Shown in pieces: positions 1 to 64,000 of a stretch of DNA of 64,000 nucleotides. The position numbers were made by a program, and so were the translations under genes. The notes under the pieces were generated by a model. The model was not told the origin of the DNA. It saw only the letters and a list, made by a program, of their open reading frames with translations, and did no database searches. Where the stretch lies: NCBI GenBank assembly GCA_019118505.1, contig DWYU01000084.1, positions 11,563 through 75,562 on the forward strand, given 5' to 3'. Origin of the DNA: Candidatus Oscillibacter excrementavium. GTDB lineage: Bacteria > Bacillota > Clostridia > Oscillospirales > Oscillospiraceae. Positions within the stretch are counted from its first letter, which is position 1, and the number at the start of each line of letters is the position of its first letter.

Positions 1-41
1 ACGCCCGTCCTTGACAGAAATGTCAGGGACGGGCGTTTTTT
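1..41 (+). terminator. Intrinsic terminator/attenuator hairpin upstream of trpE (probably the 3' end of a T-box leader that starts outside the window)
   Basis: acgcccgtcc-ttgaca-GAAA-tgtcag-ggacgggcgt stem followed by a T run, 27 nt before the trpE start. T-box control of clostridial trp operons is established, but the T-box itself is not visible here. Confidence 0.75.
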
Positions 42-68
42 GTCCTGTTCCGAAAAGGAGGTTTATCC

Positions 69-1544
69 ATGTACCATCCAACTTTGAAGGAGGCACGCTC
101 TCTGGCAGCCTCCGGTGATTACCGGGAGATCCCGGTAGCCAGGGAACTGCTGTCCGATTTTCTTACTCCGATCCAAGCCCTGCGAATCCTGCGGAATCAG
201 GACAACCACTGCTTCCTGCTGGAGTCCGCCGCTGACAGCGAAGGCTGGGGCCGCTGGTCCTTCCTGGGCTTTGAGCCGGAACTGGAGGTCACTTGCAAGG
301 ATGGCGTGGTTCAACTGCGGAGCGGAGAGCGTATATCTAGTCAAATCCAGCAGCCGGGAGCGGCACTGCGGCAGATCCTGACGGAACACCGCAGCCCCAG
401 AGTGGCCGGGCTGCCGCCCTTTACCGGCGGACTGGTTGGGTATTTTGCCTACGACTACATGAAGTACGCCGAACCCGCCCTCCGGCTCACCGGCCGGGAC
501 GAAGAGAAGTTCAAGGATATGGATTTGATGCTCTTCCGCAGCGTCATCGCCTTTGACAACTTCCGGCAGAAATTGATCCTCATTACCAACGCGGACGCCT
601 CTGATCTGGATGAGACCTACCCCGCCGCCTGTGCGCAGCTGGACCGAATGGCAGAGCTCCTCCGCCACGGGACTCCCGCCCCCCGCAGGCCCGGAAAGCT
701 GACCGCCCCGGTGGAGGCCTTGTTCAGCCGGGAGCGCTACTGCTCCATGGTGGAAAAGGCCAAGCACTACATCCGGGAGGGGGACATCTTCCAGGTGGTG
801 CTGTCCAACCGTCTGGAGGCTGGGTTTGAGGGCTCCTTGCTGGATGTCTACCGGATTCTCCGCACAATGAATCCCTCCCCCTACCTGTTTTACTTCACCA
901 GCGACGACATGGAGCTGGCGGGGGCCTCCCCGGAGACCCTGGTGAAGCTGGAGGACGGGATGCTCCACACCTTCCCTTTGGCGGGCACCCGGCCTCGCGG
1001 AAAGACCCCGGAAGAGGACAAAGCCCTGGAAGCAGAACTGCTTTCCGACGAGAAAGAGTTATCCGAACACAATATGCTGGTGGATCTGGGCCGCAACGAC
1101 ATCGGGAAGATCAGCCGCTTCGGTACGGCGGAAGTGGAGAAATACTTATCGATTGAACGGTTCTCTCATGTGATGCACATCGGCTCCACCGTCCGGGGAG
1201 AACTGCGGGAGGGCCTGGACGCGGTAGATGCTATTGACGCCATCCTCCCGGCAGGAACCCTCTCCGGAGCCCCCAAGTTCCGGGCGGCGGAGATCATCGA
1301 CGAATTGGAGGACAACAAGCGGGGGGTATACGGCGGGGCCATCGGCTATCTGGATTTCACCGGCAACCTGGACACCTGCATCGCCATCCGCCTGGCCTTT
1401 GCCAAGAACGGAAAGGTGTTCATCCGGTCCGGGGCGGGCATCGTGGCCGACTCGGTGCCGGAGAAGGAGTATCAGGAGTGCATCAACAAGGCCCAGGCGG
1501 TGGTCCGGGCCCTGGAGCTGGCCCAGAAGGAGAGAGACCTATGA
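69..1544 (+). CDS. trpE: Anthranilate synthase component I
   Basis: 491 aa with chorismate-binding motifs (GDIFQVVLS, NPSPY, ASPE, EHNMLVDLGRND, LPAGTLSGAPK, YGGAIG); first gene of the trp operon. Confidence 0.95.
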   Translation: MYHPTLKEARSLAASGDYREIPVARELLSDFLTPIQALRILRNQDNHCFLLESAADSEGWGRWSFLGFEPELEVTCKDGVVQLRSGERISSQIQQPGAALRQILTEHRSPRVAGLPPFTGGLVGYFAYDYMKYAEPALRLTGRDEEKFKDMDLMLFRSVIAFDNFRQKLILITNADASDLDETYPAACAQLDRMAELLRHGTPAPRRPGKLTAPVEALFSRERYCSMVEKAKHYIREGDIFQVVLSNRLEAGFEGSLLDVYRILRTMNPSPYLFYFTSDDMELAGASPETLVKLEDGMLHTFPLAGTRPRGKTPEEDKALEAELLSDEKELSEHNMLVDLGRNDIGKISRFGTAEVEKYLSIERFSHVMHIGSTVRGELREGLDAVDAIDAILPAGTLSGAPKFRAAEIIDELEDNKRGVYGGAIGYLDFTGNLDTCIAIRLAFAKNGKVFIRSGAGIVADSVPEKEYQECINKAQAVVRALELAQKERDL

Positions 1545-2107
1545 TCTTGCTCATCGACAACTATGACAGTTTTTCCTACAACCTGTATCAACTGGTGGGG
1601 AGCCTGAACCCGGATATTCAGGTGGTGCGCAACGATGCCGTGACGGTGGAGGACATCCGCCGGATGCACCCCAGCCACCTGATCCTCTCTCCCGGCCCCG
1701 GCCGGCCCGCGGATGCGGGGGTGTGCGAGTCCGCGGCGCGGGAGCTGGCGGGCGAACTCCCCATCCTGGGGGTGTGCCTGGGTCACCAGGCCATCTGCGA
1801 GGCCTTCGGCGGCGTGGTGACCTACGCGAAAGAACTCATGCACGGCAAGCCCTCCCAGGTGAGGCTGGATCTGGATTGTCCCCTGTTCCGGGGCCTGCCC
1901 GAGGCCATCCAGGCGGCCCGTTATCACTCCCTGGCCGCCGCGGAGGACACCCTGCCGGACTGCCTGACCGTCACCGCCCGCACCGGCGACGGGGAGGTCA
2001 TGGCGGTGCAGGTTAAGGACCGCCCGGTGTACGGACTGCAGTTTCACCCGGAGTCCATTCTCACGCCCATGGGCGGTCAAATCTTGAAAAATTTCTTGGA
2101 GGGATAA
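1541..2107 (+). CDS. trpG: Anthranilate synthase component II (glutamine amidotransferase)
   Basis: MILLIDNYDSF, SPGPG, GVCLGHQ, QFHPES; ATGA overlap with trpE. Confidence 0.95.
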   Translation: MILLIDNYDSFSYNLYQLVGSLNPDIQVVRNDAVTVEDIRRMHPSHLILSPGPGRPADAGVCESAARELAGELPILGVCLGHQAICEAFGGVVTYAKELMHGKPSQVRLDLDCPLFRGLPEAIQAARYHSLAAAEDTLPDCLTVTARTGDGEVMAVQVKDRPVYGLQFHPESILTPMGGQILKNFLEG

Positions 2108-2110
2108 GGT

Positions 2111-3145
2111 ATGATCAAGGAAGCCATTGTGAAGATCGTCAACAAGGAGGACCTGACCTACGACGAGGCCTACGCCGTCATGAACGAGATCATGAGCGGC
2201 CAGACGACTCCCACCCAGAACGCCGCGTTCCTGGCGGCCCTCTCCACCAAGAGTGCCCGGGCGGAGACCACCGACGAGATCGCCGGCTGTGCCGCCGCCA
2301 TGCGGGATCACGCCACGAAAGTGGAAACAGGCATGGAGGTCTTTGAGATCGTGGGCACCGGCGGCGACAACGCCCACAGCTTCAATATCTCCACCACCTC
2401 AGGCCTGGTGGCGGCGGCAGGCGGCGTGAAGGTTGCCAAGCACGGCAACCGGGCGGCCTCCTCCCAGTGCGGCACGGCGGACTGCCTGGAGGCCCTGGGA
2501 GTGAACATCCAGCAAAGCCCGGAGCGCTGCGTCCAGCTGCTGCGGGAGGTGGGGATGTGCTTCTTCTTCGCCCAGAAGTACCACACCTCCATGAAGTACG
2601 TGGGGGCCATCCGCAAGGAGCTTGGCTTCCGGACCGTGTTCAATATCCTGGGGCCCCTGACCAATCCGGCCACCCCCTCCATGCAGCTGCTGGGGGTGTA
2701 CGACGAGTACCTGGTGGCCCCCCTGGCCCAGGTGCTCATCAACCTGGGGGTACGCCGCGGCATGGTGGTCTACGGTCAGGACAAGCTGGATGAGATCTCC
2801 ATGTCCGCCCCCACCTCCGTGTGCGAGATCAAGGACGGCTGGTTCAAGGCCTACACCATCGCCCCCGAGGACTTCGGCCTGGAGCGCTGTGCCCGGGAGG
2901 ATCTGCGGGGCGGCACCCCGGCGGAGAACGCGCAGATCACCCTGGCCGTGCTGGGCGGGGAAAAGGGCCACCGGCGGGATGCGGTGCTGATGAACGCGGG
3001 CGCCTCCCTGTACATTGGGGGCAAGGCGGGCACCATGCGGGACGGCATTGCCCTGGCGGCGGAGCTGATCGACTCCGGCAGGGCGCTGGAGACCCTGCGC
3101 AAGCTCATTGCGGTCAGCAACCTCCCGGAGGTGGCGGAAACATGA
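2111..3145 (+). CDS. trpD: Anthranilate phosphoribosyltransferase
   Basis: [30 protein letters not shown] motifs. Confidence 0.95.
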
Positions 3146-3930
3146 CGATCCTAGATCATCTGGCCGCCCATGCCCGGAATCGGGTGGCGGCGGACCAGGC
3201 GGAAAACAGTCTGGACGTGCTGCAGGCCCAATGCCGCGCCCGGGGTCGGGCCCATGGGGCGCGCTTCCGGGGCGCCCTGGAAAAACCGGGTCTCTCCTTC
3301 ATCTACGAGGTGAAGAGAGCCTCCCCCTCCAAGGGGGTCATTGCCGAGAATTTTCCCTATCTGGAGATCGCCCGGGACTATGAACGCGCCGGGGCGGACG
3401 CTATCTCCTGCCTCACCGAGCCCAAGTGGTTTCTGGGCTCCGACCAGATTTTTCGGGAGATTCGCGGGGCAGTGGACACCCCCATGCTCCGCAAGGACTT
3501 CACAGTGGACGCGTACCAGCTCTACCAGGCCCGCCTCCTGGGGGCGGACTGTGTGCTGCTGATCTGCGCCCTGCTGGACACCGGGACGCTGGAGCGGTAT
3601 TTGGGCATCTGCGAGGAACTGGGCCTGTCCGCCCTGGTGGAGGCCCACAACGAAGAGGAGATCGCATCCGCCGTGGCCGCCGGCGCGGAGATCATCGGCG
3701 TGAACAACCGGAATTTGAAGGATTTCTCCGTGAACCTTGACAACGCGGCCCGGCTGCGGGACCAGATCCCCCCAGGGGTGCTGTATGTGGCGGAGAGCGG
3801 CGTCCGCCGCCCAGAGGACGCCGCGGCGGTGAGGGCCATGGGGGCCGACGGCGTGCTCATCGGCGAGGCCCTCATGCGGGCGAAGGACAAGGGCGCCATG
3901 CTGGCGGCCCTGCGGGAGGCGGCATCATGA
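3142..3930 (+). CDS. trpC: Indole-3-glycerol phosphate synthase
   Basis: [33 protein letters not shown]; start taken at the ATG overlapping the trpD stop. Confidence 0.95.
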
Positions 3931-4532
3931 CGAAAATCAAGATCTGCGGGCTGTTCCGGCCCTGTGACATCGACTTTGTCAACGAGGCCCGGCCCGACTG
4001 GTGCGGGTTCATCATCAGCTTTCCCAGGAGCCACCGGAACCAGACGCCGGATCAGGTGCGGGCGCTGCGGGCGCGGCTGGATCCAGCTGTGATCCCGGTG
4101 GGCGTGTTCGTGGACCGGCCGGTGGAGGAGGTGGCCGGGCTGCTGAACGACGGGACCATTGCGGCGGCCCAGCTCCACGGGCACGAGGACGATGCCTATA
4201 TCGCCGCTCTCCGGGCCCTGGCCCCCGGCAAGGCGCTCTGGAAAGCGTTCAAGGTCCGGTCGGAGGCCGATCTGGCGGCGGCTGCCGCCTCCACGACGGA
4301 CCAGATCCTGCTGGACAACGGCTACGGCACGGGCCAGGCCTTTGACTGGTCTCTGGCCGGCGGGGTCAGGCGGCCCTTCCTCCTGGCGGGCGGACTGACG
4401 CCGGAGAATATCCCCGATGCCGTGGCGCGGCTCCACCCCATGGGGCTGGATATCTCCAGCGGCGTCGAGACCGGCAGGCAGAAGGACCGGGCAAAAATTT
4501 TGGCGGCCGTGGCCGCCGCAAGAAAGGAGTGA
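3927..4532 (+). CDS. trpF: Phosphoribosylanthranilate isomerase
   Basis: [33 protein letters not shown]. Confidence 0.95.
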
Positions 4533-4537
4533 GGGCC

Positions 4538-5722
4538 ATGTCCAAGGGACGATTTGGCGTCCACGGCGGGCAGTATATCCCCGAGACGCTGATGAACGCG
4601 ATCATGGAGCTGGAGGAGGCCTACAACCACTATAAGGACGACCCGGAGTTCCAGGCGGAACTCACCGAGCTGTTTAACGAATACGCCGGCCGGCCCTCCC
4701 GGCTCTACTACGCCCGGCGCATGACAGAGGACCTGGGGGGCGCGAAGATATACCTGAAACGGGAGGATCTGAACCACACCGGGGCCCACAAGATCAACAA
4801 CGTGCTGGGCCAGGCCCTGTTGGCAAGGAAGATGGGCAAGAAGCGCCTCATCGCCGAGACGGGCGCAGGCCAGCACGGAGTGGCCACCGCCACCGCGGCG
4901 GCCCTTTTCGGCATGGAGTGCGTGGTGTTCATGGGGGAGGAGGACACCCGTCGCCAGGCCCTGAATGTCTATAAAATGCGGCTGCTGGGGGCCGAGGTGG
5001 TGCCGGTGACCACCGGGACCGCCACCCTGAAGGACGCCTGCTCCGCCGCCTTCCGGGAGTGGACCTCCCGCATTGCGGATACCCACTACTGCCTGGGCTC
5101 CGTCATGGGGCCCCACCCCTTCCCCACCATGGTGCGGGACTTCCAGGCGGTCATCTCCCGGGAGATCATGGCACAGCTCCAGGAGAGGGAGGGAAAACTC
5201 CCGGACGTGGTGATCGCCTGCGTGGGAGGCGGCTCCAACGCCATGGGAGCCTTCTATCACTTCATCAACGATCCCTCCGTGCGGCTCATCGGCTGCGAGG
5301 CGGCCGGCCGGGGCGTGGACACCCCGGACACCGCGGCCACCATTGCCACGGGCAGGCTCGGCATCTTCCACGGCATGAAGTCCTACTTCTGCCAGGACCA
5401 GTACGGCCAGATCGCCCCGGTGTACTCCATCTCCGCCGGGCTGGATTACCCGGGCATTGGCCCGGAGCACGCTTGGCTCCACGACACAGGCCGGGCGGAA
5501 TATGTCCCCGTCACGGACGAGGAGGCGGTGTGCGCTTTTGAGTATCTGAGCCGCACCGAGGGGATCATCCCCGCCATCGAGTCGGCCCACGCGGTGGCCT
5601 ACGCCATGAAGCTGGCCCCCGCCATGGGCCGGGAGCAGATCATCGTCGTCAATATCTCTGGCCGTGGGGACAAGGACTGTGTCTCCGTCGCCCGGTATCG
5701 AGGGGAGGAGCTTTCCGAATGA
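4538..5722 (+). CDS. trpB: Tryptophan synthase beta chain
   Basis: GRFGx[19 protein letters not shown] (PLP Lys), [19 protein letters not shown]. Confidence 0.97.
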
Positions 5723-6498
5723 GCCGAATTGCAGAGGCCTTTGCCCATGGCAAGGCGTTTATTCCCTTTCTCACCTGCGCTGACCCGGACCTGGAGACCA
5801 CCGAGGCGGCCGTCCGGGCCATGGCCCAGGCGGGAGCCGACCTCATTGAGCTGGGCATCCCCTTCTCAGACCCCACCGCCGAGGGGCCGGTCATCCAGGC
5901 CGCCAACGAACGGGCGCTGGCCGGCGGCGTGACCACGGATCAGATCTTCGACATGGTCCGCCGCCTGCGGACGGAGCTCACCGTTCCCATGGTGTTCATG
6001 ACCTATGCCAACGTGGTGTTCTCCTACGGCACGGAGCGGTTTATCTCCACGGCGGCGGACATCGGGATGGACGGGCTCATTCTCCCCGACGTGCCCTATG
6101 AGGAGAAGGAGGAATTCGCTCCCACCTGCCGCAGGTATGGCCTGGATCTCATCTCCCTCATTGCCCCCACCTCCGAGGACCGGATCGCGATGATTGCCCG
6201 GGAGGCGGAGGGGTTCCTCTATTGCGTCTCCTCTCTGGGCGTCACCGGCGTGCGGACGGAGATCACCACCGACGTGGGCCGCATGGTCCATCTGGCCAAG
6301 GCGGCCAATCCGGAGATCCCCTGCGCCATCGGATTCGGCATCTCTACGCCGGAACAGGCCGCTGCCATGGCCCAGGTGTCCGACGGGGCCATTGTGGGTT
6401 CCGCCATCGTGAAGCTGTTCGCAAAGTATGGCCGGGAGGCAGTCCCCCATGTGGCAGAATACGTTCGTAATATGAAGAAAGCCGTCGTGAGCTCGTAG
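5719..6498 (+). CDS. trpA: Tryptophan synthase alpha chain
   Basis: [31 protein letters not shown]. Confidence 0.97.
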
Positions 6499-6620
6499 CA
6501 TTTTCAGGCGGCTGTCCGATGCGTCGACTTTCGCCGAAGAGGCCGCAGCGTCCATCTGTTTTCAAATTTTTGGTAGAAATATATACTTTGTCAGAGAATA
6601 TCCGACCACTGGATCGACGC

Positions 6621-6649
6621 TTGACAGTGCCGGAAGGAAGCAATAAAAT
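6621..6649 (+). promoter_or_regulatory. SigmaA-type promoter
   Basis: TTGACA-17 nt-TAAAAT, about 90 nt before the DSD1-family gene. Confidence 0.7.
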
Positions 6650-6740
6650 AAAAACCATTCTTTTAGAAGGTCCGGTACAGAGGCGTCAAGGACTTGCCGC
6701 CCGCACTATACACCGATGGAACCGAAAGGAGAATCAAGCC

Positions 6741-7850
6741 ATGCGAATTGAGGAACTGGATACCCCCGCGCTTCTGATTGACCGGGAGATTTTGGAGTCG
6801 AATCTTCAGTGGATGCAGGATTATGCCAATCGAAACCATGTGGCGCTGCGGCCGCATACGAAAACCCACAAAATGCCCGCCATCGCGCGGCGCCAGATGG
6901 ACCTGGGCGCCTGCGGCATCGCTGTGGCCAAGGTGGGCGAGGCTGAAGTGATGGCGGAACAGGGGCTGCGGGATATTCTGATCGCAAATGAGATCGTGGG
7001 GCAGAGGAAGCTCCAGCGGATCGCGGCGCTGCGCAGAGCTGGCTGCACGGTCTCCTTTGGGGTGGACGCCCCCTGTCAGGTGGAGGAGGCAGAGGCGGTC
7101 TTTGCGGCGGCCAATGTCCAAATTCCGGTTCTAATCGAGATCGAGGTGGGGGAGAATCGCTCCGGCATCATTGAGGAATGTGATTTTCTGGCGCTGCTGG
7201 ACGCCATCCGTGCCTGTCCCCACGTGCTGTTCGGCGGGATTTTCTCCCACGACGGAAACAGCTATTCCGCTCCGGATCTGGACGCCTGCCGGGAGATCGC
7301 CCGGACCGCCCAGCGCAGGACGCTGGCATTTGCGGATCTGGCTGCGGCCCATGGTATGCCCTGCGGCACCGTGAGCTACGGCGCCACCCCCACTCTGATG
7401 AACGGTGTGGAAATCCTGGACGGCATCACCGAGCTCCGCCCCGGCACCTATGCCCTGATGGATGCCTCCCAGGGCCATGCCATCGGCACATTGGACCGCT
7501 GCGCGGCCACCGTGCTGGCCACTGTCATCAGCAAGCCCACCTCCCGGCGGACGATTCTGGACGTGGGCGCCAAGGGCCTGACCATGCAGGAGCGGACAGA
7601 GGGCATCTGCGCCACCCCCGGCAAGGGGACCATCCTGGAATACCCAGACACCCACATCGACGAGATGTACGACGAACACGCCATTTTGTACCATCAGGCA
7701 TTTCACGACTCCGTTCGGATCGGCGATAAGGTCCGGGTCATTCCCGTCCACATCTGCCCGGTGTGTAATCTCTACGACACGGCCTATCTGGTTTCCGGCG
7801 GCGAGGTGGTGGAGGAGATCCCCGTCCTGGCACGGGGACGGCAGCAATGA
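6741..7850 (+). CDS. DSD1/D-threonine-aldolase-family PLP-dependent enzyme (alanine racemase fold)
   Basis: LDTPALLID, LRPHTKTHK (PLP Lys), VAKxGEAE, ELRPGTY, DEH, PVHICP; RBS aaagga before the ATG at 6741. Confidence 0.85.
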   Translation: MRIEELDTPALLIDREILESNLQWMQDYANRNHVALRPHTKTHKMPAIARRQMDLGACGIAVAKVGEAEVMAEQGLRDILIANEIVGQRKLQRIAALRRAGCTVSFGVDAPCQVEEAEAVFAAANVQIPVLIEIEVGENRSGIIEECDFLALLDAIRACPHVLFGGIFSHDGNSYSAPDLDACREIARTAQRRTLAFADLAAAHGMPCGTVSYGATPTLMNGVEILDGITELRPGTYALMDASQGHAIGTLDRCAATVLATVISKPTSRRTILDVGAKGLTMQERTEGICATPGKGTILEYPDTHIDEMYDEHAILYHQAFHDSVRIGDKVRVIPVHICPVCNLYDTAYLVSGGEVVEEIPVLARGRQQ

Positions 7851-7869
7851 CAGGGAGGAGACAGTCTGC

Positions 7870-8676
7870 ATGGAAAAGAAAACTGTGGCGCTGATGGGAT
7901 GCGGCGCTCTGGGGAGCATCCTTGCGGAAGGAGTGCAGCGGCGGCTGGGGGATGCCTATACCCTGGCGGGGGTCCTGTGCAGCACGCCGGCGCGCAGCCG
8001 GGCCGCAGGGGATCGCTTTTCCTGCAAGGGCTATCAAAGTCTGGAGGAACTGTTGGCAGAGCGGCCGGACTATGTGGCAGAGGCGGCCACAGGCGAGGCG
8101 GTGCGCGCCTGCGGCAGTGCGATCCTGCGGGGCGGGAGCGACCTCATTCTGCTGTCTGCCGGCGCACTGGCGGATGAGACGCTGCGGGGCGATCTGGAGG
8201 CGGCTGCCCGGGCGGGCGGCGCCCATCTCTGGATTGCGTCCGGAGCCATTGGCGGATTCGACCTGATGCGCACCATGGCCCTGATGGGGCCGACCGACAT
8301 CTGCGTGGACAGCGTGAAAGCGCCTGCGTCTCTGGAGGGGGCGCCCTTCCTGAAGGGACGGCGGCTGGGAGATGCCCCCTGCCGCATTTTCGACGGCACA
8401 GTGGAGGAGGCGATTGCCGGCTTCCCCAAGAATGTGAATGTGGCGGTGGCCGCGGCGCTGGCCGCTGCCGGCGTGGAGCAGGCCCGGGCGAGAATCGACA
8501 GTCAGCCCGGCCTGACGGAAAATATCCACCGGATTGCGCTGCACAACACGTCCGTTTCGGCCTCCTTGGAGATCGCCTCCCGCCCGGACCCGGAGAATCC
8601 CCGCTCCAGCAGTCTGGCAGCCTGGAGCGTGCTGGCCCTGCTGCGGGAGCTGGCATCGCCCCTTCGGTTTTTCTGA
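7870..8676 (+). CDS. Aspartate-dehydrogenase-like (NadX/DUF108 family) NAD(P)-binding protein
   Basis: GCGALG Rossmann motif, VAEAAT, LLSAGAL, SGAIGGFD, FPKNVNVA, NIH, SxLAAWS. Confidence 0.85.
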   Translation: MEKKTVALMGCGALGSILAEGVQRRLGDAYTLAGVLCSTPARSRAAGDRFSCKGYQSLEELLAERPDYVAEAATGEAVRACGSAILRGGSDLILLSAGALADETLRGDLEAAARAGGAHLWIASGAIGGFDLMRTMALMGPTDICVDSVKAPASLEGAPFLKGRRLGDAPCRIFDGTVEEAIAGFPKNVNVAVAAALAAAGVEQARARIDSQPGLTENIHRIALHNTSVSASLEIASRPDPENPRSSSLAAWSVLALLRELASPLRFF

Positions 8677-8765
8677 ACCGGCGAAGTCCGCAGGACCGCC
8701 TCTGGAGACCTAAAATTCAGATACTTTGATAGACTTGACTGGGTAAACTCTTGTTTTTCTGTTCC

Positions 8766-8877
8766 GGTTTACCATTGATTTCTTCAGGCGGCAGCGCTAT
8801 AATCGATCCTATATTCAGCGAGGCAATGGCGTTTCGTTTCCCTGCGGGGGCGCGCCGCTGCTTCGCGTTTTTCTTTT
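8766..8877 (+). promoter_or_regulatory. Promoter + leader attenuator module, copy A
   Basis: GGTTTACC box, TTGATT(8775)-17-TATAAT(8798), then a hexaloop hairpin (8818-8837) overlapping a terminator ending in a T run; near-duplicate of 9754-9860. Confidence 0.75.
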
Positions 8878-8919
8878 CAGAGGGAGCCCTCAGCTTGTTT
8901 GGAGAAGGACTGGTACGCG

Positions 8920-9687
8920 GTGGAACTCTCTCTGACGACTTACCTGATTCTGCTGCCGGTGATCTTTCTGGCCGGCGTTGTGGATGCGGTCTGTGGAGGC
9001 GGCGGCCTCCTCACCATACCGGCGTATCTGCTGACAGGGTTTTCGGCCCACGTGGCCACAGGCACCAACCTGGCAGCCACCATCTGCGGCGGCGTGGCGG
9101 CACTGTGCCGCTTTGCCCGGGGCGGAAAAGTGCACTGGCCGGCCATGGTGTCCGCCGGACCCACAGCGGCCGTGGGAGCCCTGCTGGGCGCGCGATTCAA
9201 TCTGTTCCTTCCGGACAGGAGCCTTCAGATCATTCTCCTGATCCTGCTGCCGGTGGTGGCGGTCACGGTCTTTATGAAGCGGGAACTGGGCCTGGAGGAC
9301 CTGATGGACACCCTCTCAAGCCGCCAGATCCGGCGGAATTCCGCCCTGATCGGCCTGGCGGTGGGCGCCTACAACGGATTTTACGGCGCGGGAGCCGGGA
9401 CCTTTTTCATCATCGCCTTCACGCTTTTTGACCGCATGGATCTGGTCCGCGCCTCCGGCAGTACCAAGTTCTGCAGCCTGTGCGCCGTGTTGGTGGCCAC
9501 ACTGACATACACCCTCTCCGGAACGGTGGTGTGGCCCATGGTTCTGGCCGGGTCCGTGTTCAGTGTGGCAGGCAATCTGCTGGGCAGCGAGCTGGCCCTG
9601 CGCAATGGCGCCAAGGTCATTCGGCCCATGTTTATCGGGGTGCTGGCGCTGCTCTTCCTGCGGCTGTGTGCCGGTGTGTTTCTCTGA
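8920..9687 (+). CDS. TSUP (TauE/SafE sulfite exporter family) membrane transporter
   Basis: AGVVDAVCGGGGLLTIP and YNGFYGAGAGTF motifs, multiple TM helices; GTG start inferred from the RBS. Confidence 0.85.
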   Translation: MELSLTTYLILLPVIFLAGVVDAVCGGGGLLTIPAYLLTGFSAHVATGTNLAATICGGVAALCRFARGGKVHWPAMVSAGPTAAVGALLGARFNLFLPDRSLQIILLILLPVVAVTVFMKRELGLEDLMDTLSSRQIRRNSALIGLAVGAYNGFYGAGAGTFFIIAFTLFDRMDLVRASGSTKFCSLCAVLVATLTYTLSGTVVWPMVLAGSVFSVAGNLLGSELALRNGAKVIRPMFIGVLALLFLRLCAGVFL

Positions 9688-9753
9688 GAGAGTTGGACAA
9701 CATCGATAAATTTTACATAATTTTTAGTTGGATTTGACCATTTTTTCTGGTTC

Positions 9754-9860
9754 GGTTTACCATTGATTTCCGAACCTGCCAGGCTTATAATGTGCCACAT
9801 ATTTAGCGAAGCAACGGCGTTTCGCCTCCTGTTTGGGAGCGCGCCGCTGCTTCGCTTTTT
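9754..9860 (+). promoter_or_regulatory. Promoter + leader attenuator module, copy B
   Basis: GGTTTACC, TTGATT(9763)-17-TATAAT(9786), GCGAAGC-AACGGC-GTTTCGC hairpin competing with the terminator AGCGAAGCA...TGCTTCGCT-TTTT. Confidence 0.75.
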
Positions 9861-9919
9861 ATATTTTCCTACAGGTACCAGCGTCATATGTGCACAATTT
9901 TTTTGAGGAGGATGAAGAA

Positions 9920-10885
9920 ATGAAAAAGCGTACTTGGAAGAGACTGGCCTGCCTAAGTTGCTCCCTGGCCATGGTTCTTTCCCTGTTTGGGTGCAGCGGC
10001 AGTGCTGAGACGGAGGAGCCCTCCGCCACTGATGATACCCCCACCGCGGAGGGAAGCAGCGGTGAAAAGACGGCCCTGCAGGAGAAGTGGTCCTCCCTGG
10101 AGGGGACCCATCTGACCGTCGGCACCTCCTGCGTGCAGACCGGCTGGTCCCAGGACGACGGCTCCGGCAACCCCGAGGGCATGGACATCGACGTCATGCA
10201 GTACATCTGCGACTACTACGGCTGGGACCTGGAGTGGTACGTGGCAGAGTACGCCGCCCTGTGGGGCTGTGTGCAGAACGGCCTGATCGACACCATCGCC
10301 AACCTGACCACGGTGAACCCCGAGCGGCTGGATCAGTACTGGTTCACCAATACCTACGCATGGGAGTCCTACTCCATCGTCTCCCGGGCTGAGGACGCGC
10401 CGGAGGACGGCGACATGAACTACTGGGAGGGCCGGACCATCTGCGGCGAGGCCGGCTCCAACGCCACCATGACCTTTGAGACCATCCGGGACCAGCTGGC
10501 AGCTGAGGGTGTGGAGGTCAACGAGCTGGTGCTGGACTCTGCCTCCATCCTGATCCCCAGCGTCATCCAGAATCAGGCGGACGGCGCGTTCATGTGCACC
10601 TCCACCTGTGCCTACATCGTGGAGCAGCAGGGGTACACGGATCAGACCCATATCCAGAATGTGGAGTGGCAGAATATGCCCATCGTCTACGGGTTCACCC
10701 GGACAGAGGAGAACAAGGACATCATCCTGGCCATCAATGATCTGCTGGATGAGATGCATGAGGACGGCACGCTGGCTGAGCTGTCCAACAAGTGGTTCGG
10801 CATGGATGTGACGGCACTGCCGGAGGGCGAGGTCAACTACGTCACCACCACCGGCGAGGACGCCTGGCAGAGCTATGAGGGCTGA
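9920..10885 (+). CDS. Polar amino-acid ABC transporter substrate-binding lipoprotein (family 3)
   Basis: Lipobox LFGC, GMDIDV, ID-IAN-T---ER, GTLAELSNKWFG. Confidence 0.85.
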   Translation: MKKRTWKRLACLSCSLAMVLSLFGCSGSAETEEPSATDDTPTAEGSSGEKTALQEKWSSLEGTHLTVGTSCVQTGWSQDDGSGNPEGMDIDVMQYICDYYGWDLEWYVAEYAALWGCVQNGLIDTIANLTTVNPERLDQYWFTNTYAWESYSIVSRAEDAPEDGDMNYWEGRTICGEAGSNATMTFETIRDQLAAEGVEVNELVLDSASILIPSVIQNQADGAFMCTSTCAYIVEQQGYTDQTHIQNVEWQNMPIVYGFTRTEENKDIILAINDLLDEMHEDGTLAELSNKWFGMDVTALPEGEVNYVTTTGEDAWQSYEG

Positions 10886-10907
10886 TTGCTCATAACCGGA
10901 ATCTCTT

Positions 10908-10945
10908 CTCCAACAGCGTTTGCCCTCTGGCAAACGCTGTTGGAG
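10908..10945 (+). other. Perfect 17-bp stem-loop between the SBP and permease genes
   Basis: ctccaacagcgtttgcc-ctct-ggcaaacgctgttggag, with a second hairpin (tttcggga...ttcccgaaa) right after it. Confidence 0.7.
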
Positions 10946-10995
10946 GTTTCGGGACACGGATTCCCGAAAGCCCAAAACAGAAAGGTAGGATCTGA

Positions 10996-11664
10996 ATGTA
11001 TCACTTCAGTACAGAGGCATTTGGGGAAGCCCTGCGGACCATTGCCGGAGCGGTGCACATCACGTTGGGACTGACCTTCGGTTCCTTTATTCTGGCGTTT
11101 GTGCTGGCCATCTTCATGGCAATGCTCTCTCTTTCCAAAAACCGCGTGATCCAGTGGATTCTGCGGGTGTGGATCTCCCTGTTCCGGGGGACGCCGCTGC
11201 TGGCGCAGCTGTTCTTCTTTGTGTACGGCCTGTTTCCTCTGATCCCAGGCCTCAAGGACATGGCCCTTTTGCCCAAGGGCATCCTGTGTCTGGCCCTGGC
11301 GTTTTCCGCCTTTATGTCCGAGACCATTCGCGGCGCCATCCAGTCCGTGGACAAGGGGCAGATGGAGGCCTGCCTCTCCTGCGGCATGACCACCGGCCAG
11401 GCGTACCGGCGCGTGGTGCTGCCCCAGGCGTTCCACTTGGCTGTCCCCTCTCTGATGAACAACTTTATTGAGTGCTTCAAGGGCACGGCCCTGGTGTCCA
11501 TGGTGGGCGTCACGGATATGATGCTGACGGCCAAGATGCTGACGGCACGGAACCTCCGCTTTGTGGAGGGCTATCTGGCGGTCCTGCTTCTGTACTGGGT
11601 CATCAACATGGTGTTCGTGGCCATCCAAAAGCGGCTGGAACTCCGGCTGGACGCCAAATATTGA
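10996..11664 (+). CDS. Amino-acid ABC transporter permease (HisM/TcyB-like)
   Basis: [31 protein letters not shown] (EAA loop), VVLPQA. Confidence 0.9.
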
Positions 11665-11677
11665 GGAGGGAACTGCC

Positions 11678-12418
11678 ATGATTCGATATGACAATATCCA
11701 CAAGGTCTTTGGGGACCTGGAGGTGCTCAAGGGCATCAGCTTTGAGATCGGGACCGGCGAGGTGGTGTGCATTCTCGGCCCCTCCGGCTCCGGCAAGACC
11801 ACGCTGCTGCGGTGCACGAACTTTTTGGAGATCCCCACCCGGGGCAAGGTGACCATCGCGGACCTGACGGTAGATGCGGAGCACTTCACGAAGGAGCAGG
11901 TGAATCAGCTCCGGCGGCACAGCACCATGGTTTTTCAGAACTACAACCTGTTCCGGAACATGACCGCCCTGGAGAACGTCATGGAGTGCCTGGTGACCGT
12001 CCAGAAAAAGCCCAAGGCAGAGGCCAGGGAGATCGCGGAGCACTTCCTGAATCAGGTGGGCATGGGGCAGCGGATGGACTACTATCCCAGCCAGCTCTCC
12101 GGCGGCCAGCAGCAGCGGGTGGGCATCGCCCGGGGCCTGGCGCTGAACCCCCACGCCATTTTGTTCGACGAGCCCACGGCTGCCCTGGACCCGGAGCTGG
12201 TGGGCGAGGTGCTGAACACCATGAAGGAGGTGGCCAAATCCGGCATCACCATGGCGGTGGTCACCCACGAGATGGGCTTTGCCCGGGATGTGGCGGACCG
12301 CGTGGTGTTTATGGACGGCGGCGTGGTGGTGGAACAGGGCAAGCCGGAAGAGGTGTTCGACCATCCCCAGAATGAGCGGACCCGGCAGTTCCTGCGGGCC
12401 GTGACCACCAGAGGCTGA
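11678..12418 (+). CDS. Amino-acid ABC transporter ATPase (GlnQ-like)
   Basis: [37 protein letters not shown]. Confidence 0.92.
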
Positions 12419-12432
12419 GCGGAGGGATCGTG

Positions 12433-13698
12433 ATGGAACGTGATTATTTGACATTGGCCCAGGCGGAACAGGCGTACACGGTCAAACTCCGCCGCTATTT
12501 CCACCAGCATCCGGAAGTGGGACCTGCGGAGCAGGTGGAGACCATGGCTGCCATCTGCCGGGAGCTGGAGACGCTGGAAATCCCCTATGAGCGGGTTCCC
12601 GGCGGCGGGATTCTGGGATTTCTGGGAGACCCCGCCCGGGGAAAGACCGTCCTCCTGCGGGCGGACATTGACGCCCTGCCCATTCAGGAGGACCCCGACA
12701 ATCTGAAGGGGCCCCGGGTCTGCATCTCCCAAAAGCCGGGAGTCATGCACGCCTGCGGACATGATGGGCATATCGCCATGCTGCTCACCGAGGCCAAAAT
12801 CCTCAAGTCCATGGAGTCAGAGCTGAAGGGCGCTGTCCTGCTGGCCTTTGAGGAGGGGGAGGAGGGCCATCGGAACATCGAAGCACTTCTCCCCTATATG
12901 GAGCGGCGGGGCCTGCGGCCGGATACCTGCTACGCCACCCATGTGCGCTGGGATCTGGAAGCGGGGAAACTCCATGTCGTGGACGGCACCGCCATGGCGG
13001 GCCTGTATGTGTTCCGCTGTGAGCTCCACGGCCTCTCCGGCCACGGCTCCCGGCCGGATCTGGCCCGCAGCACCCTGGACTGCTTTGTCAACGTCTATGA
13101 CCTGCTCCAGACGGTCCGCATGGATCACCTGAGCCCGGACAAACGGCTGACGTTCTCCGTCGGAAAGGTCACCTGCGGCACGGCGGACAATGTGATTCCA
13201 GATCAGCTGGTGTTTGAGGGCACCATCCGATTTTTCGAGCGGGACAGCGGCAGAATCTTCTGGGAGGAGTTCAAGCGCATCCTCAAGACCATCTGCGAAT
13301 ACCACGGCTGCACCTATACGCTTACCTGCCGGTTCGCCCTGCTGCCCAGCATCAGCGACCGGACCTGCCGGCGGCTGTGGGAGCGGGCGATAGAGCGGCA
13401 CCTGGGCAAGGAGCACCTGGGGGAGTGCGAACCCTGGATGGCCTCGGAGTCCTACAGCTACTTTTTGAGTATGTGCCCCGGCGTTCTGGTGTTCACCGGC
13501 ATCCGCAACGAGGCACTGGGCTCTGGCGCCAATCACCACACGCCCCAATTTGACCTGGATGAGGCGGCGCTGCCGGTTGGAGTGGCCAGCGCGGTGGCCT
13601 ACACCCTGGACTTTCTGGAGGAGCAGCCGCAGATCCCGGGCTTCCAGCCCCTCTGCAGCAGCGCGGAGGAGATCATTCGCCTCAACCATCCAAATTGA
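12433..13698 (+). CDS. M20D family amidohydrolase
   Basis: [40 protein letters not shown]. Confidence 0.88.
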
Positions 13699-13722
13699 TC
13701 CTGTTGACGGAGGTGCAGAACT

Positions 13723-14352
13723 TTGGACAACTATGTCATTACCCTTGGCCGGCAGTTCGGCAGTCTGGGCAGGGCCATCGCCCATGAGACGGCGGACCTG
13801 CTGTCGATCCAGTATTACGACCGGGACATCGTGGAGGAAGTGGCCAAACGGATGAAACAGCCGGTCAAGGTGATCAGCCAGGTGGAAGAGGAGGCCAAGA
13901 GCCGCTTCGGCGTCTTTGGCAAGATGCTCTTTCCCTTGGGAGACGGCACCCGGGAGCTGCAGGACCGGACCTTTTTCGTCCAGGAGTGTGTCCTGCGGGA
14001 CTTTGCGGACCGTGGCCCCTGCATTCTGGTGGGCCGCTGCGCCGACTATGTGATGCAGGGCCGGGAGAATCTCCTGCGGGTGTTTATCTACGCCCCCAAG
14101 GAGGCCCGGATTCGGAACTGTGTGGAACAGCTGCACATGGACCGGGAACAGGCCTATAAGATGTGCGCGGATGTGGATCGGGCCAGGGCGCGCTACCATG
14201 AGCGGTACGCCGGGTACCCGGTGATGGATCCTGAGCACTTCGACGTAATGATGAACAGCGATTTGCTGGGGGTGTCTGGAACGGCCGCCGCTCTTGCGGA
14301 TTTGGCGCGGAGAAAATTTCATCTGCCGGATCCATCCGCCAAGGAGCTGTGA
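13723..14352 (+). CDS. Cytidylate-kinase-like family protein
   Basis: ITLGRQFGSLG, YYDRDI, VGRCADY, VFIYAP, DxARARY; TTG start after ggagg. Confidence 0.8.
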   Translation: MDNYVITLGRQFGSLGRAIAHETADLLSIQYYDRDIVEEVAKRMKQPVKVISQVEEEAKSRFGVFGKMLFPLGDGTRELQDRTFFVQECVLRDFADRGPCILVGRCADYVMQGRENLLRVFIYAPKEARIRNCVEQLHMDREQAYKMCADVDRARARYHERYAGYPVMDPEHFDVMMNSDLLGVSGTAAALADLARRKFHLPDPSAKEL

Positions 14353-14384
14353 TGTTCCGCTTCAGACAGCCAGATGCAGTGTCG

Positions 14385-14539
14385 GTGAATTTCGGCCACC
14401 TTGTGGAAAACGGCCTCCACTGCTTTTATTTCCATGGGCCCCGGCCGGGCGGAAGATGGACCTCATCCGGGAGACCGGCCGGGCCTGCATTGCGATGGAA
14501 GCGGGGTGTCAACTGCGGACAGCGGAGCAGGCGTGTGGA
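14385..14539 (+). pseudogene. Fragment of a pyridoxamine-5'-phosphate-oxidase/NimA-family gene
   Basis: VNFGHLVENGLHCFYFHG in one frame joins APAGRKMDLIRETGRACIAMEAG..ACG in the next (one G missing near 14437); resembles the NFG...FYFHG...GRK.D.I family pattern; both ends lost. Confidence 0.55.
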
Positions 14540-14554
14540 CTGCCGCCACCTTTC

Positions 14555-15079
14555 TTACAAAACGAGCTCGTAGAGCCTGAATTGCATGGGAGCGCCAATA
14601 TCCGCATAGGTAATTTCTACGGTATCCACATATTGAAAGCCAAAAGACTGGTACACCTTTACCGGAATGTCGTTTCCCACAATGCAGTCCAGGCGGATCG
14701 CCTTCTGGCTCCAGTTTTTGGCGGTCCGGATCGCGTGTTCCACAAGCTGCTTTGAAAACCCGCGGCCCCCATAGTCCGGCAGAACCCGCAGGGCGTGGAG
14801 AATCACAACTTCGTCAGGCGCCGCATCAATCTGCCATCGGACCGTGTGGTAGGCGTCGTCACAATCATGGTTCATGATATAGGCGGCCACGATCTTTCCG
14901 CCTTCTATCCCAATAAACTGCGTTCCGCTGGCAATCGCACCTTTTACCATATCGGGCGAGGGAAAGCCCCCCTGATCCCCGTTGGGCAGGAAATCCTTTT
15001 CCGCCAGGACACGGCACATCAAGTCGTAAAAGGACAGGATTTCCGCAAAATGATCCATCGTGGCTTGTTCCAGCTTCAT
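14555..15079 (-). CDS. GNAT family N-acetyltransferase
   Basis: LRVLPDYGGRGFS acetyl-CoA motif, IRLDC, VYQSFGF. Confidence 0.85.
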   Translation of the reverse strand: MKLEQATMDHFAEILSFYDLMCRVLAEKDFLPNGDQGGFPSPDMVKGAIASGTQFIGIEGGKIVAAYIMNHDCDDAYHTVRWQIDAAPDEVVILHALRVLPDYGGRGFSKQLVEHAIRTAKNWSQKAIRLDCIVGNDIPVKVYQSFGFQYVDTVEITYADIGAPMQFRLYELVL

Positions 15080-15680
15080 CTTGACACCACCTCATATCCC
15101 GAACGTATTTGTGTATCTCAAATTTACCACAGAACCATGAGAATTTCCACCTTTTCAATATGCGGGCGCTTGGCCGGACCACCGGCAGCCAGAGCCTGAG
15201 AGATGGATGAAAGGGGCCCGTGTGCGGGGACAAAGAAGCGGAGAATCCTGTGAAAATCAATGCTCCCTTTCAAGGGAATCGGAAGAACGGCGTGGGGCAT
15301 GTTGTCCCACGCCGTTTGATTTTGCGGCAGGGTTCCCGCTGCGCTGCGCCGTGAGACCCGACAAAATGGGGAAACGGTTCCGGCACATGTCCGCGGAAGT
15401 GCTGCATAGCAAAAATTTTGACCATTTCGGAGGCGAACGAGCTCCGCCGTATCAACCTTCCGGGAAAAACCGTTGGCAAAATCGGCGAACCATTAAAGTT
15501 GCAAATGCTATTGTGCTTTGGCGGCATCTGGGGCGCCTGTGAACGGAATGGGGTTGGAACATCCGGCCGGGACGCGGTCCGCGGAATCCGGCGGAGCATG
15601 GGGATAAGATCGCCTGTTTGATGGCTCCGAACATCAAATGGGGATTGTTTTGCGTTAAGGTGTTTGGTATGGGAAGAGCG

Positions 15681-18600
15681 ATGTGGAAAAATCGACATGG
15701 GTTCACGCTGGTGGAAATGCTGGCCGTCGTAGCAGTTCTGGTGATTTTGCTGGCGGTGTCTGCGGTGGGGGTCGTCAGGTATCTCCGGCAGACCCGGATT
15801 ACGGAGCTGGACAACGCCGCCCGGGAGATCTATCTGGCGGCCTAAAATCGCGCCATCCTGCTGCAGGGCAGCCAGCGTCTGGAAGGGCTGGTGGTCCAGG
15901 CGGGGAATCGGATCGAGCACGTGGATGTCATTCCGGGGGCAGAGGCCAGCGAGGAGGGGACCACCCAGATCACTGTCTATTACTGCCACAGTCAGGACGC
16001 CGCCATGGAGGACCTGCTGCCCCGGGAGACCATCGAACCCTCCCTGTGGGAGGGGGACTTCTACATCGTCTACGAGCCGGAGAGTGCCAGCGTGGTGGAT
16101 TGTTCTTCTCCCGGGAGACCCTGCCGGTAGGCGGCGATTTTGAGGACTTCTATCAGCAGTGGCGGGCGGCGCCCAGGACCAAGCGGATGGACCAGGACCC
16201 CATGATCGGGTACTTCGGCGGCCAATCCGCTGAGAGCGGCACCTCCATCTCCCTGCGCACCCCGGTCATCAACATCTACAATGAGAACACCCTGTGGGCG
16301 GAGGTCACCTACTGGGTGCCCAATACGATGGCCCTGACAGGTGAAGAGAAAAACGTGCACCTGAATGTGATCCTGACCTATCAAGACGTTCCCGTCACGC
16401 TGGAACCCGAGCAGGCCGAAAACGGCGGCGCCGTGGAGGACGAGGGGATCGTCTATCGGTCCTACACCTATGCCTGGACGCTGGACTCCCTGGAGGACGG
16501 CGCGCAGTTCCGGGATCTCTTTGAAAACGCTGACAATGCGAACACGGACGATCTGACCTTTGGCGGCGACTTTGAACTCACCGCCGAGGTGTCCTATGAA
16601 GGCGGCTCCCTGGTGGTCAACGGCGCCCGCAAGACGGCCTCGGACAACAGCCTCTTTGCCAGAGGCAGCGGGAAAGAGACCGCATACATCGCCTGCCTGC
16701 GGCACCTGCAGAACCTGGACGCCGCATTCTCCGGCGCGGCAGGGAAGACCGCAGCGGAGCAGACCGCTGACATTCCCGCTGTGGAGGGCTATGTGTTCCG
16801 GCCCATCGACAACAACCAGCTCCGGTCCTATGACGGCGGCCGGTATACCATCCGGGACCTGGAGATCGGGACGGACCATGAGAATGCGGGCTTGTTCGGC
16901 GCTTTCGAGGGGACCAAGGGGGTTCGAAATACCCTGACGGGCATCCGTCTGGTGAACACCTCTGTCCGCCAGGAGAATGCGGAGGCCTCCGGTGCCCTGG
17001 CCGGCACGGCCTCCCATGTAAATATCTCGGACTGCCTCGTGTACTGGGAGAACAACGCCGACGAGACCGCCAGCCTCCGGGAGGTGCTGGGGGACAGCGC
17101 CAGCAGCCTGCGCTACCAGATCATCTCCGGTACCGGCTTTGCCGGCGGCCTGGCGGGGAAGCTGTCGGATGCGCAGGTGTCTGACTCCGCTGCCGCCACC
17201 CTGGTCAGCGGCAAAACTGCCGGCGGCCTGGCAGGCCGGGCGGAGAATGTCACCGTCTCCGGTTCTTACGCGGACTGCTATCTGACCGGAGACGCCGCTG
17301 CGGGCCTGTTCGGAAACCTGAATGAGACGGCAACGATCTCCAACAGTTATGCCGCCGGATTTATCGCGTCGGAGGATGGGGATACCGCTGCCGGCCTGTG
17401 CCTGGGCGGCGGAAACGCCACCGTCAGGTGCTCCTACAGTGCCATGCTGTTCTCCAAGGGGAGCGACAACTACCCGCTGTGCGAGGCTGCGGGCAGCGTC
17501 TACGACCAAACCTACTATCTGGACTCTGACCGGTTTGCGGACGATCCTAAAATTGACGGCAGAGCCCTGACCTACGCCCAGCTGACCAATACGGCGCTGT
17601 GGGACAACTTCTTTGGGGGCGCCTTCACCCGGAAGAGCGCGGCGGACTCCCACCCCTATAACCTGCAGACCACGCTGACCCTGACCCGGTACATCTACCC
17701 CGGCCTGCCGGGGCTGACCCACTACGGCGACTGGGGCGCCCAGTTTCAAAACGGGGATCTGGTGTACTACGAGAAATACGCGGACGGGTCTTATGGCTTC
17801 AGCGGCGGCGGTGTGAACCACCTGCAGAATGACCGAACGGTGATTCTGGACGGCTACGCCGTGGCCTATAACGACACGGATTTCAGCGCGTCTCTGGGCG
17901 TTGCGCTGGACATGACGTATCCCACGGAAACCGGCGGCGAGACCACGAAAGGGATTCACTACTCATACGGCAACGGGAATATGTATACCATCACCGGCAC
18001 GAATCCCCTGACCGACCGGGAGGAGACCTACTACCTGCTGCCCCTGCCGGCGGAGATCGTCAACACGGGATACGCCTCCGAGGACTTCTATCAGACCATC
18101 ACCGTTGCTGAGACGGTGGGAGAGAGCCGGACCTATTACTATAACCCCCATTTTGCCAACGTCCCCCTCTCCTACGAGGAGGACCTGGACCTGAGCCAGC
18201 AGGCCGACCATCTCCCGGTGAGTGTGCGCACCCCCCGGCACCTGTACATGCTCAGCCGGTTCGAGACCTATTTCGCCAGCGAACACCAGTATCGCTTCCA
18301 GCAGGAGCTGGCGCTGGACTATACTGCCTACATCGGGTATGACGATGACATTTTTACCGGAAAACTGGTTTCCCAATCCCCCATCGGCGTGGACGGGGAC
18401 GCGCCCTTCCGCTGCACTTACGACGGCGGCGGGCTCGCCATCACCGGCGTCGTGCCTGCTGACAGCGGCAAATCGGACTATGTGGGCCTCTTCGGGTACA
18501 GCTCCGGCGTCATCCGGGATGTGGTCTACCGCATGGAGGATGCGCCCCTCACCCTGACCCGGTCCGGCAGCGACACCACCGTCTACGTGGGCGCCCTGCT

Positions 18601-21600
18601 GGGGAGCAACAGCGGCACGGTCTCCAACTGCGCCGTGTACGGGGTGGAGATCACCGTCAACTGCTACAACTACTCGACAGTCTATCTGGGAGGGCTTGCC
18701 GGAGAAAATCGCGGGTCCATCCGCGCCAGTGCAGCCGAGGCGGCCCGGCTCTACGCCCTGTGTACCATGTCCAACGCCTATGCCGGCGGTTTTGTGGGCG
18801 GCAACCAGAGCGGCGGGCGCATCGAGCAGAGCTACGCGGTGGGCCGGGTCAGCGTCTCCCGGGCCCGGTACGGCGATGTGGCGGCGGCCGGTTTTGCCGC
18901 CAGCAGCCAGGGCACCCTTTCCCGCAGCTACGCTGCCGCGGCCCTGGAGGCGGAGGGCGGCGCGGCCCGGTACGGCTTTGCCGGCGGTGAGAGCGCAAAC
19001 TGCTTCTACCTGGACGGCGGCAACTTCACCTATCGGGATCTGCACTTTGTGGCCCGGTATGAGGACGGCGGCGGGGCCCAGGGCGCGGCCTGGAGCCAGC
19101 TGACGGACAAAAACGGGAAGGCCGCCGCATCCCTGGGCATGGGCTTTGTGGCGGACGAGAACGGCTACCCCTATCCCGCCGCAGTGACGGACGGGGAGGG
19201 CCGGCTCGTGCACTACGGCCAGTGGCCGGAGCCCATGGGCCTGGGGGATTTCGGCGTCTTCTACTGGGAGCGCATGGAGATCGACGGCGCGGATACCTAC
19301 GCCATCAGCGCTATCGCGGCCTTCAGCGACGCAAATCGAACCGAGAAAGTCAGCACCCTGTCCACCGCCCACGGCGACGGCGGCGTGGTGGAGGAGTACG
19401 GCTATGGATATTATTGGTTGGAAGATCAAGAGGTCTCCCGCACCAGCAGCGACATTTTAGGAGGAAACGGTGAAAACCAGGATGCCAATACGGCCCTGTC
19501 CGACTTGATGGAGGGCCGCTATGCCTTCCATTGCTTCAACACCTGGGGCACAACAGAGGAGGACCAGGGGCTCTATCTCTCTGAAATAACTGCCAGCACC
19601 AACAGCACACAGCAGCCGCCCAGCGGCACTTGGACGGTGTCCAGCGGCGGAAGCTCCCTTACCGTCCGACTGAATCCCTTCTTCGCCGATTCCATGTCGG
19701 TGGAGACGGGTAACGACTGGGCGGCAGGGGCGGACGTCCCCACCGCCCGGCCCGGCACGAAGGACAACCCCTACGGCGTGCGGAGTATCCACCAGCTGCA
19801 ATTCATCAACTGGAACCATAAGAACCAGAACACCTCAACTGTCCTCTACAATACTTCTAGTAACCAGCAGGACTTTATGTACCTGTCCTATGTAGCTCAA
19901 ACATTATGGGGTGGTTCTAACGAGGTGGATCGAACGTATTACTGGCTCCAGACCCACGATCTGGATGGCAGCGATGTGGAGGAGTATACTCCAATTGCCG
20001 CCTTCCGGGATGAAACTCCTTGGACGATGGAAACAGGAGCCATGGCCTACGGCTGGTTTGGCGGCAGCTACAACGGAAACGACTATACGATCCAAAACCT
20101 AAATATCTACACAGAAAAGATTAACACCACGGGCTTATTCGGCTTTACCCTGGATGCGGAACTCCAGAACATTATTTTATATGCCCCGGAGGGAGACGGC
20201 CTTATCCGATCTTATAGTCCTGAGGGCGATAACAACTGGTACGCTGTAGGCGCTCTGGTGGGCTTGGCGGCCAACACCGCAGGAAGTGACCGCGTCATCT
20301 CAAACTGCGCTGTGGCTGGCTATGTCATCTTGGACGATAATGGCGGATGCGCCTATGGCGGCGGTGGCGTGGGCGGCTTGGTCGGCATCTGCAATATGGC
20401 CTTGGAGAACTGTACCGCTGTCACGGACATCCGGTTGAACTTTACACATAGCGATAGTGCGCGGAATGTCCGGGCAGGCGGTCTGGTCGGTTCCTGCCAG
20501 CGTGGAATTACCAATTGTTATGCTGGTGGTAGTATCCAGGCAGATCTTAGCGTCAAACAACGTAATTCGAGAGTTCACGCGGGCGGCATTGTAGGCGGGT
20601 ACTTTATGAAAACTTTGCAAATAAACAGAGTTATCATTGGAGCGGATACCGAGGGCTCCACCGGAAGGACCAATCCTACCATTCAAAACTGTTACAGCTA
20701 TGTGAGACTGCCGCGTCAAACTGACCTGCCGGCAAATTCCCATCTGTTCGCCATTGGAGGACGGGGAGAGATTGCATATATGAACGGCAGCTACCGATTC
20801 AATTATAAAAACTGCTACTATCTGGAAAGCTGTCTGACCGGTGCGCCCGGCAATTACCTGGATGTGGGGGCACCCGGCGTATCCGAAGCCAGCTTCGCCG
20901 AGCTCTCCGTCGGCGGCAGCGCCTATGAGGCCCTGCTTGCCGCCCGCTTCGCCCCCGTCACCACCACCACATCCACCGGCGACCCCATCGACGGCCGGTA
21001 CAGCTTCGGCACGGACCGCAGCCTGCTGGGCACCAACTATCCGTTCCCCACCATCCTGACCCAGAGCAGCGACCTGGTGGAGGGCGGCCAGGCCCACGTC
21101 CATTACGGCGACTGGGCGGTCCAGGGCATCCTGCGGGAAAACGGCGCCCTGCCGGTCCAGATGGACCTGTTCGCGGACTACCAGGCAGGAGCGGGCGCCG
21201 TCCGCTCGGAGGAACTGACCCTGTCCAACCTGAGCGGCAGCGGCAGCTGGTCTGCAGCGAGTGCTGACCCGGCGGTGGCGACGGCCAGCCTGGCACATAC
21301 CCAGGCCCAGGGGGGCACCAACACCCTCACCATTAAAGCTCAAGCAGCGGGCAGCACCCAGGTGACCATCACCTATACGGAGAGCGGCCAGACCTACACC
21401 CTGACCATCGACGTGAACGTGACGGCGGACCTGCGCCTGTCGGCGGACAGCGGTGTCCTGGAGATGTTTGTCCAGGAGGAGTCCGCCCAGGCGGCCCTCC
21501 ATTGGACGAATGCCGAGGGGAAGGCTTTGCCGGAGACCCTGACGGACGGCATTGCCGTCTCCGAATTCTCGGCCTCCTACGACATGGGACGCTTTGCCTC

Positions 21601-22090
21601 CGCCTCCGTGGCGGAGGAGGACGGTTCCATCGTCCTCACCGCATCCACCCTGTCGGAGGATGGACCGGCCCAGATGACGGTGACCTACACCTTCACTTAC
21701 CTGGGCCAGACCTACACGGCTTCCAGTGTCCTGAGCCTGGACGTACACCCCGGCTTTGCCCTGACCCCGGTAGAGGCGGCGTTTGCCGGCAGCCAGAGCC
21801 AGCAGACCATCTTTTACGATGGAGCACAAATCGGCTCCATTCAGGTGGGAGGCCAGCAGGTGACGGTCACGGATGTGACCATCACCGGGTTTGAGGACGT
21901 GGAGGGCTTCCGGGAGCAGATCTTCGCCCAGTGGGCGGATGAAGCTCACGGACAGCTGGAGATCGAGGTCTCCCCGCCGGACGGCGTGACTGAGATGACG
22001 GCCTATCTCCGCGTCCAGCTGCGCTTCACCTACGGCGGCTGCACCCACACCCTGTGGCAGAACCTGCCCATCCACATCACCACCAACTGA
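15681..22090 (+). pseudogene. Giant (~2,136 aa if restored) type IV prepilin-like protein with repeated GLUG-like beta-helical modules; interrupted
   Basis: Starts MWKNRHG|FTLVEMLAVV (class III signal, Glu5). In-frame TAA at 15843-15845; 1-nt deletion at 16100/16101 (gat tg ttc) shifts into the 15683-22090 ORF. Confidence 0.8.
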
Positions 22091-22118
22091 CCCGGCGCTC
22101 CGGGAGAGAGGAGACACC

Positions 22119-22886
22119 ATGCTGAACCGCTGCAAGAAAAAACTGAACAGCCGGCGGGGCGCCTCCTTTCTCCTGGCGCTGCTGTTTTTCCTGGTGTGCG
22201 GCCTGGTGGCCTCATCGGTGCTGATGGCGGCCTCCTCCAATGCCGGCCGCAGCCGCAGCAGCCGGGAGGAGCACCAGACGTATCTCACCATCTCCTCGGC
22301 GGTGCGGCTGCTGTGCGACGAGTTGAACGCCGCGGAGTACCGGGGGCGGTATCACTATTGGGAAGTGCCAGTGTATGGGCCCGACGAAGAGGGAAAACGC
22401 ATCCAGATCGGTGTAGAGCGCCATCTGGAGCAGCTGGAGGGTCTCTACCAGTACACGGACGGCAGCGGTGCTGCGGCCCTGAAAGAGAACCTGCTGGATG
22501 ACTTTGACTACATCTTTTCCCAGGAGTTTGTCTCCGTCGAAGCAGGAATTAACACATCTAAACGCTCTGGTCTGACTCCACCGGTGGAGCACACGTTTAC
22601 CATCCAACCGGAGGAGTCCAACACTGACCTGGATACCCGTCCGGTGACGGTGGAACTCCGGGTAGTGGAGGACTCCTACGCCATCGAGCTGACCGCCGCG
22701 CTGGACCAGGGGGATGGAAAGCCCGATTATGTGGTCCGGGCGGAGCTGACGCCAAATGAGACGAAGCCCACTCTGCCGGAGACATTTTCGTCAGACACGA
22801 CTGCCGAGACCTCCCCCATGACCTGGCGGGTGGGCTGGATCATCCCGGGGGCGGCGGAGGAAGAGGAGGCGGCAAGCGGTGGATAA
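22119..22886 (+). CDS. Minor pilin, PilX/GspK-like (no Glu5)
   Basis: KKLNSRRG|ASFLLALLFFLV: basic leader, Gly cleavage site, hydrophobic helix lacking Glu5. Confidence 0.65.
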   Translation: MLNRCKKKLNSRRGASFLLALLFFLVCGLVASSVLMAASSNAGRSRSSREEHQTYLTISSAVRLLCDELNAAEYRGRYHYWEVPVYGPDEEGKRIQIGVERHLEQLEGLYQYTDGSGAAALKENLLDDFDYIFSQEFVSVEAGINTSKRSGLTPPVEHTFTIQPEESNTDLDTRPVTVELRVVEDSYAIELTAALDQGDGKPDYVVRAELTPNETKPTLPETFSSDTTAETSPMTWRVGWIIPGAAEEEEAASGG

Positions 22887-23217
22887 CCTGCGAAAAAAAC
22901 TGAACAACACCAGGGGCGAGACGCTGATCGAGACCCTGGCCGCCATCCTGGTGGCCGCCCTGTCCGTGGCCCTTCTGGTGGGGGCCGTGACCGTGTCCGG
23001 CCAGATCAACCGTCAGGCCCAGGTTTCGGACGAGGACTTCTATGAGCAGCTCACCGCCGCCGAGGCCCAGACACCCCCCGATGATGCAGCCTTTCCGGTG
23101 ACCATCCGGGAGGAAGGGAAAACGGACGCACACATTGGCGCCCGTCTCTACGGCGGGGACGACCTGTATGCCTATGGCCGGGCATCGTCTCCTGCCGGGG
23201 AGGAGGCGGCCCCATGA
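22879..23217 (+). CDS. Minor pilin
   Basis: KKLNNTRG|ETLIETLAAILV, Glu at +5. Confidence 0.75.
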   Translation: MDNLRKKLNNTRGETLIETLAAILVAALSVALLVGAVTVSGQINRQAQVSDEDFYEQLTAAEAQTPPDDAAFPVTIREEGKTDAHIGARLYGGDDLYAYGRASSPAGEEAAP

Positions 23218-23726
23218 GGAAGAAGCTCCGCAGCCGCCGGGGAATGACCCTGGTGGAGATGCTGGCGGCGTCCGTGGTGCTGATCCTGCTGGGGCTGATG
23301 CTCCACACAGGCCTGCTGATGGCCCAGCGCAGTTCCCGCACCCTGACCGGGGAGGCGGAGAACCAGCTGCTGCTGTCCACCCTGTCGGACCTGCTGTCCA
23401 ATGAGCTGCGCTATGCCCGGGACGTGGCGGTGGACGACAGCGGCGCGCTGACCCGCTACACCAGCGTCAACTATGGACGCAACACGACGCTGTCGCTGGA
23501 CGCAGACGGCCAGCTGGAGGCGGGCAACCGGCTGATGCTGCCCTCCGGGGCCTACGGCAACGGAGACTGTCGGATCGATACATGCACCATCACATACAGC
23601 GGCGGGATCTTTCAGGTGAGGCTGGAGGTCTCGGACCGGAGAGGCACCGGCAGTGAGACGACATTTTCCATCCGCTGTCTCAACGCAGAGCAGCCGGATA
23701 TGGAGACGGAGGAAGAGGGAACATGA
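23214..23726 (+). CDS. Minor pilin
   Basis: KKLRSRRG|MTLVEMLAASVV, Glu at +5. Confidence 0.8.
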   Translation: MRKKLRSRRGMTLVEMLAASVVLILLGLMLHTGLLMAQRSSRTLTGEAENQLLLSTLSDLLSNELRYARDVAVDDSGALTRYTSVNYGRNTTLSLDADGQLEAGNRLMLPSGAYGNGDCRIDTCTITYSGGIFQVRLEVSDRRGTGSETTFSIRCLNAEQPDMETEEEGT

Positions 23727-25429
23727 CTTACACAAGACTTGGCGACCTGCTGGTAGGCAGCGGCACCATTACCCAGCAGCAGCTGGAGGAGGCCCTGGAA
23801 GAGCAGAAGAAGAGCGGCAAGCGCTTGGGAACGGTTCTGGTGGAAAACCACATCATTACGGAAAAGCAGCTCATTGAGGCGCTGATGACCCAGCTGGGGC
23901 TGGACTATGCGGATTTGAACGCCATGGAGCTCTCTCCGGAGATGGCCCAGATCCTGCCCAAGAACATCGCCCAGAAATACCAGGTGGTGCCCGTGCGGGC
24001 CACCCGCAGTGAGCTGTATCTGGCCATGGCGGATCCGCTGAACTTTATCGCCATTGAGGAGGTCAGCGCCGCCACACACCGCCAGGTGATCCCCATGATC
24101 GCCACGGAGGCGGCGGTGGAGCGGGCGGTACAGAATCTCTACAGCAACCAGGGCACCCTGAAGGCCATCGAGGACATGCGCCGGGACCTGGCCGGCAGCG
24201 GCTACGGGGCCTCCGCCGCTCCCGTGGACGGCCGGTGGAAGGCCGGCACCGGAGAGACAGATGAAGAGGCCGCCCCCACCATCCGCCTGGTGAACTCCAT
24301 CATTGAGCGGGCCTGCACAGAGAACGCCAGCGACATCCATCTGGAGCCGGTGGGCGACGAGATGCGGATCCGCATGCGCATCGACGGCTCCCTGCGCCAG
24401 ATCATCACCGTCCCCCGGGAGCTGCAGATGTCTGTCATCTCCCGCATCAAGATCATGGCGCAGATGGACATCACCCAGAAGCAGCTCCCCCAGGACGGCC
24501 GCATCGAGATGACCGTCCGGCAGGAGCCCCTGGACCTGCGGGTGTCCACCCTGCCCACCATCTATGGCGAGAAGATCGTCATCCGCCTGCTGCGGCGCAG
24601 CGAGGACATCTCCATCGAGGGCATCGGCCTCCGGGGAGAGAACCGGCAGCGGTTCCTGGACCTGCTGGACCACAATGCGGACGGCATGCTGCTGGTGGTG
24701 GGTCCCACCGGCGCCGGAAAGACCTCCACCCTGTATACCATGATCGACCGCAAGCGGGGGGAGGAGGTCAACCTCATCTCCCTGGAGGACCCGGTGGAGT
24801 ACCACATGGACGGGGTCTGCCAGGTGCAGATCAACGACCGCATCGACCTGACCTTTGCCAACGCCCTGCGCTCCGTGCTCCGGCAGGACCCGGATATCAT
24901 CGCCGTGGGCGAGATCCGGGACGGGGACACCGCCGAGATCGCCATGCGGGCGGCCCTCACCGGCCACCTGGTGCTCTCCACGGTCCACACCACCGACGCC
25001 CTCTCCACCCTGGACCGGCTGCTGGACATCGGCGTGGAGCCCTATCTGCTCTCCAGCGCCCTGCGGGGGATCATCTCCCAGCGGCTGGTGCGCAAAATCT
25101 GCCCCCACTGCAAAAAGCCCTACACCCCGGCCCGGGAGGAGCTGGAGCTGCTGGGCCTGCCGGCAGACGGGAACTACACCTTCTACCGGGGGAGCGGCTG
25201 CTCCGAGTGCTTCCAGACCGGCTATCGGGGACGCACCGGCGTCTTTGAGATCCTGACGGTCACCCCCGCCCTCCGCAAGGCCATCCACGACCGCTCCCTG
25301 CCGGACGTGCAGGCGGCTCTGCGGGCCTCCACCTTCCGGCCCATCCGGGAGGACTGCATCCAGCTGGTGGGGGACGGCGTCACCACGGTGGAGGAAGTAC
25401 TGCACACGATAGGAAGGCAAGACGGATGA
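23723..25429 (+). CDS. pilB: Type IV pilus extension ATPase with N-terminal MshEN domain
   Basis: RLGDLL..Q repeats, ASDIHLEP, PQDGR, GPTGAGKT, EDPVEY, LRQDPD, CPHC/CSEC. Confidence 0.92.
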   Translation: MTYTRLGDLLVGSGTITQQQLEEALEEQKKSGKRLGTVLVENHIITEKQLIEALMTQLGLDYADLNAMELSPEMAQILPKNIAQKYQVVPVRATRSELYLAMADPLNFIAIEEVSAATHRQVIPMIATEAAVERAVQNLYSNQGTLKAIEDMRRDLAGSGYGASAAPVDGRWKAGTGETDEEAAPTIRLVNSIIERACTENASDIHLEPVGDEMRIRMRIDGSLRQIITVPRELQMSVISRIKIMAQMDITQKQLPQDGRIEMTVRQEPLDLRVSTLPTIYGEKIVIRLLRRSEDISIEGIGLRGENRQRFLDLLDHNADGMLLVVGPTGAGKTSTLYTMIDRKRGEEVNLISLEDPVEYHMDGVCQVQINDRIDLTFANALRSVLRQDPDIIAVGEIRDGDTAEIAMRAALTGHLVLSTVHTTDALSTLDRLLDIGVEPYLLSSALRGIISQRLVRKICPHCKKPYTPAREELELLGLPADGNYTFYRGSGCSECFQTGYRGRTGVFEILTVTPALRKAIHDRSLPDVQAALRASTFRPIREDCIQLVGDGVTTVEEVLHTIGRQDG

Positions 25430-26490
25430 ACATTTTTGACGAGATTACCATGGCCCGGCAGGCCGGGGCCAGCGACCTCCACCTGGTGCGGGGCCTGCCG
25501 CCCCGGTGCCGGGTGGACGGGGCCCTGCGGGACCTGGAGGAACGCCCCCTCACCGCCGAGGACTGTCTGGACGCAGCCCGGACCCTGGCCGGGGAGGACT
25601 TCCCCCGGCTGGAGGAGGATGGGGAGCTGGACCGGTCCGCCACCCTACAGGGGGTGCGCTGCCGGCTGAACCTGTTCCGACAGCAGGGGACCTACTCCGC
25701 CGCCGTCCGCCTGCTCAGAGACTGCATCTCGGACCTGGAGGAGCTGGGGCTCCCGCCGGCGGTGGGGGACTTCCTGGACTACAGCCGGGGGCTGATCCTG
25801 ATCACCGGCGAGACCGGGTCCGGCAAATCCACCACCCTGGCGGCCCTGCTCCAGCGCATCAACGAGACCCGCCGCCTCCACATCCTGACCCTGGAGGACC
25901 CGGTGGAGTACCTCTATCCCGCGGGACTGTGCACCATCAACCAGCGGGAGGTGGGCCGGGACACCCGGAGCTTTTCCTCCGGGCTGCGCGCCGCCCTGCG
26001 GGAGGACCCGGACGTGATCCTGGTGGGGGAGATGCGGGACCTGGACACCATCCAGACCGCCCTGACGGCGGCGGAGACCGGCCACCTGGTGTTTGCCACC
26101 GTCCACACCCAATCCGCCGCGGACGCGGTGGACCGGATCGTGGACGTGTTCCCCGGGGAGCGGCAGCAGCAGATCCGCTTGCAGCTGTCCATGACGCTGC
26201 GGGCGGTGCTGTCCCAGCAGCTGCTGCCCCGGCGGGACGGCCCTGGCCGGGTGCCCGCCTGCGAGGTGATGCGGGTGGACGGCGCTATCCGCAACCTGAT
26301 CCGGGAGGGCAAGACGCCGCAGATCCGCAACGCCATCCAGACCACCGGCGCGGTGGGCAACATCCTCATGGAGCGGGCGGTGCAGAATCTCTTTCAGGGG
26401 GGCGCCATCTCCCGGGAGACCATGGAGCGGGCCCTGCAGGGCCTGCCGGACGCCGGGCCTCTGGCCGGCGGCATGAAGCCGCGGCTGTGA
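25426..26490 (+). CDS. pilT: Type IV pilus retraction ATPase
   Basis: ASDLHL, GETGSGKST, EDPVEY, ALREDPD, ETGHLV, AIRNLIRE motif. Confidence 0.92.
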   Translation: MNIFDEITMARQAGASDLHLVRGLPPRCRVDGALRDLEERPLTAEDCLDAARTLAGEDFPRLEEDGELDRSATLQGVRCRLNLFRQQGTYSAAVRLLRDCISDLEELGLPPAVGDFLDYSRGLILITGETGSGKSTTLAALLQRINETRRLHILTLEDPVEYLYPAGLCTINQREVGRDTRSFSSGLRAALREDPDVILVGEMRDLDTIQTALTAAETGHLVFATVHTQSAADAVDRIVDVFPGERQQQIRLQLSMTLRAVLSQQLLPRRDGPGRVPACEVMRVDGAIRNLIREGKTPQIRNAIQTTGAVGNILMERAVQNLFQGGAISRETMERALQGLPDAGPLAGGMKPRL

Positions 26491-26502
26491 GGAAAGGGGG
26501 AA

Positions 26503-27714
26503 ATGCAGATGCCGACCTATCACTATGAAGCCCTGCGCCAGAGCGGCGAGAAGGGGGAGGGCGTGGTGGAGGCCGCCAGCCGGGACGCGGCGGTGGCCCA
26601 GATCCGCCGGAGCTATGAGGTGGTTCTGTCCATCAAGGAGCTCCCTGCCCGGCGGGAACAGCCCTTCACCCATTTCCAGCGGCTGAACCTGAAGGTGTTC
26701 GCCCTGATGTGCCGCCAGTTCTCCATCATCCTCAAAGCCGGGCTGCCCCTGGTGCAGACGGTGGACCTGGTGGCCTCCCAGATGACCGACCGGCTGCTGC
26801 GGCGGATCCTGACGGAGGTGTCCGAGGACATCGCCGGCGGCTGGAGCCTGTCCGCCAGCTTTGCCAGGCGGGGGCAGAATCGGCTGCCCCAGGCGTTTCT
26901 GGAGACGCTCCGCTCCGGCGAGGAGTCCGGCGACCTGGCCCAGTCCTTTGCCCGCCTGAGCACCTACTACGAGCGGATGAACAGGACCCACGCCAAGGCG
27001 GTGAGCGCCCTGGTGTACCCGGCGTTTTTGCTGGTGGTGGCGGCGGTGGTCATCGTGATCATCATGGCCTACGCCGTGCCCACCTTCTCCGCCACCTTTG
27101 CCTCCCTGGATCTGGAGCTCCCCCTGGCCACCCGGATGGTCATTGCCGTGTCCGACTTCTTCGGGCGCTACGGCTGGCTGGTGGCGGGGGTGATCGCGGC
27201 CCTGGTGGTGCTGATCCGGCTGTACGGCCGCACCAGAGACGGCGCCGCCCAGCTGGGCAAGCTCCGGCTGGCCCTGCCCATTCTGGGGCCCCTGGCCCTG
27301 ATGACCTCCGCCAGCCAGTTTGCCCACACCATGTCCGCCATGCTCACCGCCGGCACGCCGATCCTCCGGGCGCTGGAGACCTCCGCCCGGGCGGTGGGCA
27401 ACGCCTACCTGTCCCGGCAGATCCGGGAGGCGGTCCCCGGCGTGGAGGCGGGCGGCTCCCTGGGGGAGTGCCTGCGCCGGTGCCCGGACCTGCCGCCCAT
27501 GCTGGTGCAGATGACCGCCATGGGCGAGACCACCGGCACCCTGGAATCCACGTTGGAGATCCAGGCGGAGTATTACGACAACGAGGTGGACACCCTCACC
27601 GCCCGGGCCCTCAGCCTGCTGGAGCCCATCGTCATCTGCCTGATGGCGGTCATCGTGCTGGTGATCCTGCTGTCCATCTATCTGCCCTTGTTCTCGATGT
27701 ACGCCGCCATCTGA
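26503..27714 (+). CDS. pilC: Type IV pilus platform protein (GspF family)
   Basis: Two T2SSF repeats: GEESGDL...LxYPA and GETTGTL...LEP. Confidence 0.9.
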   Translation: MQMPTYHYEALRQSGEKGEGVVEAASRDAAVAQIRRSYEVVLSIKELPARREQPFTHFQRLNLKVFALMCRQFSIILKAGLPLVQTVDLVASQMTDRLLRRILTEVSEDIAGGWSLSASFARRGQNRLPQAFLETLRSGEESGDLAQSFARLSTYYERMNRTHAKAVSALVYPAFLLVVAAVVIVIIMAYAVPTFSATFASLDLELPLATRMVIAVSDFFGRYGWLVAGVIAALVVLIRLYGRTRDGAAQLGKLRLALPILGPLALMTSASQFAHTMSAMLTAGTPILRALETSARAVGNAYLSRQIREAVPGVEAGGSLGECLRRCPDLPPMLVQMTAMGETTGTLESTLEIQAEYYDNEVDTLTARALSLLEPIVICLMAVIVLVILLSIYLPLFSMYAAI

Positions 27715-27777
27715 CGGCCGCGTTTTCTAGAGCAAACATTCAGCCGGCATGTGTCCGGCGGGTTGGGAGGAAATGAT

Positions 27778-28170
27778 ATGGGACCTTGTGAAAAACTGCG
27801 GAGCCGCAGGGGCTTCACCCTGATTGAGATGCTGATTGTGGTGGCCATTATCGCCATCCTGGTGGCCATCTCCATCCCCCTGGTGAGTTCCAGCCTGGAA
27901 AAGGCCCGGGTGGCTACGGACCAGGCAAATGAGCGGGCTGCAAAAGCCGCCGCTGTGATCTATATGCTGACCAATGATGAGTATGATTGGAATAATAAAG
28001 GCGGCGGTCAGTCTTTGTTGTACGACGCAGAAAGCGGACAGTTGGTCAAGTCTACCCCAGAAACTATCCAGCAGATTACGCCCTACGGCCAGAGCAAAAA
28101 CAACAAAGGTAAGATTATCCAAGTAAACTTCGGCGGGGACTACAGCAGCATAACAATCACATGGGACTAG
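27778..28170 (+). CDS. Type IV pilin (paralog 1)
   Basis: RSRRG|FTLIEMLIVVAIIAILVAISIP; 130 aa. Confidence 0.9.
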   Translation: MGPCEKLRSRRGFTLIEMLIVVAIIAILVAISIPLVSSSLEKARVATDQANERAAKAAAVIYMLTNDEYDWNNKGGGQSLLYDAESGQLVKSTPETIQQITPYGQSKNNKGKIIQVNFGGDYSSITITWD

Positions 28171-28328
28171 GCCCCACAGCTCAAACCCTAACCCGTGATC
28201 CCACTCTCCAGGCCTGAAACGGGCCGGAGGGTTTGCATAGAGGGGCGGCCACTCCCGCCCTGGAACCCCTAGCGGATCAATATTTAACCATCTGCCGGGA
28301 GACCGGTAATATTATGAGGAGGAAGAAC

Positions 28329-28778
28329 ATGAAAAACCTGCGTGAAAAAATGAGAAGCCGGAAGGGCTTCACCCTGATCGAGATGCTGATCGTGGTGGCT
28401 ATCATCGCTATCCTGGTGGCCATCTCCATTCCCCTGGTGAGTTCCAGCCTGAATAAGGCTCGGATCGCCACCGACCAGGCTAACGAGCGGGCCGCTAAAG
28501 CCGCTGCTGTTATTGAGTATCTGACGGGAAATAATGCAGGAAAAGACTATGTGGGCTACTACGATGCGGAAAATGGCAAGCTTGTTGTTGGATTTAATGA
28601 CGTCAAAACCAAATACGGTCAGTGCGCCACCCACGATGGCTGCATCCTGAAAGTTACGGTCGCAGGGACAGATGGAACCGTGACCCTTGAATGGGTCGAC
28701 AGTGCCGAAGGCAAAGCAAAAGGCTCCCTTCACGGCATCGCGGGCGGCGATGGGACTGCCACTGGCGGCGGTAACTAA
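28329..28778 (+). CDS. Type IV pilin (paralog 2; candidate major pilin)
   Basis: RSRKG|FTLIEMLIVVAIIAILVAISIP; strong RBS gaggagg; single Cys pair in the C-terminal part. Confidence 0.9.
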   Translation: MKNLREKMRSRKGFTLIEMLIVVAIIAILVAISIPLVSSSLNKARIATDQANERAAKAAAVIEYLTGNNAGKDYVGYYDAENGKLVVGFNDVKTKYGQCATHDGCILKVTVAGTDGTVTLEWVDSAEGKAKGSLHGIAGGDGTATGGGN

Positions 28779-28950
28779 TCCTACTGAACCATTCCCAACG
28801 GCAGGCGGCCTAGGCCGTCCGCCCCTGCCGGGGACCGGGCGGGTGGGCCCGGCCCCGGCGGGGAGAGACGCCTTTGCGGGGTGCCGAAAATTTCGGCGTC
28901 CGGCAAAAGCCCCTCTCCCAAACCCTGCGAAAAAAGGAGAGACTTCCACC

Positions 28951-29742
28951 ATGGACAGCGAGACATTGCTGACAATTTACGCCGCGGTGTGGCTGGGGGT
29001 GCTGGGGGCGGTGCTGGGCAGCTTCCTGGACTGCGCCGCCGCCCGGTACGCCGCCGGGGGCGGCTGGCTCCCCCGGGGCCGCTCCCGGTGCGACGCCTGC
29101 GGCCACATCCTGGGGGCCGCCGACCTGATCCCGGTGGTGAGCTGGCTGCTCCGCCGGGGGCGGTGCCGGTACTGCGGGGCGAAGATCCCGGCGGACTGCC
29201 TGTGGGCGGAGCTGGCCGGGGCGGCCCTGTTCGCCGGCCTGACGGTGCGCTTCGGCCTGACGGCGGAGCTGGCCATGTGGCTCCTGCTGGGGGCGGCGCT
29301 GCTGGCCCTGGCCCTGGTGGACGGGCGCACCCATGAGATCCCCAACGGCATCCTGCTCTTTGCCGCGGCGGTGCGGCTGGCCTTTCTGCCGCTGATGGAC
29401 GTCCCGGTCCTGGAGCAGCTGGCCGGTATGGCGGTGGGGGCCCTCAGCGTGTCGGCGCCCCTGCTGGTGCTGTCCCTGGTGATGGACAAGGCGCTGGGGC
29501 GGGAGAGCCTGGGAGGCGGCGACCTCAAGCTGCTGTTCGTGCTGGGGCTGTATATGCGGTGGCCGGAGATGCTGCTGCTTCTGCTCCTGGGCTGCCTGCT
29601 GGCCCTGGTGTGGGCCCTGCTGCCGGGCCGGGACCGGCGGCGGGAGATCGCCTTCGGCCCCTTTCTGGCGGCGGCCTGGGCGCTGACGGTTTTGTTCGGT
29701 GACGGGCTCATCCAGTGGTACCAGAGCCTGTTCGTCTTTTGA
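28951..29742 (+). CDS. pilD: Prepilin peptidase/N-methyltransferase
   Basis: GSFL, SRCDAC, RGRCRYC, D---HEIP, GGGDLKL, FGPFL. Confidence 0.9.
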   Translation: MDSETLLTIYAAVWLGVLGAVLGSFLDCAAARYAAGGGWLPRGRSRCDACGHILGAADLIPVVSWLLRRGRCRYCGAKIPADCLWAELAGAALFAGLTVRFGLTAELAMWLLLGAALLALALVDGRTHEIPNGILLFAAAVRLAFLPLMDVPVLEQLAGMAVGALSVSAPLLVLSLVMDKALGRESLGGGDLKLLFVLGLYMRWPEMLLLLLLGCLLALVWALLPGRDRRREIAFGPFLAAAWALTVLFGDGLIQWYQSLFVF

Positions 29743-29759
29743 GAGAAGGAGAATACGAG

Positions 29760-30779
29760 ATGGAGAGAAAAATCAGACTGGCCTTTGACGTGGGCAGCAG
29801 CGCCATGAAGGTGGCCCTCTGGCGGGGAAAGACGCTGGAACTCCACGAGGTGCCGCTGCCTGAGAACCTGATGGACGGGGACACGATCACCATGCCCCAC
29901 GCCTTTTCCGGCTTCCTGAAGGCCAAGCGGAAGGAGCTGCGGCTCCCCGGCGGCCCCGCGGCCCTGGTGCTGCCCCGGAGCCGCTGCCTCTGCCGGATGG
30001 TGACCCTGCCCCGGATGACCATTGAGCATCTGGAGCTGAACCTGCCCTATGAGTTCAACGACTTCATGCACGACGACCCCAGCAAATACTACTGCGACTA
30101 CGCCGTGTGCCGCCGGCAGGAGCCGGCCGGGGAGGAGGAGCCCCAGGAGATGACTCTGATGACGGCGGCGGTGGAGCGGCAGCTGGTGCAGGATGCCATC
30201 CGGATGTTTGCCGACGGCGGCTTCTCCCTGCGGAAGATCCTGCCCCAGGAGATGGCGCTGATCCAGCTGGTCCAGACCCGCCAGGCGGCCCATCCCGACG
30301 ATTCCAGGGAGTTCTGCTTCATCGACCTGGGACAGCAGTCCACCATGATCTCCCTGATCCAGGACGACCGGCTCCAGGCGGAGCGGCAGGTGCCGGTGGG
30401 CTGCCGGGACCTGGACGAGGCCGTGGGCGAGGCGCTGCATATCGACGCCAGACTGGCGGACTCCTATAAGCGGGCCAACCAGGAGGATGTGCTGCACCAT
30501 CCCCTGTGCCGCGGGGTCTACGACCGGATCGCCGTGGAGACGCTGAAGGTCATCAACTTTTACCGGTATACATACCGCCAGAATCAGCTGCAGGGCGTGT
30601 ATCTGATCGGCGGCGGGGCCAATGTCCAAATCCTGCGGGAGACGCTGGCGGAGCGGATCGACCTGCCCGTCCTGCCGGTGACCGATTTGGTGCCCGCCGG
30701 CTTCAGCCCGGGGCTGGAGAGCTCCTGCGCCTATGCCGCGGGGGCGGCAGTGCGAATGGAGGAGGTGAGCGGGCGATGA
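29760..30779 (+). CDS. pilM: Pilus assembly protein PilM (actin-like)
   Basis: AFDVGSSAMK, IDLG, VGCRDLD, YLIGGGA. Confidence 0.8.
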   Translation: MERKIRLAFDVGSSAMKVALWRGKTLELHEVPLPENLMDGDTITMPHAFSGFLKAKRKELRLPGGPAALVLPRSRCLCRMVTLPRMTIEHLELNLPYEFNDFMHDDPSKYYCDYAVCRRQEPAGEEEPQEMTLMTAAVERQLVQDAIRMFADGGFSLRKILPQEMALIQLVQTRQAAHPDDSREFCFIDLGQQSTMISLIQDDRLQAERQVPVGCRDLDEAVGEALHIDARLADSYKRANQEDVLHHPLCRGVYDRIAVETLKVINFYRYTYRQNQLQGVYLIGGGANVQILRETLAERIDLPVLPVTDLVPAGFSPGLESSCAYAAGAAVRMEEVSGR

Positions 30780-31369
30780 ACTGGAACCGCAACATGAGCC
30801 GGGAGGAGTGGAAAAAGCGCCGCGCCTATCCCTCCAAGCGGACCATGAACCTGTATTACCGGGAGGACCGGACGGCCCGCCCGGCCACGGTGCTGCTGTA
30901 TGTGCTGTTCCTCCTGGTGGTGCTGGGCGCCCTGGGCAAGGTCCTGATCTTCGACCCCCTGCAGGAGATCGACCGCCTGGAGGCGGAGGCCGTCCGCCTG
31001 GAGGAGCAGAGCCAGGCCGCCCAGGCGCAGCTGGCGGACTACCCGGAGGTGCTGGAGCGCTACACCCGCTACGCCCCCACCCAGGAGGAGCTGTCCCTCA
31101 CGGACCGGATGGCCGTGCTGGACCTCATCGACCAGGTGATCCGCCCGGCGGCGGAGATCTCCCAGGTGACCATCCAGGACCAGCAGGCGCTGGTGACCTT
31201 CTCCGGCGTCACCCTGGTGGAGACCGCCGGACTGGTGGCCCAGCTGGAGCAGTCGGAGCTGGTGGCCCATACCACGGTGAGCACCGCCGCCTCGGAGGAT
31301 GGCCGGCAGAATATCGTGGACGTGAATCTGTTCATAGACCTGACGACGGGAGAGGAGGCCGCACCATGA
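30776..31369 (+). CDS. PilN-like alignment protein
   Basis: MNL motif, one TM helix, coiled coil; located between pilM and a pilO-like gene. Confidence 0.65.
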   Translation: MNWNRNMSREEWKKRRAYPSKRTMNLYYREDRTARPATVLLYVLFLLVVLGALGKVLIFDPLQEIDRLEAEAVRLEEQSQAAQAQLADYPEVLERYTRYAPTQEELSLTDRMAVLDLIDQVIRPAAEISQVTIQDQQALVTFSGVTLVETAGLVAQLEQSELVAHTTVSTAASEDGRQNIVDVNLFIDLTTGEEAAP

Positions 31370-31911
31370 AAAAACTGACCATTCGGGAGCGGGTGCTGCT
31401 GGGGATCTTGGCGATCCTGGCCGTGGTCTGCGGCTATGTGTTCCTGTTCTACCTGCCCGCCGCGGACCGGACCGCCGGGCTGGAGGCCAGCATCCAGCAG
31501 AGCACCGCCATTCTGGACCAGAGCGCGGCCATGCTGGCCAGCCAGGAGAAGATGGAGCAGGAGCTGGACGCGCTGCTGTCCGGTGAGCAGGCACCGGAGG
31601 AAATGCCGTACTATGACAATATCCAGAGCATCATGGTGGAGCTCAACGGGATCCTGTCCGACGCCCAGGAGTACAGCCTGCGGTTCTCCTCCGCCCAGGG
31701 AGAGGACCACGTGATGGAGCGCCGGGTGACCATGCCCTTTACCTGCTCCAGCTACGCCACGGCCAAGTCGATCCTGCACCGGATTCAGGAGAGCGCGCTC
31801 CGCTGCCAGCTGGAGGATCTGTCCTTTTCCCAGCGGGAAAACGGGGCTGTCCAGGTGACGGTCACCGTGGTGTTCTATGAGTACCAGGCCGGCGGCGCCG
31901 AGGGGAACTGA
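31366..31911 (+). CDS. PilO-like alignment protein
   Basis: LTIRERVLL N-terminus, TM helix, coiled coil, C-terminal ferredoxin-like strands; position in the operon. Confidence 0.65.
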   Translation: MKKLTIRERVLLGILAILAVVCGYVFLFYLPAADRTAGLEASIQQSTAILDQSAAMLASQEKMEQELDALLSGEQAPEEMPYYDNIQSIMVELNGILSDAQEYSLRFSSAQGEDHVMERRVTMPFTCSSYATAKSILHRIQESALRCQLEDLSFSQRENGAVQVTVTVVFYEYQAGGAEGN

Positions 31912-32082
31912 GCCCGGAGGGAAAGGCCCGCCTCCTCCGCGGGGCGGAGGATTCTTGAAAAATATCCGTATATTATGATATACTAAAACAGCGCCCTGAG
32001 ACGGGCCCACAGAGCAGACGCAGAAACCGGGAACCGACCGTACGGACACAGATCGGCGTGCCGATCCGGAAAAAGGAGAGGA

Positions 32083-33930
32083 ATGCAGAAGACATCTTTC
32101 ATTTATGTCGCTGGCAATCCGGCGCTGTATCCGCTGGAGTATTATGACCCAGTCAGCCAGGAATACCGCGGGGCGATCCCGCGCCTGCTGGCGGACTTCG
32201 CCGCCAAATGCGGCTATAACCTTGTCTACTGTCAGCCGGGCGCCGCGGATAGGCGGCGGGAGCTTGCGGAAGATCCCAAGGTGCAGGTCATCTCCGGCGT
32301 GGCAAGCGGCGAGCACTTTCCCGGAAGCGCCGGGGCGCTCACGCTTTACCGGACGGAGGCTGCCGGGACCGCGGCGGAATACGGACTGGTGTTCACTGAG
32401 ACCGCGCCGGAGGCCTTTGTCCGTGCGCTGACCGGCTATGCCGCGGAGCGCGGGGAGGACGCCGCCATGGGCGAACTCCTGGCCGCGGTGGAGGAGCCGC
32501 TGTCAGGGACCGCCCATGCGCTGCCCGCCGGCTCCGCCTCCGGGGAGAGAAGAAGCGTGCCAATGGACGTCCTCCTGACGGTGAGCCGGTGGGAGGAGCG
32601 GCAGCTCGAAGCGGAGCGGGAGCTGGACGCCTGCACGGGGCTCTGTAATCAAACGGGGCTGGAGCGGCTGTTCCGGGAGACGGTCCGCGAAGAGGACCGC
32701 GGGCGCTACGCGATGTTCTGCTTCCACTTCGATTTGTGGCACATTGAGCACGTCGGCGGCCCCGGGGCAGCGGAGGAGTTCCTCCGGTATGCCGCGGGGG
32801 CGCTGCGCCGCAGCGCCCCAGGGGGAGCGGCCCTGGCGCGGGGCGACAGCGGCGACTTCTTCCTGCTGTGCCGGGCGGACAGCGCCGACACGGCGCGGGA
32901 CTGGGCCCGGCGTATGCTGGATGCCGTCCAGACAGCTCCCTGTGCGGGGGTGCCGGGCTCCTGCCGCGACGCCAGTGTCGGCATCGTTCCCCTGGCCTCC
33001 TGCGGGTGCGACTGCCGGCAGGGGATCTATTACGCCCGCCAGTGCGCGGTCAACGCGGGATGCAGCAGCCAGCAGGTGAAGATTTGCGGCGCGCACGACT
33101 GCGGGATCTGCGAAGAGCAGCGGGAACTGCTGGCAGACCTGGAGCAGGGGCTCCGGTCAGGGGACTTCCGGCTGTATCTGCAGCTCATCGTGCGGGCAAA
33201 GAGCTTTGAGATCGCCGGCGGCGAGGCGCTCTCGCGCTGGATGCACCCGGAGCGGGGCTTGCTGAACCCGGACCGGTATATTCCTCTGCTGGAGCAGGAA
33301 GGCAGGATCGAACCGCTGGATTTCTACAATCTGGATCAGGCGTGCAGCTTTCTGGAACAGCTGCACAAGAAACACCAGGGGGAGTTCTTCCTCTCCGCCA
33401 ACCTGTCCCGCCGGTCGTTCCTGCGGGCGGAGCTCGTGCAGCGCTGCCGGGAGATCGTTGAACGATATGAGTTCCCACGCCATGAGCTCATGATTGAAAT
33501 CACCGAGAGCGGATGTGTCCGCGGGGAGGAGATCGAGCGGCTGCGGAAGAATATCCAGGCCGTGCGGTCGCTGGGCATACGGGTCATGCTGGATGATTTC
33601 GGCATGGGCTATACCACCTTTCACGATCTGCTGGAGTTCCCGATGGACGGCCTGAAGCTTGACAAGAGTCTGGTGGACAGGCTCAGCACGGAACCGGGCA
33701 AGATCGTCCTGGGCGGCATCATCGATACGGCCCACAAGCTGGGGCTTTCCGTCCTGGCCGAAGGGGTGGAGGAGGAATGGCAGGTAGACGAGCTCCGCCG
33801 GATGGGCTGTGACCTGCTGCAGGGCTATCTCTTTTCGATTCCGCTGCCCGCGTCGGAGGCGATGCGCCGCATAACCGGGCGGGGGAACAGACCGGAGGAA
33901 TCCGCAAAGATCGTCTGGAAGCGGGATTGA
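32083..33930 (+). CDS. Degenerate-GGDEF + EAL domain protein (probable c-di-GMP phosphodiesterase) with an N-terminal SBP-like segment
   Basis: EALSRW, EITES, LDDFG, LKLDK, AEGVE, LQGYLFS; the GGDEF position reads DSGDF. Confidence 0.85.
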   Translation: MQKTSFIYVAGNPALYPLEYYDPVSQEYRGAIPRLLADFAAKCGYNLVYCQPGAADRRRELAEDPKVQVISGVASGEHFPGSAGALTLYRTEAAGTAAEYGLVFTETAPEAFVRALTGYAAERGEDAAMGELLAAVEEPLSGTAHALPAGSASGERRSVPMDVLLTVSRWEERQLEAERELDACTGLCNQTGLERLFRETVREEDRGRYAMFCFHFDLWHIEHVGGPGAAEEFLRYAAGALRRSAPGGAALARGDSGDFFLLCRADSADTARDWARRMLDAVQTAPCAGVPGSCRDASVGIVPLASCGCDCRQGIYYARQCAVNAGCSSQQVKICGAHDCGICEEQRELLADLEQGLRSGDFRLYLQLIVRAKSFEIAGGEALSRWMHPERGLLNPDRYIPLLEQEGRIEPLDFYNLDQACSFLEQLHKKHQGEFFLSANLSRRSFLRAELVQRCREIVERYEFPRHELMIEITESGCVRGEEIERLRKNIQAVRSLGIRVMLDDFGMGYTTFHDLLEFPMDGLKLDKSLVDRLSTEPGKIVLGGIIDTAHKLGLSVLAEGVEEEWQVDELRRMGCDLLQGYLFSIPLPASEAMRRITGRGNRPEESAKIVWKRD

Positions 33931-34017
33931 CACCTGCTGCCGGCGGCGATATCCTCCAATCGGGCCGTGAAGGGCCCGCGCGTCGCGGCGGAGAGGTCCC
34001 GGAGGCTGAAATATCCG

Positions 34018-34167
34018 TTGCAAATCTCCGCGCGCTGTGGTATAATCATCCCAAATCCAATCAATGGTGCCGCCTGTTCCCCCGGGGGCAGGGCTGACGG
34101 GCATTGAACTTCATTCCGCTAGGGCTGCCGCAGGGCAGAGGAATGAGGTTCAATGCCCATCTTTTTT
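34018..34167 (+). promoter_or_regulatory. SigmaA promoter followed by a leader terminator (attenuator)
   Basis: TTGCAA(34018)-17-TATAAT(34041); 19-bp stem 34099-34117/34140-34158 followed by T6, before the RBS at about 34190. Confidence 0.75.
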
Positions 34168-34202
34168 GCAGGGTGCCATTCACTGAGAAAGGAGCCGTTT
34201 TT

Positions 34203-35219
34203 ATGGCAAATATTCGAATTCTGAGCCGGGAGGATGTCATCCGGGTCACGGAGATGCAGCCGATCATCGACTGCGTGGAGGAGGTGTACCGGCAGAAGAG
34301 CGATGGGCAGACCGTGGTATGGCCCACCACCTTTTACGAGTTTGACCCCGGCCACGCGGATATGGACATCAAGTCCGGCTATCTCCCCCAGGCGAAGCTG
34401 TACGGGCACAAGACCGTCTCCTGGTTCGAGGCCAATCAGGACCGGGGACTGCCGGATCTGACGGGGCTCATCGCTGTGTACAGCGCGGAAACGGGGCTGC
34501 CCATCGGGATTCTGGACGCCTCCTACATCACCGGCATCCGCACCGGCGCGGCAGGCGCCATCGGGGCCAGGTATCTGGCCCGGGCGGATTCCCAGAACCT
34601 TGTGCTGGTGGGCTCCGGCAGCCAGGCCCTCTTTCAGATCGCGGCCATGAAGACCCTCTTCCCGGGGCTGCGGAAGATCACCGTGGTGAATGTGCGGACG
34701 CCGGACCACGCCGCCCGCTTCACCGCGGCGCTGCCGCAAATGCTGGCGGACCAGTTCGGACTGGACCTGGCGGGCGTCGCGCTGGCTTCGTCCGGGGACC
34801 TGGAGACCGCGCTCTCCGACGCGGACATCGTGGTGACGGTGACGCCCTCCAAGACGCCGCTGGTCCGGAAGGACTGGGTCCGGCCCGGCACCCACCTCTC
34901 CTGCATGGGGGCGGACATGGCCGGCAAGCAGGAGGTGGAGAGCGCTCTGCTGGCGGGGGCCCGGATTTTTGTGGACGACCTGGAGCACTGCATCTCCGCC
35001 GGAGAGATCGAGATCCCCCTCAAGCAGGGGGTGATCTCCCAGGGGGACATCGTCGGAGAGATCGGCGACCTGATCCTGGGCAAGGTCCCCGGCCGGCAGC
35101 GGGAGGACGAGATCACCGTCTACGACTCCACCGGTATGGCGCTGCTGGACATCGCCGCGGCAAAGGCCGCCCTGGCCCTGGCGGAGGAGAAGAGCCTGGG
35201 CACCGTTGTCACCCTGTGA
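34203..35219 (+). CDS. Ornithine cyclodeaminase/mu-crystallin family protein
   Basis: ITGIRTGAAGA, GSGSQA, GTHLSCMGAD, ITVYDSTGMALLD. Confidence 0.88.
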   Translation: MANIRILSREDVIRVTEMQPIIDCVEEVYRQKSDGQTVVWPTTFYEFDPGHADMDIKSGYLPQAKLYGHKTVSWFEANQDRGLPDLTGLIAVYSAETGLPIGILDASYITGIRTGAAGAIGARYLARADSQNLVLVGSGSQALFQIAAMKTLFPGLRKITVVNVRTPDHAARFTAALPQMLADQFGLDLAGVALASSGDLETALSDADIVVTVTPSKTPLVRKDWVRPGTHLSCMGADMAGKQEVESALLAGARIFVDDLEHCISAGEIEIPLKQGVISQGDIVGEIGDLILGKVPGRQREDEITVYDSTGMALLDIAAAKAALALAEEKSLGTVVTL

Positions 35220-35234
35220 GGGAGGAGTGTGCGC

Positions 35235-36203
35235 ATGGCATTTGATTTCAACGAGGTGAGGGATGCCTACGAGCGCATCCGCCCCTACGTCCGCAGGACC
35301 CTTCTGGAGGAGTCCTTCTACCTGGGGGACGGGGAGCGCCGCTACTTCTTCAAGCTGGAGTCTCTGCAGCGGGCCAAGAGCTTCAAAATCCGGGGGGCGC
35401 TGAACAAGATGCTGACGCTGACGGCGGAGGAGGCGGCCCGTGGCGTCGGCACCGTCTCCTCCGGGAACCACGGCAGTTCGGTCAGCTATGCCGCGTCCCT
35501 GCTGGGTATTGAGAACGCGGTGGTCATTGTGCCCGAGGGCACGCCCCAGAGCAAGATCGACAGGATCCGCTGCTTCGGCGCGGAGGTGCTGCTGATGGGA
35601 AGCAGCTACGACGAGGCCCACCGGCTGGGCCTGGACTACATCCGCCGGCACGGCCTGACGTACATCGACGCCTACTATGACGACCCCAAGATCTATGGCG
35701 GCCAGGGGACCATCGCCATCGAGCTCCTGGAGCAGAATCCGAACATCGACACCATCGTGGTCCCCATCGGCGGCGGCGGGCTGATCACCGGCATCGCGGT
35801 GGCGGCAAAGGCCCTGAAGCCGGGCATCCGCGTCGTGGGGGTGCAGACGGAGAAGTGCCCCGCCATGATCAAGTCCTATGAGGACGGCGTCTTTTACGAG
35901 GAGTACCCCTGCGAGGGAGACTCCATCTGCGACGCGCTGCTGGGGGGCGTCGGGGCGCTGAGCTATCAGATGGTAAAGGACTGCGTGGACGACCTGATCG
36001 CCGTCTCTGAGGACACTGTGGGCCGGGCCGTCAGCTTTATGGCACGGGAGGAGAAGTTCGTGGTGGAGGCCGGCAGCTGCACCACCGTGGCCGCGGTCAT
36101 GGACCACCGGGAGCGCATCGGCGGCAGACAGATCGCCCTGGTCCTCTCCGGCGGCAACATTGACGGGCAGCTGCTGGCTTCCCTGCTGGAGAAGTACCAA
36201 TGA
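35235..36203 (+). CDS. Serine/threonine dehydratase family PLP enzyme (short form, no ACT domain)
   Basis: KLESLQRAKSFKIRGA, SSGNHG, GQGTIA, PIGGGGL, LSGGNID. Confidence 0.88.
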   Translation: MAFDFNEVRDAYERIRPYVRRTLLEESFYLGDGERRYFFKLESLQRAKSFKIRGALNKMLTLTAEEAARGVGTVSSGNHGSSVSYAASLLGIENAVVIVPEGTPQSKIDRIRCFGAEVLLMGSSYDEAHRLGLDYIRRHGLTYIDAYYDDPKIYGGQGTIAIELLEQNPNIDTIVVPIGGGGLITGIAVAAKALKPGIRVVGVQTEKCPAMIKSYEDGVFYEEYPCEGDSICDALLGGVGALSYQMVKDCVDDLIAVSEDTVGRAVSFMAREEKFVVEAGSCTTVAAVMDHRERIGGRQIALVLSGGNIDGQLLASLLEKYQ

Positions 36204-37372
36204 GCCCGTGTGTGAACGAGCGGATCGCGGCCGCCGTGGCCCGGGCGCTGCCGCAGCTGGAGGCCCTGCGGGACGAGCTGTACCGCCATCCCGAGATCGG
36301 CGGGGAGGAGACCTTCGCGTCGTCCCGCCTGACAGAGGTACTGGAGGAAAACGGCTTCCAGGTCACCCGGGAGTACGGCGGCATCCCCCACGCGTTCCGG
36401 GCGGCGGCCTCCGCCCCGGTATCAGGCCCCACGGTGGCGCTTTTCGCGGAATACGACGCCCTGCCGGACCTGGGGCACGCCTGCGGCCACAACCTGATCT
36501 GCACCGCCGCCCTGGGGGCGGCCCTGGCCCTGAGGGAAGTCCTGCCGGACCTCCGGGGCACGGTGGTGGTATTCGGCACGCCCGGCGAGGAGAATCTCTG
36601 CACCAAGACCCTCCTGGCGGAGCGGGGGCTGCTGGATGAGGCGGACGCGGCCATGATGGTGCACCCCAATCCGGTGACCTGCGCCAGCGGGCGGACGCGG
36701 GCGGTGGAGTCCCTGCAGGTGGAGTTCTTCGGCCGCAGCGCCCACGCCGGCACCGGAGACCGGCAGGGGATCAACGCGCTGGACGCGGCGGTGGCGTGTT
36801 ACCAGAAGATCCAGGCGGAAAAGACCCGCTATCCAGACACCAATGTCCACGGCATTCTCAACGACGGCGGGCAGAAGGCCAGCGTGATCCCCGGCTACAG
36901 CAGCCTGAAATACCTGACTCGGGCCTGGGACATGGAGGGGCTGCGGACCCTCCGCGCCATGGTGGAGCGCTGCGCCGCCGCGGCAGCGGCGGAGACCGGC
37001 TGCACCTACCGGATCCACAACAACGAGGCGACGAACCGCCCCATGCGGACGAATCAGACCCTCTCTCAGGTGTTCAACCGGTATCTGCGCGCCTGCGGGG
37101 AGCCGGAGATCCTCCGCCAGGATGTGACCGGGTCCACGGACATGGGGGATGTCAGCTGGCGGGTCCCCGCCATCCACCCCTGGGTGGGCCTGAGCTGCCC
37201 GGACATCCCCCTGCACACAGAGGCCTTTGCGGAAAGGACCCTGTCCCCGGAGGCGGATGGCTTCCTCTCCCGGTGCAGCCGGGCCATGGCCAGCACGGCG
37301 GCGGAGATCCTGACAGACGCGGCCCTGCTGGAGCGGATTCGAAGAGAATTCGAAGGTTCCAGAAAGACCTGA
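36200..37372 (+). CDS. M20 family amidohydrolase (ACY1L2-like)
   Basis: HPEIG, AEYDALP, GHACGHNLI, GTPGEE, GSTDMGDVS. Confidence 0.85.
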   Translation: MSPCVNERIAAAVARALPQLEALRDELYRHPEIGGEETFASSRLTEVLEENGFQVTREYGGIPHAFRAAASAPVSGPTVALFAEYDALPDLGHACGHNLICTAALGAALALREVLPDLRGTVVVFGTPGEENLCTKTLLAERGLLDEADAAMMVHPNPVTCASGRTRAVESLQVEFFGRSAHAGTGDRQGINALDAAVACYQKIQAEKTRYPDTNVHGILNDGGQKASVIPGYSSLKYLTRAWDMEGLRTLRAMVERCAAAAAAETGCTYRIHNNEATNRPMRTNQTLSQVFNRYLRACGEPEILRQDVTGSTDMGDVSWRVPAIHPWVGLSCPDIPLHTEAFAERTLSPEADGFLSRCSRAMASTAAEILTDAALLERIRREFEGSRKT

Positions 37373-37409
37373 GGGGCATCTGCGGGGAATCGGGAGGAAC
37401 CGCGCAAAG

Positions 37410-37446
37410 CAAAACGAGGCACTCGAATTTCGAGTGCCTCGTTTTG
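37410..37446. terminator. Bidirectional terminator (perfect 18-bp inverted repeat)
   Basis: caaaacgaggcactcgaa-t-ttcgagtgcctcgttttg, between convergent genes. Confidence 0.75.
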
Positions 37447-37488
37447 TCAAATCCCGGGGGAAGAACCGCCTCTGCCGCCGGGCAGCGG

Positions 37489-39336
37489 TCAGGGCTGGCA
37501 TTGATACAGCAGCTGGGAGATCTCCCCGCAGACGGCGTAGATGCCGTAGGCGTCCTTGGTGCCGCTGGCCCCGGTGGTGAGGACCACCACCCCGGCCCTT
37601 GTGGCCGGATTGTAGGAGATCAGGTTGTAGACGCCGTAGGCGCTGCCGGTGTGGTAGTACAGCTCGCTCTGCCCATATGCCCAGGTGCGGTACCGCAGGG
37701 GCTGGCCTTGATAAAACCCGCCGGCGATCATGGCATCCCCGTGCTGCTCCAGCCCGGCGATCACCTCCGGCTGTATGTAGGGGACGCCCTCATAGACCCC
37801 GTCGTTGGCCAGCAGCGCCACGATCTTGCCCAGGTCATAGGCGCTGATGGTGAGGCCGCCGGCAAAGGTGATCCCGTTGGAACCGGGGATGCCGTCGCTG
37901 ACGCGGGACTGCTGGGAGGCGAGGGACAGGCCTACGGCGCCGTTGGCCCGGTAGATCTCCGCCAGCAAATCCGTCCGCTGGATCTCGCCGGCGTAAAACG
38001 CCGCGTCGATGTGGAGGGGACCGTACAGGGACTCGTAGAGGATCTCGTCCAGGGTCCGCTGCTCCGCCAGCTCCACTGCCATGCCCAGGACGCTGAAGGC
38101 GTAGTTGTTGTAGGCCCAGTTCCCCGGGTTGCCGGAGAGGACGTTCCGGGTGCCGGCGGAGGAGGTCAGCCGGTGCCGGACCGCGGCCAGATCACAGGGC
38201 GTGCCCTCCGGCGCCACGGTCAGGGAGGAGGTGTGGGTCAGGATGGAGCGGGGGGTCACGGTGTCCCCGGCGCGGCGGGTGCGGATGTCAACGCCCAGGT
38301 AATCCCCGAGATCCGCATCCAGATCGAAAGAGCCGTCCTCCACGGCCAGCTGGGCCGCAAGCCCCACCAGAACCTTGGAGATGGAGGCGACCCGCACCCG
38401 GGTGTTGGAGGTCATGCCCCGGACGCCCTTCACCGCGCTGCCATAGGCATAGGTGTCCACCACCTGACCGTCCCGGACGTAGGCCACGGAGACGCCGTCG
38501 GCGCCGTATTTGGCGGCGATCTTCCCGATGGCATTCTGCATGGCGGTGTGGGCTTCTGTGTCCTCCACCACGTCCAGGGCCGGGATGGAACTGACGCGGG
38601 GCCCCGCGTCAGGGGAGGCCAGCCATTGGCCCAGCCGACAGGCTATCTGGACGGCCTGACCCCGGGTCAGGTGGCCCAGCGGGGCGATCTGGCCGCCGGA
38701 CGTCCCGGCCAGAATGCCCGTCTGCATACACCATTTCACATCCTGTCTGGCCCAGCTGCCCACCTGCCGCGTATCGGAACAGGCGGCAAAGGAGGCGGAG
38801 GTGGTGGGGGTCGTATTATACCCCAGATACCGGGCGGCAGCGGCCAGCAGCGCGGCGGCCTGCTGGCGGTTCAGCAGCTCCCCGGGGCGGAAGGTGCCGT
38901 CGCCGTAGCCGGAGACGATCCCCTGGTTCGCCGCCCAGGAGACGGCCTCATAGTAATAGCTCCCCGGCTGCACGTCGGAGTAAACGGGGGAGCCGCTCTA
39001 GACGAGGTCGGGCGCCAGGAGCCGGGCCAGCATGGTGGTGAACATGGCCCGGGTGACGGGCTGGCCGCTCTGGAACTGGCTCTCCAGGGGGATGTCCTGC
39101 AAAAGTCCCTGCTGGACGCACCAGCACAGGGCCTCATAGAACCAGTCGTCCTCGCTCACGTCCAGATAGGGCAGCAGGACTTCCAAAGATGCCTCCTCTG
39201 CGGCTTCGTCCGGCACCTCCTCCGGCGGCGCATCCTCCCCGATCTGGCCGTCCGGTTCCTGGGCCTGGACGGCCATGCAGAGGCACAGGGCGGCTGCGGT
39301 CATCCCGGCCAGCAGACGCTTGAAAAACACACGCAA
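37489..39336 (-). pseudogene. SLH-domain + serine hydrolase (class C beta-lactamase-like) surface protein, split by an in-frame TAG
   Basis: Signal peptide, SLH repeats, SISK / YNN / HTG motifs. Reads ...PDLV-TAG(39000-38998)-SGSPVYSDV... in the same frame. Confidence 0.75.
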
Positions 39337-39411
39337 ATCGATCCTCTCCCTTTTCTTTTGTGGAGCCGGGACGGGGATCCGTCCCGGCTGGTTCACATTT
39401 GTTGGCGGGCC

Positions 39412-40629
39412 TTACGCGGTGAAGAGCTGGACCCAGTAATTGCCCTCCCGGCCCACGCCGATGGTGGTGAAGCTGCCGTTCAGGATATTGGCCCGGTGGC
39501 CGGGGGAGTTCATCCACCCCGCCACCACCTGCGCCGGAGTAGAGTAGCCCGCGGCGATGTTCTCCCCGGCGGTCCAGTAGCGGACGCCGGCCTCGTTCAG
39601 GGCGGTGAAGCAGCTGCTGCCGTCGGGCCGGGTGTGGTCGAAGAGGGTGGGCAGCTCCTCCGCTCTCGTCTGTGCGGCTTCGGCGATGGCGTCATTGGTC
39701 TGGAGGGCGGCCAGGCCCTCCTTGGCCCGCTCCGCATTCACCAGGCGGATGACCTCGGCGATGTAGTCCGCCTCTGCCGGCGTCTGGGGATTGGTCTCCT
39801 CCGGGGTGGTCTCCTCCGGCTGCGTCTCCTCGGGGACGGTCACTGTGCCGGGGGCCTCCGCGCCGGCATCCTCCTCATCTGCCCAGGGGGCGGTAGAGGC
39901 GCCCGGCGTACCCGGATCGGGCCGCCGCTCATCGTAGAAGAGCTGGTTCTTGGCGTTGGGCGTATCCCAGTAGCGGGTGAGCATCACCGCCGCCTGGGCC
40001 CGGGTCACCGGGGAATTGGGAGACATGGTGTGAGCCCCGGTGCCGTTGAGGATGTACAGGTGGTAGCCCCAGCCCAGCATAGCGCTGCGGATGTCCTCCG
40101 CGTTGGCCCCCAGCGTGGCATTATCCATGTCCGTGAAGACATCCAGGTACATGTCCGTCATCTCATCCAGGCTCCGGCCGCACTCCCAGCGGTCAAAGTT
40201 CCGCAGGATGACGCAGAACTCCGCCCGGGTCAGGGGCGTGTTGGGATAGATGTTCTTCCCATTGATCAGCCAGCTGGGCAGGATGCCCTCCTGCTTGGCC
40301 CAGATCATGGCCTGGTAGTAGTAGGCGCTCTCCGGCACGTCGGCGTAGGGAGCGGGACCATCCAGGGAGGCCCAGTATTCGTTGTTCATGCTGCGGTTCA
40401 GGGCGGCGATGAACTGGCCCCGGGTGAGCTTTCCCTCCGGGGAGAAGGTGGAGGCACTGGTGCCGTTGAAGGTGGCGGGCCACTTGGAGTCGTCCGACAC
40501 CCGCATGATGGCGTCATAGGCCCAGTAGTCCGGCGGCACGTCGGTGTAAGGCCCGGCGGCCAGGGCTGGGACGGTGAGGCCCAGGCACAGAGCCAGGGTC
40601 AGCAGCAGGACGGATACCTTGTTTTTCAT
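39412..40629 (-). CDS. SLH-domain + CAP/SCP-domain secreted protein
   Basis: Signal peptide, three SLH repeats (LTRGQF, LTRAEF, VTRAQAA), PEET linker, NAER...HTRPDG...GENIA...WMNSPGHRANIL. Confidence 0.88.
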   Translation of the reverse strand: MKNKVSVLLLTLALCLGLTVPALAAGPYTDVPPDYWAYDAIMRVSDDSKWPATFNGTSASTFSPEGKLTRGQFIAALNRSMNNEYWASLDGPAPYADVPESAYYYQAMIWAKQEGILPSWLINGKNIYPNTPLTRAEFCVILRNFDRWECGRSLDEMTDMYLDVFTDMDNATLGANAEDIRSAMLGWGYHLYILNGTGAHTMSPNSPVTRAQAAVMLTRYWDTPNAKNQLFYDERRPDPGTPGASTAPWADEEDAGAEAPGTVTVPEETQPEETTPEETNPQTPAEADYIAEVIRLVNAERAKEGLAALQTNDAIAEAAQTRAEELPTLFDHTRPDGSSCFTALNEAGVRYWTAGENIAAGYSTPAQVVAGWMNSPGHRANILNGSFTTIGVGREGNYWVQLFTA

Positions 40630-40987
40630 ACGATTCTCTCCTTTTTAATCAAGATTGGACAGGCGGTTCTGCCTGTGGGAGTGAGTGGGGGTGCGGACGA
40701 TTTCATGAGGGGCGGGGGTCCGCTCCGCGGGGCGGGGACCTGCCGCTGGTCTGGTGCCGGGCCTGCTCCAGCACGGCCTGCACCAGGCTCCGGGGCGGGA
40801 CCGTCTCCGCGGCCTCCGCCTCCAGACTGCGGCGCAGCAGCTCGGCATAGGTCATGGGGGCTGGCCGCCTTCCCGATACACTCCGCGGGCCCCACGGCGC
40901 TCAGGCGGCAGGCAGGGGGAGGGGAAACAGCGGAATCGTCCGCGCATCGGCGCCGCCTCCGCTGCCGCCCGCCGGCGGCGCCGCATC

Positions 40988-41536
40988 TCAGAGCCCCTCC
41001 GGTTCCTGCTGCCGGACCTGGCTGGCGGCCTGGAGTTCCCGCTGGACAAAGAACGTCTTGACCAGCTGATACAGGAAGGCCGGAATGCCGATGAAGATGC
41101 TGACGATTCCCTTCACTAAGGCCCAAAAGACCCAGAACCAGAGGGTGCCGAAGATGGTGAGGGGCAGGAAAGACTGCAGGTAGGTGATCAGCTTCCAGCC
41201 GAAGGGAATGAAGAAAAACATCGTGGAGAAAAGCGCCAGCTCCAGCCCGGAGAGAGACCCCCGGGGGAGGATAGAACCCAGGATCAGCGCCGTGATCACA
41301 CCGTACACGCAGGTGCGCAGAAATTCAGATCGGGTATCCACCAGGGCGTCCAGATACTTCTGGCGGCGGGATTCCTCGGCCGATCTGGCCTGTTCCGCCT
41401 GCTGATTCCGGAGGAGCTGCGCGCATTCCTCGCACAGGCAGGGGGTGTAGAGACTGGCGCAGGCCTTGCACAGGGCTTTTCCACAGTGCTGGCAGGTGGC
41501 GACAGCTTCCCGGTCCTCGTGATAATAGCATTTCAT
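40988..41536 (-). CDS. Membrane protein with an N-terminal B-box-like Cys/His zinc finger
   Basis: MKCYYH...CQHCGKALCKAC...CEEC, then about 3 hydrophobic helices; strong RBS. Confidence 0.7.
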   Translation of the reverse strand: MKCYYHEDREAVATCQHCGKALCKACASLYTPCLCEECAQLLRNQQAEQARSAEESRRQKYLDALVDTRSEFLRTCVYGVITALILGSILPRGSLSGLELALFSTMFFFIPFGWKLITYLQSFLPLTIFGTLWFWVFWALVKGIVSIFIGIPAFLYQLVKTFFVQRELQAASQVRQQEPEGL

Positions 41537-41746
41537 TGTGATTCTCCTTTTCTCATGTCATTGCAGCGGCCGTTTGGCCCCTTTCAAGGAATGAGACACA
41601 GGAGGAGAACACCTGGTTTTATGGACAGAGAAAAAACTGCAAAAATTTTTGCCGGGGCTGGAAGATCAGCCCACCGGGAAGCGATGCTCCGATGGGCTGA
41701 TGGGCAGTCCAAATATGATGTTATGATACAACGGTTTAGAGCGTAC

Positions 41747-43426
41747 TTATCCTTTGTCGTATACGATGATTGTGCAGTAATTTTCCGCGTAAGTCCCGTC
41801 CGGCAGAGTGACTCGGCAGGTGATGGTTGCCTCACCGGGGGCAAGTGTATAGTACCGAGCAGCTTCGGCATCGACCGGCGCGTCCAGAGCAATGACAGAC
41901 GGGTCATCCACACTCCAGGAGACCGTATAGTCCTGTCCATAGAAGCGGCTGGTGTCAAAGACATAGAGAGAGGTGGAGCCGCTCACGCCCACATTTGTGA
42001 AGCTGCACAAGGTGGACAGATTGATCTGATCTTCTGCGGGGACAATGTGGACCGCCAGCCGCGCGGTGTATCCCTCCCAGGTAGCGGTGAGATAGCCGAC
42101 ACCTGTCTGACTGCCTGTTCGGATTGTCCCGTTATTGTCGGGAGTATACTCCATCAACTCGGGGGACTCGTTGATATATGTGACTTCACCTGGAACAGGA
42201 CTCCCATCCTTCAGAACAACATCGTTGCTGATGCAGTAGTGATTGGGGTAGATTACCATTTCATTTGCTCCAAAAGTGATCCCTGGCTCTACCCCTGCAG
42301 GCTCCGGTTGGACTTCCGGAACAGGTTCGGGCTCCGGTTCTGGTGCGGGTGTCGGTTCGGGTTCCGGTTCAGGCTCCGGTTCCGGTTCTGGCGCGGGATC
42401 CGGCTGGGGCTCCGGGACAGGCTCGGGTTCCTCCGGAATCGGCTCCGCCGCCTCCACGATGGGGGCAGGCGCCTCCACCGGTTCCGGCTCCGGCTGATAG
42501 AGGGCCGCTCCGCCGGCCACGGCGCCGATCGCCGCCAGTCCCGCCAGCCCCAGGGCGGCCTTGTGGGCCAGCAGTCCGCCTAAGGCATGGGAGGCCGGTC
42601 CGCCGGAGGAGACCGCGCCGGCAGAGGCGGCAGACTCTGCCGCTGCGGCGGCTGTTCCGGCGGCCGCTCCGCCGGAGGACCCGGCTGCACCGGCAGCGGT
42701 GCCGGCCGCTGCCGTTCCGACTGCGGCAGTTCCAGCCGCCCCAGTCAGTACGGCTTGAGCCAGCGCCTCCGCGGCGGAGGTGCTCAGGCCGCCCACCAGG
42801 GCGTCCTTCTGCAGGAAGTACACCAGGAACGGCACCGCGCTGTAGAGCTGGATGCCCTGGGCCGCGTAAGCGTCCACGCCGGCCTTGATGGCCTTCCGGG
42901 CGTAGTTCAGCCGGCTTTTGACAGTGCCCTCCGACGTCTCCAGCGCGGAGGCGATGTCCTTCACGCTCATCTCCTCGTAATAGAACATCAGCACGCACTG
43001 CCGCTGGGCATCCGGCAGCTGGTCCACCAGACCCACGATCATGTTCCGGGTCTCATCGTTGTCCAGGGCCTTGTCCGGCACGGACTGCTCGTCCAGACTC
43101 TCAAAGGCATCCAGCAGGCTGTTGCCCTCGTCATCCTCCGGGATCTGGGACTCCCGGCGGCCCCGGGTGAGGACGTTCCGGCAGTGGTTGGCGGTCATGG
43201 CGGAGAGCCAGCCCCAGAAAGCCTCCGGGTCCTGGAGGCTGTTCAGCCGGGTCAGCATGGAGATCAGGACCTCCTGGGTGGCGTCCAGGGCATCCTCCTG
43301 GTGTTTCAGCATTTTCTTGCAGTGATAGTACACCCGGTTCTGGGCCGCCAGGACCAGTTCCTCCTGGGCCTGCTGGTCTCCGGACAGGCACCGGCGGATC
43401 ACCGGTGTCATGTTTGGCATTGCCAT
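41747..43426 (-). CDS. ECF sigma-70 factor fused to a TM helix, Pro/Glu linker and extracellular beta-rich (Ig-like) region
   Basis: Region 2 ([14 protein letters not shown]) and region 4 ([23 protein letters not shown]), then an Ala/Gly linker, a TM helix and PE repeats. Confidence 0.85.
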
Positions 43427-43488
43427 GCGCCCGCCCCTTTCTCTTGAAAAAATACTCCAGATGCCAAATTTCGAGTGTTTTCGACCTT

Positions 43489-43517
43489 ATTTTATGCCTC
43501 TGAAAAGCGCCTGTCAA
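43489..43517 (-). promoter_or_regulatory. SigmaA-type promoter of the ECF fusion gene
   Basis: TTGACA-17 nt-TAAAAT on the minus strand. Confidence 0.7.
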
Positions 43518-44068
43518 TGGATGGGACCGCCGGCCGCCGGGAAAATTTGGAATCTGCACCGGCCTGCCGTCAGGTAAACGATTGACTCCCGTTCCCAGAC
43601 GGCCTTCGCGCGGTCCTGCCCATCCGGCACCCGTTGGATGCGCCTTTGCTTCACGCCGCCAGATCCCGGTAGAGATAGGTGACGATGTCCGCCCGGAGAG
43701 AGAGGGCATCGGGAACAAAGACCTTCCCGGTGCCGGAGAGAAGGCCGGTGCTGTCGGCTTTTTCAAGAGAAGGCGTTTCATAGGCTGCTCCTCCCTTGCA
43801 TATGCGGGCTGGTTTGTCCGCTCCTGTCTATTCGGACACAGCTCTGCTGCGGCAGGTTTTATGGATCGGAGAAAATTTTTCAAGGAGCATTTGCTGCCGG
43901 CCGCGAAAAGAGCGGATAGCTCTTGCAGGGACAGACAGTTTTGGGTATCATAGAGGAGTACGGGATGCTGCGGCGGGGGCGGTCTCCGGGCCAGCGGCCG
44001 GAGCGGACGCTCCGGCGAATCCCGCAAGATCACCGGACCCGGCTTCGGTCCGAAGGAGTATGAGAATC

Positions 44069-45376
44069 ATGGAACGAGCATATGATCAGGAACTTCTGGA
44101 ATTCATTCAAAACAGCCCCACCGTGTACCATGTGATCGCGGGGCAGAAACAGCGCCTGCTGGAAGCCGGGTACCGCCAGCTGCTGGAGGGGGAGGCCTGG
44201 GACCTGCGGCCGGGCGGGAGATACTTTCTCACCCGGAATGGCTCCGCCATCCTGGCCTTCCGGGTGCCGGAGGGGGACTTCCGGGGATTTATGATTATGG
44301 CCAGCCACAGTGACTTTCCGGCGCTCAAGATCAAGGAGCATCCGGAGATCCCGGTGGGGGGAGCCTATCAGAAGCTGAATGCGGAGCTGTACGGCGGGGC
44401 GCTGCTGGCCCCCTGGTTCGACCGGCCCCTGTCCGTGGCGGGACGGCTCTTCCTGCGGACGGCAGAGGGCGTGAAGGCCTGCCTGGTGGATGCGGGGCGG
44501 GATCTGGTGCTGATCCCCAGTCTGGCCATCCATATGAATCGGAATGCCAACGCCGGCCAGGAGTATCTGGTCCAGAGGGATCTGCTCCCCCTTTACGGAG
44601 GAGCGGAGGCGGAGAGCCTGGTGGCGCTGCTGGCCCGGGAGAACGGCTTGGATCCGGCGGATGTGCTGGGACAGGACCTCTTCGTCTACAACCGGCAGGC
44701 GCCCAGCATCTGGGGCGCCGGGCGGGAGTTTTTGTCCAGCCCCCACCTGGACGACGTCCAGTGCGCCTTCGCCTCCCTGACCGGATTCCTGGAGAGCGGG
44801 GGCGGCGCGGGGCTCCCCGTCCATGTGGTGTTTGACAACGAGGAGGTGGGCTCCTCCACCCGGCAGGGGGCGGCCTCCACACTGCTGGAGGACACGCTGC
44901 GCCGGATCGCGGCGGGCCTCGGCCTGTCGGAGCCGGCGTATCTCGCCAAGCTGGCCCAGAGCTTCCTGCTCTCCGCCGACAATGCCCACGCCATGCACCC
45001 CAATTACCCGGACAAATGCGACCCGGTGAACCGCCCCCGGCTGGGCGGCGGCGTCGTGCTGAAGCACAGCGGCAGCCAGAAGTACACCACGGACGGCGCC
45101 TCCGGCGCCATCGTCCAGCTGCTGGCGGAGAGGGCGGGCATCCGGCTCCAGACCTTCACCAACCACTCCGACATCCCCGGCGGAACGACGCTGGGCAATC
45201 TCTCCGTCCAGCACGTGCCGGTCCGCTCCGCGGATGTGGGCATTGCCCAGCTGGCCATGCACTCCCCCTATGAGACCTGCGGCTGCGGGGATACGGCGGA
45301 TCTGGTGGCCCTGGCCAGGGCCCTGTTCTCCTCCTCCCTGCGGGAGACGGGGGAAGAGGCGTATCAGCTCCGGTGA
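44069..45376 (+). CDS. M18 family aminopeptidase
   Basis: NSPTVYH, ASHSDFP, PWFDRPLSVAGR, HLDD, FDNEEVGS, DNAHAMHPNY, AMHS. Confidence 0.9.
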   Translation: MERAYDQELLEFIQNSPTVYHVIAGQKQRLLEAGYRQLLEGEAWDLRPGGRYFLTRNGSAILAFRVPEGDFRGFMIMASHSDFPALKIKEHPEIPVGGAYQKLNAELYGGALLAPWFDRPLSVAGRLFLRTAEGVKACLVDAGRDLVLIPSLAIHMNRNANAGQEYLVQRDLLPLYGGAEAESLVALLARENGLDPADVLGQDLFVYNRQAPSIWGAGREFLSSPHLDDVQCAFASLTGFLESGGGAGLPVHVVFDNEEVGSSTRQGAASTLLEDTLRRIAAGLGLSEPAYLAKLAQSFLLSADNAHAMHPNYPDKCDPVNRPRLGGGVVLKHSGSQKYTTDGASGAIVQLLAERAGIRLQTFTNHSDIPGGTTLGNLSVQHVPVRSADVGIAQLAMHSPYETCGCGDTADLVALARALFSSSLRETGEEAYQLR

Positions 45377-45457
45377 GAGGCCCGCTGCCGGGACATCCCG
45401 TCCCCTCCTGAAAAAATGGTGCACAGATGGCAGCCCGCTGAATAAGCTGGAATATCA

Positions 45458-45497
45458 GAGCAAAGGCGCTCGCCCCTTTGGGGCGGCGCCTTTCTTA
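45458..45497 (+). promoter_or_regulatory. asnB leader: hexaloop hairpin overlapping a terminator
   Basis: GAGC-AAAGGC-GCTC competes with the stem AAAGGCGC...GCGCCTTT-TCTT, just before the RBS. Confidence 0.65.
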
Positions 45498-45515
45498 TGT
45501 CGAGGAGGGATTGCA

Positions 45516-47360
45516 ATGTGCGGAATTGCGGGATTCTGCAATTTTCAGGAGGATTTTCTGACGCAAAAACACAGATGGCAGCAGGTCCTGGTGGACATGC
45601 GGGAGGAAATCGCCCACCGGGGCCCGGACCAGAGCGGAGAGTACCTGCGGGAGAACGCGGGCCTCTCCCATGCCCGACTCTCCATCCGGGACCTGTCCGG
45701 CGGCGTGCAGCCCATGGTGCGCAGGGCCGGCGGAGCGGAGTACGGGATCGTCTACAACGGGGAGGTGTACAACACCCGGGAGCTGACGGCCGACCTGGCG
45801 GCGCGGGGCTGCCAGATGGAGACCACCAGCGACACGGAGGTGATCCTGTGCGCGTACATGGCCTACGGGCCGTCCTTTGTCACCCGGCTCAACGGGATTT
45901 TCGCCTTTGCCATCTGGGATGGGGCTCGGCAGACGCTGCGGCTCTATCGGGACCGGCTGGGGGTGAAGCCCCTCTTTTACGCCAGGAGAGGGGAGACGCT
46001 GATCTTTGGCTCGGAGCCCAAGGCCCTGTTCCGGCATCCCCTGGTAGAGCCCGCGGCGGATGCGGGCAGCTTCCGGGAGATCTTCGGAATCGGCCCGGCC
46101 AGGACGCCCGGCTGCGGCGTCTTTCGGGACCTGCATGAGCTCAGGCCGGGATTCTGCGCCGCCTTCTCCCGGGACGGCTTTGCGGAGAGGGCCTATTGGA
46201 CCCTGGAGGCACGGGAGCACGCGGACAGCTATGAGGAGACCGTGGAGAAAACCGCCTGGCTCCTGCGGGACGCCATCCAGCGGCAGATGGTCTCCGACGT
46301 GCCGGTCTGCAGCTTCCTGTCCGGGGGCATCGACTCCAGCGTCGTGACGGCGCTGGCCTCCAACTTCCTGGAGCGGCAGGGGAAGCAGCTCCACACCTTC
46401 TCCTTTGACTTCGCCCACAACGCGGAGTGCTTCCGGCCAAACGCCTTTCAGCCCACCCAGGACCGCCCCTACGTGGAGCGGATGCTGGCCTGCTATCCCC
46501 TTCGCCACACCTGCCTGACCTGTGAGGAGACAGTGCTGGCGGACCTGCTGCCCCAGGCGGTCCGGATCAGGGACCTGCCCGGCATGACGGATGTGGATGC
46601 GTCGCTTCTGTACTTCTGCGGCCAGGTGCGCCAGCACGAGAAGGTGGCGCTGACAGGGGAGTGCGCCGACGAGATCTTCGGCGGGTATCCGTGGTTTTAC
46701 CGGCCGGAGCTGCTCCACGCCGACGGCTTTCCCTGGTCCTCCGACCTGGAGGCCAGGTGCGCGCTGCTGAATCAGGAGACCATCGACTGGCTGGAGCTGA
46801 AGGAGTATGTGCGGAGCCGTTATGAGGACGCCCTGCGGGAGGTGCCCCGGCTGCCCGGGGAGGAACCGGAGGCCCGCCGGCGGCGGGAGGTGTCCTATCT
46901 CAACCTGCGCTGGTTCATGCAGACGCTGCTGGACCGGATGGACCGGACCAGCATGGCCTGGGGGCTGGAGGCCCGGGTCCCCTTTGCCGACCACCGGATC
47001 GTGGAGTACCTCTACAATGTGCCCTGGGAGATGAAGTACCAGAACGGGGTGGAGAAGGCCCTGCTGCGGGATGCGTGCGGGGACCTGCTGCCGCCGGAGC
47101 TGCTGCGGCGGAAGAAGAGCCCCTATCCCAAGCCCTACTCTCCGGTGTACGAGCAGCTTCTGACAGAGCGGTTCCGGGAGGTGATGCAGGACCCGGCCGC
47201 GCCGGTGATGCGCTTTGTGGATCCGGAAAAGGCCCGGCGCTTCCTGGAGGCGCCCAAGGACTACGGCAGGCCCTGGTTCGGCCAGCTGATGGCAGGCCCC
47301 CAGATGATCGCCTACCTGCTGCAGGTGAACGAGTGGATGAGGCGCTATCAGGTGGGGTGA
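45516..47360 (+). CDS. asnB: Asparagine synthase (glutamine-hydrolysing)
   Basis: MCGIAG N-terminal nucleophile Cys, HRGPD, YNGEVYN, RDRLGVKPL, FLSGGIDSS, GECADEIFGGY. Confidence 0.92.
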   Translation: MCGIAGFCNFQEDFLTQKHRWQQVLVDMREEIAHRGPDQSGEYLRENAGLSHARLSIRDLSGGVQPMVRRAGGAEYGIVYNGEVYNTRELTADLAARGCQMETTSDTEVILCAYMAYGPSFVTRLNGIFAFAIWDGARQTLRLYRDRLGVKPLFYARRGETLIFGSEPKALFRHPLVEPAADAGSFREIFGIGPARTPGCGVFRDLHELRPGFCAAFSRDGFAERAYWTLEAREHADSYEETVEKTAWLLRDAIQRQMVSDVPVCSFLSGGIDSSVVTALASNFLERQGKQLHTFSFDFAHNAECFRPNAFQPTQDRPYVERMLACYPLRHTCLTCEETVLADLLPQAVRIRDLPGMTDVDASLLYFCGQVRQHEKVALTGECADEIFGGYPWFYRPELLHADGFPWSSDLEARCALLNQETIDWLELKEYVRSRYEDALREVPRLPGEEPEARRRREVSYLNLRWFMQTLLDRMDRTSMAWGLEARVPFADHRIVEYLYNVPWEMKYQNGVEKALLRDACGDLLPPELLRRKKSPYPKPYSPVYEQLLTERFREVMQDPAAPVMRFVDPEKARRFLEAPKDYGRPWFGQLMAGPQMIAYLLQVNEWMRRYQVG

Positions 47361-47411
47361 CGGCCCGGCGCTGTTTGCAAAAAGTTCATAAATCGTTTAC
47401 GAAAAGAATAC

Positions 47412-47464
47412 AGACGAAATCGTCTCAAACTAGTATACTCTGGATTTGTAGACGAGATCGTCTA
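47412..47464. promoter_or_regulatory. Two palindromic operators, probably for the TetR below
   Basis: AGACGA-aa-TCGTCT (47412) and TAGACGA-ga-TCGTCTA (47449), upstream of the tetR-like gene. Confidence 0.65.
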
Positions 47465-47566
47465 TAACTCGCCGCACTTGGCGGCGGGTGCCGGGAGGAG
47501 CGGCGGGCGGCTGTCCGCCCGGGCGCTCCCCTAGCCCGTAAACCTTCACAGAGGAGGGGGACGTCC

Positions 47567-48274
47567 ATGACACAGAAGGAGCGCCAGGAGCACAGCCGGA
47601 GGGAGATCTACCGGGCAGCCCTGGAGGAATTCGGGACGAATGGCTACGACCAGGTGAATATGGAGCGGATCTGCGCCAACCACGGGATTTCCAAGGGGAT
47701 GATGTATCACTACTACTCCAGCAAGGACCAGCTGTTTCTGCTGTGTGTGGAGCGCACCTTTTCCGATTTGAAGGCCTATGTGGAACAGCATATGGCGGAG
47801 CTGGACGGGCAGGATGCGCTGGAGGCCATCAAGGGCTACTTCCTGCTCCGGGAGCGATATTTTGAGCGGAATCCCTGGCAGAAGGCGGTGTTCGAACATG
47901 CCATGCTGCGGCCGCCCAGGTCCCTGGCGGATCAGATCCAGCAGCTGCGTGCGCCCATTCAGGAGACGAATCGGGAATTTATGCGGAGGCTGGTCCAGCG
48001 GATGCCGCTGCGGCCCGGCCTGGAGCCGGACAAGGTGATCCGGCATCTTGAGGGGATCGGGACCTTCTTCCAGAATGCCATGGCCTATTACTGCCAGGGC
48101 GGGAAAAAGGGCCCGGACCTCCACACCATGCTGGAACATGCCGGGGAGATGCTGGACCTGTTCCTCTACGGCGTGCTGCGCCAGACGCCGGAGACCTGTC
48201 CGGAGAGAGAAATCCGGACAGGCCGCCCGGCGCCGCAACCAGATGAATCAATCGAAAAGGAGGAAATTTTATGA
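47567..48274 (+). CDS. TetR/AcrR family regulator
   Basis: IYRAALEEFGTNGY...ISKGMMYHYYSSKDQL HTH. Confidence 0.9.
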   Translation: MTQKERQEHSRREIYRAALEEFGTNGYDQVNMERICANHGISKGMMYHYYSSKDQLFLLCVERTFSDLKAYVEQHMAELDGQDALEAIKGYFLLRERYFERNPWQKAVFEHAMLRPPRSLADQIQQLRAPIQETNREFMRRLVQRMPLRPGLEPDKVIRHLEGIGTFFQNAMAYYCQGGKKGPDLHTMLEHAGEMLDLFLYGVLRQTPETCPEREIRTGRPAPQPDESIEKEEIL

Positions 48275-48807
48275 ATCAGACAGTCTCTCGTGTTTTGTGG
48301 ATCCTGGCCGGTGTGCTGCTGATCATCGCCGGCGTCATCTGCCTCATCAATCCGGGCGCGGCGTGGACCACCCTGTCCCTGTATCTGGGCATCTCCATGC
48401 TGCTCTCCGGCGTCATCGACATCGTGATCTTCGCCAGGGGGAACCGCTATATGGCCGGCGCCGGCTGGTTTCTGCTGGACGGCATCCTGACGGTGCTGCT
48501 CTCTCTGTTCCTCCTGTTCCACCAGGCCTTTACCATGCTGACGCTGCCCCTGATCTTCGGAATGTGGCTGCTGTACTCCGGCGTCAGCAAATTCGTCAAC
48601 TCTTTTGAGCTGAGGCGGCTGGGGGTGCCGGGCTGGGGCTGGTTCACCGCCCTGGGCATCCTGCTGGCGGTGGTCGGATTTTTCTCCTTCTGGGACCCCG
48701 TCTCCCAGCTGTTCGCCCTCAGCTTTCTGGTGGGGATCCTGCTGATCTTCCAGGGGGTGTCCTCCATCCTGCGGGCCTGCTTTGCCCATCGATTCTGGAG
48801 ATTGTAA
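48271..48807 (+). CDS. HdeD/DUF308 family membrane protein
   Basis: Six short TM repeats (ILAGVLLIIAG..NP; W..L.G). Confidence 0.75.
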   Translation: MNQTVSRVLWILAGVLLIIAGVICLINPGAAWTTLSLYLGISMLLSGVIDIVIFARGNRYMAGAGWFLLDGILTVLLSLFLLFHQAFTMLTLPLIFGMWLLYSGVSKFVNSFELRRLGVPGWGWFTALGILLAVVGFFSFWDPVSQLFALSFLVGILLIFQGVSSILRACFAHRFWRL

Positions 48808-48840
48808 AAACGAAACGACTTTGCTGTAAGGAGGACTTCC

Positions 48841-50601
48841 ATGCTGAAACTGCTTCAGAACCTGCGCAGGCGGGAGTGGACCATGGCCGCCGTCTGCGCG
48901 GTGCTCATTCTGGGCCAGATCTACTTTGACCTGTCGCTGCCCGACTACATGAGCAACCTGACGGTGCTTATCAAGACCCCAGGGAGCACCATGGGGGACA
49001 TTCTCAACACCGGGCTGGAGATGCTGGGCTGCACCCTGGCCAGCGCGGTGCTGTGCGTCATCTGCGGTTATCTGACGGCCAAGGTGGCCGCCGGATTCAG
49101 CTTCTCCATCCGGGAGGCGGTGTTCCGCAAGATCGCCGACTTCGGCCAGCAGGAGATGATGGCCTTCTCCGTCCCCAGCCTCATCAACCGCACCACCAAC
49201 GACATCACCCAGGTGCAGATGCTGGTGTCCATGGGCCTGCAGATCCTCATCAAGTCCCCGGTGATGGCGGTGTGGGCCATCGTGAAGATTGTCAACAAGA
49301 GCTGGACCCTCTCCGCCATCACCGCCGGGTTCGTGGCGGCGCTGCTGGTGATGATGGTGGTCATCATCGGGGTCGTCGTGCCCCGGTTCCGCCGGGTGCA
49401 GAAGCTCACCGACCACATCAACCTGGTGGCCCGGGAGAATCTGAACGGCATCAACGTGGTCCACGCCTACAACGCCGAGGACTATCAGAATGCCAAGTTC
49501 CGCAAGGGCAACGAGGAGCTGATGCACACCCAGCTGTTCAACCAGCGGGCCTTTGCCTTTCTGATGCCCGGCGTCACCCTGGCCATGAACGCCCTGTCTC
49601 TGGTGATCTACTGGGTGGGCGCCTCCATCGTGAACGCGGTGCCCGCTGCGGACACCGCCGCAAGGCTTGCATCCTTCAGCGACATCGTGGTGTTCGGCAC
49701 CTATGCCACCTATGTCATCATGTCCATCATGATGATGGTGATGATCATTATGCTGATCCCGGCGGCCCAGGTGTCCGCCCAGCGGATCAACGAGGTGCTG
49801 GAAACCCGGAACAGCCTGACCCAGGGCACCCGCACCGACGCCCCGGAGACCGGTACCGTGGAGTTCCGGGACGTCTCCTTCAACTACCCCTCCTCTGACA
49901 AAAATGTGCTGGAGCACATCAGCTTCACCGCCAGACAGGGAGAGACGGTGGCTTTCATCGGCGCCACCGGCAGCGGCAAGACCACCCTGGTGAGTCTGGC
50001 CGCCCGGTTCTATGACGCCACCGAGGGCCAGGTGCTGGTGGACGGAGTGGACGTGCGGGACTATACCTTCGACGCCCTGTATGACCGGGTGGGCTATATG
50101 ACCCAGAAGGCGGTCCTGTTCTCCGGCGATGTCCGCAGCAACGTGCTGTTCGGCGCCAGCCGGGGCGGGGACTCCGACGAGGATGTCCGGAAGGCCCTGG
50201 ACCTGGCCCAGGCCAGCGAGTTTGTGGACAAGCTGCCCGGCGGCATCCACGCCCCCATCGCCCAGGGGGGCACCAATGTCTCCGGCGGCCAGAAGCAGCG
50301 GCTCTCCATCGCCCGGGCCCTGGCCCGGCGCCCGGAGATCCTGGTGTTTGACGACTCCTTCTCCGCCCTGGACTACCGGACGGACGCCAGACTCCGGGCG
50401 GGCCTGGACCGGGAGCTGAAGGACACCACCCGCCTGATCGTGGCCCAGCGGATCGGCACCATCCGGAACGCGGACAAAATCATCGTCCTGGACGAGGGGA
50501 AGGTGGTGGGGATGGGCACCCACGACCAGCTGATGCGGACCTGCCCCGTCTACCAGGAGATCGCCCGGTCCCAGCTCTCTCCGGAAGAGCTGGGGGCGTA
50601 A
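48841..50601 (+). CDS. Heterodimeric ABC exporter subunit 1 (TMD+NBD)
   Basis: SLINRTTND, GATGSGKT, VSGGQKQR, DDSFSALD (degenerate site). Confidence 0.9.
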   Translation: MLKLLQNLRRREWTMAAVCAVLILGQIYFDLSLPDYMSNLTVLIKTPGSTMGDILNTGLEMLGCTLASAVLCVICGYLTAKVAAGFSFSIREAVFRKIADFGQQEMMAFSVPSLINRTTNDITQVQMLVSMGLQILIKSPVMAVWAIVKIVNKSWTLSAITAGFVAALLVMMVVIIGVVVPRFRRVQKLTDHINLVARENLNGINVVHAYNAEDYQNAKFRKGNEELMHTQLFNQRAFAFLMPGVTLAMNALSLVIYWVGASIVNAVPAADTAARLASFSDIVVFGTYATYVIMSIMMMVMIIMLIPAAQVSAQRINEVLETRNSLTQGTRTDAPETGTVEFRDVSFNYPSSDKNVLEHISFTARQGETVAFIGATGSGKTTLVSLAARFYDATEGQVLVDGVDVRDYTFDALYDRVGYMTQKAVLFSGDVRSNVLFGASRGGDSDEDVRKALDLAQASEFVDKLPGGIHAPIAQGGTNVSGGQKQRLSIARALARRPEILVFDDSFSALDYRTDARLRAGLDRELKDTTRLIVAQRIGTIRNADKIIVLDEGKVVGMGTHDQLMRTCPVYQEIARSQLSPEELGA

Positions 50602-50614
50602 GGAGGGATTTCAA

Positions 50615-52414
50615 ATGCCGAATATGATGCGGAACAGAATGGGCGCGCCGGCCAAAAGCAAACGGGGCATCGGCGGCGTGCTGAAGGAGCTGTTCACCTA
50701 TTCCAATAAATTGAAAATGCCCTCCGCCGTGGCGTTTTGCTTCGCCGTGGCCGGCGCGGTGCTGACCATCATCGGCCCCAACCTGCTCAGCCAGATCACG
50801 GACCTGATCTCCGACGCCCTGAGCGGGGAGATCGACCTGGCCGCCATCGGCCATATCGGCGGGATCCTGCTGGTGATCTACGGCCTCAGCGCCGTGTTCA
50901 CCTACGTGGAGCACTTCATCATGGCCACCGTCACCCTGGACCTGTCCCGGGACCTGCGGCAGGACCTGTCCCGGAAGATCAACCGGGTGCCTATGAGCTA
51001 TTTCAGCAAGGTGTCCCACGGCGACATCCTCAGCCGGGTCACCAACGACGTCAGCACCCTGCAGCAGGCCCTGGCCAACAGCCTGCCCTCCATGATCAGC
51101 GCGGCGGCCCAGTTCATCGGCTGCCTGGTGATGATGTTTCTCACGGAGTGGCGCATGGCCCTGGCGGCCATCGCCGTCACCCTGGCGGGCTTCCTGATCA
51201 TGGCGGTGGTGATGCTCCGGTCCCAGAGATACTTCACCGCCCGGCAGGAGAATTTGAGCACCCTGAACGGCTACGTGGAGGAGATGTACTCCGGCCACGA
51301 TGTGGTGCGCCTCTCCCGGGCCAATGCGCAGGTGAAGGAGACCTTCGGCGGCATGAACGCCGCCCTGTACGACGCGGAGTGGCGCAGCCAGTTCCTCTCC
51401 GGCATCATGCAGCCCCTGATGACCATCATCGGCAATCTGGGCTATGTGGTGGTGTGCGTCCTGGGCTCCGCCCTGGCCATGAGCGGGGAGATCTCCTTCG
51501 GCGTCATCGTGGCCTTCATCCTCTATGTGCGGCTGTTCACCTCGCCCCTGAGCACCCTGGCCCAGGGCATGACCCAGATGCAGACAGCGGCCGCCGCCGG
51601 CGACCACATCTTCGACTTCCTCCACGAGGAGGAGCTGCCCGACGAGACCGGCAAGCGCACCGCCCTCACCGATGTCCGCGGCGAGGTGGAGTTTGACCAC
51701 GTCCGGTTCAGCTACCCCAACAACCCGGACAAGATCATCATCAAGGACTTCTCCGCCCACATCCGGCCGGGCCAGAAGGTGGCCATCGTGGGCCCCACCG
51801 GCGCCGGCAAGACCACCCTGGTGAACCTGCTGATGCGGTTCTTTGAGATCAACAGCGGAAGCATCAGGATCGACGGCGTGCCCACCTCGGAGATGACCCG
51901 GGAGAGCGTCCATGACCTGTTCAGCATGGTCCTGCAGGACACCTGGCTGTTTGAGGGCACCGTCCGGGAGAACCTGGTCTACAACAAGGCCGGCGTCACG
52001 GACCAGCAGCTGGAGGAGGCCTGCCGGGCCTGCGGCATCTACCACTTCATCGAGACGCTGCCCCAGGGCTTCGACACGGTGCTGGACGACAGCATCGCCA
52101 TCTCCGCCGGCCAGAAGCAGCTGCTGACCATCGCCCGGGCCATGATCCAGGGCAACCCCATGCTGATCCTGGATGAGGCCACCTCCTCCGTGGACACCCG
52201 CACGGAGCTGATCACCCAGCAGGCCATGGACCGGCTGACGGAGCACCGCACCAGCTTTGTCATCGCCCACCGGCTGTCCACCATCAAGAACGCCGATCTG
52301 ATCCTAGTCCTGAAGGACGGGGACATCATCGAGCAGGGCACCCACCAGCAGCTGCTGGCCAAGGGCGGCTTCTACGCCGACCTGTACAACAGCCAGTTTG
52401 AGAAGGCGTCCTGA
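50615..52414 (+). CDS. Heterodimeric ABC exporter subunit 2
   Basis: GDILSRVTND, GPTGAGKT, ISAGQKQ, LDEATSSVD, IAHRLSTI. Confidence 0.9.
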   Translation: MPNMMRNRMGAPAKSKRGIGGVLKELFTYSNKLKMPSAVAFCFAVAGAVLTIIGPNLLSQITDLISDALSGEIDLAAIGHIGGILLVIYGLSAVFTYVEHFIMATVTLDLSRDLRQDLSRKINRVPMSYFSKVSHGDILSRVTNDVSTLQQALANSLPSMISAAAQFIGCLVMMFLTEWRMALAAIAVTLAGFLIMAVVMLRSQRYFTARQENLSTLNGYVEEMYSGHDVVRLSRANAQVKETFGGMNAALYDAEWRSQFLSGIMQPLMTIIGNLGYVVVCVLGSALAMSGEISFGVIVAFILYVRLFTSPLSTLAQGMTQMQTAAAAGDHIFDFLHEEELPDETGKRTALTDVRGEVEFDHVRFSYPNNPDKIIIKDFSAHIRPGQKVAIVGPTGAGKTTLVNLLMRFFEINSGSIRIDGVPTSEMTRESVHDLFSMVLQDTWLFEGTVRENLVYNKAGVTDQQLEEACRACGIYHFIETLPQGFDTVLDDSIAISAGQKQLLTIARAMIQGNPMLILDEATSSVDTRTELITQQAMDRLTEHRTSFVIAHRLSTIKNADLILVLKDGDIIEQGTHQQLLAKGGFYADLYNSQFEKAS

Positions 52415-52458
52415 CCTGTCCGCGGGCCGCCAGGAGACAGGCGACCGCAGCCCAAACG

Positions 52459-52496
52459 AAGAGCCTCCGCAGGCGACTGCCTGCGGAGGCTCTTTT
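52459..52496. terminator. Intrinsic terminator between convergent genes
   Basis: aagagcctccgcaggc-gact-gcctgcggaggctctt-tt. Confidence 0.75.
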
Positions 52497-52540
52497 GCGG
52501 GGGATTGCCCCCGGATACCCCGTATTTCTCCGGAGGGGGA

Positions 52541-53092
52541 TCACCGGATGGAGTGCCCCAGGTCATAGGCCTGCCGGAGCTCGGCCTTGCCTTGAATGTC
52601 CCCCGCCTCCATGTTGCCGCCGGCCAGGATGTGGCCCAGGTTGGTCCACTGGAGGTGTTCCGTCAGGTGGTCATAGTAGGCCAGCACATCCGCAAAGCCG
52701 TTCCCCTCCGCCGCCATCAGAAGGGCGGAGGCCCGGCCGCGGCCCCGCAGCAGGTTGCCGTCCCCCTCCTCCAGGGCAAAGAGCCGGTCCACGGCGGTCC
52801 GCAGCTGCCCGCTCAGATTCCAGTAGTACAGCGGACTGGCCAGCACCACCACGTCGCTCGCCTTGACCACCGGATAGATGTCTGCCATGCCGTCCTGCTG
52901 GACACAGGGGCAGTCCCGGCTGCTGCGGCCGCCGAAGCACCCCTTGCAGCCGTGGATGTCCATGGCGTCCAGGAAGAACTCTGTCACCGTGTGGCCGGCG
53001 GCCTCCGCCCCCTCGGCAAAGGCCTTGACCAGCGCGGAGGTATTCCCGCTTCTCCGGGGGCTCCCGTTCAGGATCACGATGTTCCTGCCCAT
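52541..53092 (-). CDS. Flavodoxin-fold / iron-sulfur-flavoprotein-like protein
   Basis: GSPRRSGNT, CKGC...CPC, ASPLYYW, DRL. Confidence 0.8.
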   Translation of the reverse strand: MGRNIVILNGSPRRSGNTSALVKAFAEGAEAAGHTVTEFFLDAMDIHGCKGCFGGRSSRDCPCVQQDGMADIYPVVKASDVVVLASPLYYWNLSGQLRTAVDRLFALEEGDGNLLRGRGRASALLMAAEGNGFADVLAYYDHLTEHLQWTNLGHILAGGNMEAGDIQGKAELRQAYDLGHSIR

Positions 53093-53104
53093 GGTGTGTC
53101 CCCC

Positions 53105-53650
53105 TCAGATTTTGTCCGCCAGGGCCGCCGCCCGCCGGATGCCGTCTGTCTTGGCGATGTCGCCCACGTTCAGCACGCCGGGCACCAGGACCTCGCCCAC
53201 CATCGTCCACTTGAGCAGGGCGGCGGTGCGCTCCATGGGCACCCGGACGCCGTCCAGCACCGTCATGTCCGCCTCCTCGCAGCAGGCGATCAGGGCGCAC
53301 TCCTTGCCGGCGTAGTCCTTTCCGCCGACGACCAGGGAGTACAGCTTGTCGATGACCACCTTGATCTGGGAGGGGATGGAGTACCAGTACACCGGCATGG
53401 TAAAGACCACCGCGTCCGTCTCCAGAATGGCCGGGGCGATGGTGTTGAAGTCATCGTCAAAGGAACAGGCCTTGCCGGTCTTGAAGCAGGTCTCGCAGGC
53501 GCGGCAACCGGTGAGGTTCCTGTCCGCAGCGTCAAAGCGGGTGACGGTGTGCCCCTTGGCCTCGGCGGCCTGGATGAAGGCGTCGGTCATGGCAAAGCTG
53601 TTACCGTTCTTCCGGGGACTGCCGGTGATGACCACGATGTTTTTGCTCAT
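53105..53650 (-). CDS. Iron-sulfur-flavoprotein-like protein
   Basis: GSPRKNGNS, CRACETC-x6-C, PVYWY, IDKL. Confidence 0.8.
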   Translation of the reverse strand: MSKNIVVITGSPRKNGNSFAMTDAFIQAAEAKGHTVTRFDAADRNLTGCRACETCFKTGKACSFDDDFNTIAPAILETDAVVFTMPVYWYSIPSQIKVVIDKLYSLVVGGKDYAGKECALIACCEEADMTVLDGVRVPMERTAALLKWTMVGEVLVPGVLNVGDIAKTDGIRRAAALADKI

Positions 53651-53774
53651 TGTAAAACTCCTCCTTGTTTCCGCGTCACTCCGGGGCGGCTCTGCGGGGA
53701 GGTCCGGCCTTCCCGCGGGATTGACTTGCCCCGCCGCTGATAGTATAATCATAGCAAACGCGGTAGGAAAAGCA

Positions 53775-53799
53775 AGTACGCACATCAAAGTGCGATACT
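53775..53799. promoter_or_regulatory. Candidate HxlR-family operator
   Basis: AGTA-CGCAC-atcaaa-GTGCG-a-TACT dyad in the divergent intergenic region. Confidence 0.5.
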
Positions 53800-53838
53800 A
53801 ACAGAAAAGTAGTATACTTACCAAAAGGAGAGCGTAAA

Positions 53839-54171
53839 ATGAGCGAACGGTGCATCTCCGGCGAGTGCCTGAGCACGACGGGCTTCAGCTACACCCTGTC
53901 CCTGATCAACGGGAAGTACAAAATGACGATCCTCTACACCCTGATGGAGTTCGGCGTGGTCCGCTTCAACGAGATGAAGAAATACATCGGGGAGATCTCC
54001 TACAAGACCCTCAGCTCCACGCTGAAGGAGCTGGAGGCGGATCAGCTGGTCCACCGGGAGGAGTACCCCCAGATCCCGCCCAAGGTGGAGTACAGCCTCA
54101 CAGACCGGGGCAAGTCCCTGATCCCGATTCTGGACGCCATGTGCGAGTGGGGAGACCAGCACCGGCTGTGA
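53839..54171 (+). CDS. HxlR/DUF24 winged-helix regulator
   Basis: GKYK, RFNE, LSSTLKELE, YPQIPPKVEYSLTDRG; has an N-terminal Cys. Confidence 0.9.
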   Translation: MSERCISGECLSTTGFSYTLSLINGKYKMTILYTLMEFGVVRFNEMKKYIGEISYKTLSSTLKELEADQLVHREEYPQIPPKVEYSLTDRGKSLIPILDAMCEWGDQHRL

Positions 54172-54373
54172 GCGGCCGTGAAGAGGGAAAAGATGCGGCA
54201 GAGCGCTCCGCATCCCCAAAAGGCGCCCCGGAGGGAATCGTCCCTCCGGGGCGCCGCGGCGTTGACGGGTGTGCGGGGCTCATTTCGCCTGCCGGCGGGC
54301 AGAAGCCGCCCGGCGAGGGCGGCGCCGCAGGCGGAGGCCTGGAAAAAATTTTGAAAAAGTTGGCCGATGCCTC

Positions 54374-54404
54374 TTGACTTGGAGCATACTCCAGATGGTA
54401 CAAT
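54374..54404 (+). promoter_or_regulatory. MerR-type promoter (19-bp spacer containing a dyad)
   Basis: TTGACT-[TGGAG-cata-CTCCA-gatgg, 19 nt]-TACAAT. Confidence 0.65.
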
Positions 54405-54562
54405 ACAATCCGAAACGGAGGAACCCCGCCGCCGGCAGGAAGCCGGGGCGGCCTGACAGAAGTCGGGAACCGCTCCGTATCACCTGATAGACCATAAAGG
54501 AACCGAGCGCCGCTCCGCTCAGGGCGGCGCGGAAAATCATACAGAAGCACAGCGGTGTCAGG

Positions 54563-54610
54563 AAGGCGCCTGTTTTCCCCGGCGAAGCGGGGGAGACAGA
54601 CGCCTTTTTC
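54563..54610 (+). terminator. Leader terminator upstream of larE
   Basis: aaggcg-c-ctgttttcccc...gggggagacag-a-cgcctt followed by a T run, about 27 nt before the ATG. Confidence 0.6.
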
Positions 54611-54636
54611 TGTGGATTTCCGGAAAGGAGCGATCT

Positions 54637-55392
54637 ATGACGCTGGAAACCTTTTTCCAACAAGTGCCCAAGGCGGCGGCCGCCTTCTCCGGCGGGACGG
54701 ACTCGGCCCTCCTCCTGTGGGCCGCCAAAAAGTATGGCTGCGATGTGAGGGCCTATTATGCCAAGACTCCCTTCCAGCCCCGATTTGAGTATGAGGACGC
54801 CTGCCGTCTGGCCCGGGAGCTGGATGTGCCCCTGACTGTGGTGGAGCTGGACATCCTGGCGGTGCCGGAGGCGGCGGCCAACGGCCCCCAGCGGTGCTAC
54901 CACTGCAAGCGGGCCCTGTTCAACCGCCTGTGGGAGACCGCCCGGCGGGACGGCTATCCGGTGCTGCTGGACGGCACCAATGCCTCCGACGACGCGGGGG
55001 ACCGCCCCGGAATGCGGGCCCTGCGGGAGCTGGAGGTCCGCTCGCCCCTGCGGGAGTGCGGCCTTACCAAGGAGGAGGTCCGCCGCCTGTCCAGGGAGGC
55101 GGGGCTGTTCACCTGGGACAAGCCGGCCTACGCCTGTCTGGCCACCCGCATCCCCACCGGAACGCCCATCCAGGCCCGGGACCTGGAGCGGGTGGAGCGG
55201 GCGGAGGCCGCGTTGGCGGCATTGGGCTTCCGGGATTTCCGGGTGCGGCTCTTCCACGGGGCGGCCCGCATCCAGGTGACGGCGGCCCAGCTGCCCCTGG
55301 CCCTGGAGCGGCGGGAGGACCTGACGGCCGCCCTCCGGTCGGACTTTTCAGACATTCTGCTGGACCTGGCCCCCAGGGCCCCGTCCGCCTGA
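54637..55392 (+). CDS. larE: LarE sulfur transferase (PP-loop ATPase)
   Basis: AFSGGTDS, NGPQRCYHCK, DGTNASD--DRPG, WDKPAYACLATR. Confidence 0.88.
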   Translation: MTLETFFQQVPKAAAAFSGGTDSALLLWAAKKYGCDVRAYYAKTPFQPRFEYEDACRLARELDVPLTVVELDILAVPEAAANGPQRCYHCKRALFNRLWETARRDGYPVLLDGTNASDDAGDRPGMRALRELEVRSPLRECGLTKEEVRRLSREAGLFTWDKPAYACLATRIPTGTPIQARDLERVERAEAALAALGFRDFRVRLFHGAARIQVTAAQLPLALERREDLTAALRSDFSDILLDLAPRAPSA

Positions 55393-55406
55393 GAGGAGGC
55401 ACTTCC

Positions 55407-56168
55407 ATGGATAACAAACACGATATTTTGCAGCTGCTCCGCAGCGTGGCGGAGGGCGCCACCGCTCCGGAGGACGCCCTGCTGAAGCTCAAAGAGGCGC
55501 CTTTTGAGGACCTGGGCTACGCCAAGGTGGACTTCCACCGCTCCGTCCGCCAGGGGGCGGCGGAGGTGATCTACGGCGCCGGCAAGACGCCTGAGCAGAT
55601 CGCGGGCATCGCCCAGACCATGGGGGAGCGGGGGTGCCGGAACATCCTGGTGACCCGCATCGGCCCGGAGGCGGCAGAGGAGGTCGGCAGGGCCGTCCCC
55701 CTGGAGTATCACGCCGACGCCCGGCTGGGGCTGGCCTTCCCCGGGGAGCAGAAGCGGCTGGGGCACATCGTGGTGGCCACCGGCGGCACCAGCGACATCC
55801 CGGTGGCGGAGGAGGCGGCCCTCACCGCCGAGGCCATGGGAAACCGGGTCACCCGCCTGTACGACGTGGGGGTGGCGGGGCTCCACCGGCTGCTGGCCAA
55901 CCTGGACACCCTGATGGCTGCCCGGTGCGTCATCGCCGTGGCGGGAATGGAGGGGGCCCTGGCCTCCGTGGTGGGCGGTCTGGTGGACTGCCCGGTGATC
56001 GCCGTGCCCACCAGCGTGGGCTACGGTGCCAGCTTCGGCGGATTGTCCGCCCTGCTGAGCATGCTGAACTCCTGCGCCTCCGGGTGTAGCGTGGTGAATA
56101 TCGACAACGGCTTCGGCGCGGGGTATCTGGCCAGCCGGATCAATCAGATGGAAGGGCTGAAAGAGTAA
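55407..56168 (+). CDS. larB: LarB pyridinium-3,5-biscarboxylic acid mononucleotide synthase
   Basis: DFHRSVRQG..EVIYGAGKT, GGTSDIPVAEEA, DVGVAGLHR, AGMEGAL, VPTSVGYG, VNIDNGFGA. Confidence 0.92.
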   Translation: MDNKHDILQLLRSVAEGATAPEDALLKLKEAPFEDLGYAKVDFHRSVRQGAAEVIYGAGKTPEQIAGIAQTMGERGCRNILVTRIGPEAAEEVGRAVPLEYHADARLGLAFPGEQKRLGHIVVATGGTSDIPVAEEAALTAEAMGNRVTRLYDVGVAGLHRLLANLDTLMAARCVIAVAGMEGALASVVGGLVDCPVIAVPTSVGYGASFGGLSALLSMLNSCASGCSVVNIDNGFGAGYLASRINQMEGLKE

Positions 56169-56169
56169 A

Positions 56170-57468
56170 ATGAAAATACTTTACATTGAATGCAATATGG
56201 GCGCCGCCGGGGATATGCTGATGGCCGCCCTGTATGAGCTTCTGGAGGACAAGCAGGCGTTTTTGGACGCCATGAACGCCCTGGGCCTGCCCGGCGTCCG
56301 GGTGGAGGCCCAGGCTGCCGCCACCTGCGGCATCGCCGGCACCCACATGGCGGTGACGGTCCACGGCCAGGAAGAGACGGAGGGCTCCGTTCCCGCGGAG
56401 GCGCCCCACCCCCACGTCCACAGCCACGGAGAGGCCCACGACCATGACCATGGACATGACCACGACCACGATCACCCCCATGACCACGGTGCGGGCCATC
56501 ATCACCACGCCACGCCGGGGCACATCGGGGAGCTTCTGGACGGCCTGCCCCTGCCGGAGGAGGTGCGCCGCCGGGCCCGGCGGGTGTACGACGCCATCGC
56601 CCAGGCGGAGGCCAAGGCCCACGGCTGTCCGGTGGGAGACGTCCACTTCCACGAGGTGGGGGCCCTGGACGCGGTGGCCGATGTGGCAGGGGTGTGCTAC
56701 GCCCTGTACCTGTTGGCGCCGGAGCGGATCGTGGTGTCCCCCATCCACGTGGGCAGCGGCACCGTTCGGTGCGCCCACGGGGTGATGCCCGTTCCGGCCC
56801 CGGCCACCGCCAACCTGCTCTCCGGCGTGCCCATCTACGGCGGAGCGGTCCAGGGGGAGCTGTGCACCCCCACCGGCGCGGCCCTGCTGACCAGCTTCGC
56901 CGACGGATACGGCCCCATGCCTGTCATGGTCACCAAGGCCGTGGGCGTGGGTATCGGCACCAAGCAGTTCCAGCAGGCCAACTGCGTCCGGGCCTTCCTA
57001 GGGGAGACGCCGGAGGAGGCCAACGGGGAGATCCTGGAGCTGGTGTGCAATGTCGATGACATGACGCCGGAGGCACTGTCCTTTGCCGCCTCCCGCCTGC
57101 TGGAGGCAGGGGCCCTGGACGTGTACACCATCCCCGGCACCATGAAGAAGGGCCGCCCCGGCCACGTGCTGACGGTGCTGTGCGCCCCGGAGCAGGAGGG
57201 AGAGCTGGCCCGGAGGATCCTGGCGGAGACCACCACCAACGGCCTGCGGGTCCGGCGGTGCGGTAAATACTTCCTGGAGCCCGGCGCGGGGATGGTCCAG
57301 ACTCAGTGGGGACCGGTGAAGCTGAAGTTGGCCCGGGGCTACGGCGTCACCCACGTAAAGCCGGAGTTCGAGGATGCGGCGGAGTTGGCCCGGAAGCACG
57401 GCGTCCCCTATCAGGCGGTCCTTCAGGAGGCCCTGGGGCAGCTGCGGCGGGAAGATTTCCATAAGTGA
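56170..57468 (+). CDS. larC: LarC nickel insertase with a His-rich insert
   Basis: GAAGDM, HFHEVGALD, PVPAPAT, ELCTPTGAA, NVDDM, MKKGRPG, KPEFED. Confidence 0.92.
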   Translation: MKILYIECNMGAAGDMLMAALYELLEDKQAFLDAMNALGLPGVRVEAQAAATCGIAGTHMAVTVHGQEETEGSVPAEAPHPHVHSHGEAHDHDHGHDHDHDHPHDHGAGHHHHATPGHIGELLDGLPLPEEVRRRARRVYDAIAQAEAKAHGCPVGDVHFHEVGALDAVADVAGVCYALYLLAPERIVVSPIHVGSGTVRCAHGVMPVPAPATANLLSGVPIYGGAVQGELCTPTGAALLTSFADGYGPMPVMVTKAVGVGIGTKQFQQANCVRAFLGETPEEANGEILELVCNVDDMTPEALSFAASRLLEAGALDVYTIPGTMKKGRPGHVLTVLCAPEQEGELARRILAETTTNGLRVRRCGKYFLEPGAGMVQTQWGPVKLKLARGYGVTHVKPEFEDAAELARKHGVPYQAVLQEALGQLRREDFHK

Positions 57469-57476
57469 GGGGTTCC

Positions 57477-59114
57477 ATGAAAGGAAAATACCTTGTCAGC
57501 ATCTTCCTGGCCGCCGCGCTGGCGGCCGGCGCCCTGACCGGCTGCGGGGGGCCGTCCGCCGCCGGCGCTTCCGCGGCGGAGGGCCCCGCCCAGGGGGCGG
57601 ACACTGTGGTCATCGCCATGGACCCCAATTCCGAGCCCGCCGCGGGCTTTGACCCGGCCTTCGGCTGGGGGGCGGGGGAGCACGTCCACGAGCCCCTGAT
57701 CCAGTCCACCCTGACGGTCACCAACACGGACCTCACCATCGGCTATGACCTGGCGACGGATTACGCGGTCAGCGGCGACGGCCTCACCTGGACGGTACAC
57801 ATCCGGGAGGACGCGGTGTTCACCGACGGGGAGTCCCTGACGGCGGCGGACGTGGCCTTCACCTACAACACCGTGAAGTCCAGCAGCTCCGTCAACGACT
57901 TCACCATGCTGGATGTTGCAGAAGCGGCGGACGACACCACCGTGGTCTTTCACATGACCCGGCCCTTTTCCATCTGGCCCTATACCATGGCCATCGTGGG
58001 CATCGTGCCGGAGCACGCCTATGACCCGGCCACCTACGGGGCAAATCCCATCGGCTCCGGCCGGTATGAGCTGGTCCAGTGGGACCGGGGCCAGCAGGTG
58101 ATCCTGGAGGCAAATCCGGACTACTACGGGGAGGCCCCGGAGATCCAGCGGGTGGTGATCCTCTTCATGGAGGAGGACGCCGCCTTTCTGGCGGCCCAGG
58201 CGGGGCAGGTGGACGTGGCCTACACCTCCGCCACCTACTCCGACCAGACCATCGATGGCTATACTCTGGCCGCCTATGACAGCGTGGACAACCGGGGCTT
58301 CAACCTGCCCGCTGTCCCCGCCGGGACGGACAGCCGGGGCCGGGCCGTGGGCAATGACTTCACCGCAGATGTGCGGGTCCGCCGGGCCATCAATATCGGC
58401 ATCGACCGGCAGGAGATGATCGACCACGTGCTGAACGGCCACGGCTCCCCGGCCTACAGCGTCTGCGACAATCTGCCCTGGTACAACCCGGCCTCGGAGG
58501 TGTCCTACGATCCGGAGGGGGCCGCCGCCCTGCTGGATGAGGCGGGCTGGCTCCTAGGCGATGACGGCTATCGCTACAAGGACGGCATCCGGGCGGAGCT
58601 GGACCTGCTCTACTCCACCGGGGACTCGGTGCGTCAGGCTCTGTGCGCCGACTTCGCCGGTCAGCTGGAGGAGCTGGGCATCGCCTGCACCCTGGAGGGC
58701 GTGGGCTGGGACACCGCCTATGACCAGGCCCTCTCCCAGCCTCTGATCTGGGGGTGGGGCGCCCACACCCCCATGGAGCTCTACAATCTCTATCACACCA
58801 TCGGGGACACCGGCTCCGCCCAGTACTCCCCCTACGCCAACCCCGCCGTGGACCGCTATATGGACCAGGCCCTGGCCAGCACTGATTTGGAGGCGTCCTA
58901 TGAACTCTGGCAGCTGGCCCAGTGGGACGGCACCACCGGCGTCACCCAGGAGGGGGACATCCCCTGGGTGTGGCTGGTGAACGTGGACCACCTGTACTGG
59001 GTGCGGGACGGGCTCCGGATCGCGGAGCAGAAGATCCACCCCCACGGACACGGCTGGTCCATCGTCAACAACGTGGACCGGTGGAGCTGGGAGCTGCCGG
59101 CGGAAAATCCCTGA
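57477..59114 (+). CDS. NikA/OppA-family ABC substrate-binding lipoprotein (probably Ni/Co)
   Basis: Lipobox LTGC, GSGRY, VRRAIN.GIDR, C-terminal IHPHGHGW. Confidence 0.82.
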   Translation: MKGKYLVSIFLAAALAAGALTGCGGPSAAGASAAEGPAQGADTVVIAMDPNSEPAAGFDPAFGWGAGEHVHEPLIQSTLTVTNTDLTIGYDLATDYAVSGDGLTWTVHIREDAVFTDGESLTAADVAFTYNTVKSSSSVNDFTMLDVAEAADDTTVVFHMTRPFSIWPYTMAIVGIVPEHAYDPATYGANPIGSGRYELVQWDRGQQVILEANPDYYGEAPEIQRVVILFMEEDAAFLAAQAGQVDVAYTSATYSDQTIDGYTLAAYDSVDNRGFNLPAVPAGTDSRGRAVGNDFTADVRVRRAINIGIDRQEMIDHVLNGHGSPAYSVCDNLPWYNPASEVSYDPEGAAALLDEAGWLLGDDGYRYKDGIRAELDLLYSTGDSVRQALCADFAGQLEELGIACTLEGVGWDTAYDQALSQPLIWGWGAHTPMELYNLYHTIGDTGSAQYSPYANPAVDRYMDQALASTDLEASYELWQLAQWDGTTGVTQEGDIPWVWLVNVDHLYWVRDGLRIAEQKIHPHGHGWSIVNNVDRWSWELPAENP

Positions 59115-59135
59115 CCCTCGGAAAGGAGCGACCCC

Positions 59136-60128
59136 ATGAGACACCGCCTGGAATTCGCGGGAAAAAAGTGCATCCGGATGGTGCTGCTCCTGCTGGGGGT
59201 GAGCCTGGCGGCCTTCCTGCTGATGGCCGCCTCCCCCCTGGACCCGCTGCAGACCAACGTGGGCCAGGCGGCCCTGGGCTCCATGAGCCCGGAGCAGATC
59301 GCCCAGCTGGAGGACTACTGGGGCACCAATATCCCCCTGCCGGAGCGGTATCTGGGCTGGCTGGCCGACGCGGTCCGGGGAGACCTCGGCACCTCGCTGC
59401 TGTACCGCCAGCCGGTGCTCCAGATCATCGGGGAGCGGCTGGGGAACTCCCTGGGGCTGCTGCTCTTCGCCTGGGTGCTGTCCGGCGTGCTGGGCCTGGC
59501 CTTGGGCGTGGCGGCCGGGGCCCTGCGGGGCCGGTGGCCGGACCGGCTCATCCGGGGCTGGTGCCTGCTGATCTCCAGCACCCCCACCTTCTGGTTGGCC
59601 CTTCTGCTGCTGATGGTGTTCTCCGTCTGGCTGGGGTGGTTCCCCATCGGACTGTCGGTGCCCATCGGCGCGGCGGCGGACAGCGTGACGTTCCTGGAGC
59701 GGCTCCAGCACGCCGTGCTCCCGGCCCTGACCCTCAGCATCACCGGGGTGTCCTCCATCGCCCTCCACACCCGGGAGAAGATGGTGGACGTGCTGGAGTC
59801 GGACTATGTGCTCTTCGCCCGGGCTAGAGGGGAGAAGCTGCCCGCCATCGTCCTGCGCCACGGCCTGCGGAACGTGGCCCTGCCGGCCATCACCCTGCAG
59901 TTCGCCTCGGTCAGCGAGATCATCGGCGGCTCCGTGCTGGTGGAGCAGGTGTTCTCCTATCCCGGCCTGGGCCAGGCCGCTGTCAACGCCGGGCTGGGGA
60001 GTGATCTTCCTTTACTGCTGGGGATCACCGTCATCACCGCCGCCATCGTCTTTGCCGGCAATCTGGCCGCGGACCTGCTCTACGGCGTGGTGGACCCCAA
60101 GATCAGAAGGGGGGCGGCCCGGCGATGA
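59136..60128 (+). CDS. NikB/DppB-like permease
   Basis: GDLGTS, STPTFW, LPALTL, ARARGE, HGLRN, EQVFSYPGLG. Confidence 0.88.
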   Translation: MRHRLEFAGKKCIRMVLLLLGVSLAAFLLMAASPLDPLQTNVGQAALGSMSPEQIAQLEDYWGTNIPLPERYLGWLADAVRGDLGTSLLYRQPVLQIIGERLGNSLGLLLFAWVLSGVLGLALGVAAGALRGRWPDRLIRGWCLLISSTPTFWLALLLLMVFSVWLGWFPIGLSVPIGAAADSVTFLERLQHAVLPALTLSITGVSSIALHTREKMVDVLESDYVLFARARGEKLPAIVLRHGLRNVALPAITLQFASVSEIIGGSVLVEQVFSYPGLGQAAVNAGLGSDLPLLLGITVITAAIVFAGNLAADLLYGVVDPKIRRGAARR

Positions 60129-60946
60129 GAACCTGGAACCGGCGGCAGAGGACCCTTTGCCTGCTGCTGCTCACGGCGGTGATCCTGCTGGCCGTCACGG
60201 TGTCAGGGGCGCTCCTGACAGACCGGGCCACGGAGACGGACTTTGCCCACACCAATCTGGCCCCCAGCCTGGACAGGCTGTTCGGCACCGACTGGCTGGG
60301 CCGGGATATGCTCGCCCGGACCCTGGCAGGGCTGTCCCTGTCCATCCGCATCGGGGCGCTCACCGCCTGCGTCAGCGCCGTCATCGCTCTGGCCCTGGGT
60401 GTGGCCGCCGCCCTGAACCGCCGGGCGGACGCGGTCCTCTCCTGGCTGATCGACCTGTTTTTGGGCATTCCCCACATCCTGCTGGTGATGCTGATTTCCC
60501 TGGCCTGCGGCCGGGGCTTTCTGGGGGTGGTGGCCGGTGTGTCCCTCAGCCACTGGCCCTCCCTGGCCCGGCTGGTCCGGGAGGAGGTCCTCCAGCTCCG
60601 CCAGGCCCCCTATCTGCTGGCGGCGGAGAAGCTGGGGGTGCCCCGGGGACAGCTGGTCCGGCGCCATCTGCTGCCACATCTGCTGCCCCAGTTCCTCACG
60701 GGGCTGATCCTTCAGTTCCCCCATGCCATCCTCCACGAGGCCAGCGTCACCTTTCTGGGCTTCGGCCTGTCCTCGGAGCAGCCCGCCATCGGGGTGATCC
60801 TGTCGGAGAGTATGCAGTACCTCACCACCGGTCGGTGGTGGCTGGCCCTGTTTCCCGGCGCGGCCCTGGTGGGGGTGGTGCTGCTGTTCGCCGGCCTGGG
60901 GGAGCAGGTGCGGCGATTGCTGGATCCCTCCAGCGTGCATCAGTGA
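60125..60946 (+). CDS. NikC/DppC-like permease
   Basis: FGTDWLGRD, GIPHIL, LARLVR, HLLPHL, LSFLGFG-like segment. Confidence 0.88.
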   Translation: MRTWNRRQRTLCLLLLTAVILLAVTVSGALLTDRATETDFAHTNLAPSLDRLFGTDWLGRDMLARTLAGLSLSIRIGALTACVSAVIALALGVAAALNRRADAVLSWLIDLFLGIPHILLVMLISLACGRGFLGVVAGVSLSHWPSLARLVREEVLQLRQAPYLLAAEKLGVPRGQLVRRHLLPHLLPQFLTGLILQFPHAILHEASVTFLGFGLSSEQPAIGVILSESMQYLTTGRWWLALFPGAALVGVVLLFAGLGEQVRRLLDPSSVHQ

Positions 60947-60992
60947 GGGCGGGCCTGTGTGTCCGCCCGAATCTCAGGAAAGGAGGCCGTCC

Positions 60993-61931
60993 ATGGAGCC
61001 TCTGTTACAGGTGGAGCACCTCTCCATCTCCTTTACCCAATATGACCGGGGCACCCGGCGGCGGAGCCTGCCGGTGATCCGGGATCTGTCCTTTGCCATC
61101 CGGCCGGGCCAGGTGACGGCGGTGGTGGGCTCCAGCGGCTCCGGAAAGAGCCTGCTGGCCCACGGTATCCTGGGCATCCTCCCATACAACGCCAGCCTGG
61201 AGGGGACCATCACCTATGGGGGCGAGCCCCTCACCCGGCGGCGGGTGGAGGGCCTCCGGGGCCGGGAGATCGCGCTGGTGCCCCAGGGGGTCACCTATCT
61301 GGACCCCCTGATGGAGATCGGCCCCCAGATCCGCCGGGGCTGGCGGGATGACAGGGCGCGGGCGGAGAGCCGTGCCGTCCTGGCCCGGTACGGCCTGGGG
61401 GCGGAGGTGGAGGGGATGTATCCCTTCGAACTCTCCGGCGGCATGGCCCGGCGGGCGCTGATCGCCGCCGCCGTGGTGGAGCGGCCGAAGCTGATCATCG
61501 CCGACGAGCCCACCCCCGGCCTGGACGCCCGGGCCGCCGGGCGCATCCTGGGCCACTTCCGGGAGCTGGCGGAGGAGGGGGCCGGGGTGCTGCTCATCAC
61601 CCACGATCTGGAGCTGGCCCTCACCATCGCCCACCGGGTGCTGGTGCTCTATGCGGGAGAGACCATCGAGGAGGCGGACGCCGCCGACTTCGCCGCCGGG
61701 ACCCTGCGCCACCCCTGCACCCGGGCCCTGTGGAACGCCCTGCCCCAGAACGGCTTTGTCCCCATCCCCGGCACCCAGCCCTATCCGGGGGAGATTCCGG
61801 CGGGCTGTCAGTTCGCCCCTCGGTGCGCCCGCTGCCGGGAGGCCTGCCGGTCCGGCGGGCCGGTGCCGGACACCGCCCTCCGGGGCGGCCGGGTCCGGTG
61901 CTATTTTCCGGAGGGAGGGGAGCGCCCATGA
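60993..61931 (+). CDS. NikD/DppD-like ATPase
   Basis: GSSGSGKS, LSGGMARR, IADEPTPGLD, ITHDL, C-terminal CxFAPRC. Confidence 0.88.
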   Translation: MEPLLQVEHLSISFTQYDRGTRRRSLPVIRDLSFAIRPGQVTAVVGSSGSGKSLLAHGILGILPYNASLEGTITYGGEPLTRRRVEGLRGREIALVPQGVTYLDPLMEIGPQIRRGWRDDRARAESRAVLARYGLGAEVEGMYPFELSGGMARRALIAAAVVERPKLIIADEPTPGLDARAAGRILGHFRELAEEGAGVLLITHDLELALTIAHRVLVLYAGETIEEADAADFAAGTLRHPCTRALWNALPQNGFVPIPGTQPYPGEIPAGCQFAPRCARCREACRSGGPVPDTALRGGRVRCYFPEGGERP

Positions 61932-62548
61932 GCCTGGAGGCCAAGAACATCACCTTCCGCTATCCCCGCCGGGGCCAGCGGCCGGTGCTGGAGCACGTCA
62001 GCCTTGTCCTGGAGCCCGGGGAGCGGCTGGGGCTGTCCGCCCCCAGCGGCCGGGGCAAGACCACCCTCTGCCGGCTCCTGGCGGGATACCAGCGGCCTGC
62101 GGACGGCCAGGTCCTGCTGGACGGGGAGCCTCTGTCCCGGTACCGGGGGGCCTGCCCGGTGCAGATGATCTGGCAGCACCCGGAGACGGCCCTGGACCCG
62201 CTCCTGCCGCTGGAGGCCTCGCTGCATGAGGCCGGCCCGGTGGAGGAGCGCCTGCTGGAGGCCCTCCACATCCAGCCCCAGTGGCTCCGCCGGTATCCCC
62301 AGGAACTCTCCGGCGGGGAACTCCAGCGGTTCTGCATCGCCCGGGCCCTGGGGCCCCGGACCCGCTATCTGCTGTGCGACGAGATCACCGCCATGCTGGA
62401 CCAGATCACCCAGGCCCAGATCTGGCAGTTCCTGCTGGAGGAGGCCCGCCGGCGGGAGCTGGGGCTCCTGATCGTCAGCCACAACAGCGCCCTGCTGGAG
62501 CGGCTCTGCGGCCGGATCGTGACCCTGCCGCCGGCAGGACCCCCCTGA
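61928..62548 (+). CDS. NikE/DppF-like ATPase
   Basis: APSGRGKTT, QHPE, LSGGELQR, DEITAMLD. Confidence 0.85.
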   Translation: MSLEAKNITFRYPRRGQRPVLEHVSLVLEPGERLGLSAPSGRGKTTLCRLLAGYQRPADGQVLLDGEPLSRYRGACPVQMIWQHPETALDPLLPLEASLHEAGPVEERLLEALHIQPQWLRRYPQELSGGELQRFCIARALGPRTRYLLCDEITAMLDQITQAQIWQFLLEEARRRELGLLIVSHNSALLERLCGRIVTLPPAGPP

Positions 62549-62567
62549 GCGGGAAAGAGAGCGGGAG

Positions 62568-62612
62568 AAAAACCGCCCCCGGAGAACGCAGTTCTCCGGG
62601 GGCGGTTCTTCT
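62568..62612. terminator. Bidirectional terminator
   Basis: aaccgccccc-ggagaac-gca-gttctcc-ggggggcggtt, between convergent operons. Confidence 0.7.
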
Positions 62613-62649
62613 GTTCAGGAGGAGTTCCGAATGGGACCGCGCGGCGCAC

Positions 62650-63579
62650 TCAGTCCTCCGGCAGCTTCCAGTTGAAGGTTTTCAGATAGGGGGCGGAGAC
62701 CCGGCGGCGGAAGTCGTCCATGTCCCGCTGCCGCCAGTCATAGACGCCCACGCCGGTCTTGTAGCCCAGGTCGCCCCGGTCCAGCCGCTCCTGGATGAAG
62801 GGCTGCACCGCAGTGTCATTGCACAGGTCCGGGTAGAGGTACGTCTCGATGTTGGCGATCAGGTCCAGGCCCGCGTAGTCAAAGTGGTCGAACAGGCCGA
62901 TGGAGGTATAGCGGGGGCCCCAGCTGGAGCGGATGCACTTGTCGATGTCCTCCGGCCCGCAGATCCCCTGCTCCACCATGTAGACAGCCTCCCGGTACAG
63001 GGCGTGCTGGAGGCGGTTGGCGATGAAGCCGGGGGCCGGCTTGTTCATCCGGCACACCTCCCGGCCGCAGTGCTCCAGCAGGGCGGAGACAGCCTCCAGC
63101 GCCTCCGGATCGGTGAAGTCGTTTTTCACCAGCTCCACACAGGGGACGATGTGGGGCGGGTTGTAGGGATGGGCCACCATGACCTTCTCCGGGGCGGACA
63201 TGCCCTTGGCCAGGTCCGCCGGCGAGATGGCGGAGGTGGTGGAGGCGATGGCCTTCAGATGGGGGCAGTTGGCCTCGATCTGGCGGTAGACCTCGTACTT
63301 GACCTCCAGCTTCTCCGTGACACACTCAAAGACGATCTCCACGTCCGCCAGGTCCTGGTAGGACTCCGTGAAGGACAGCCGCCGCTCGCAGGCGGCCGCC
63401 TGCCGCTCTGTCACCAGGCCCTGGCCCATCAGGTCCCGGTAATAGGTGCGGTATTTCTCCAGGCCCACGTCCGCGTTTTTGGCCAGCACGATGGTGGGGA
63501 TCCCGTTGCCGGTGAATAGCACCGCCATGCTGATGCCGATCATGCCTTTGCCGATGATGGCGACAGAGCGTTCCGTCAT
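62650..63579 (-). CDS. 3-hydroxyacyl-CoA dehydrogenase family protein (carnitine/gulonate dehydrogenase-like)
   Basis: GKGMIG, ECVTEKLEVK, STTSAI, HPYNPP, PGFIANRLQ. Confidence 0.85.
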   Translation of the reverse strand: MTERSVAIIGKGMIGISMAVLFTGNGIPTIVLAKNADVGLEKYRTYYRDLMGQGLVTERQAAACERRLSFTESYQDLADVEIVFECVTEKLEVKYEVYRQIEANCPHLKAIASTTSAISPADLAKGMSAPEKVMVAHPYNPPHIVPCVELVKNDFTDPEALEAVSALLEHCGREVCRMNKPAPGFIANRLQHALYREAVYMVEQGICGPEDIDKCIRSSWGPRYTSIGLFDHFDYAGLDLIANIETYLYPDLCNDTAVQPFIQERLDRGDLGYKTGVGVYDWRQRDMDDFRRRVSAPYLKTFNWKLPED

Positions 63580-63590
63580 ACTGCCACCTC

Positions 63591-64000
63591 TCACAGCTCC
63601 GCCTTGCGCATGAGGTAGTCATAGCACTTGCGGACATTGTTGGTCTGGACGTACTCCATGCACTCCGGCTGACCGATGTCCATGGGGCAGCGGTCCGCGA
63701 AGCTGATGCGCTCCACGCACTCCTCCTTGCTCCAGCCCTTTTCGATGCCCTCGCCCACGGCGGCCAGCCAGGCGTACAGGAACTGCTTGTTCTCCACGAT
63801 GCACTCCTTGCCCTTCACGGGGCCGTGGCCGGGGATGATGTAGTCCACATCCAGGCTCTGCAGCCAGTCCAGGCTGTGGAACAGATCGTCGAAGTCCACG
63901 CTGTGGAGCCAGATCTGGCAGGCGTTGAAGATGTTGTCGCCCACAAAGACGCACCGCTCCTGGGGGACATAGACGCTGGACTGCTCGGGGGAGTGGCCGG
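63591..64000 (-). CDS. MBL-fold metallo-hydrolase, 5'-truncated by the window edge
   Basis: Frame is open from the window end: PGHSPEQSSVY...FVGDN...IIPGHG. Confidence 0.75.
   Translation of the reverse strand, partial: GHSPEQSSVYVPQERCVFVGDNIFNACQIWLHSVDFDDLFHSLDWLQSLDVDYIIPGHGPVKGKECIVENKQFLYAWLAAVGEGIEKGWSKEECVERISFADRCPMDIGQPECMEYVQTNNVRKCYDYLMRKAEL

Follow-up and report, generated by a model that had tools for sequence, protein, structure and literature searches.

Many aspartate dehydrogenases (AspDH) are encoded outside NAD gene clusters, where their role is unexplained. One such gene lies in an island downstream of the trp operon in a chicken-gut Clostridia genome, Candidatus Oscillibacter excrementavium, alongside genes for a DSD1-family PLP enzyme, a TSUP membrane protein, an amino-acid ABC importer and an M20 amidohydrolase, and the question it raises is whether these proteins act on a common substrate and, if so, which. 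A first-pass annotation of the sequence had proposed that a modified amino acid, either a hydroxyaspartate or a sulfur-containing analogue, is taken up, deacylated and subjected to beta-elimination, with the dehydrogenase capturing the imine and the TSUP exporting the leaving group.

The window analyzed here is the whole 64,000-nucleotide stretch that contains the island, and all coordinates refer to it. Positions 6741-14352 hold eight genes, all on the plus strand and with neither nadA nor nadC beside the AspDH-like gene; the co-directional cluster and the coordinates given in the first-pass annotation were therefore correct. The genes form at least three transcription units rather than a single operon, namely DSD1-AspDH (separated by 19 nt), TSUP alone, and the genes from the solute-binding protein (SBP) to CK2:

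6621..6649, plus strand: promoter-like site TTGACA-17-TAAAAT upstream of DSD1-AspDH, unlike the duplicated promoter downstream
6741..7850, plus strand: DSD1-family fold-type III PLP enzyme, 369 aa (Ala_racemase_N and D-ser_dehydrat; K41; P-V-H-I-C-P)
7870..8676, plus strand: L-aspartate dehydrogenase family protein, 268 aa (NAD_binding_3 and Asp_DH_C; catalytic His220)
8766..8877, plus strand: copy A of the duplicated promoter and leader, 5' of the TSUP gene (promoter 8775-8803; hairpin/U-run 8818-8866)
8899..9687, plus strand: TSUP (TauE/SafE family) membrane protein, 262 aa (PF01925, 148 bits)
9754..9860, plus strand: copy B of the duplicated promoter and leader, 5' of the ABC operon (promoter 9763-9791; hairpin/U-run 9805-9856)
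9917..10885, plus strand: SBP_bac_3 family-3 solute-binding lipoprotein of a polar-amino-acid ABC importer (domain match)
10996..11664, plus strand: ABC permease (top NCBIfam match cystine permease, below cut-off)
11678..12418, plus strand: ABC ATPase (top NCBIfam match TcyN, below cut-off)
12430..13698, plus strand: M20 N-acyl-amino-acid amidohydrolase of the ILR1/YxeP type (TIGR01891, above cut-off)
13723..14352, plus strand: Cytidylate_kin2, a cytidylate-kinase-like protein (CK2; PF13189)

DSD1-AspDH is served by a separate promoter without the leader of the other two units, whereas the TSUP gene and the ABC operon are each preceded by a copy of one promoter followed by a leader hairpin and U-run, a duplicated promoter-attenuator that BLAST found in just two copies in the genome. 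Both leader copies contain a terminator hairpin. One candidate 7-bp hairpin, with AACGGC as its loop, can also be drawn, where an ANTAR-type antitermination leader would have two hexaloop hairpins competing with a terminator. Near-identical metatranscriptome contigs from gut libraries of two studies map to all three units; they are too short to define transcript ends and may include DNA carry-over, and constitute a weak sign that all three are expressed. High RNA-contig depth at 11940-12216 was rejected as expression of the locus, its source being a conserved ABC motif of other organisms.

The first enzyme belongs to the DSD1/D-threonine aldolase family, carrying Ala_racemase_N and D-ser_dehydrat domains (86 and 73 bits in Pfam), and a homologue was found in 7 of 151 sampled genomes of the host's family. 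Its PLP lysine, K41, which corresponds to Lys59 of AxDTA in the alignment, does not vary among 121 orthologues, and a P-V-H-[IV]-C-P metal site is found in all 121 members of the orthogroup (H337 and C339 in the window copy). D-Threonine aldolase has His347 and Asp349 as metal ligands and His193 as base, whereas the Zn-dependent dehydratase has His and Cys ligands and lacks the His193 base (PMC4401734). The window enzyme has H-I-C in place of H-x-D, and a serine at the position matching His193, which varies across the orthogroup; a plain D-threonine aldolase, the identity that the first-pass annotation had named as incompatible with its proposal, is thereby ruled out. Nor does the enzyme match the 3-hydroxy-D-aspartate aldolase BhcC: it reaches 193 bits with the equivalog model NF045642, which requires 690, and the metal site of BhcC reads H-C-D. 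Because the His/Cys metal site is present beside the PLP and the aldolase base is absent, the enzyme is by sequence of the metal-dependent dehydratase type, with a putative activity to match. Substrates of DSD1-family dehydratases include D-threo- and L-erythro-3-hydroxyaspartate and L-erythro-beta-hydroxyasparagine (PMC8071972).

The second enzyme looks like an ordinary aspartate dehydrogenase that would retain the usual chemistry. It has the domains of NadX (Asp_DH_C and NAD-binding, 89 and 52 bits in Pfam) and keeps the invariant His220 and family-wide motifs, including FPKNVNVA. Only four positions distinguish DSD1-linked AspDHs from the other AspDH set, and the one that falls inside FPKN-x-NVA also varies among solved AspDHs. 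The equivalog model TIGR03855 scores 172 bits, below its cut-off of 206.55. This is the only Asp_DH_C gene in the assembly, and AspDH was found in 2 of 401 genomes of the host's class. In the AspDH tree the DSD1-linked copies form no single clade and are interleaved with nadX genes linked to nadA, nadC and niaR.

Among 52 AspDH-bearing metagenome loci with at least 5 kb of flank, at least 10 also carry DSD1, and the two occur together in other assemblies as well. The pairing is found in at least seven separate lineages and three gene architectures, and the DSD1-linked AspDH copies fall into at least seven groups with under 60% identity between them. One locus (L132) has the DSD1-then-AspDH order of the window; in two Gram-negative-type contigs (L019, L020), whose gene content suggests Desulfovibrionaceae origin, the two genes are divergent neighbors and the ABC/M20 module is absent. 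Nine metagenome contigs, several labelled human gut, carry both genes in a set of variable order comprising RidA, DSD1, Nit amidase, DUF3100, a 154-aa protein, M20, YheO and AspDH; no paper mentioning DUF3100 was found in the literature searched. An M20 amidohydrolase thus recurs beside the pair in gut operons, but it and the window M20 are only distant relatives: the two fall in separate clusters, and the sole match of the gut-operon M20 to the window (26% identity) lies elsewhere in it. M20 genes near AspDH in L105 and L115 (25-30% identical to the window M20) and a partial M20 at the end of L085 (no match to it) were set aside as unrelated family members.

Most DSD1 orthologues have no AspDH nearby. 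A genome-contig search with a single protein as query returned only 12 loci. In 7 of a different set of 12 non-redundant loci, those with DSD1 at 60% identity or above (L013, L015, L016, L024, L026-L028 being the seven), AspDH is replaced by YheO, Nit amidase, RidA or a ThrC-like PLP enzyme, and RidA is a frequent DSD1 partner in other loci. At L131, where no AspDH was found, DSD1-YheO-Nit is followed by a protein of the OCD/mu-crystallin family, to which the iminosuccinate reductase BhcD belongs. Dehydratase partners of these kinds, AspDH, OCD reductase or RidA, fit imine capture, and the capture by the dehydrogenase proposed in the first-pass annotation is accordingly plausible.

The remaining genes recur as a second module. 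In L122 and L124-L126 it comprises TSUP, a class-I AspAT-like transaminase, SBP, permease, ATPase, M20 and CK2, and in the other lineages CK2 always closes it; the window carries AspDH rather than the transaminase. In L122, CK2 is followed by a DSD1 gene (67% identical), a DSD1 fragment lies immediately upstream of the TSUP gene in L125 and L126, and an intact DSD1 or AspDH gene is absent from L124-L126. Co-conservation therefore holds for each of two modules and not for one fixed island, and outside the window the modules are rejoined in L122, with only a DSD1 remnant in L125 and L126. Another locus (L039) carries the same island at 99.3% identity with a different right flank; in a sister-genus genome (G098) trpA gave no match and the nearest M20 is just 39% identical, which makes synteny uninformative there. 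The TSUP protein matches PF01925 over its full length (residues 19-256), and the M20 protein scores 226.8 bits against the subfamily cut-off of 153.75 for TIGR01891, its closest solved structures being ILL2 and YxeP (1YSJ, E 2e-40). In the PDB the binding protein matches generic binders of polar amino acids, which give no clue to its ligand.

We read the island as two conserved modules side by side, probably acting on one aspartate-like amino-acid conjugate through dehydration of a hydroxy-aspartate and reduction by AspDH, and give this reading a probability of roughly 0.4. The ABC importer and M20 enzyme of module 2 (8899-14352) would import and deacylate an N-acyl or peptide-bound amino acid; the dehydratase of module 1 (6741-8676) would dehydrate a substrate of the (3R)-3-hydroxyaspartate type, D-threo or L-erythro, at its beta-hydroxy group; and AspDH would use NAD(P)H to reduce the resulting enamine/imine, 2-iminosuccinate, to L-aspartate, avoiding hydrolysis to oxaloacetate and ammonia. 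By analogy with known dehydratases, the best guess for the substrate is (3R)-3-hydroxyaspartate or hydroxyasparagine, the latter a possible substrate in relatives with the Nit-type amidase. That AspDH runs towards L-aspartate and that the M20 product feeds the dehydratase are inferences, as would be any role for the TSUP. Because the leaving group from a hydroxy-amino acid would be water, the TSUP has no role in the proposed route, and its supposed export of a leaving group or sulfite finds no support. One point against is that RidA and AspDH, both present in the same gut operons, would compete for one imine.

The best-surviving alternative, which we consider rather unlikely, is that there are two separate steps: DSD1 would be a D-serine/D-threonine dehydratase detoxifying or using D-hydroxy-amino acids, while AspDH would oxidize L-aspartate released by M20 from an ABC-imported N-acyl-aspartate or aspartyl conjugate, in place of the AspAT-like transaminase of the ancestral module. 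The transaminase in the module of other lineages and its absence from the window are consistent with this, as is the occurrence of AspDH with a dicarboxylate/amino-acid symporter and a class-V PLP enzyme where DSD1 is absent. RidA, common beside DSD1 orthologues, is the usual partner of serine/threonine dehydratases, and the L131 OCD protein scores as well against archaeal alanine dehydrogenase as against BhcD, so that a route from D-serine to iminopyruvate would fit equally well there. However, DSD1 and AspDH are direct neighbors in L019 and L020, where there is no ABC/M20 module, and AspDH has joined DSD1 clusters from several branches of its tree, a recruitment that is hard to account for unless the two enzymes share a metabolite.

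A sulfur analogue is less probable. A cysteate or cysteine-sulfinate conjugate would be imported and deacylated, the PLP enzyme and/or AspDH (the AspAT-like enzyme in relatives) would free sulfite, and the TSUP would export it. The TSUP falls in the TauE/SafE family, although membership says little on substrate; the best NCBIfam matches of permease and ATPase, below cut-offs, are cystine ABC components; and TSUP and transaminase are co-transcribed neighbors in L122 and L124-L126. In Bacillus subtilis, sulfur-starvation operons join a cystine-type ABC system, an M20 hydrolase and a TSUP. Cysteine sulfinate is accepted by aspartate-acting enzymes, and the DSD1-AspDH pair occurs in the Gram-negative-type contigs of probable Desulfovibrionaceae origin. 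Against this, no DSD1-family enzyme is known to eliminate sulfite. An Rfam search of window positions 1-16000 at E up to 1 returned nothing, S-box, T-box and other sulfur-related RNAs included, so the shared leader belongs to no described RNA family. A single ANTAR regulator gene is present in the genome, between glnA and gltB, and if its product acts on the leader the signal would be nitrogen rather than sulfur.

Accidental adjacency, with two unrelated accessory cassettes having landed together downstream of the trp operon, strikes us as more improbable again. The promoters of the units differ, each module is found without the other (L124-L126 for the ABC module, L019 and L020 for the pair), and the right flank of the L039 island differs; yet DSD1 follows CK2 in L122 and its remnant flanks TSUP in L125 and L126, and an M20 amidohydrolase and a transporter accompany the pair in gut operons too. 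That the AspDH-like gene is a plain nadX for de novo NAD synthesis is very improbable despite 42-49% identity to nadA-nadC-linked AspDHs and the retention of all catalytic motifs, because NadA (PF02445) and NadB (TIGR00551) have no match in the whole 98.45%-complete assembly, and there is no adjacent nadC.

The DSD1-AspDH island is rare; its pairing recurs in many gut anaerobes and points to an undescribed route that would turn a hydroxylated aspartate-like amino acid into L-aspartate. A nitrogen-conserving pathway from (3R)-3-hydroxyaspartate or hydroxyasparagine, formed by DSD1-type dehydratase and AspDH and widespread in these organisms, is a tentative proposal that we regard as doubtful in its full extent. 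The pairing looks independently assembled and recurrent, and the partner dehydratase belongs to a family that makes iminosuccinate, so that partnership with DSD1 offers a testable hypothesis for AspDHs outside NAD clusters; if true, it would be the first defined physiological role of AspDH beyond NAD synthesis. No paper linking aspartate dehydrogenase to hydroxyaspartate or iminosuccinate was found in the literature searched. Three widely spread and uncharacterized gene sets of gut anaerobes are also defined: the DSD1 orthogroup with YheO, Nit amidase, RidA and ThrC-like enzyme; the DUF3100-M20 variant of the DSD1-YheO-Nit-RidA set; and the TSUP-transaminase-ABC-M20-CK2 module. Their possible substrates are hydroxylated or acylated amino acids from the host, the diet or microbes.

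The closest known chemistry is that of BhcB and BhcD in the beta-hydroxyaspartate cycle, where a PLP dehydratase converts 3-hydroxyaspartate to iminosuccinate and NAD(P)H reduction yields L-aspartate with its nitrogen kept; the route proposed here would mirror these steps with unrelated folds. The window dehydratase is fold-type III, of the DSD1 family that also includes the aldolase BhcC, whereas BhcB is fold-type II, and the reductase is an AspDH, unrelated in fold to the OCD/mu-crystallin protein BhcD. The hosts are anaerobic gut bacteria with no glyoxylate-assimilation genes, and their route is a prediction from gene content.

The D-threo-3-hydroxyaspartate dehydratase of Delftia sp. HT23, chicken DSD and yeast Dsd1p share the family and the His/Cys metal site beside PLP. 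Substrates of the Delftia and Zn-dependent DSD enzymes include D-Ser, D-threo- and L-erythro-3-hydroxyaspartate and L-erythro-beta-hydroxyasparagine (PMC8071972, PMC4401734). By sequence, however, the window enzyme's closer match is D-threonine aldolase (4V15, E 2e-53), the Delftia and Zn-type dehydratases giving E 1e-30 to 1e-34, and it sits in a tight orthogroup of its own with 67-82% identity across phyla and a putative substrate. The AspDH resembles NadX of Thermotoga maritima and Archaeoglobus fulgidus in domains, catalytic His and conserved motifs, but differs in its lack of a nadA or nadC neighbor, the lack of a NadA match in its genome and its NCBIfam score of 172 against 206.55. Module 2 recalls the ytmI and yxe operons of B. 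subtilis, with their polar-amino-acid ABC importer, YxeP-type M20 and TSUP; it lacks their acetyltransferase and monooxygenase genes, and has instead an AspAT-like transaminase or AspDH, a cytidylate-kinase-like gene and regulation by a leader terminator.

The island (window 6741-14352) consists of eight genes on the + strand, all of them correctly called and placed in the first-pass annotation, with a complete trpEGDCFBA operon upstream (69-6498):

6741-7850, + strand, DSD1-family PLP enzyme
7870-8676, + strand, aspartate-dehydrogenase-family protein (AspDH)
8899-9687, + strand, TSUP/TauE membrane protein
9917-10885, + strand, family-3 solute-binding lipoprotein
10996-11664, + strand, ABC permease
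11678-12418, + strand, ABC ATPase
12430-13698, + strand, M20 amidohydrolase (TIGR01891, 227 bits, above cut-off)
13723-14352, + strand, cytidylate-kinase-like protein

By whole sequence, the solved structure closest to the DSD1 protein is D-threonine aldolase 4V15 (E 2e-53), followed by 3-hydroxyaspartate aldolase, D-threo-3-hydroxyaspartate dehydratase and D-serine dehydratase. In D-threonine aldolase the metal ligands are His347 and Asp349 and the proposed base is His193, whereas the zinc dehydratase uses His and Cys as ligands and lacks the aldolase's base (PMC4401734). The window enzyme has the metal site P-V-H-I-C-P and a serine at the His193 position; throughout its orthogroup the His/Cys pair and PLP lysine are kept (121 of 121 members) and the His193 position is occupied by Gly, Ser, Glu or Arg. 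These active-site markers predict an enzyme of the dehydratase type. A plain D-threonine aldolase, the identity that the first-pass annotation had named as fatal to its proposal, is ruled out by the His/Cys metal site and the missing His193 base, despite the whole-sequence closeness to 4V15. Against the equivalog model for the 3-hydroxyaspartate aldolase BhcC the protein scores 193 bits, where the cut-off is 690. The orthogroup is very well conserved, at 67-82% identity across Lachnospiraceae, Desulfovibrionaceae, Anaerovibrio, Desulfosporosinus, Clostridiaceae and a spirochaete. Within the family of the host it is rare: 7 of 151 genomes have any DSD1 homologue (best 49% identity).

The catalytic His is present in the AspDH-like protein, as are all motifs common to the solved enzymes; its scores do not reach the NCBIfam equivalog cut-offs. 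Scanning metagenomes with aligned AspDH homologues yielded 80 loci, whose ORFs were called and clustered, the clusters being named by Pfam and NCBIfam; true nadX contexts (NadA, NadC, NiaR, AspDH) were present at L038, L080 and L104. DSD1-linked AspDH genes comprise at least seven groups with <60% identity between groups, and in a quick maximum-likelihood tree they are scattered rather than forming one clade, one of their positions being a well-supported clade shared with nadA-linked genes. Only four positions separate the DSD1-linked from the nadA-linked set, and the one inside the FPKN-x-NVA motif also varies among solved AspDHs. The window gene is predicted to encode an ordinary AspDH, and the most economical account is that the usual reaction of this enzyme (aspartate <-> iminosuccinate) has been recruited repeatedly.

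When AspDH works reductively, its natural substrate is 2-iminosuccinate which, to our knowledge, arises among known DSD1-family substrates from hydroxyaspartates only. The reading that we prefer, with a probability of about 0.4, is that an N-acyl or peptide conjugate would be imported and deacylated, that the freed (3R)-hydroxyaspartate-type amino acid would be dehydrated by the DSD1 enzyme, and that AspDH would reduce the resulting imine to L-aspartate. Substrates of DSD1-family dehydratases include D-Ser, D-threo- and L-erythro-3-hydroxyaspartate, and L-erythro-beta-hydroxyasparagine, which is abundant in human urine (PMC8071972). No link of an aspartate dehydrogenase to hydroxyaspartate or iminosuccinate was found in the literature searched.

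Alternatively, the two enzymes may have separate functions, as a D-Ser/D-Thr dehydratase and an independent catabolic AspDH.

The DSD1-AspDH pair is a recurrent one. Of the 52 AspDH loci whose flanks span at least 5 kb, 10 have a DSD1 orthologue (at least 55% identity), one of the ten being from the window's own species. Viewed from DSD1, AspDH is absent from the surroundings of most orthologues; the genes most often beside them encode a YheO-like regulator, a Nit-type amidase, RidA and a PLP enzyme resembling threonine synthase. Three architectures of the pair were seen. The window's order, DSD1 then AspDH, recurs in L132, where DSD1 is 82% identical, and on two Gram-negative-type contigs (L019 and L020) the genes are divergent neighbours. 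Nine metagenome contigs (L040, L041, L046, L047, L051, L055, L062, L078 and L079), several labelled human gut, carry in three gene orders a set of RidA, DSD1, a Nit-type amidase, a DUF3100 membrane protein, a 154-aa protein, M20, a YheO-like regulator and AspDH. No mention of DUF3100 was found in the literature searched. The Nit-type amidase of these related operons, judged by Nit2-type amidases, would suit a hydroxyasparagine route via 2-oxosuccinamate. At L131:8001-11693 a DSD1 gene (75% identical) is followed by genes for a YheO-like regulator, a short Nit-type amidase of 193 aa and a protein of the OCD/mu-crystallin family, which includes the iminosuccinate reductase BhcD; no AspDH was called among the ORFs of this operon, which adjoins recombinase and IS21 genes. 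The dehydratase thus often has an imine-hydrolysing or imine-reducing companion, be it RidA, AspDH or an OCD protein.

AspDH has a further recurrent setting at L042, L043, L050, L083 and L085, together with a class-V PLP enzyme resembling SufS and a symporter of the sodium:dicarboxylate family. To these L083 adds RidA and a YheO-like regulator, and L085 adds RidA and an amino-acid ABC system. Elsewhere in the window, at 35346-37177, two neighbouring regions gave weak tblastn hits, one to the ThrC-like PLP enzyme (31%) and the other to the gut-operon M20 (26%).

A rival sulfur-analogue route would have sulfite exported by TSUP, a protein with no explained role in the hydroxyaspartate scheme.

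Homologues of the window M20 (57-68% identity) occupy a fixed module in L122/L123, L124 and L125/L126, made up of TSUP, a class-I AspAT-like aminotransferase, binding protein, permease, ATPase, M20 and cytidylate-kinase-like protein. At the end of the module in L122, after its last gene, comes a DSD1 gene with 67% identity to that of the window, and just upstream of TSUP, on the opposite strand, L125 (4524-4875) and L126 (638-989) hold a DSD1 fragment (residues 166-283, 44% identity) that looks like a decayed copy. The window lacks the transaminase and instead has AspDH directly upstream of TSUP, possibly a swap of two enzymes interconverting aspartate and oxaloacetate; the module transaminase scores below every equivalog cut-off, so we infer this swap only provisionally.

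As a further rival reading, the adjacency of the island genes might be accidental.

The co-conservation expected by the first-pass annotation holds for two modules, DSD1-AspDH and TSUP-ABC-M20-cytidylate-kinase-like, and not for one fixed island. The region is more than one operon: DSD1 and AspDH, 19 nt apart, have their own promoter-like site at 6621-6649, and the gaps 5' of the TSUP gene (222 nt) and the binding-protein gene (229 nt) contain copies of one element (75-79% identity):

8766-8877, element copy ahead of the TSUP gene
9754-9860, element copy ahead of the ABC operon

Both copies have the same promoter, TTGATT-17 nt-TATAAT, followed by a hairpin of ~50 nt (-29 and -33 kcal/mol) and a U-run. 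A genome search found only these two in the host, and an Rfam search gave no match. The core motif GAAGCAACGGCG with hairpin and U-run also lies 5' of the binding-protein gene in three other lineages (L122:2700-2800, L124:7300-7400, L125:7270-7380). The genome encodes a single ANTAR-domain protein, of 179 aa, between glnA (glutamine synthetase) and gltB (glutamate synthase large subunit) at locus L127 (G000:C23:19547-22696), a siting that gives no more than a hint of nitrogen control; the protein is a candidate nitrogen-responsive antiterminator for the shared leader. Short metatranscriptome contigs from four gut libraries of two studies match, with 0-6 differences, pieces of DSD1, AspDH, the leaders, TSUP, the binding protein, M20 and the last gene; giving neither strand nor transcript ends, and with DNA carry-over possible, they are weak evidence of expression.

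Chicken-gut metagenomes of several studies contain DNA near-identical to the window. The island copy on contig L039 (99.3% identity) diverges past window position 14554, a strain-level synteny break that fits an accessory element. Past the break L039 (7966-9077 compared) runs into an AspAT-like gene, where the window has a pilus locus. The adjoining trp operon may also vary within the genus, as TrpA had no match at E 1e-20 in the sister species G098.

That the AspDH-like gene is a plain nadX is close to excluded, as neither NadA nor NadB had a match in the host assembly (2.53 Mb, 184 contigs, 98.45% complete), which has a single Asp_DH_C gene. The first-pass proposal of uptake, deacylation and beta-elimination of a modified amino acid, with imine capture by the dehydrogenase, is as a whole partly supported. 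The logic of such a pathway is known in kind, built from known protein families, and directly testable.

Follow-up and report, generated by a model that had tools for sequence, protein, structure and literature searches.

Within the window, the 64-kb stretch of DNA analysed here, a gene for a TauE/SafE (TSUP) family membrane protein (8899-9687; PF01925, E = 3.8e-43) is followed by an operon spanning 9920-14352. The genes, promoters, hairpins, and terminators described here lie on the plus strand. In an order that recurs in relatives, the operon encodes a substrate-binding protein (9920-10885), a permease (10996-11664), an ABC ATPase (ORF 11561-12418), an M20 amidohydrolase (12430-13698), and a cytidylate-kinase-like protein (13723-14352). 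NCBIfam gave no substrate for the ABC system, with every transporter match under its cut-off. Two paralogous modules precede these genes, A (8766-8877) before the TauE gene and B (9754-9860) before the operon, both located where an earlier note on this DNA had placed them.

A promoter scan recovered the TTGATT-17-TATAAT arrangement that the note had read in both modules (8775-8803 and 9763-9791). In promoter A, a 17-nt spacer separates the −35 hexamer TTGATT (8775-8780) from the −10 hexamer TATAAT (8798-8803), and transcription is predicted to start at ~8810; promoter B (TTGATT-17-TATAAT, 9763-9791) has its predicted start at ~9798. The hexamers, which match the sigma-70 consensus at 10 of 12 positions, are unchanged between A and B, while the spacer has diverged. 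Both modules contain the sequence CGGTTTACCATTGATTTC, at 8765-8782 in A and at 9753-9770 in B (2 matches in the 64-kb window versus 0.01 expected). Alignment of the two modules also bore out that the 3' arm of the terminator is constant, whereas the promoter spacer and the apical loop vary; this arm reads GCGCGCCGCTGCTTCGC in both modules. The 5' arms differ at two positions (G/A and U/C), both still paired with GCGCGCCGCTGCTTCGC through G-U wobble. The duplication therefore serves as a natural footprint, in which the two promoter hexamers, the hairpin, and the terminator arm are all that was kept.

Downstream of each promoter lies a predicted small hairpin with a 7- to 8-bp stem and an AAYGGC hexaloop. 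The putative antiterminator hairpin A, of the P2 type, occupies 8817-8838 (stem 8817-8824/8831-8838; loop AAUGGC at 8825-8830, with A1 and G4), and its counterpart B occupies 9806-9825 (stem 9806-9812/9819-9825; loop AACGGC at 9813-9818). Folded alone with the downstream arm omitted, they reached −7.7 and −9.3 kcal/mol, respectively. Their core sequences are GGCAAUGGCGUUU in copy A and AGCAACGGCGUUU in copy B; both keep the C-G closing pair, and the second stem pair is G-U rather than the canonical G-C. Hairpin A is at the same time the 5' arm of intrinsic terminator A (8818-8877), a long hairpin (8818-8866; −29 to −31 kcal/mol) followed by UUUUUCUUUU at 8868-8877. Terminator B (9805-9866; −33 kcal/mol, z = −5.3) consists of a hairpin at 9805-9856 and the U-rich tail UUUUUAUAUUUU. 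Each full leader thus folds into one long hairpin of −29 to −33 kcal/mol, followed by U5.

A third copy, absent from the earlier note, lies at 45458-45499 before asnB (45516-47360), which encodes a glutamine-hydrolysing asparagine synthase (TIGR01536, 464 bits versus a 267-bit cut-off). Its predicted antiterminator hairpin C, GAGC-AAAGGC-GCUC (45458-45471), holds the canonical core AGCAAAGGCGCUC, with 0 mismatches to AGCAANGNNGCTY. Terminator C (45458-45499; −28.7 kcal/mol) reads AAAGGCGC-CGCCCC-UUU-GGGGCG-GCGCCUUU, then CUUAUG, and has a weaker U-run (UUUCUUAU). Alignment with L146, an asnB locus 85% identical in which both promoter blocks are conserved, suggested a weak promoter C, TGCACA-17-TAAGCT (45420-45448), which is tentative because the consensus scan did not call it. 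Hairpin C is kept before asnB in L146 and in L149 (85% and 71% protein identity); the L149 hexaloop is AAUGAC.

Mutually exclusive folds

The earlier note had described the hexaloop hairpin as ANTAR-like and mutually exclusive with the terminator, and folding of A and B agreed. In all 10 leaders folded, the small hairpin came to −2 to −9 kcal/mol and the terminator to −18 to −38 kcal/mol. The bases of the loop and the 3' stem pair within the terminator helix in 10/10, with a U-run after it; a G+C-rich hairpin with a U-run directly behind it is the hallmark of an intrinsic (Rho-independent) terminator. Moreover, the inner four hairpin pairs were formed in 35 of 36 cells, compared to 41-65% in slid controls.

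To gauge these elements against chance, we counted them in the window and in shuffled sequence. A GCAANGGYG core with a stem of at least 3 bp overlapping a terminator was found three times versus 0.013 expected, and none of 300 dinucleotide shuffles reached three such sites. A generic scan, requiring an A1/G4 hexaloop with a C-G closing pair and any terminator, found 4 versus 2.4 expected, which is not significant; since this generic scan is uninformative, the specific core is needed. The 13-mer AGCAANGNNGCTY taken alone, with at most one mismatch, likewise gave 5 matches versus 7.7 expected. A minus-strand match to it at 43638 was discarded, as it lies inside a coding frame. Attenuation through a leader peptide was also rejected, because copy B has ACG where the loop of copy A has ATG (caATGgcg). 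A search of the window against Rfam 15 yielded no match at gathering thresholds and nothing relevant at E <= 10; the best sub-threshold match, SR6 antitoxin (25 bits versus a 55-bit threshold), reflects terminator shape only. Four metatranscriptome runs gave contigs of 150-375 nt at a depth of 2-25, too thin for a transcription start or a terminated RNA. One of the contigs (8742-8892) spans promoter A and counts against the switch model set out below.

A single hairpin abuts the promoter

ANTAR-target RNAs are described as tandem P1 and P2 hexaloop hairpins joined by a 5- to 12-nt linker (Ramesh et al. 2012). Copies A, B, and C do not have this pair. No A1/G4 hexaloop hairpin was found within 45 nt upstream in any window copy or substrate-binding-protein leader, and the predicted start falls ~0-8 nt before the hairpin, at ~6-8 nt in the two modules of the earlier note, which had already stated that only one hairpin fits. 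Across 112 sites, an upstream P1 was found at 5 versus 6.2 expected; under relaxed rules, 7 of 78 non-eut sites had one versus 4.4 expected, again without enrichment. GCAA most often follows the −10 hexamer at a distance of 10-14 nt, so there is no room for P1. Given the lack of P1 and the promoters ~0-8 nt from the hairpin, we read the element as a single-hairpin ANTAR-type switch.

Conservation in relatives and metagenomes

The sequence RGCAA[ACU]GG[CU]GCUU, with the hexaloop AANGGY, is kept in the leaders of orthologous substrate-binding-protein genes (L001, L005, L007/8, L009, L010/11, and L013), which come from ABC loci with 57-76% protein identity on contigs labelled Oscillospiraceae and Lachnospiraceae. 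Copy C and these leaders have an AGC...GCU stem. The pairing is kept: the 3' arms follow through G-U wobble (GUGCC) or the compensatory change GGUGC/GCACC, which argues for selection at the RNA level. More distant substrate-binding-protein orthologues have unrelated 5' hairpins. The TauE leaders of relatives (L001, L005, and L009) have a promoter and a terminator-like hairpin and no A1/G4 hexaloop; therefore, leader A is a lineage-specific acquisition, probably a copy of the leader B cassette. It would have brought TauE under the kind of control that leader B exerts, following loss of the aminotransferase gene that stands between TauE and the leader in relatives.

Metagenome sites were collected with a pattern of core plus terminator arm, and the set is biased by that pattern. 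The fifth stem pair, which the pattern left free, was formed in 70% of 76 non-redundant sites, compared to a mean of 47% (maximum, 59%) in shuffles and 26-29% in slid controls. Most frequent downstream of the core sites in this set were amtB-PII (10), type III glutamine synthetase (9), and gltB (6), followed by eutA (4), ureA (3), and eutH (2). Aldehyde dehydrogenase, DapF, and aminotransferase genes had two sites each, and single sites preceded asnB, purF, carA, pxpA, and genes for an NMT1 binding protein, M20, and SBP_bac_3. Several matches precede unrelated genes, such as those for Cas5 and an alginate-export protein. The element is thus associated with nitrogen metabolism, in the window through asnB and the amino-acid ABC/amidohydrolase operon and in the metagenomes through nitrogen and eut genes.

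A covariance model, R1, was built from 74 independent metagenome leaders with the window left out; most of its positions were dictated by the search pattern, which makes it narrow. R1 recovered copy C at 21.8 bits (E = 0.04), along with six orthologous leaders: the substrate-binding-protein leaders L005, L013, L009, and L011 at E = 6e-7 to 5e-4, and L010 (E = 0.055) and L007 (E = 0.22) with weaker scores. Copies A and B, at 8.6 and 11.4 bits, were not significant at the scale of the window, and the L001 leader was also missed. These three escape R1 because the terminator pairs in a different register and the 3' stem is GUUU. L005 and L013 contain long, nearly perfect palindromes and score on both strands.

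Identity of the element and a proposed switch

The core RGC-AANGGY-GYU fits 12 of 13 positions of the EutV/ANTAR site AGCAANGRRGCUY. This EutV recognition element overlaps the 5'-proximal part of terminators and requires A1 and G4 (PMC3369931). All three window copies carry A1 and G4 in the hexaloop (AAUGGC in A, AACGGC in B, and AAAGGC in C), on a short stem with conserved closing pairs that overlaps the 5' part of the terminator. In addition, the eut loci L042, L053, L100, and L031 have REC-ANTAR genes no more than 2 kb from the motif. We searched for ANTAR genes with Pfam scans of ~60 ORFs and an HMM made from four EutV-like domains. Both agreed with the earlier statement that the window encodes none. 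The regions flanking the motif-bearing ABC and asnB loci likewise contained no ANTAR gene, and the matches were confined to the eut metagenome loci. The earlier note had left the choice between a single-hairpin ANTAR variant and a new cis-regulatory RNA, and the match to the EutV core, the nitrogen and eut genes downstream, and the REC-ANTAR neighbours favour the former. Its interpretation thus stood as far as the hairpin, its lone layout, and its likeness to ANTAR targets are concerned, and the two-layer switch gained no support.

Altogether, each module probably consists of a sigma-70-type promoter and, immediately after it, a protein-dependent ANTAR-target attenuator cut down to a single hairpin. 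For A and B, the ANTAR-type assignment is a prediction from loop sequence, closing pair, and orthology. Antitermination by ANTAR proteins is textbook biology. In the switch that we propose, RNA polymerase would start ~0-8 nt before the short AANGGY hairpin, with its A1, G4, and C-G closing pair. Left unbound, the hairpin bases would become the 5' arm of the much stronger terminator, and transcription would stop at the U-run after ~55-65 nt. An active ANTAR-domain antiterminator would instead bind and hold the small hairpin. The 3' arm of the terminator would then lose its partner, and polymerase would read into TauE, the amino-acid ABC/M20 operon, or asnB. The regulator would be encoded elsewhere in the genome and would most likely be a NitR-like nitrogen regulator. 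To our knowledge, the RNA site of NitR has no experimental definition. Three points are inferred: the presence in this genome of an ANTAR protein that binds the leaders, nitrogen status as the signal, and the sufficiency of one hairpin.

Alternative explanations

The same switch could operate with the hairpin held not by an ANTAR protein but by some other RNA-binding factor, such as an uncharacterised protein that responds to nitrogen. The lack of an ANTAR gene near any nitrogen-type or ABC locus examined would fit such a factor, as would a single-hairpin layout unlike that of every characterised ANTAR target. We nonetheless consider it unlikely: the core is almost the same as the validated EutV site and occurs in eut loci beside REC-ANTAR genes, and the theme of the regulon agrees with published ANTAR predictions.

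Improbable as well is that the leaders are constitutive, acting as a leaky terminator or a 5' stabiliser, with their likeness due to recent duplication and not to regulation. A and B are indeed paralogues 1 kb apart, the distant substrate-binding-protein orthologues carry unrelated 5' hairpins, and the generic hexaloop scan did not exceed chance. However, a plain terminator needs no specific 5'-arm sequence before unrelated genes across families. Between A and B, the hairpin, the 3' arm, and the promoter hexamers were preserved as the spacer and apical loop changed, and the excess of the specific core with a terminator (3 versus 0.013) also speaks against this explanation.

Regulation at the DNA level was part of the two-layer switch of the earlier note, in which a DNA-binding activator was added to an RNA antiterminator. 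GGTAAAC is present at 8742-8748, upstream of promoter A, as reported there, and forms an inverted repeat with GGTTTACC (8766-8773). This repeat occurs upstream of promoter A only, being absent upstream of copy B and from the orthologous leaders; GGTTTACC itself is confined to the two paralogous promoters A and B. With no such conservation, and with promoters that match 10 of 12 consensus positions and need no activator, the activator layer is not supported. A broader version, in which the inverted repeat of the leader, immediately downstream of the promoter, is a dimeric repressor operator or GGTTTACC beside the −35 hexamer is an activator site, is highly improbable. The identity of GGTTTACC in A and B, its inverted partner at 8742 in A, and the palindromes of L005 and L013 lend it some support. 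Against it, GUGCC opposite GGCGC (L009, L013, and many metagenome sites) is a mismatch in DNA and a pair in RNA, the U-run always follows the hairpin, and GGTTTACC is missing from the orthologous leaders.

Least probable of all is a small-molecule riboswitch, such as an amino-acid sensor whose ligand decides between hairpin and terminator: mutually exclusive folds before amino-acid transport and biosynthesis genes would suit one, but no Rfam family matched even at E <= 10, conservation is limited to a ~14-nt hairpin of 3-7 bp and extends to no internal loop or junction that could form a pocket, and the same element precedes functionally diverse genes, eut included.

Implications and comparison with known systems

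Under the reading as a single-hairpin ANTAR-type attenuator, a promoter abutting the hairpin makes a second hairpin impossible, and the leaders offer a direct way to test if antitermination can do with a single hexaloop, a question left by the 2022 structural work on EutV. We give even weight for and against the further proposal that one 5'-terminal hexaloop suffices for antitermination and that the ~100-bp cassette of promoter, hairpin, and terminator is portable, being copied by gut Clostridia before new genes so that these join the nitrogen regulon. If true, it would conflict with the two-hairpin, fixed-linker rule of EutV, and the cassette copied before TauE would be the one that also controls an operon for amino-acid scavenging. 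The presumed nitrogen regulon would gain a conserved operon of TauE, aminotransferase, amino-acid ABC, M20, cytidylate-kinase-like, and 2-hydroxyacid-dehydrogenase genes, for which nitrogen scavenging would be the first physiological handle. In the annotation of gut Oscillospiraceae and Lachnospiraceae, the descriptor RGC-AANGGY-GYU in the 5' arm of a terminator, 10-14 nt past a −10 box, would mark many nitrogen-regulated operons.

Among known systems, LicT/SacY/BglG antitermination shares the principle of one protein-stabilised hairpin over the 5' arm of a terminator (PMC3369931). It differs in its protein family (CAT/PRD) and in its RAT, which is 29-30 nt long with internal loops and an unrelated sequence and controls sugar genes. 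NasR/nasF of Klebsiella and AmiR/amiE of Pseudomonas have ANTAR proteins, A1/G4 hexaloops, and leader-terminator antitermination of nitrogen-related operons in common with the leaders described here, whereas they differ in having two hairpins, other sensor domains (NIT; the AmiC partner), and proteobacterial promoters.

The closest likeness is to the eut leaders of EutV/EutW in Enterococcus faecalis, Listeria, and Clostridium (PMC3369931, PMC8934654). Shared are the A1/G4 hexaloop on an AGC/GCU closing stem, the position of the hairpin over the 5' arm of an intrinsic terminator, and a hairpin much weaker than the terminator, so that a protein must hold it. The eut leaders also have a P1 "recruitment" hairpin; the leaders here are without one, and their hairpin sits at the extreme 5' end of the transcript. 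GC or GU occupies loop positions 5-6 here, where the EutV site has RR, the targets are amino-acid uptake, TauE, and asnB rather than ethanolamine genes, and, in contrast to EutV/EutW, no kinase/regulator pair is encoded nearby. For EutV, antitermination in vivo and in vitro depended on having both hairpins, on a fixed linker, and on a dimer (PMC3369931, PMC8934654). The ANTAR dimer, on the other hand, contacts a single hexaloop, and the minimal binding motif was redefined as one hexaloop (PMC8934654).

A clostridial nitrogen regulon under antitermination has also been indicated before. The ANTAR protein NitR of Clostridium saccharobutylicum belongs to a glnA-nitR-gltAB cluster (Stutz et al. 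2007, as cited in PMC6316151), and Table S2 of PMC3369931 includes leaders of asparagine synthase, glutamine synthetase, and ammonium transporter genes in Clostridia among its predicted ANTAR targets. Those predictions used a two-hairpin model, whereas the leaders here have one hairpin. A search of the PMC3369931 supplement for selected terms matched neither the amino-acid ABC/M20 operon nor TauE, and no entry for an amino acid ABC system came up. ANTAR control of such genes was predicted in 2012, and what the present leaders add is the one-hairpin layout and the target operon.

Two copies of a promoter-attenuator cassette

An 18-mer shared by both copies, a promoter scan, and RNA folds agree in placing two promoter-attenuator modules where the earlier note had put them, at 8766-8877 (leader A, before the TauE [TSUP] gene at 8899..9687) and at 9754-9860 (leader B, before the amino acid ABC operon at 9920..14352). 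The 18-mer CGGTTTACCATTGATTTC is the same at 8765-8782 and 9753-9770, and TTGATT-17-TATAAT promoters scoring 10/12 against the consensus lie at 8775-8803 and 9763-9791. Downstream of its own promoter, each leader folds into a small hairpin of 7 to 8 bp, at 8817-8838 in A (hexaloop AAUGGC, -7.7 kcal/mol) and 9806-9825 in B (hexaloop AACGGC, -9.3 kcal/mol). Once the downstream arm is included, the bases of the small hairpin refold into a long hairpin followed by a U-run (8818-8866 in A and 9805-9856 in B; -29 to -33 kcal/mol for the two), and the two folds are mutually exclusive. The promoter hexamers, the hairpin, and a 17-nt 3' arm have been retained in both copies, whereas the promoter spacer and apical loop have diverged; the 5' arms differ at two positions, both still paired by wobble with the identical 3' arm.

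The minimum-energy fold predicted for leader A pairs the U-run of the terminator (UUUUUCU) with the ribosome-binding site of TauE (AGAGGGA) at 8868-8886; copy B shows no such pairing. One metatranscriptome contig (run X5, 8742-8892) spans promoter A, and the end of another (run X1, 9591-9797) coincides with the predicted start of leader B; both reflect either transcription running in from upstream genes or carried-over DNA, at a depth too low to separate the two. Metatranscriptome coverage overall was too sparse to reveal transcript starts or terminated RNAs. The X5 contig carries the variant G8818A, which keeps the small hairpin (G-U to A-U) and weakens the base of the terminator.

A DNA-binding activator site had also been proposed as a second regulatory layer. 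It gained no support, as GGTTTACC is not conserved in orthologous leaders and is confined to the two paralogous promoters. Copy A alone is preceded by an inverted partner of GGTTTACC, at 8742-8748.

The hairpin matches an ANTAR target and recurs before asnB

No Rfam family matches the leaders. Enterococcus eut terminators share a 13-nt sequence, AGCAANGRRGCUY, that overlaps the 5'-proximal part of the terminator and forms the P2 hairpin bound by the ANTAR protein EutV, with A1 and G4 of the hexaloop essential (PMC3369931). A search for the hairpin core revealed a third site, copy C, at 45458-45499 between the M18 aminopeptidase gene and asnB (45516..47360), consisting of GAGC-AAAGGC-GCUC followed by a terminator. 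Copy C (AGCAAAGGCGCUC) agrees with the eut sequence at 12/13 positions; copies B (AGCAACGGCGUUU) and A (GGCAAUGGCGUUU) retain the loop and its C-G closure, followed by a G-U pair. Thus, the folds and the match to the EutV site bear out the proposed ANTAR-like hexaloop hairpin exclusive with a terminator. Within the window, three sites combine GCAANGGYG, a stem of 3 bp or more, and a terminator that overlaps them, compared to 0.013 expected from 300 dinucleotide shuffles, while a looser scan of the window for any A1/G4 hexaloop was not above chance. In agreement with the earlier note, no ANTAR gene was found in the window, nor was one found in the DNA flanking the ABC or asnB loci.

No consensus promoter was called for copy C. 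TGCACA-17-TAAGCT, which lies upstream and is common to the leader of an 85%-identical asnB, is tentatively taken as its promoter, which would start the RNA 1 to 4 nt before the hairpin. At a locus with a 70%-identical asnB (L148, 9900-10000), the leader comes after a tRNA-like gene, and its terminator, AAGAAGC...GCUUCUU, is a plain one without the hexaloop hairpin; therefore, asnB control by this motif is restricted to certain lineages. In the M18 aminopeptidase open reading frame (43796-45376, +), the Pfam match does not begin until residue 103, so the listed start is too early. On the opposite strand, a divergent frame (43131-43776, -) begins near 43776 with the ribosome-binding site GGAGGAG and contains a chance AGCAAAGGCGCAU within its coding sequence.

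Conservation and covariation in relatives

Syntenic loci were reached through homologues of TauE and the substrate-binding protein. The gene order in relatives is TauE, aminotransferase, leader, substrate-binding protein, permease, ATPase, M20, cytidylate-kinase-like gene, and D-2-hydroxyacid dehydrogenase. In L001, L005, L007/8, L009, L010/11, and L013, contigs labelled Oscillospiraceae- and Lachnospiraceae-type whose substrate-binding proteins are 57 to 76% identical to that of the window, RGCAA[ACU]GG[CU]GCUU lies in the terminator 5' arm before the substrate-binding-protein gene. The orthologous 3' arms stay paired with the 5' arm through G-U wobbles (GUGCC) or, in L007, through a double change (GGUGC/GCACC), which argues for selection on RNA pairing rather than on a DNA palindrome. 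The inner four pairs of the small hairpin form in 35/36 cells, compared to 41 to 65% in slid controls, and its outer pairs are variable, with changes on both sides. Covariation in orthologous leaders, which the earlier note had made a test of the motif, was thus found. The L005 (2400-2450) and L013 (5811-5862) terminators are near-perfect palindromes between A-runs and U-runs that could terminate in both directions; both strands score with R1, the covariance model described below.

The hexaloop is absent from the TauE leaders of relatives; therefore, leader A is a local duplication of the leader B cassette. It arose in a lineage whose aminotransferase gene, sited in relatives between TauE and the leader, was lost. 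Relative to L001 and L005-L013, the operon at 6519-14352 is rearranged and lacks the aminotransferase and dehydrogenase genes. Upstream of TauE are a DSD1/BhcC-like aldolase gene and an aspartate-dehydrogenase-like gene, which in Ventricola (L006 and L012) lie downstream of M20. The cytidylate-kinase-like gene (13723-14352; PF13189, ~205 aa), which has no NCBIfam name, directly follows M20 and is kept across families (L009, L010, L011, and L013).

The distant orthologues L014-L025 and Ventricola have other leaders instead. About 60 to 120 nt upstream of the substrate-binding-protein gene, L014, L015, L020, and L025 share a conserved hairpin (UAGCUAGCGAACGGGCYGAGAGUCC..GGCGRUUCGC) directly after a strong TTGACA-17-TAnAAT promoter; it has neither a U-run nor an A1/G4 hexaloop and so may be the site of another regulator. 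In Ventricola (L006, 4518-4610; L012, 4540-4630), another type of attenuator precedes the orthologous aminotransferase-ABC operon, which has a separate promoter (TTGACA-17-TAAATT); the leader combines a terminator (GACGGCGACGGGG...CCCGCCGCCGUUUUC) with an alternative hairpin, upstream of it, whose loop has 9 nt.

The motif precedes nitrogen genes

A metagenome scan with GCAANGGCGCTT-N(6-36)-AAGYGCCNTT gave matches in at least 120 contigs. Among the matches listed, the downstream gene was amtB fused to or followed by PII (10), type III glutamine synthetase (9), the glutamate synthase large subunit gene gltB (6), eutA (4), urease gamma (ureA; 3), eutH, aldehyde dehydrogenase, DapF, or aminotransferase (2 each), or asnB, purF, carA, pxpA, NMT1 binding protein, M20, or SBP_bac_3 (1 each), along with a few unrelated genes. 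The same nitrogen theme has been described for ANTAR regulons; Table S2 of a 2012 paper (PMC3369931) already includes clostridial leaders of asparagine synthase, glutamine synthetase, and ammonium transporter genes. The eut contigs L042, L053, L100, and L031 each have a REC-ANTAR gene no more than 2 kb from the motif.

Model R1 was trained only on 74 of the metagenome leaders and is narrow because the search pattern fixed most positions. The covariance-model check suggested earlier gave a mixed result: in the window R1 recovered copy C (21.8 bits, E = 0.04), and of the orthologous substrate-binding-protein leaders it recovered six, at E values of 6e-7 to 0.2, but A (8.6 bits), B (11.4 bits), and L001 were not significant. 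In these three, the terminator is paired in another register and the 3' stem is GUUU. A second amino-acid-type cluster at 34104-37372 (an ornithine cyclodeaminase/mu-crystallin family gene, a PLP-dependent [PALP] enzyme, and a second M20 peptidase) had no detectable hexaloop/terminator leader upstream.

A single hairpin

The distance between the -10 hexamer and GCAA is most often 10 to 14 nt (28/71 sites with a good promoter), and its distribution is flat at random positions; therefore, the transcript starts 0 to 8 nt before the hairpin. A further A1/G4 hexaloop hairpin upstream was found at 5/112 sites, compared to 6.2 expected from shuffles, and under relaxed rules at 7/78 non-eut sites, compared to 4.4 expected. 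None was present in the orthologous leaders or the window copies, in keeping with the single hairpin first noticed at A and B. At 70% of metagenome sites the fifth stem pair, left free by the search pattern, is formed (shuffle mean, 47%; slid controls, 26 to 29%), an excess that is evidence for the small hairpin regardless of the terminator. We conclude that the attenuator is real and conserved, and we read it as a known kind, an ANTAR target, pared down to one hairpin.

We consider it fairly probable that single-hairpin ANTAR antitermination accounts for these leaders as a whole. The regulator would be an ANTAR protein whose gene lies outside the window and which most likely resembles NitR of Clostridium saccharobutylicum. 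It would bind the nascent hairpin, during the 12 to 30 nt of transcription that precede the 3' arm, and allow read-through under nitrogen limitation; one hairpin would suffice. The presumed nitrogen regulon would thereby widen to an amino acid uptake operon, a TauE-family gene, and asnB, and copies A and B show that the whole promoter-attenuator cassette has been duplicated. In the EutV structure, both ANTAR domains of the dimer hold a single hexaloop, and the minimal binding motif was redefined accordingly, with antitermination still needing two hairpins according to its authors (PMC8934654); a 2025 review does not mention a single-hairpin case. Whereas the classic EutV target in eut has a pair of hairpins, both needed for antitermination, leaders A, B, and C and the orthologous leaders each have one.

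Follow-up and report, generated by a model that had tools for sequence, protein, structure and literature searches.

A type IVa pilus operon of an Oscillibacter-like gut bacterium with a disrupted gene for a giant modular minor pilin

The window analyzed here (the whole stretch of DNA, 64,000 nucleotides) contains a type IVa pilus operon of the monoderm kind from an Oscillibacter-like gut bacterium; the operon is complete and includes a retraction ATPase. It begins with a gene that belongs to a family of giant modular minor pilins and is, in this window, a pseudogene with two lesions. The explanation that we consider probable as a whole is that of a complete type IVa operon with a degraded giant modular minor pilin, which when intact would be an adhesin presented at the pilus tip. 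To our knowledge, there has been hardly any work on the type IV pili of Gram-positive gut commensals.

ORF calls place 13 co-directional genes on the + strand between positions 15681 and 31911, tightly packed and for the most part overlapping (Table 1). The row encodes four pilin-like proteins, PilB, PilT, PilC, two major-pilin paralogues, PilD and PilM/N/O, and finding PilB, PilT, PilC, PilD and PilM/N/O alongside a major pilin at a single locus identifies a type IVa system with retraction. An earlier reading of the DNA, made from the sequence only, had described a complete retractile type IVa pilus locus in a co-directional, overlapping operon, with a PilT that carries AIRNLIRE and with two pilins and PilD downstream; the Pfam and NCBIfam matches agree with this description, and the PilT motif is present. 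PilB also matched NF053729 (72.2 bits vs. a cut-off of 38; NCBIfam). The two major-pilin-like proteins have nearly the same ~55 first mature residues. Of the PilMNO set named in the sequence-only reading, PilM is backed by its PilM_2 match; the PilN-like protein gave no significant Pfam match, and the assignments of PilN and PilO, drawn from position, synteny and weak matches, are tentative.

Directly 3' of the operon is the gene for an EAL protein whose GGDEF domain is degenerate, a possible c-di-GMP input to PilB. A promoter-like site lies ahead of its gene, at 31955–31984. A scan for sigma-70-like promoters 5' of the giant gene in the window found none, and an Rfam search for c-di-GMP or other riboswitches, covering the whole window and positions 15000–15750, gave no match.

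Table 1. Features of the pilus operon and the downstream EAL gene, with positions in the window; a slash marks the predicted cleavage site of the class III signals.
Feature	Position	Strand	Evidence or remarks
Giant modular minor-pilin gene, disrupted (pseudogene)	15681..22090	+	reconstructed 2,135–2,136 aa
Class III signal peptide (MWKNRHG/FTLVEM) and alpha-1 helix, codons 1–54	15681..15842	+	N_methyl 28.5 bits vs. cut-off 21.2
In-frame TAA, codon 55	15843..15845	+	CAA (Gln) in intact alleles, DNA alignment
Region after alpha-1	15846..16660	+	AF2, N-terminal 365 aa of P0005: strands 87–154, sandwich 190–330
1-nt deletion, codon 141	16098..16103, between 16100 and 16101	+	GAT-GTG-TTC to GAT-TGTTC
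GLUG module 1 (P0185 ~330–690, ends HYGDW)	16667..17749	+	hhalign
GLUG module 2 (~850–1185, ends HYGQW)	18227..19234	+	hhalign; Pfam Glug 18.8 bits, residues 1031–1057
GLUG module 3 (~1367–1815, ends HYGDW), predicted all-beta, many short strands	19778..21124	+	hhalign, AF2
Three predicted C-terminal Ig-like beta-sandwich domains	21167..22087	+	AF2 model, Foldseek
255-aa pilin-like protein without Glu5 (G/ASFLLALL)	22119..22886	+	
112-aa minor pilin (G/ETLIE)	22879..23217	+	weak ComGF and XpsI matches
170-aa minor pilin (G/MTLVE)	23214..23726	+	N_methyl 17.7 bits
PilB assembly ATPase, N-terminal MshEN c-di-GMP-binding domain	23723..25429	+	T2SSE 418 bits, MshEN 69.8 bits
PilT retraction ATPase, with AIRNLIRE	25426..26490	+	TIGR01420 406 bits vs. 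cut-off 319
PilC platform protein	26503..27714	+	T2SSF 195.5 bits, two repeats
Major-pilin-like gene 1 (G/FTLIEML)	27778..28170	+	N_methyl 36.7 bits, TIGR02532 36.1 bits
Major-pilin-like gene 2, paralogue of gene 1	28314..28778	+	N_methyl 37.2 bits
PilD prepilin peptidase	28951..29742	+	A24_N_bact 78.7 bits, Peptidase_A24 48.5 bits
PilM	29760..30779	+	PilM_2 47.7 bits
PilN-like bitopic protein	30776..31369	+	position and synteny (place kept in related loci)
PilO-like protein	31366..31911	+	T2SSM 25.9 bits, slightly below cut-off 27.8; synteny
EAL protein with degenerate GGDEF domain, directly downstream of operon	32083..33930	+	EAL 208 bits, GGDEF 22.1 bits

Four proteins encoded at the upstream end of the operon carry class III signals: the giant protein (MWKNRHG/FTLVE), the 255-aa protein (G/ASFLL), the 112-aa pilin (G/ETLIE) and the 170-aa pilin (G/MTLVE). 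The four had been reported before with one of them lacking Glu5, and all four signals were found again on re-reading; that of the giant protein, MWKNRHG/FTLVEMLAVVAVLVILLAV, is a type IV pilin leader with Glu5. Four pilin-like genes together, one without Glu5, is the arrangement of a core minor-pilin set of the GspH-I-J-K, FimU-PilV-W-X or ComGD-G type. Of 60 orthologues of the 255-aa protein, 50 have Leu or Met at position +5, and Glu5 is found in 59 of 60 for the 112-aa pilin and in 55 of 62 for the 170-aa pilin. The 255-aa protein, without a match in Pfam or NCBIfam, resembles GspK, PilX and ComGG in the absence of Glu5 alone. Even at lenient thresholds, Pfam and NCBIfam assigned none of the four pilin-like proteins to H, I, J or K; these families yielded only sub-threshold N-terminal matches (ComGD 21.6, ComGF 18.2, XpsI 16.5, and PilX_N 12.5 bits). 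A survey of synteny, as advised in the sequence-only reading, placed the four-gene module next to the pilus machinery in ~50 loci, where the order giant, 255-aa Glu5-less protein, 112-aa and 170-aa pilin is kept beside pilBTC-pilA-pilD-pilMNO. Where the machinery block is elsewhere, the giant and the three small pilins stay together as a unit.

The family search with the giant protein gave 443 matches, about 100 of them full-length and many with both PF07963 and PF07581. Full-length homologues are 36–73% identical, and relatives are encoded in 238 GTDB species genomes; isolates with an intact gene include Intestinimonas sp. HCP28S3_D6, Lawsonibacter sp. LCP25S3_E2 and Ruminococcaceae bacterium AM07-15. 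The N-terminal module matched 996 clusters at 50% identity (E ≤ 1e-30), in every case at the N-terminus. Lengths range from 1,921 to 2,859 aa for the ORFs in GTDB loci and reach 3,213 aa among database relatives. As many as 60 of the 61 long orthologues (ORFs of 1,900 aa or more in GTDB species genomes) are single ORFs starting with G/F[TS]xxE. No second hydrophobic segment was found beyond residue 60 in 59 orthologues, a sortase-like motif occurs in one of the 59 (LAVTG, attributable to chance) with no anchor after it, and Pfam detected no SLH domains. The family thus lacks the features of sortase- or SLH-anchored Gram-positive surface adhesins, and the absence of LPxTG and of a second transmembrane segment, noticed earlier (with that of SLH) for the gene in the window, extends to its orthologues. 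Since head and passenger are one protein in 60 of 61 cases and have no other anchor, intact orthologues show neither a separate Sec signal or wall anchor nor a pilin-like N-terminus encoded by a separate gene, the two findings that had been named in advance as contrary to a giant pilin.

A modular pilin has been defined by an N-terminal IPR012902 motif and at least one extra domain that is not type IV filament-specific (Raynaud et al., 2021; PMC8179133), and the giant proteins combine an IPR012902-type motif with GLUG modules and predicted Ig-like domains. The type IV pilin model TIGR02532 matched the relative P0005 with 21 bits (vs. 16.3). The intact protein is predicted to begin with a class III signal and a pilin head, which are followed in turn by a beta-sandwich, three GLUG modules with spacer domains between them, and finally the three Ig-like domains. 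For the P0005 N-terminus, the AF2 model (pLDDT 83.2) shows a helix (residues 20–73) ahead of a four-stranded sheet (87–154). Foldseek of this model against the PDB gave Ig-like matches to the second domain only and no solved pilin, and therefore we did not class the head; in PDB profile searches with the whole protein and the N-terminus, alpha-1N alone was matched. Self-BLAST for internal repeats returned nothing, so that sub-profile hhalign was needed to reveal that the three GLUG modules are paralogous (96–99% probability among them). Each module is closed by conserved HYG[DQ]W and YPFP motifs. For the C-terminal AF2 model (GLUG module 3 and the Ig-like domains; pLDDT 89.9, pTM 0.81), the top PDB matches in Foldseek were tandem Ig-like arrays, those of SbsC, titin, cadherins, FdeC, and PrgB. 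As the fold search was swamped by such matches, it is the strand pattern alone that suggests a solenoid-like fold for the GLUG module.

We propose that the intact giant protein would be inserted via Sec such that its passenger faces outward from the membrane, and that PilD would cut it after Gly7. With its alpha-1 helix and head it would then enter a filament-starting complex together with the three minor pilins encoded alongside it, among them the Glu5-less one, and the giant would therefore land at or near the pilus tip. The non-enzymatic, adhesin-like passenger of ~2,000 residues would be shown there and be pulled by PilT-driven retraction. We infer PilD processing, pilus incorporation, the tip position and the adhesive function, as well as the reason for the loss that is considered below; display would be through the pilus alone. 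As a filament subunit, the protein would stretch ideas of pilus cargo and be a candidate colonization factor of Oscillospiraceae. It would also pose a mechanical problem, as we know of no mechanism for the passage of a ~220 kDa pilus-tip passenger across peptidoglycan.

Across 60 orthologues the Glu5 and the pilin head are kept, and the giant is always accompanied by the three other minor pilins, even with the machinery block elsewhere. This argues for a filament subunit and against a PilD-processed membrane anchor or stationary part of the assembly site, from which a beta-solenoid/Ig stalk would extend across the wall and show the adhesin on the cell body, whether or not filaments extend. For such an anchor, the hydrophobic alpha-1N would serve as the sole membrane-associating element that the protein has, and the passenger, modeled as an elongated all-beta array, resembles a stalk of the kind seen in wall-spanning adhesins and in S-layer proteins. 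The strong constraint on the other pilus genes despite the loss of the giant is likewise expected if the giant is unneeded for assembly. However, the modular pilins PilB and PilC of Streptococcus sanguinis are filament subunits (PMC8179133), and we regard the anchor as unlikely.

The motifs at the module ends, HYG[DQ]W and YPFP, could in principle be processing sites, and the operon has every part of a dynamic filament machine. The passenger might thus be cut from the head and released or passed to the wall, with the pilus-like apparatus serving as a piston in the manner of type II secretion. Neither a protease domain nor a known cleavage motif was detected, however, and two abundant major-pilin genes together with PilT indicate real retractile pili; with no sign of release in the data, we consider this very improbable.

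The lesions of the giant gene in the window were read from a three-frame translation and from DNA alignment with four related contigs. The pilin signal, in frame 0 from the ATG at 15681, ends at the TAA, and the deletion moves reading from frame 0 into frame 2; at the two sites, the sequence of the intact relative is CAA and GATGTG. In the ORF of 2,135 aa that is called mechanically (15683–22090), the first ~140 codons are out of frame. The giant first minor pilin of ~2,100 aa described in the sequence-only reading therefore holds for the family and not for a single reading frame in the window. The wording of that reading ("reconstruct", "strain with an intact gene") hinted at disruption; its title did not. 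The stop at Gln55 and the frameshift at codon 141 cut the passenger off from the signal for export and assembly, so that this genome can make no functional giant pilin.

The lesions are real, because they are common to independent samples. Stop-codon reassignment was ruled out: TAA is a normal stop that also ends two neighboring genes, and the window contains no tRNA and hence no suppressor. Phase variation was ruled out as well, the nonsense mutation being a point substitution and the deletion lying outside any repeat tract. More than 2,000 codons are open downstream, each lesion has GTG and ATG starts behind it, and dN/dS is about 0.3, so that the gene might be thought to function still, if the lesions were assembly errors or were bypassed by read-through or frameshifting, or if the body were translated from an internal start. 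With the same lesions recurring in independent samples at good coverage, a normal stop, a deletion outside slippery or homopolymer context, further lesions accumulating in sister alleles, and a signal-less body that would remain cytoplasmic, such function is exceedingly improbable.

The giant protein of the window is 99.2% identical to an intact allele of the same species (P0185, 2,136 aa), whose contig L082 shows 99.61% DNA identity to window positions 5681–24527 with one gap. Lesions were tabulated for the window and 14 same-species contigs. The TAA at codon 55 is present in 12 of the 15 same-species sequences covering the site (window included), and the 1-nt deletion is shared with L076, L077, L080, L081, and L083–L086 and absent from L073, L074, L078, L079, L082, and L087. 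A third lesion, found in other strains, is a G4-to-G5 slip. The species has intact, singly, doubly and triply disrupted alleles, and most of its public contigs carry between one and three lesions, in recombinant combinations. Allele P0171, which has all three lesions, is found in 49 blocks of the collection, on contigs with 9–17x coverage.

Between strains with a broken giant gene, PilB shows 0 non-synonymous vs. 8–12 synonymous differences, and the giant body has a dN/dS of about 0.3, not about 1. This value is unlike that of a long-dead gene and would fit very recent loss or selected variation imported by recombination, the latter option being considered because the two lesions occur in all four combinations and a mosaic block is also seen. 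An intact and conserved remaining operon, combined with many broken giant alleles, suggests that the giant serves as an accessory adhesin which pilus assembly can do without and which has been lost repeatedly. Alleles from intact to triply broken within one species offer a natural experiment on whether the giant serves assembly or adhesion alone. A more far-reaching reading, which we find doubtful, is that giant GLUG proteins are the main tip adhesins of the type IV pili of gut Oscillospiraceae, accessory to assembly, and were lost adaptively in one human-gut Oscillibacter species. Such loss could, for example, be an escape from antibody or phage aimed at the exposed tip, and the surface that is exposed would be recognizable from the variable GLUG module 3 and the hypervariable Glu5-less partner. 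No larger class of pilus subunit would then be known, raising the question of how a ~220-kDa passenger crosses a Gram-positive wall.

The GLUG motif (Pfam PF07581) is found in proteins of the IgA1 protease family. The IPR012902-IPR011493 architecture (N_methyl and GLUG) has been called, in passing, a predicted M26 peptidase (Raynaud et al., 2021; PMC8179133), but a pilus-borne enzyme of the M26 metallopeptidase type has next to no likelihood here, as HExxH is absent from all 153 full-length members (>2,000 aa), which rules out a peptidase function, Pfam gives the GLUG motif and no peptidase family or domain, and the models predict beta repeats and Ig-like domains.

Six proteins with this architecture are listed in Dataset S1 of the same survey (PMC8179133); they have the same two Pfam signatures as the giant family and very probably belong to it. 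As modular pilins are published and N_methyl–GLUG is among the architectures listed, the system is not an undescribed one, as had been suggested from the sequence alone, and the giant family is an extreme variant within a known concept. The listing speaks of a putative M26 peptidase and does not describe the size, repeats, synteny and distribution of the family, and a literature search on GLUG and pilin, Oscillospiraceae pili, and giant or large minor pilins found no description of it. The giants are 2.5–4x larger than the largest modular pilin named in the survey (860 aa; PMC8179133), and the family, with ~1,000 clusters at 50% identity, occurs in nearly all pilus loci of a dominant gut family.

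PilB (vWA) and PilC (lectin) of S. sanguinis are like the giant in belonging to a monoderm type IVa pilus with PilT (PMC8179133; Shahin et al., 2023, PMC9934059), in the class III signal, in the fusion of a small pilin module to an adhesive passenger that is not a pilin, and in being encoded with other minor pilins in the pilus operon. The passenger, however, is ~2,000 aa in the giant vs. one ~300-aa domain, there is no sequence similarity past alpha-1N, the giant is known from genes alone, and its partner set of four pilin-like genes, one Glu5-less, is unlike that of S. sanguinis. Such a four-member set is found with PilY1/PilC and FimU-PilVWX (GspH-K-like), where a very large adhesin is likewise combined with priming minor pilins (PMC7541494); the set primes the filament and sits at the tip, and one member is without Glu5 (Treuner-Lange et al., 2020; PMC7541494). 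PilY1, in contrast, is a non-pilin that docks by a beta-propeller, whereas the giant has its own pilin head and a system without secretin or outer membrane. CofB (ETEC) and TcpB (V. cholerae; PMC5207764) are also minor pilins with C-terminal beta-domain extensions, which start assembly and lie at the tip, but they are ~500 aa long, belong to diderm type IVb pili and have unrelated extra domains. The tapirins of Caldicellulosiruptor (bioRxiv 10.1101/359786), which are adhesins of Firmicutes, also have their genes next to a type IV pilus locus, and the N-terminus of their NCBIfam model weakly resembles pilin alpha-1N. They differ from the giant as cellulose binders of ~600–700 aa with a different fold and no GLUG, and their status as pilus subunits is unsettled.

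For genome annotation, the ORF of 2,135 aa is misleading and the gene should be called a pseudogene. Gene fragments are now annotated apart, for example as "GLUG motif-containing protein".

The compact row of + strand genes at 15681–31911, joined by overlaps of 4–8 nt or short gaps, confirms the pilus locus and class III signals proposed in the sequence-only reading, as do the machinery profiles and the four pilin-like genes 5' of pilB (the giant gene and those for the 255-aa, 112-aa and 170-aa proteins). The AIRNLIRE motif claimed for PilT is likewise present. Two major-pilin-like genes lie in tandem; their products are nearly identical in the first ~55 mature residues and have different globular ends, an arrangement similar to the heteropolymer of two major pilins that has been reported in S. 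sanguinis. Genes farther downstream are those of ordinary metabolism. Since the G+C content of the region is 57–68%, long spurious ORFs are plentiful; the very long ORFs at 36796–41061 (+), 16070–17959 (-), 20300–22291 (-) and others match no family, overlap real genes and were rejected as shadow ORFs typical of high-G+C DNA.

Features of the pilus locus and its flanks (the bar marks the class III cleavage site)
Feature	Position	Strand	Evidence
Indel site	15521–15532		compare L074:1068–1295
Hairpin	15613–15642		11 bp, then T-rich tail
Giant	15681 (ATG)	+	MWKNRHG|FTLVE
255-aa pilin-like protein	22119–22886	+	G|ASFLL, without Glu5
112-aa pilin-like protein	22879–23217	+	G|ETLIE
170-aa pilin-like protein	23214–23726	+	G|MTLVE
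PilB	N-terminus 23723–23900	+	T2SSE, 418 bits; N-terminal MshEN c-di-GMP-binding domain (NF053729, 72 bits, cut-off 38)
PilT		+	TIGR01420, 406 bits, cut-off 319
PilC		+	T2SSF, two repeats
Major pilins	27778–28170; 28314–28778	+
PilD		+	A24_N_bact and Peptidase_A24
PilM		+	PilM_2
PilN		+	position
PilO		+	T2SSM, 25.9 bits, slightly below threshold; otherwise position
EAL/degenerate-GGDEF gene	32083–33930		directly after pilO

The MshEN domain of PilB and the EAL/GGDEF neighbour suggest that pilus assembly is under c-di-GMP control. A GGDEF gene also lies immediately 5' of the giant gene in L075, a related locus, and EAL homologues are found 7–9 kb upstream in many related loci.

The sequence-only reading implied an intact giant gene, which is wrong for this copy. 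The mechanical ORF (15683–22090) has its first ~140 codons out of frame and Arg/Gly-rich, and the true start is the ATG in frame 0. This frame hits a TAA at 15843–15845 (IYLAA*NRAILLQ) and, past it, continues until ~16100; there the loss of one base moves the coding sequence into frame 2. At these two sites the intact relative in L075 reads CAA and GATGTGTTC, respectively. Recoding of the TAA was rejected, because TAA terminates two neighbouring genes and the window contains no tRNA. A sequencing artefact was rejected on the presence of the TAA in three independent same-species contigs, one of which also has the deletion. We therefore conclude that the giant gene of the window is a pseudogene.

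Cluster look-ups identified an intact allele of the same species, P0185 (2,136 aa), which shares 99.2% identity with the window protein once that is repaired. P0185 is encoded on contig L082, which aligns to window positions 5681–24527 (18.8 kb) at 99.61% identity, the only gap being the base missing from the window. Allele states were read at codon 55, codon 141 and a G-run near codon 1297 (window 19545–19548). Only L082 is fully intact (CAA/G/G4); L087 is CAA/G/G5, L073, L074 and L079 are TAA/G/G4, the window and L076 are TAA/deletion/G4, L083–L086 are TAA/deletion/G5, and L080 is TAA/deletion with the G-run not covered. The G4-to-G5 change is the most widespread frameshift of the species, occurring on CAA and TAA backgrounds alike. 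As all four combinations of codon-55 and G-run states are found, the lesions must recombine or recur. The triple-lesion allele, P0171 (RefSeq label "GLUG motif-containing protein", uncultured Oscillibacter sp.), is found in 49 of the collection's blocks, on contigs covered 9–17x, and P0004, P0186/P0189 and P0188 carry additional frameshifts. We read this as recent and repeated loss of the giant in a recombining population. Between lesion-bearing strains PilB shows zero non-synonymous changes, and the giant body has a dN/dS of ~0.3, the main datum at odds with a simple dead-gene picture.

Two further patterns of variation were observed. The protein P0003 is 95–100% identical to the intact allele outside a mosaic block of spacer B and GLUG module 3 (window ~19300–21000, residues ~1200–1800), where identity per 100 residues is 58–94%; this looks like replacement of the distal module by recombination. 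The 255-aa gene is a diversity hot spot among near-identical strains (window vs L074: dS 0.15, dN 0.096, dN/dS 0.63), with differences at only 1–6 sites in the small pilin genes flanking it.

A protein search with the giant returned 443 matches, ~100 of them full-length at 36–73% identity, many with PF07963 (N_methyl) and PF07581 (GLUG), under generic names such as "type II secretion system protein". Relatives are encoded in 238 GTDB species genomes, mainly Oscillospiraceae and including cultured isolates, from the guts of humans, mice, rabbits and chickens. In 72 fetched loci, 61 ORFs reach 1,900 aa or more (median 2,247, maximum 2,859), and 60 of them open with a basic leader and then G|F[TS]xxE; the exception is truncated by a contig end, so the pilin N-terminus is not a separate gene in these relatives. 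Nor was a wall anchor or a distinct Sec signal found: all 59 full-length proteins examined lack a further hydrophobic segment after the first, and a single LAVTG was taken as chance. A profile of the first 362 positions (E <= 1e-30) matched 996 clusters at 50% identity, always N-terminally, in proteins of up to 3,213 aa. The family is thus real and large, with head and passenger always fused.

Sub-profile comparison resolved three paralogous modules (P0185 residues ~330–690, 850–1185 and 1367–1815; 96–99% probability), each ending in HYG[DQ]W. AF2 models the last 746 residues (pLDDT 89.9, pTM 0.81) as all-beta, comprising a long series of short strands, one small domain and three sandwiches of Ig type; with this model a fold search retrieved tandem Ig arrays from S-layer proteins and adhesins and from titin and cadherins. 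For the first 365 residues of a 73%-identical orthologue, P0005, the model (pLDDT 83) shows a helix of 54 residues, followed by a sheet of four strands and a beta-sandwich. HExxH occurs in none of 153 family members, which makes unlikely the "M26 peptidase" function suggested in the literature for the N_methyl-GLUG architecture.

The order giant, 255-aa, 112-aa, 170-aa, pilB, pilT, pilC, pilA, pilD, pilM, pilN, pilO recurs in ~50 loci; in ~8 others the machinery block lies upstream and the four pilin-like genes are still together. Glu5 is missing from the 255-aa partner in 50 of 60 orthologues and kept in the other two. The arrangement matches established minor-pilin quartets, namely those of type II secretion, of type IVa pili and of Com pili; homology of individual proteins to the H, I, J or K families was not demonstrable by profile searches. 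Our best inference, which we regard as fairly probable taken as a whole, is that the giant would be processed by PilD, co-assemble with its three partner pilins and display its adhesin-like passenger at the tip of a pilus retracted by PilT. The main competing explanation is that the giant would be anchored at the cell surface by its pilin part and stay outside the filament.

The sequence-only interpretation is supported at the family level; calling the locus an undescribed system was too strong, because the giant family follows the modular-pilin principle, of which it is an extreme and uncharacterised form. Modular pilins were defined, with >1,200 members in 264 architectures, by Raynaud et al. 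(2021; PMC8179133), who name an 860-residue protein as the extreme and whose Dataset S1 lists IPR012902-IPR011493 with six proteins. The papers searched contain no account of the giant family, size and synteny included, or of pili from these genera. Functionally closest are PilB and PilC of S. sanguinis, CofB and TcpB, PilY1 with its minor-pilin complex, and the tapirins.

Degenerate loci also occur in other species. In L048 (Anaerofilum sp. MAG) the first ~760 giant codons run into the end of pilD, which implies that a large deletion removed the passenger together with pilB to pilA, and in L067 (Hungatella-labelled MAG) the giant is scattered over three frames.

Upstream, the hairpin ~40 nt ahead of the giant start codon matches no Rfam family and could be a leader structure or attenuator. 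About 150 nt 5' of the start codon, a 238-nt A+T-rich segment bordered by the 12-nt direct repeat GCGGCATCTGGG is absent from the window, L076, L078, L080, L082 and L087 and present in L073, L074, L079, L081 and L083–L086. The segment includes a TATAAT as well as a hairpin with a T-run behind it, so it could carry or block a promoter; its presence does not follow the intact or broken state of the giant.
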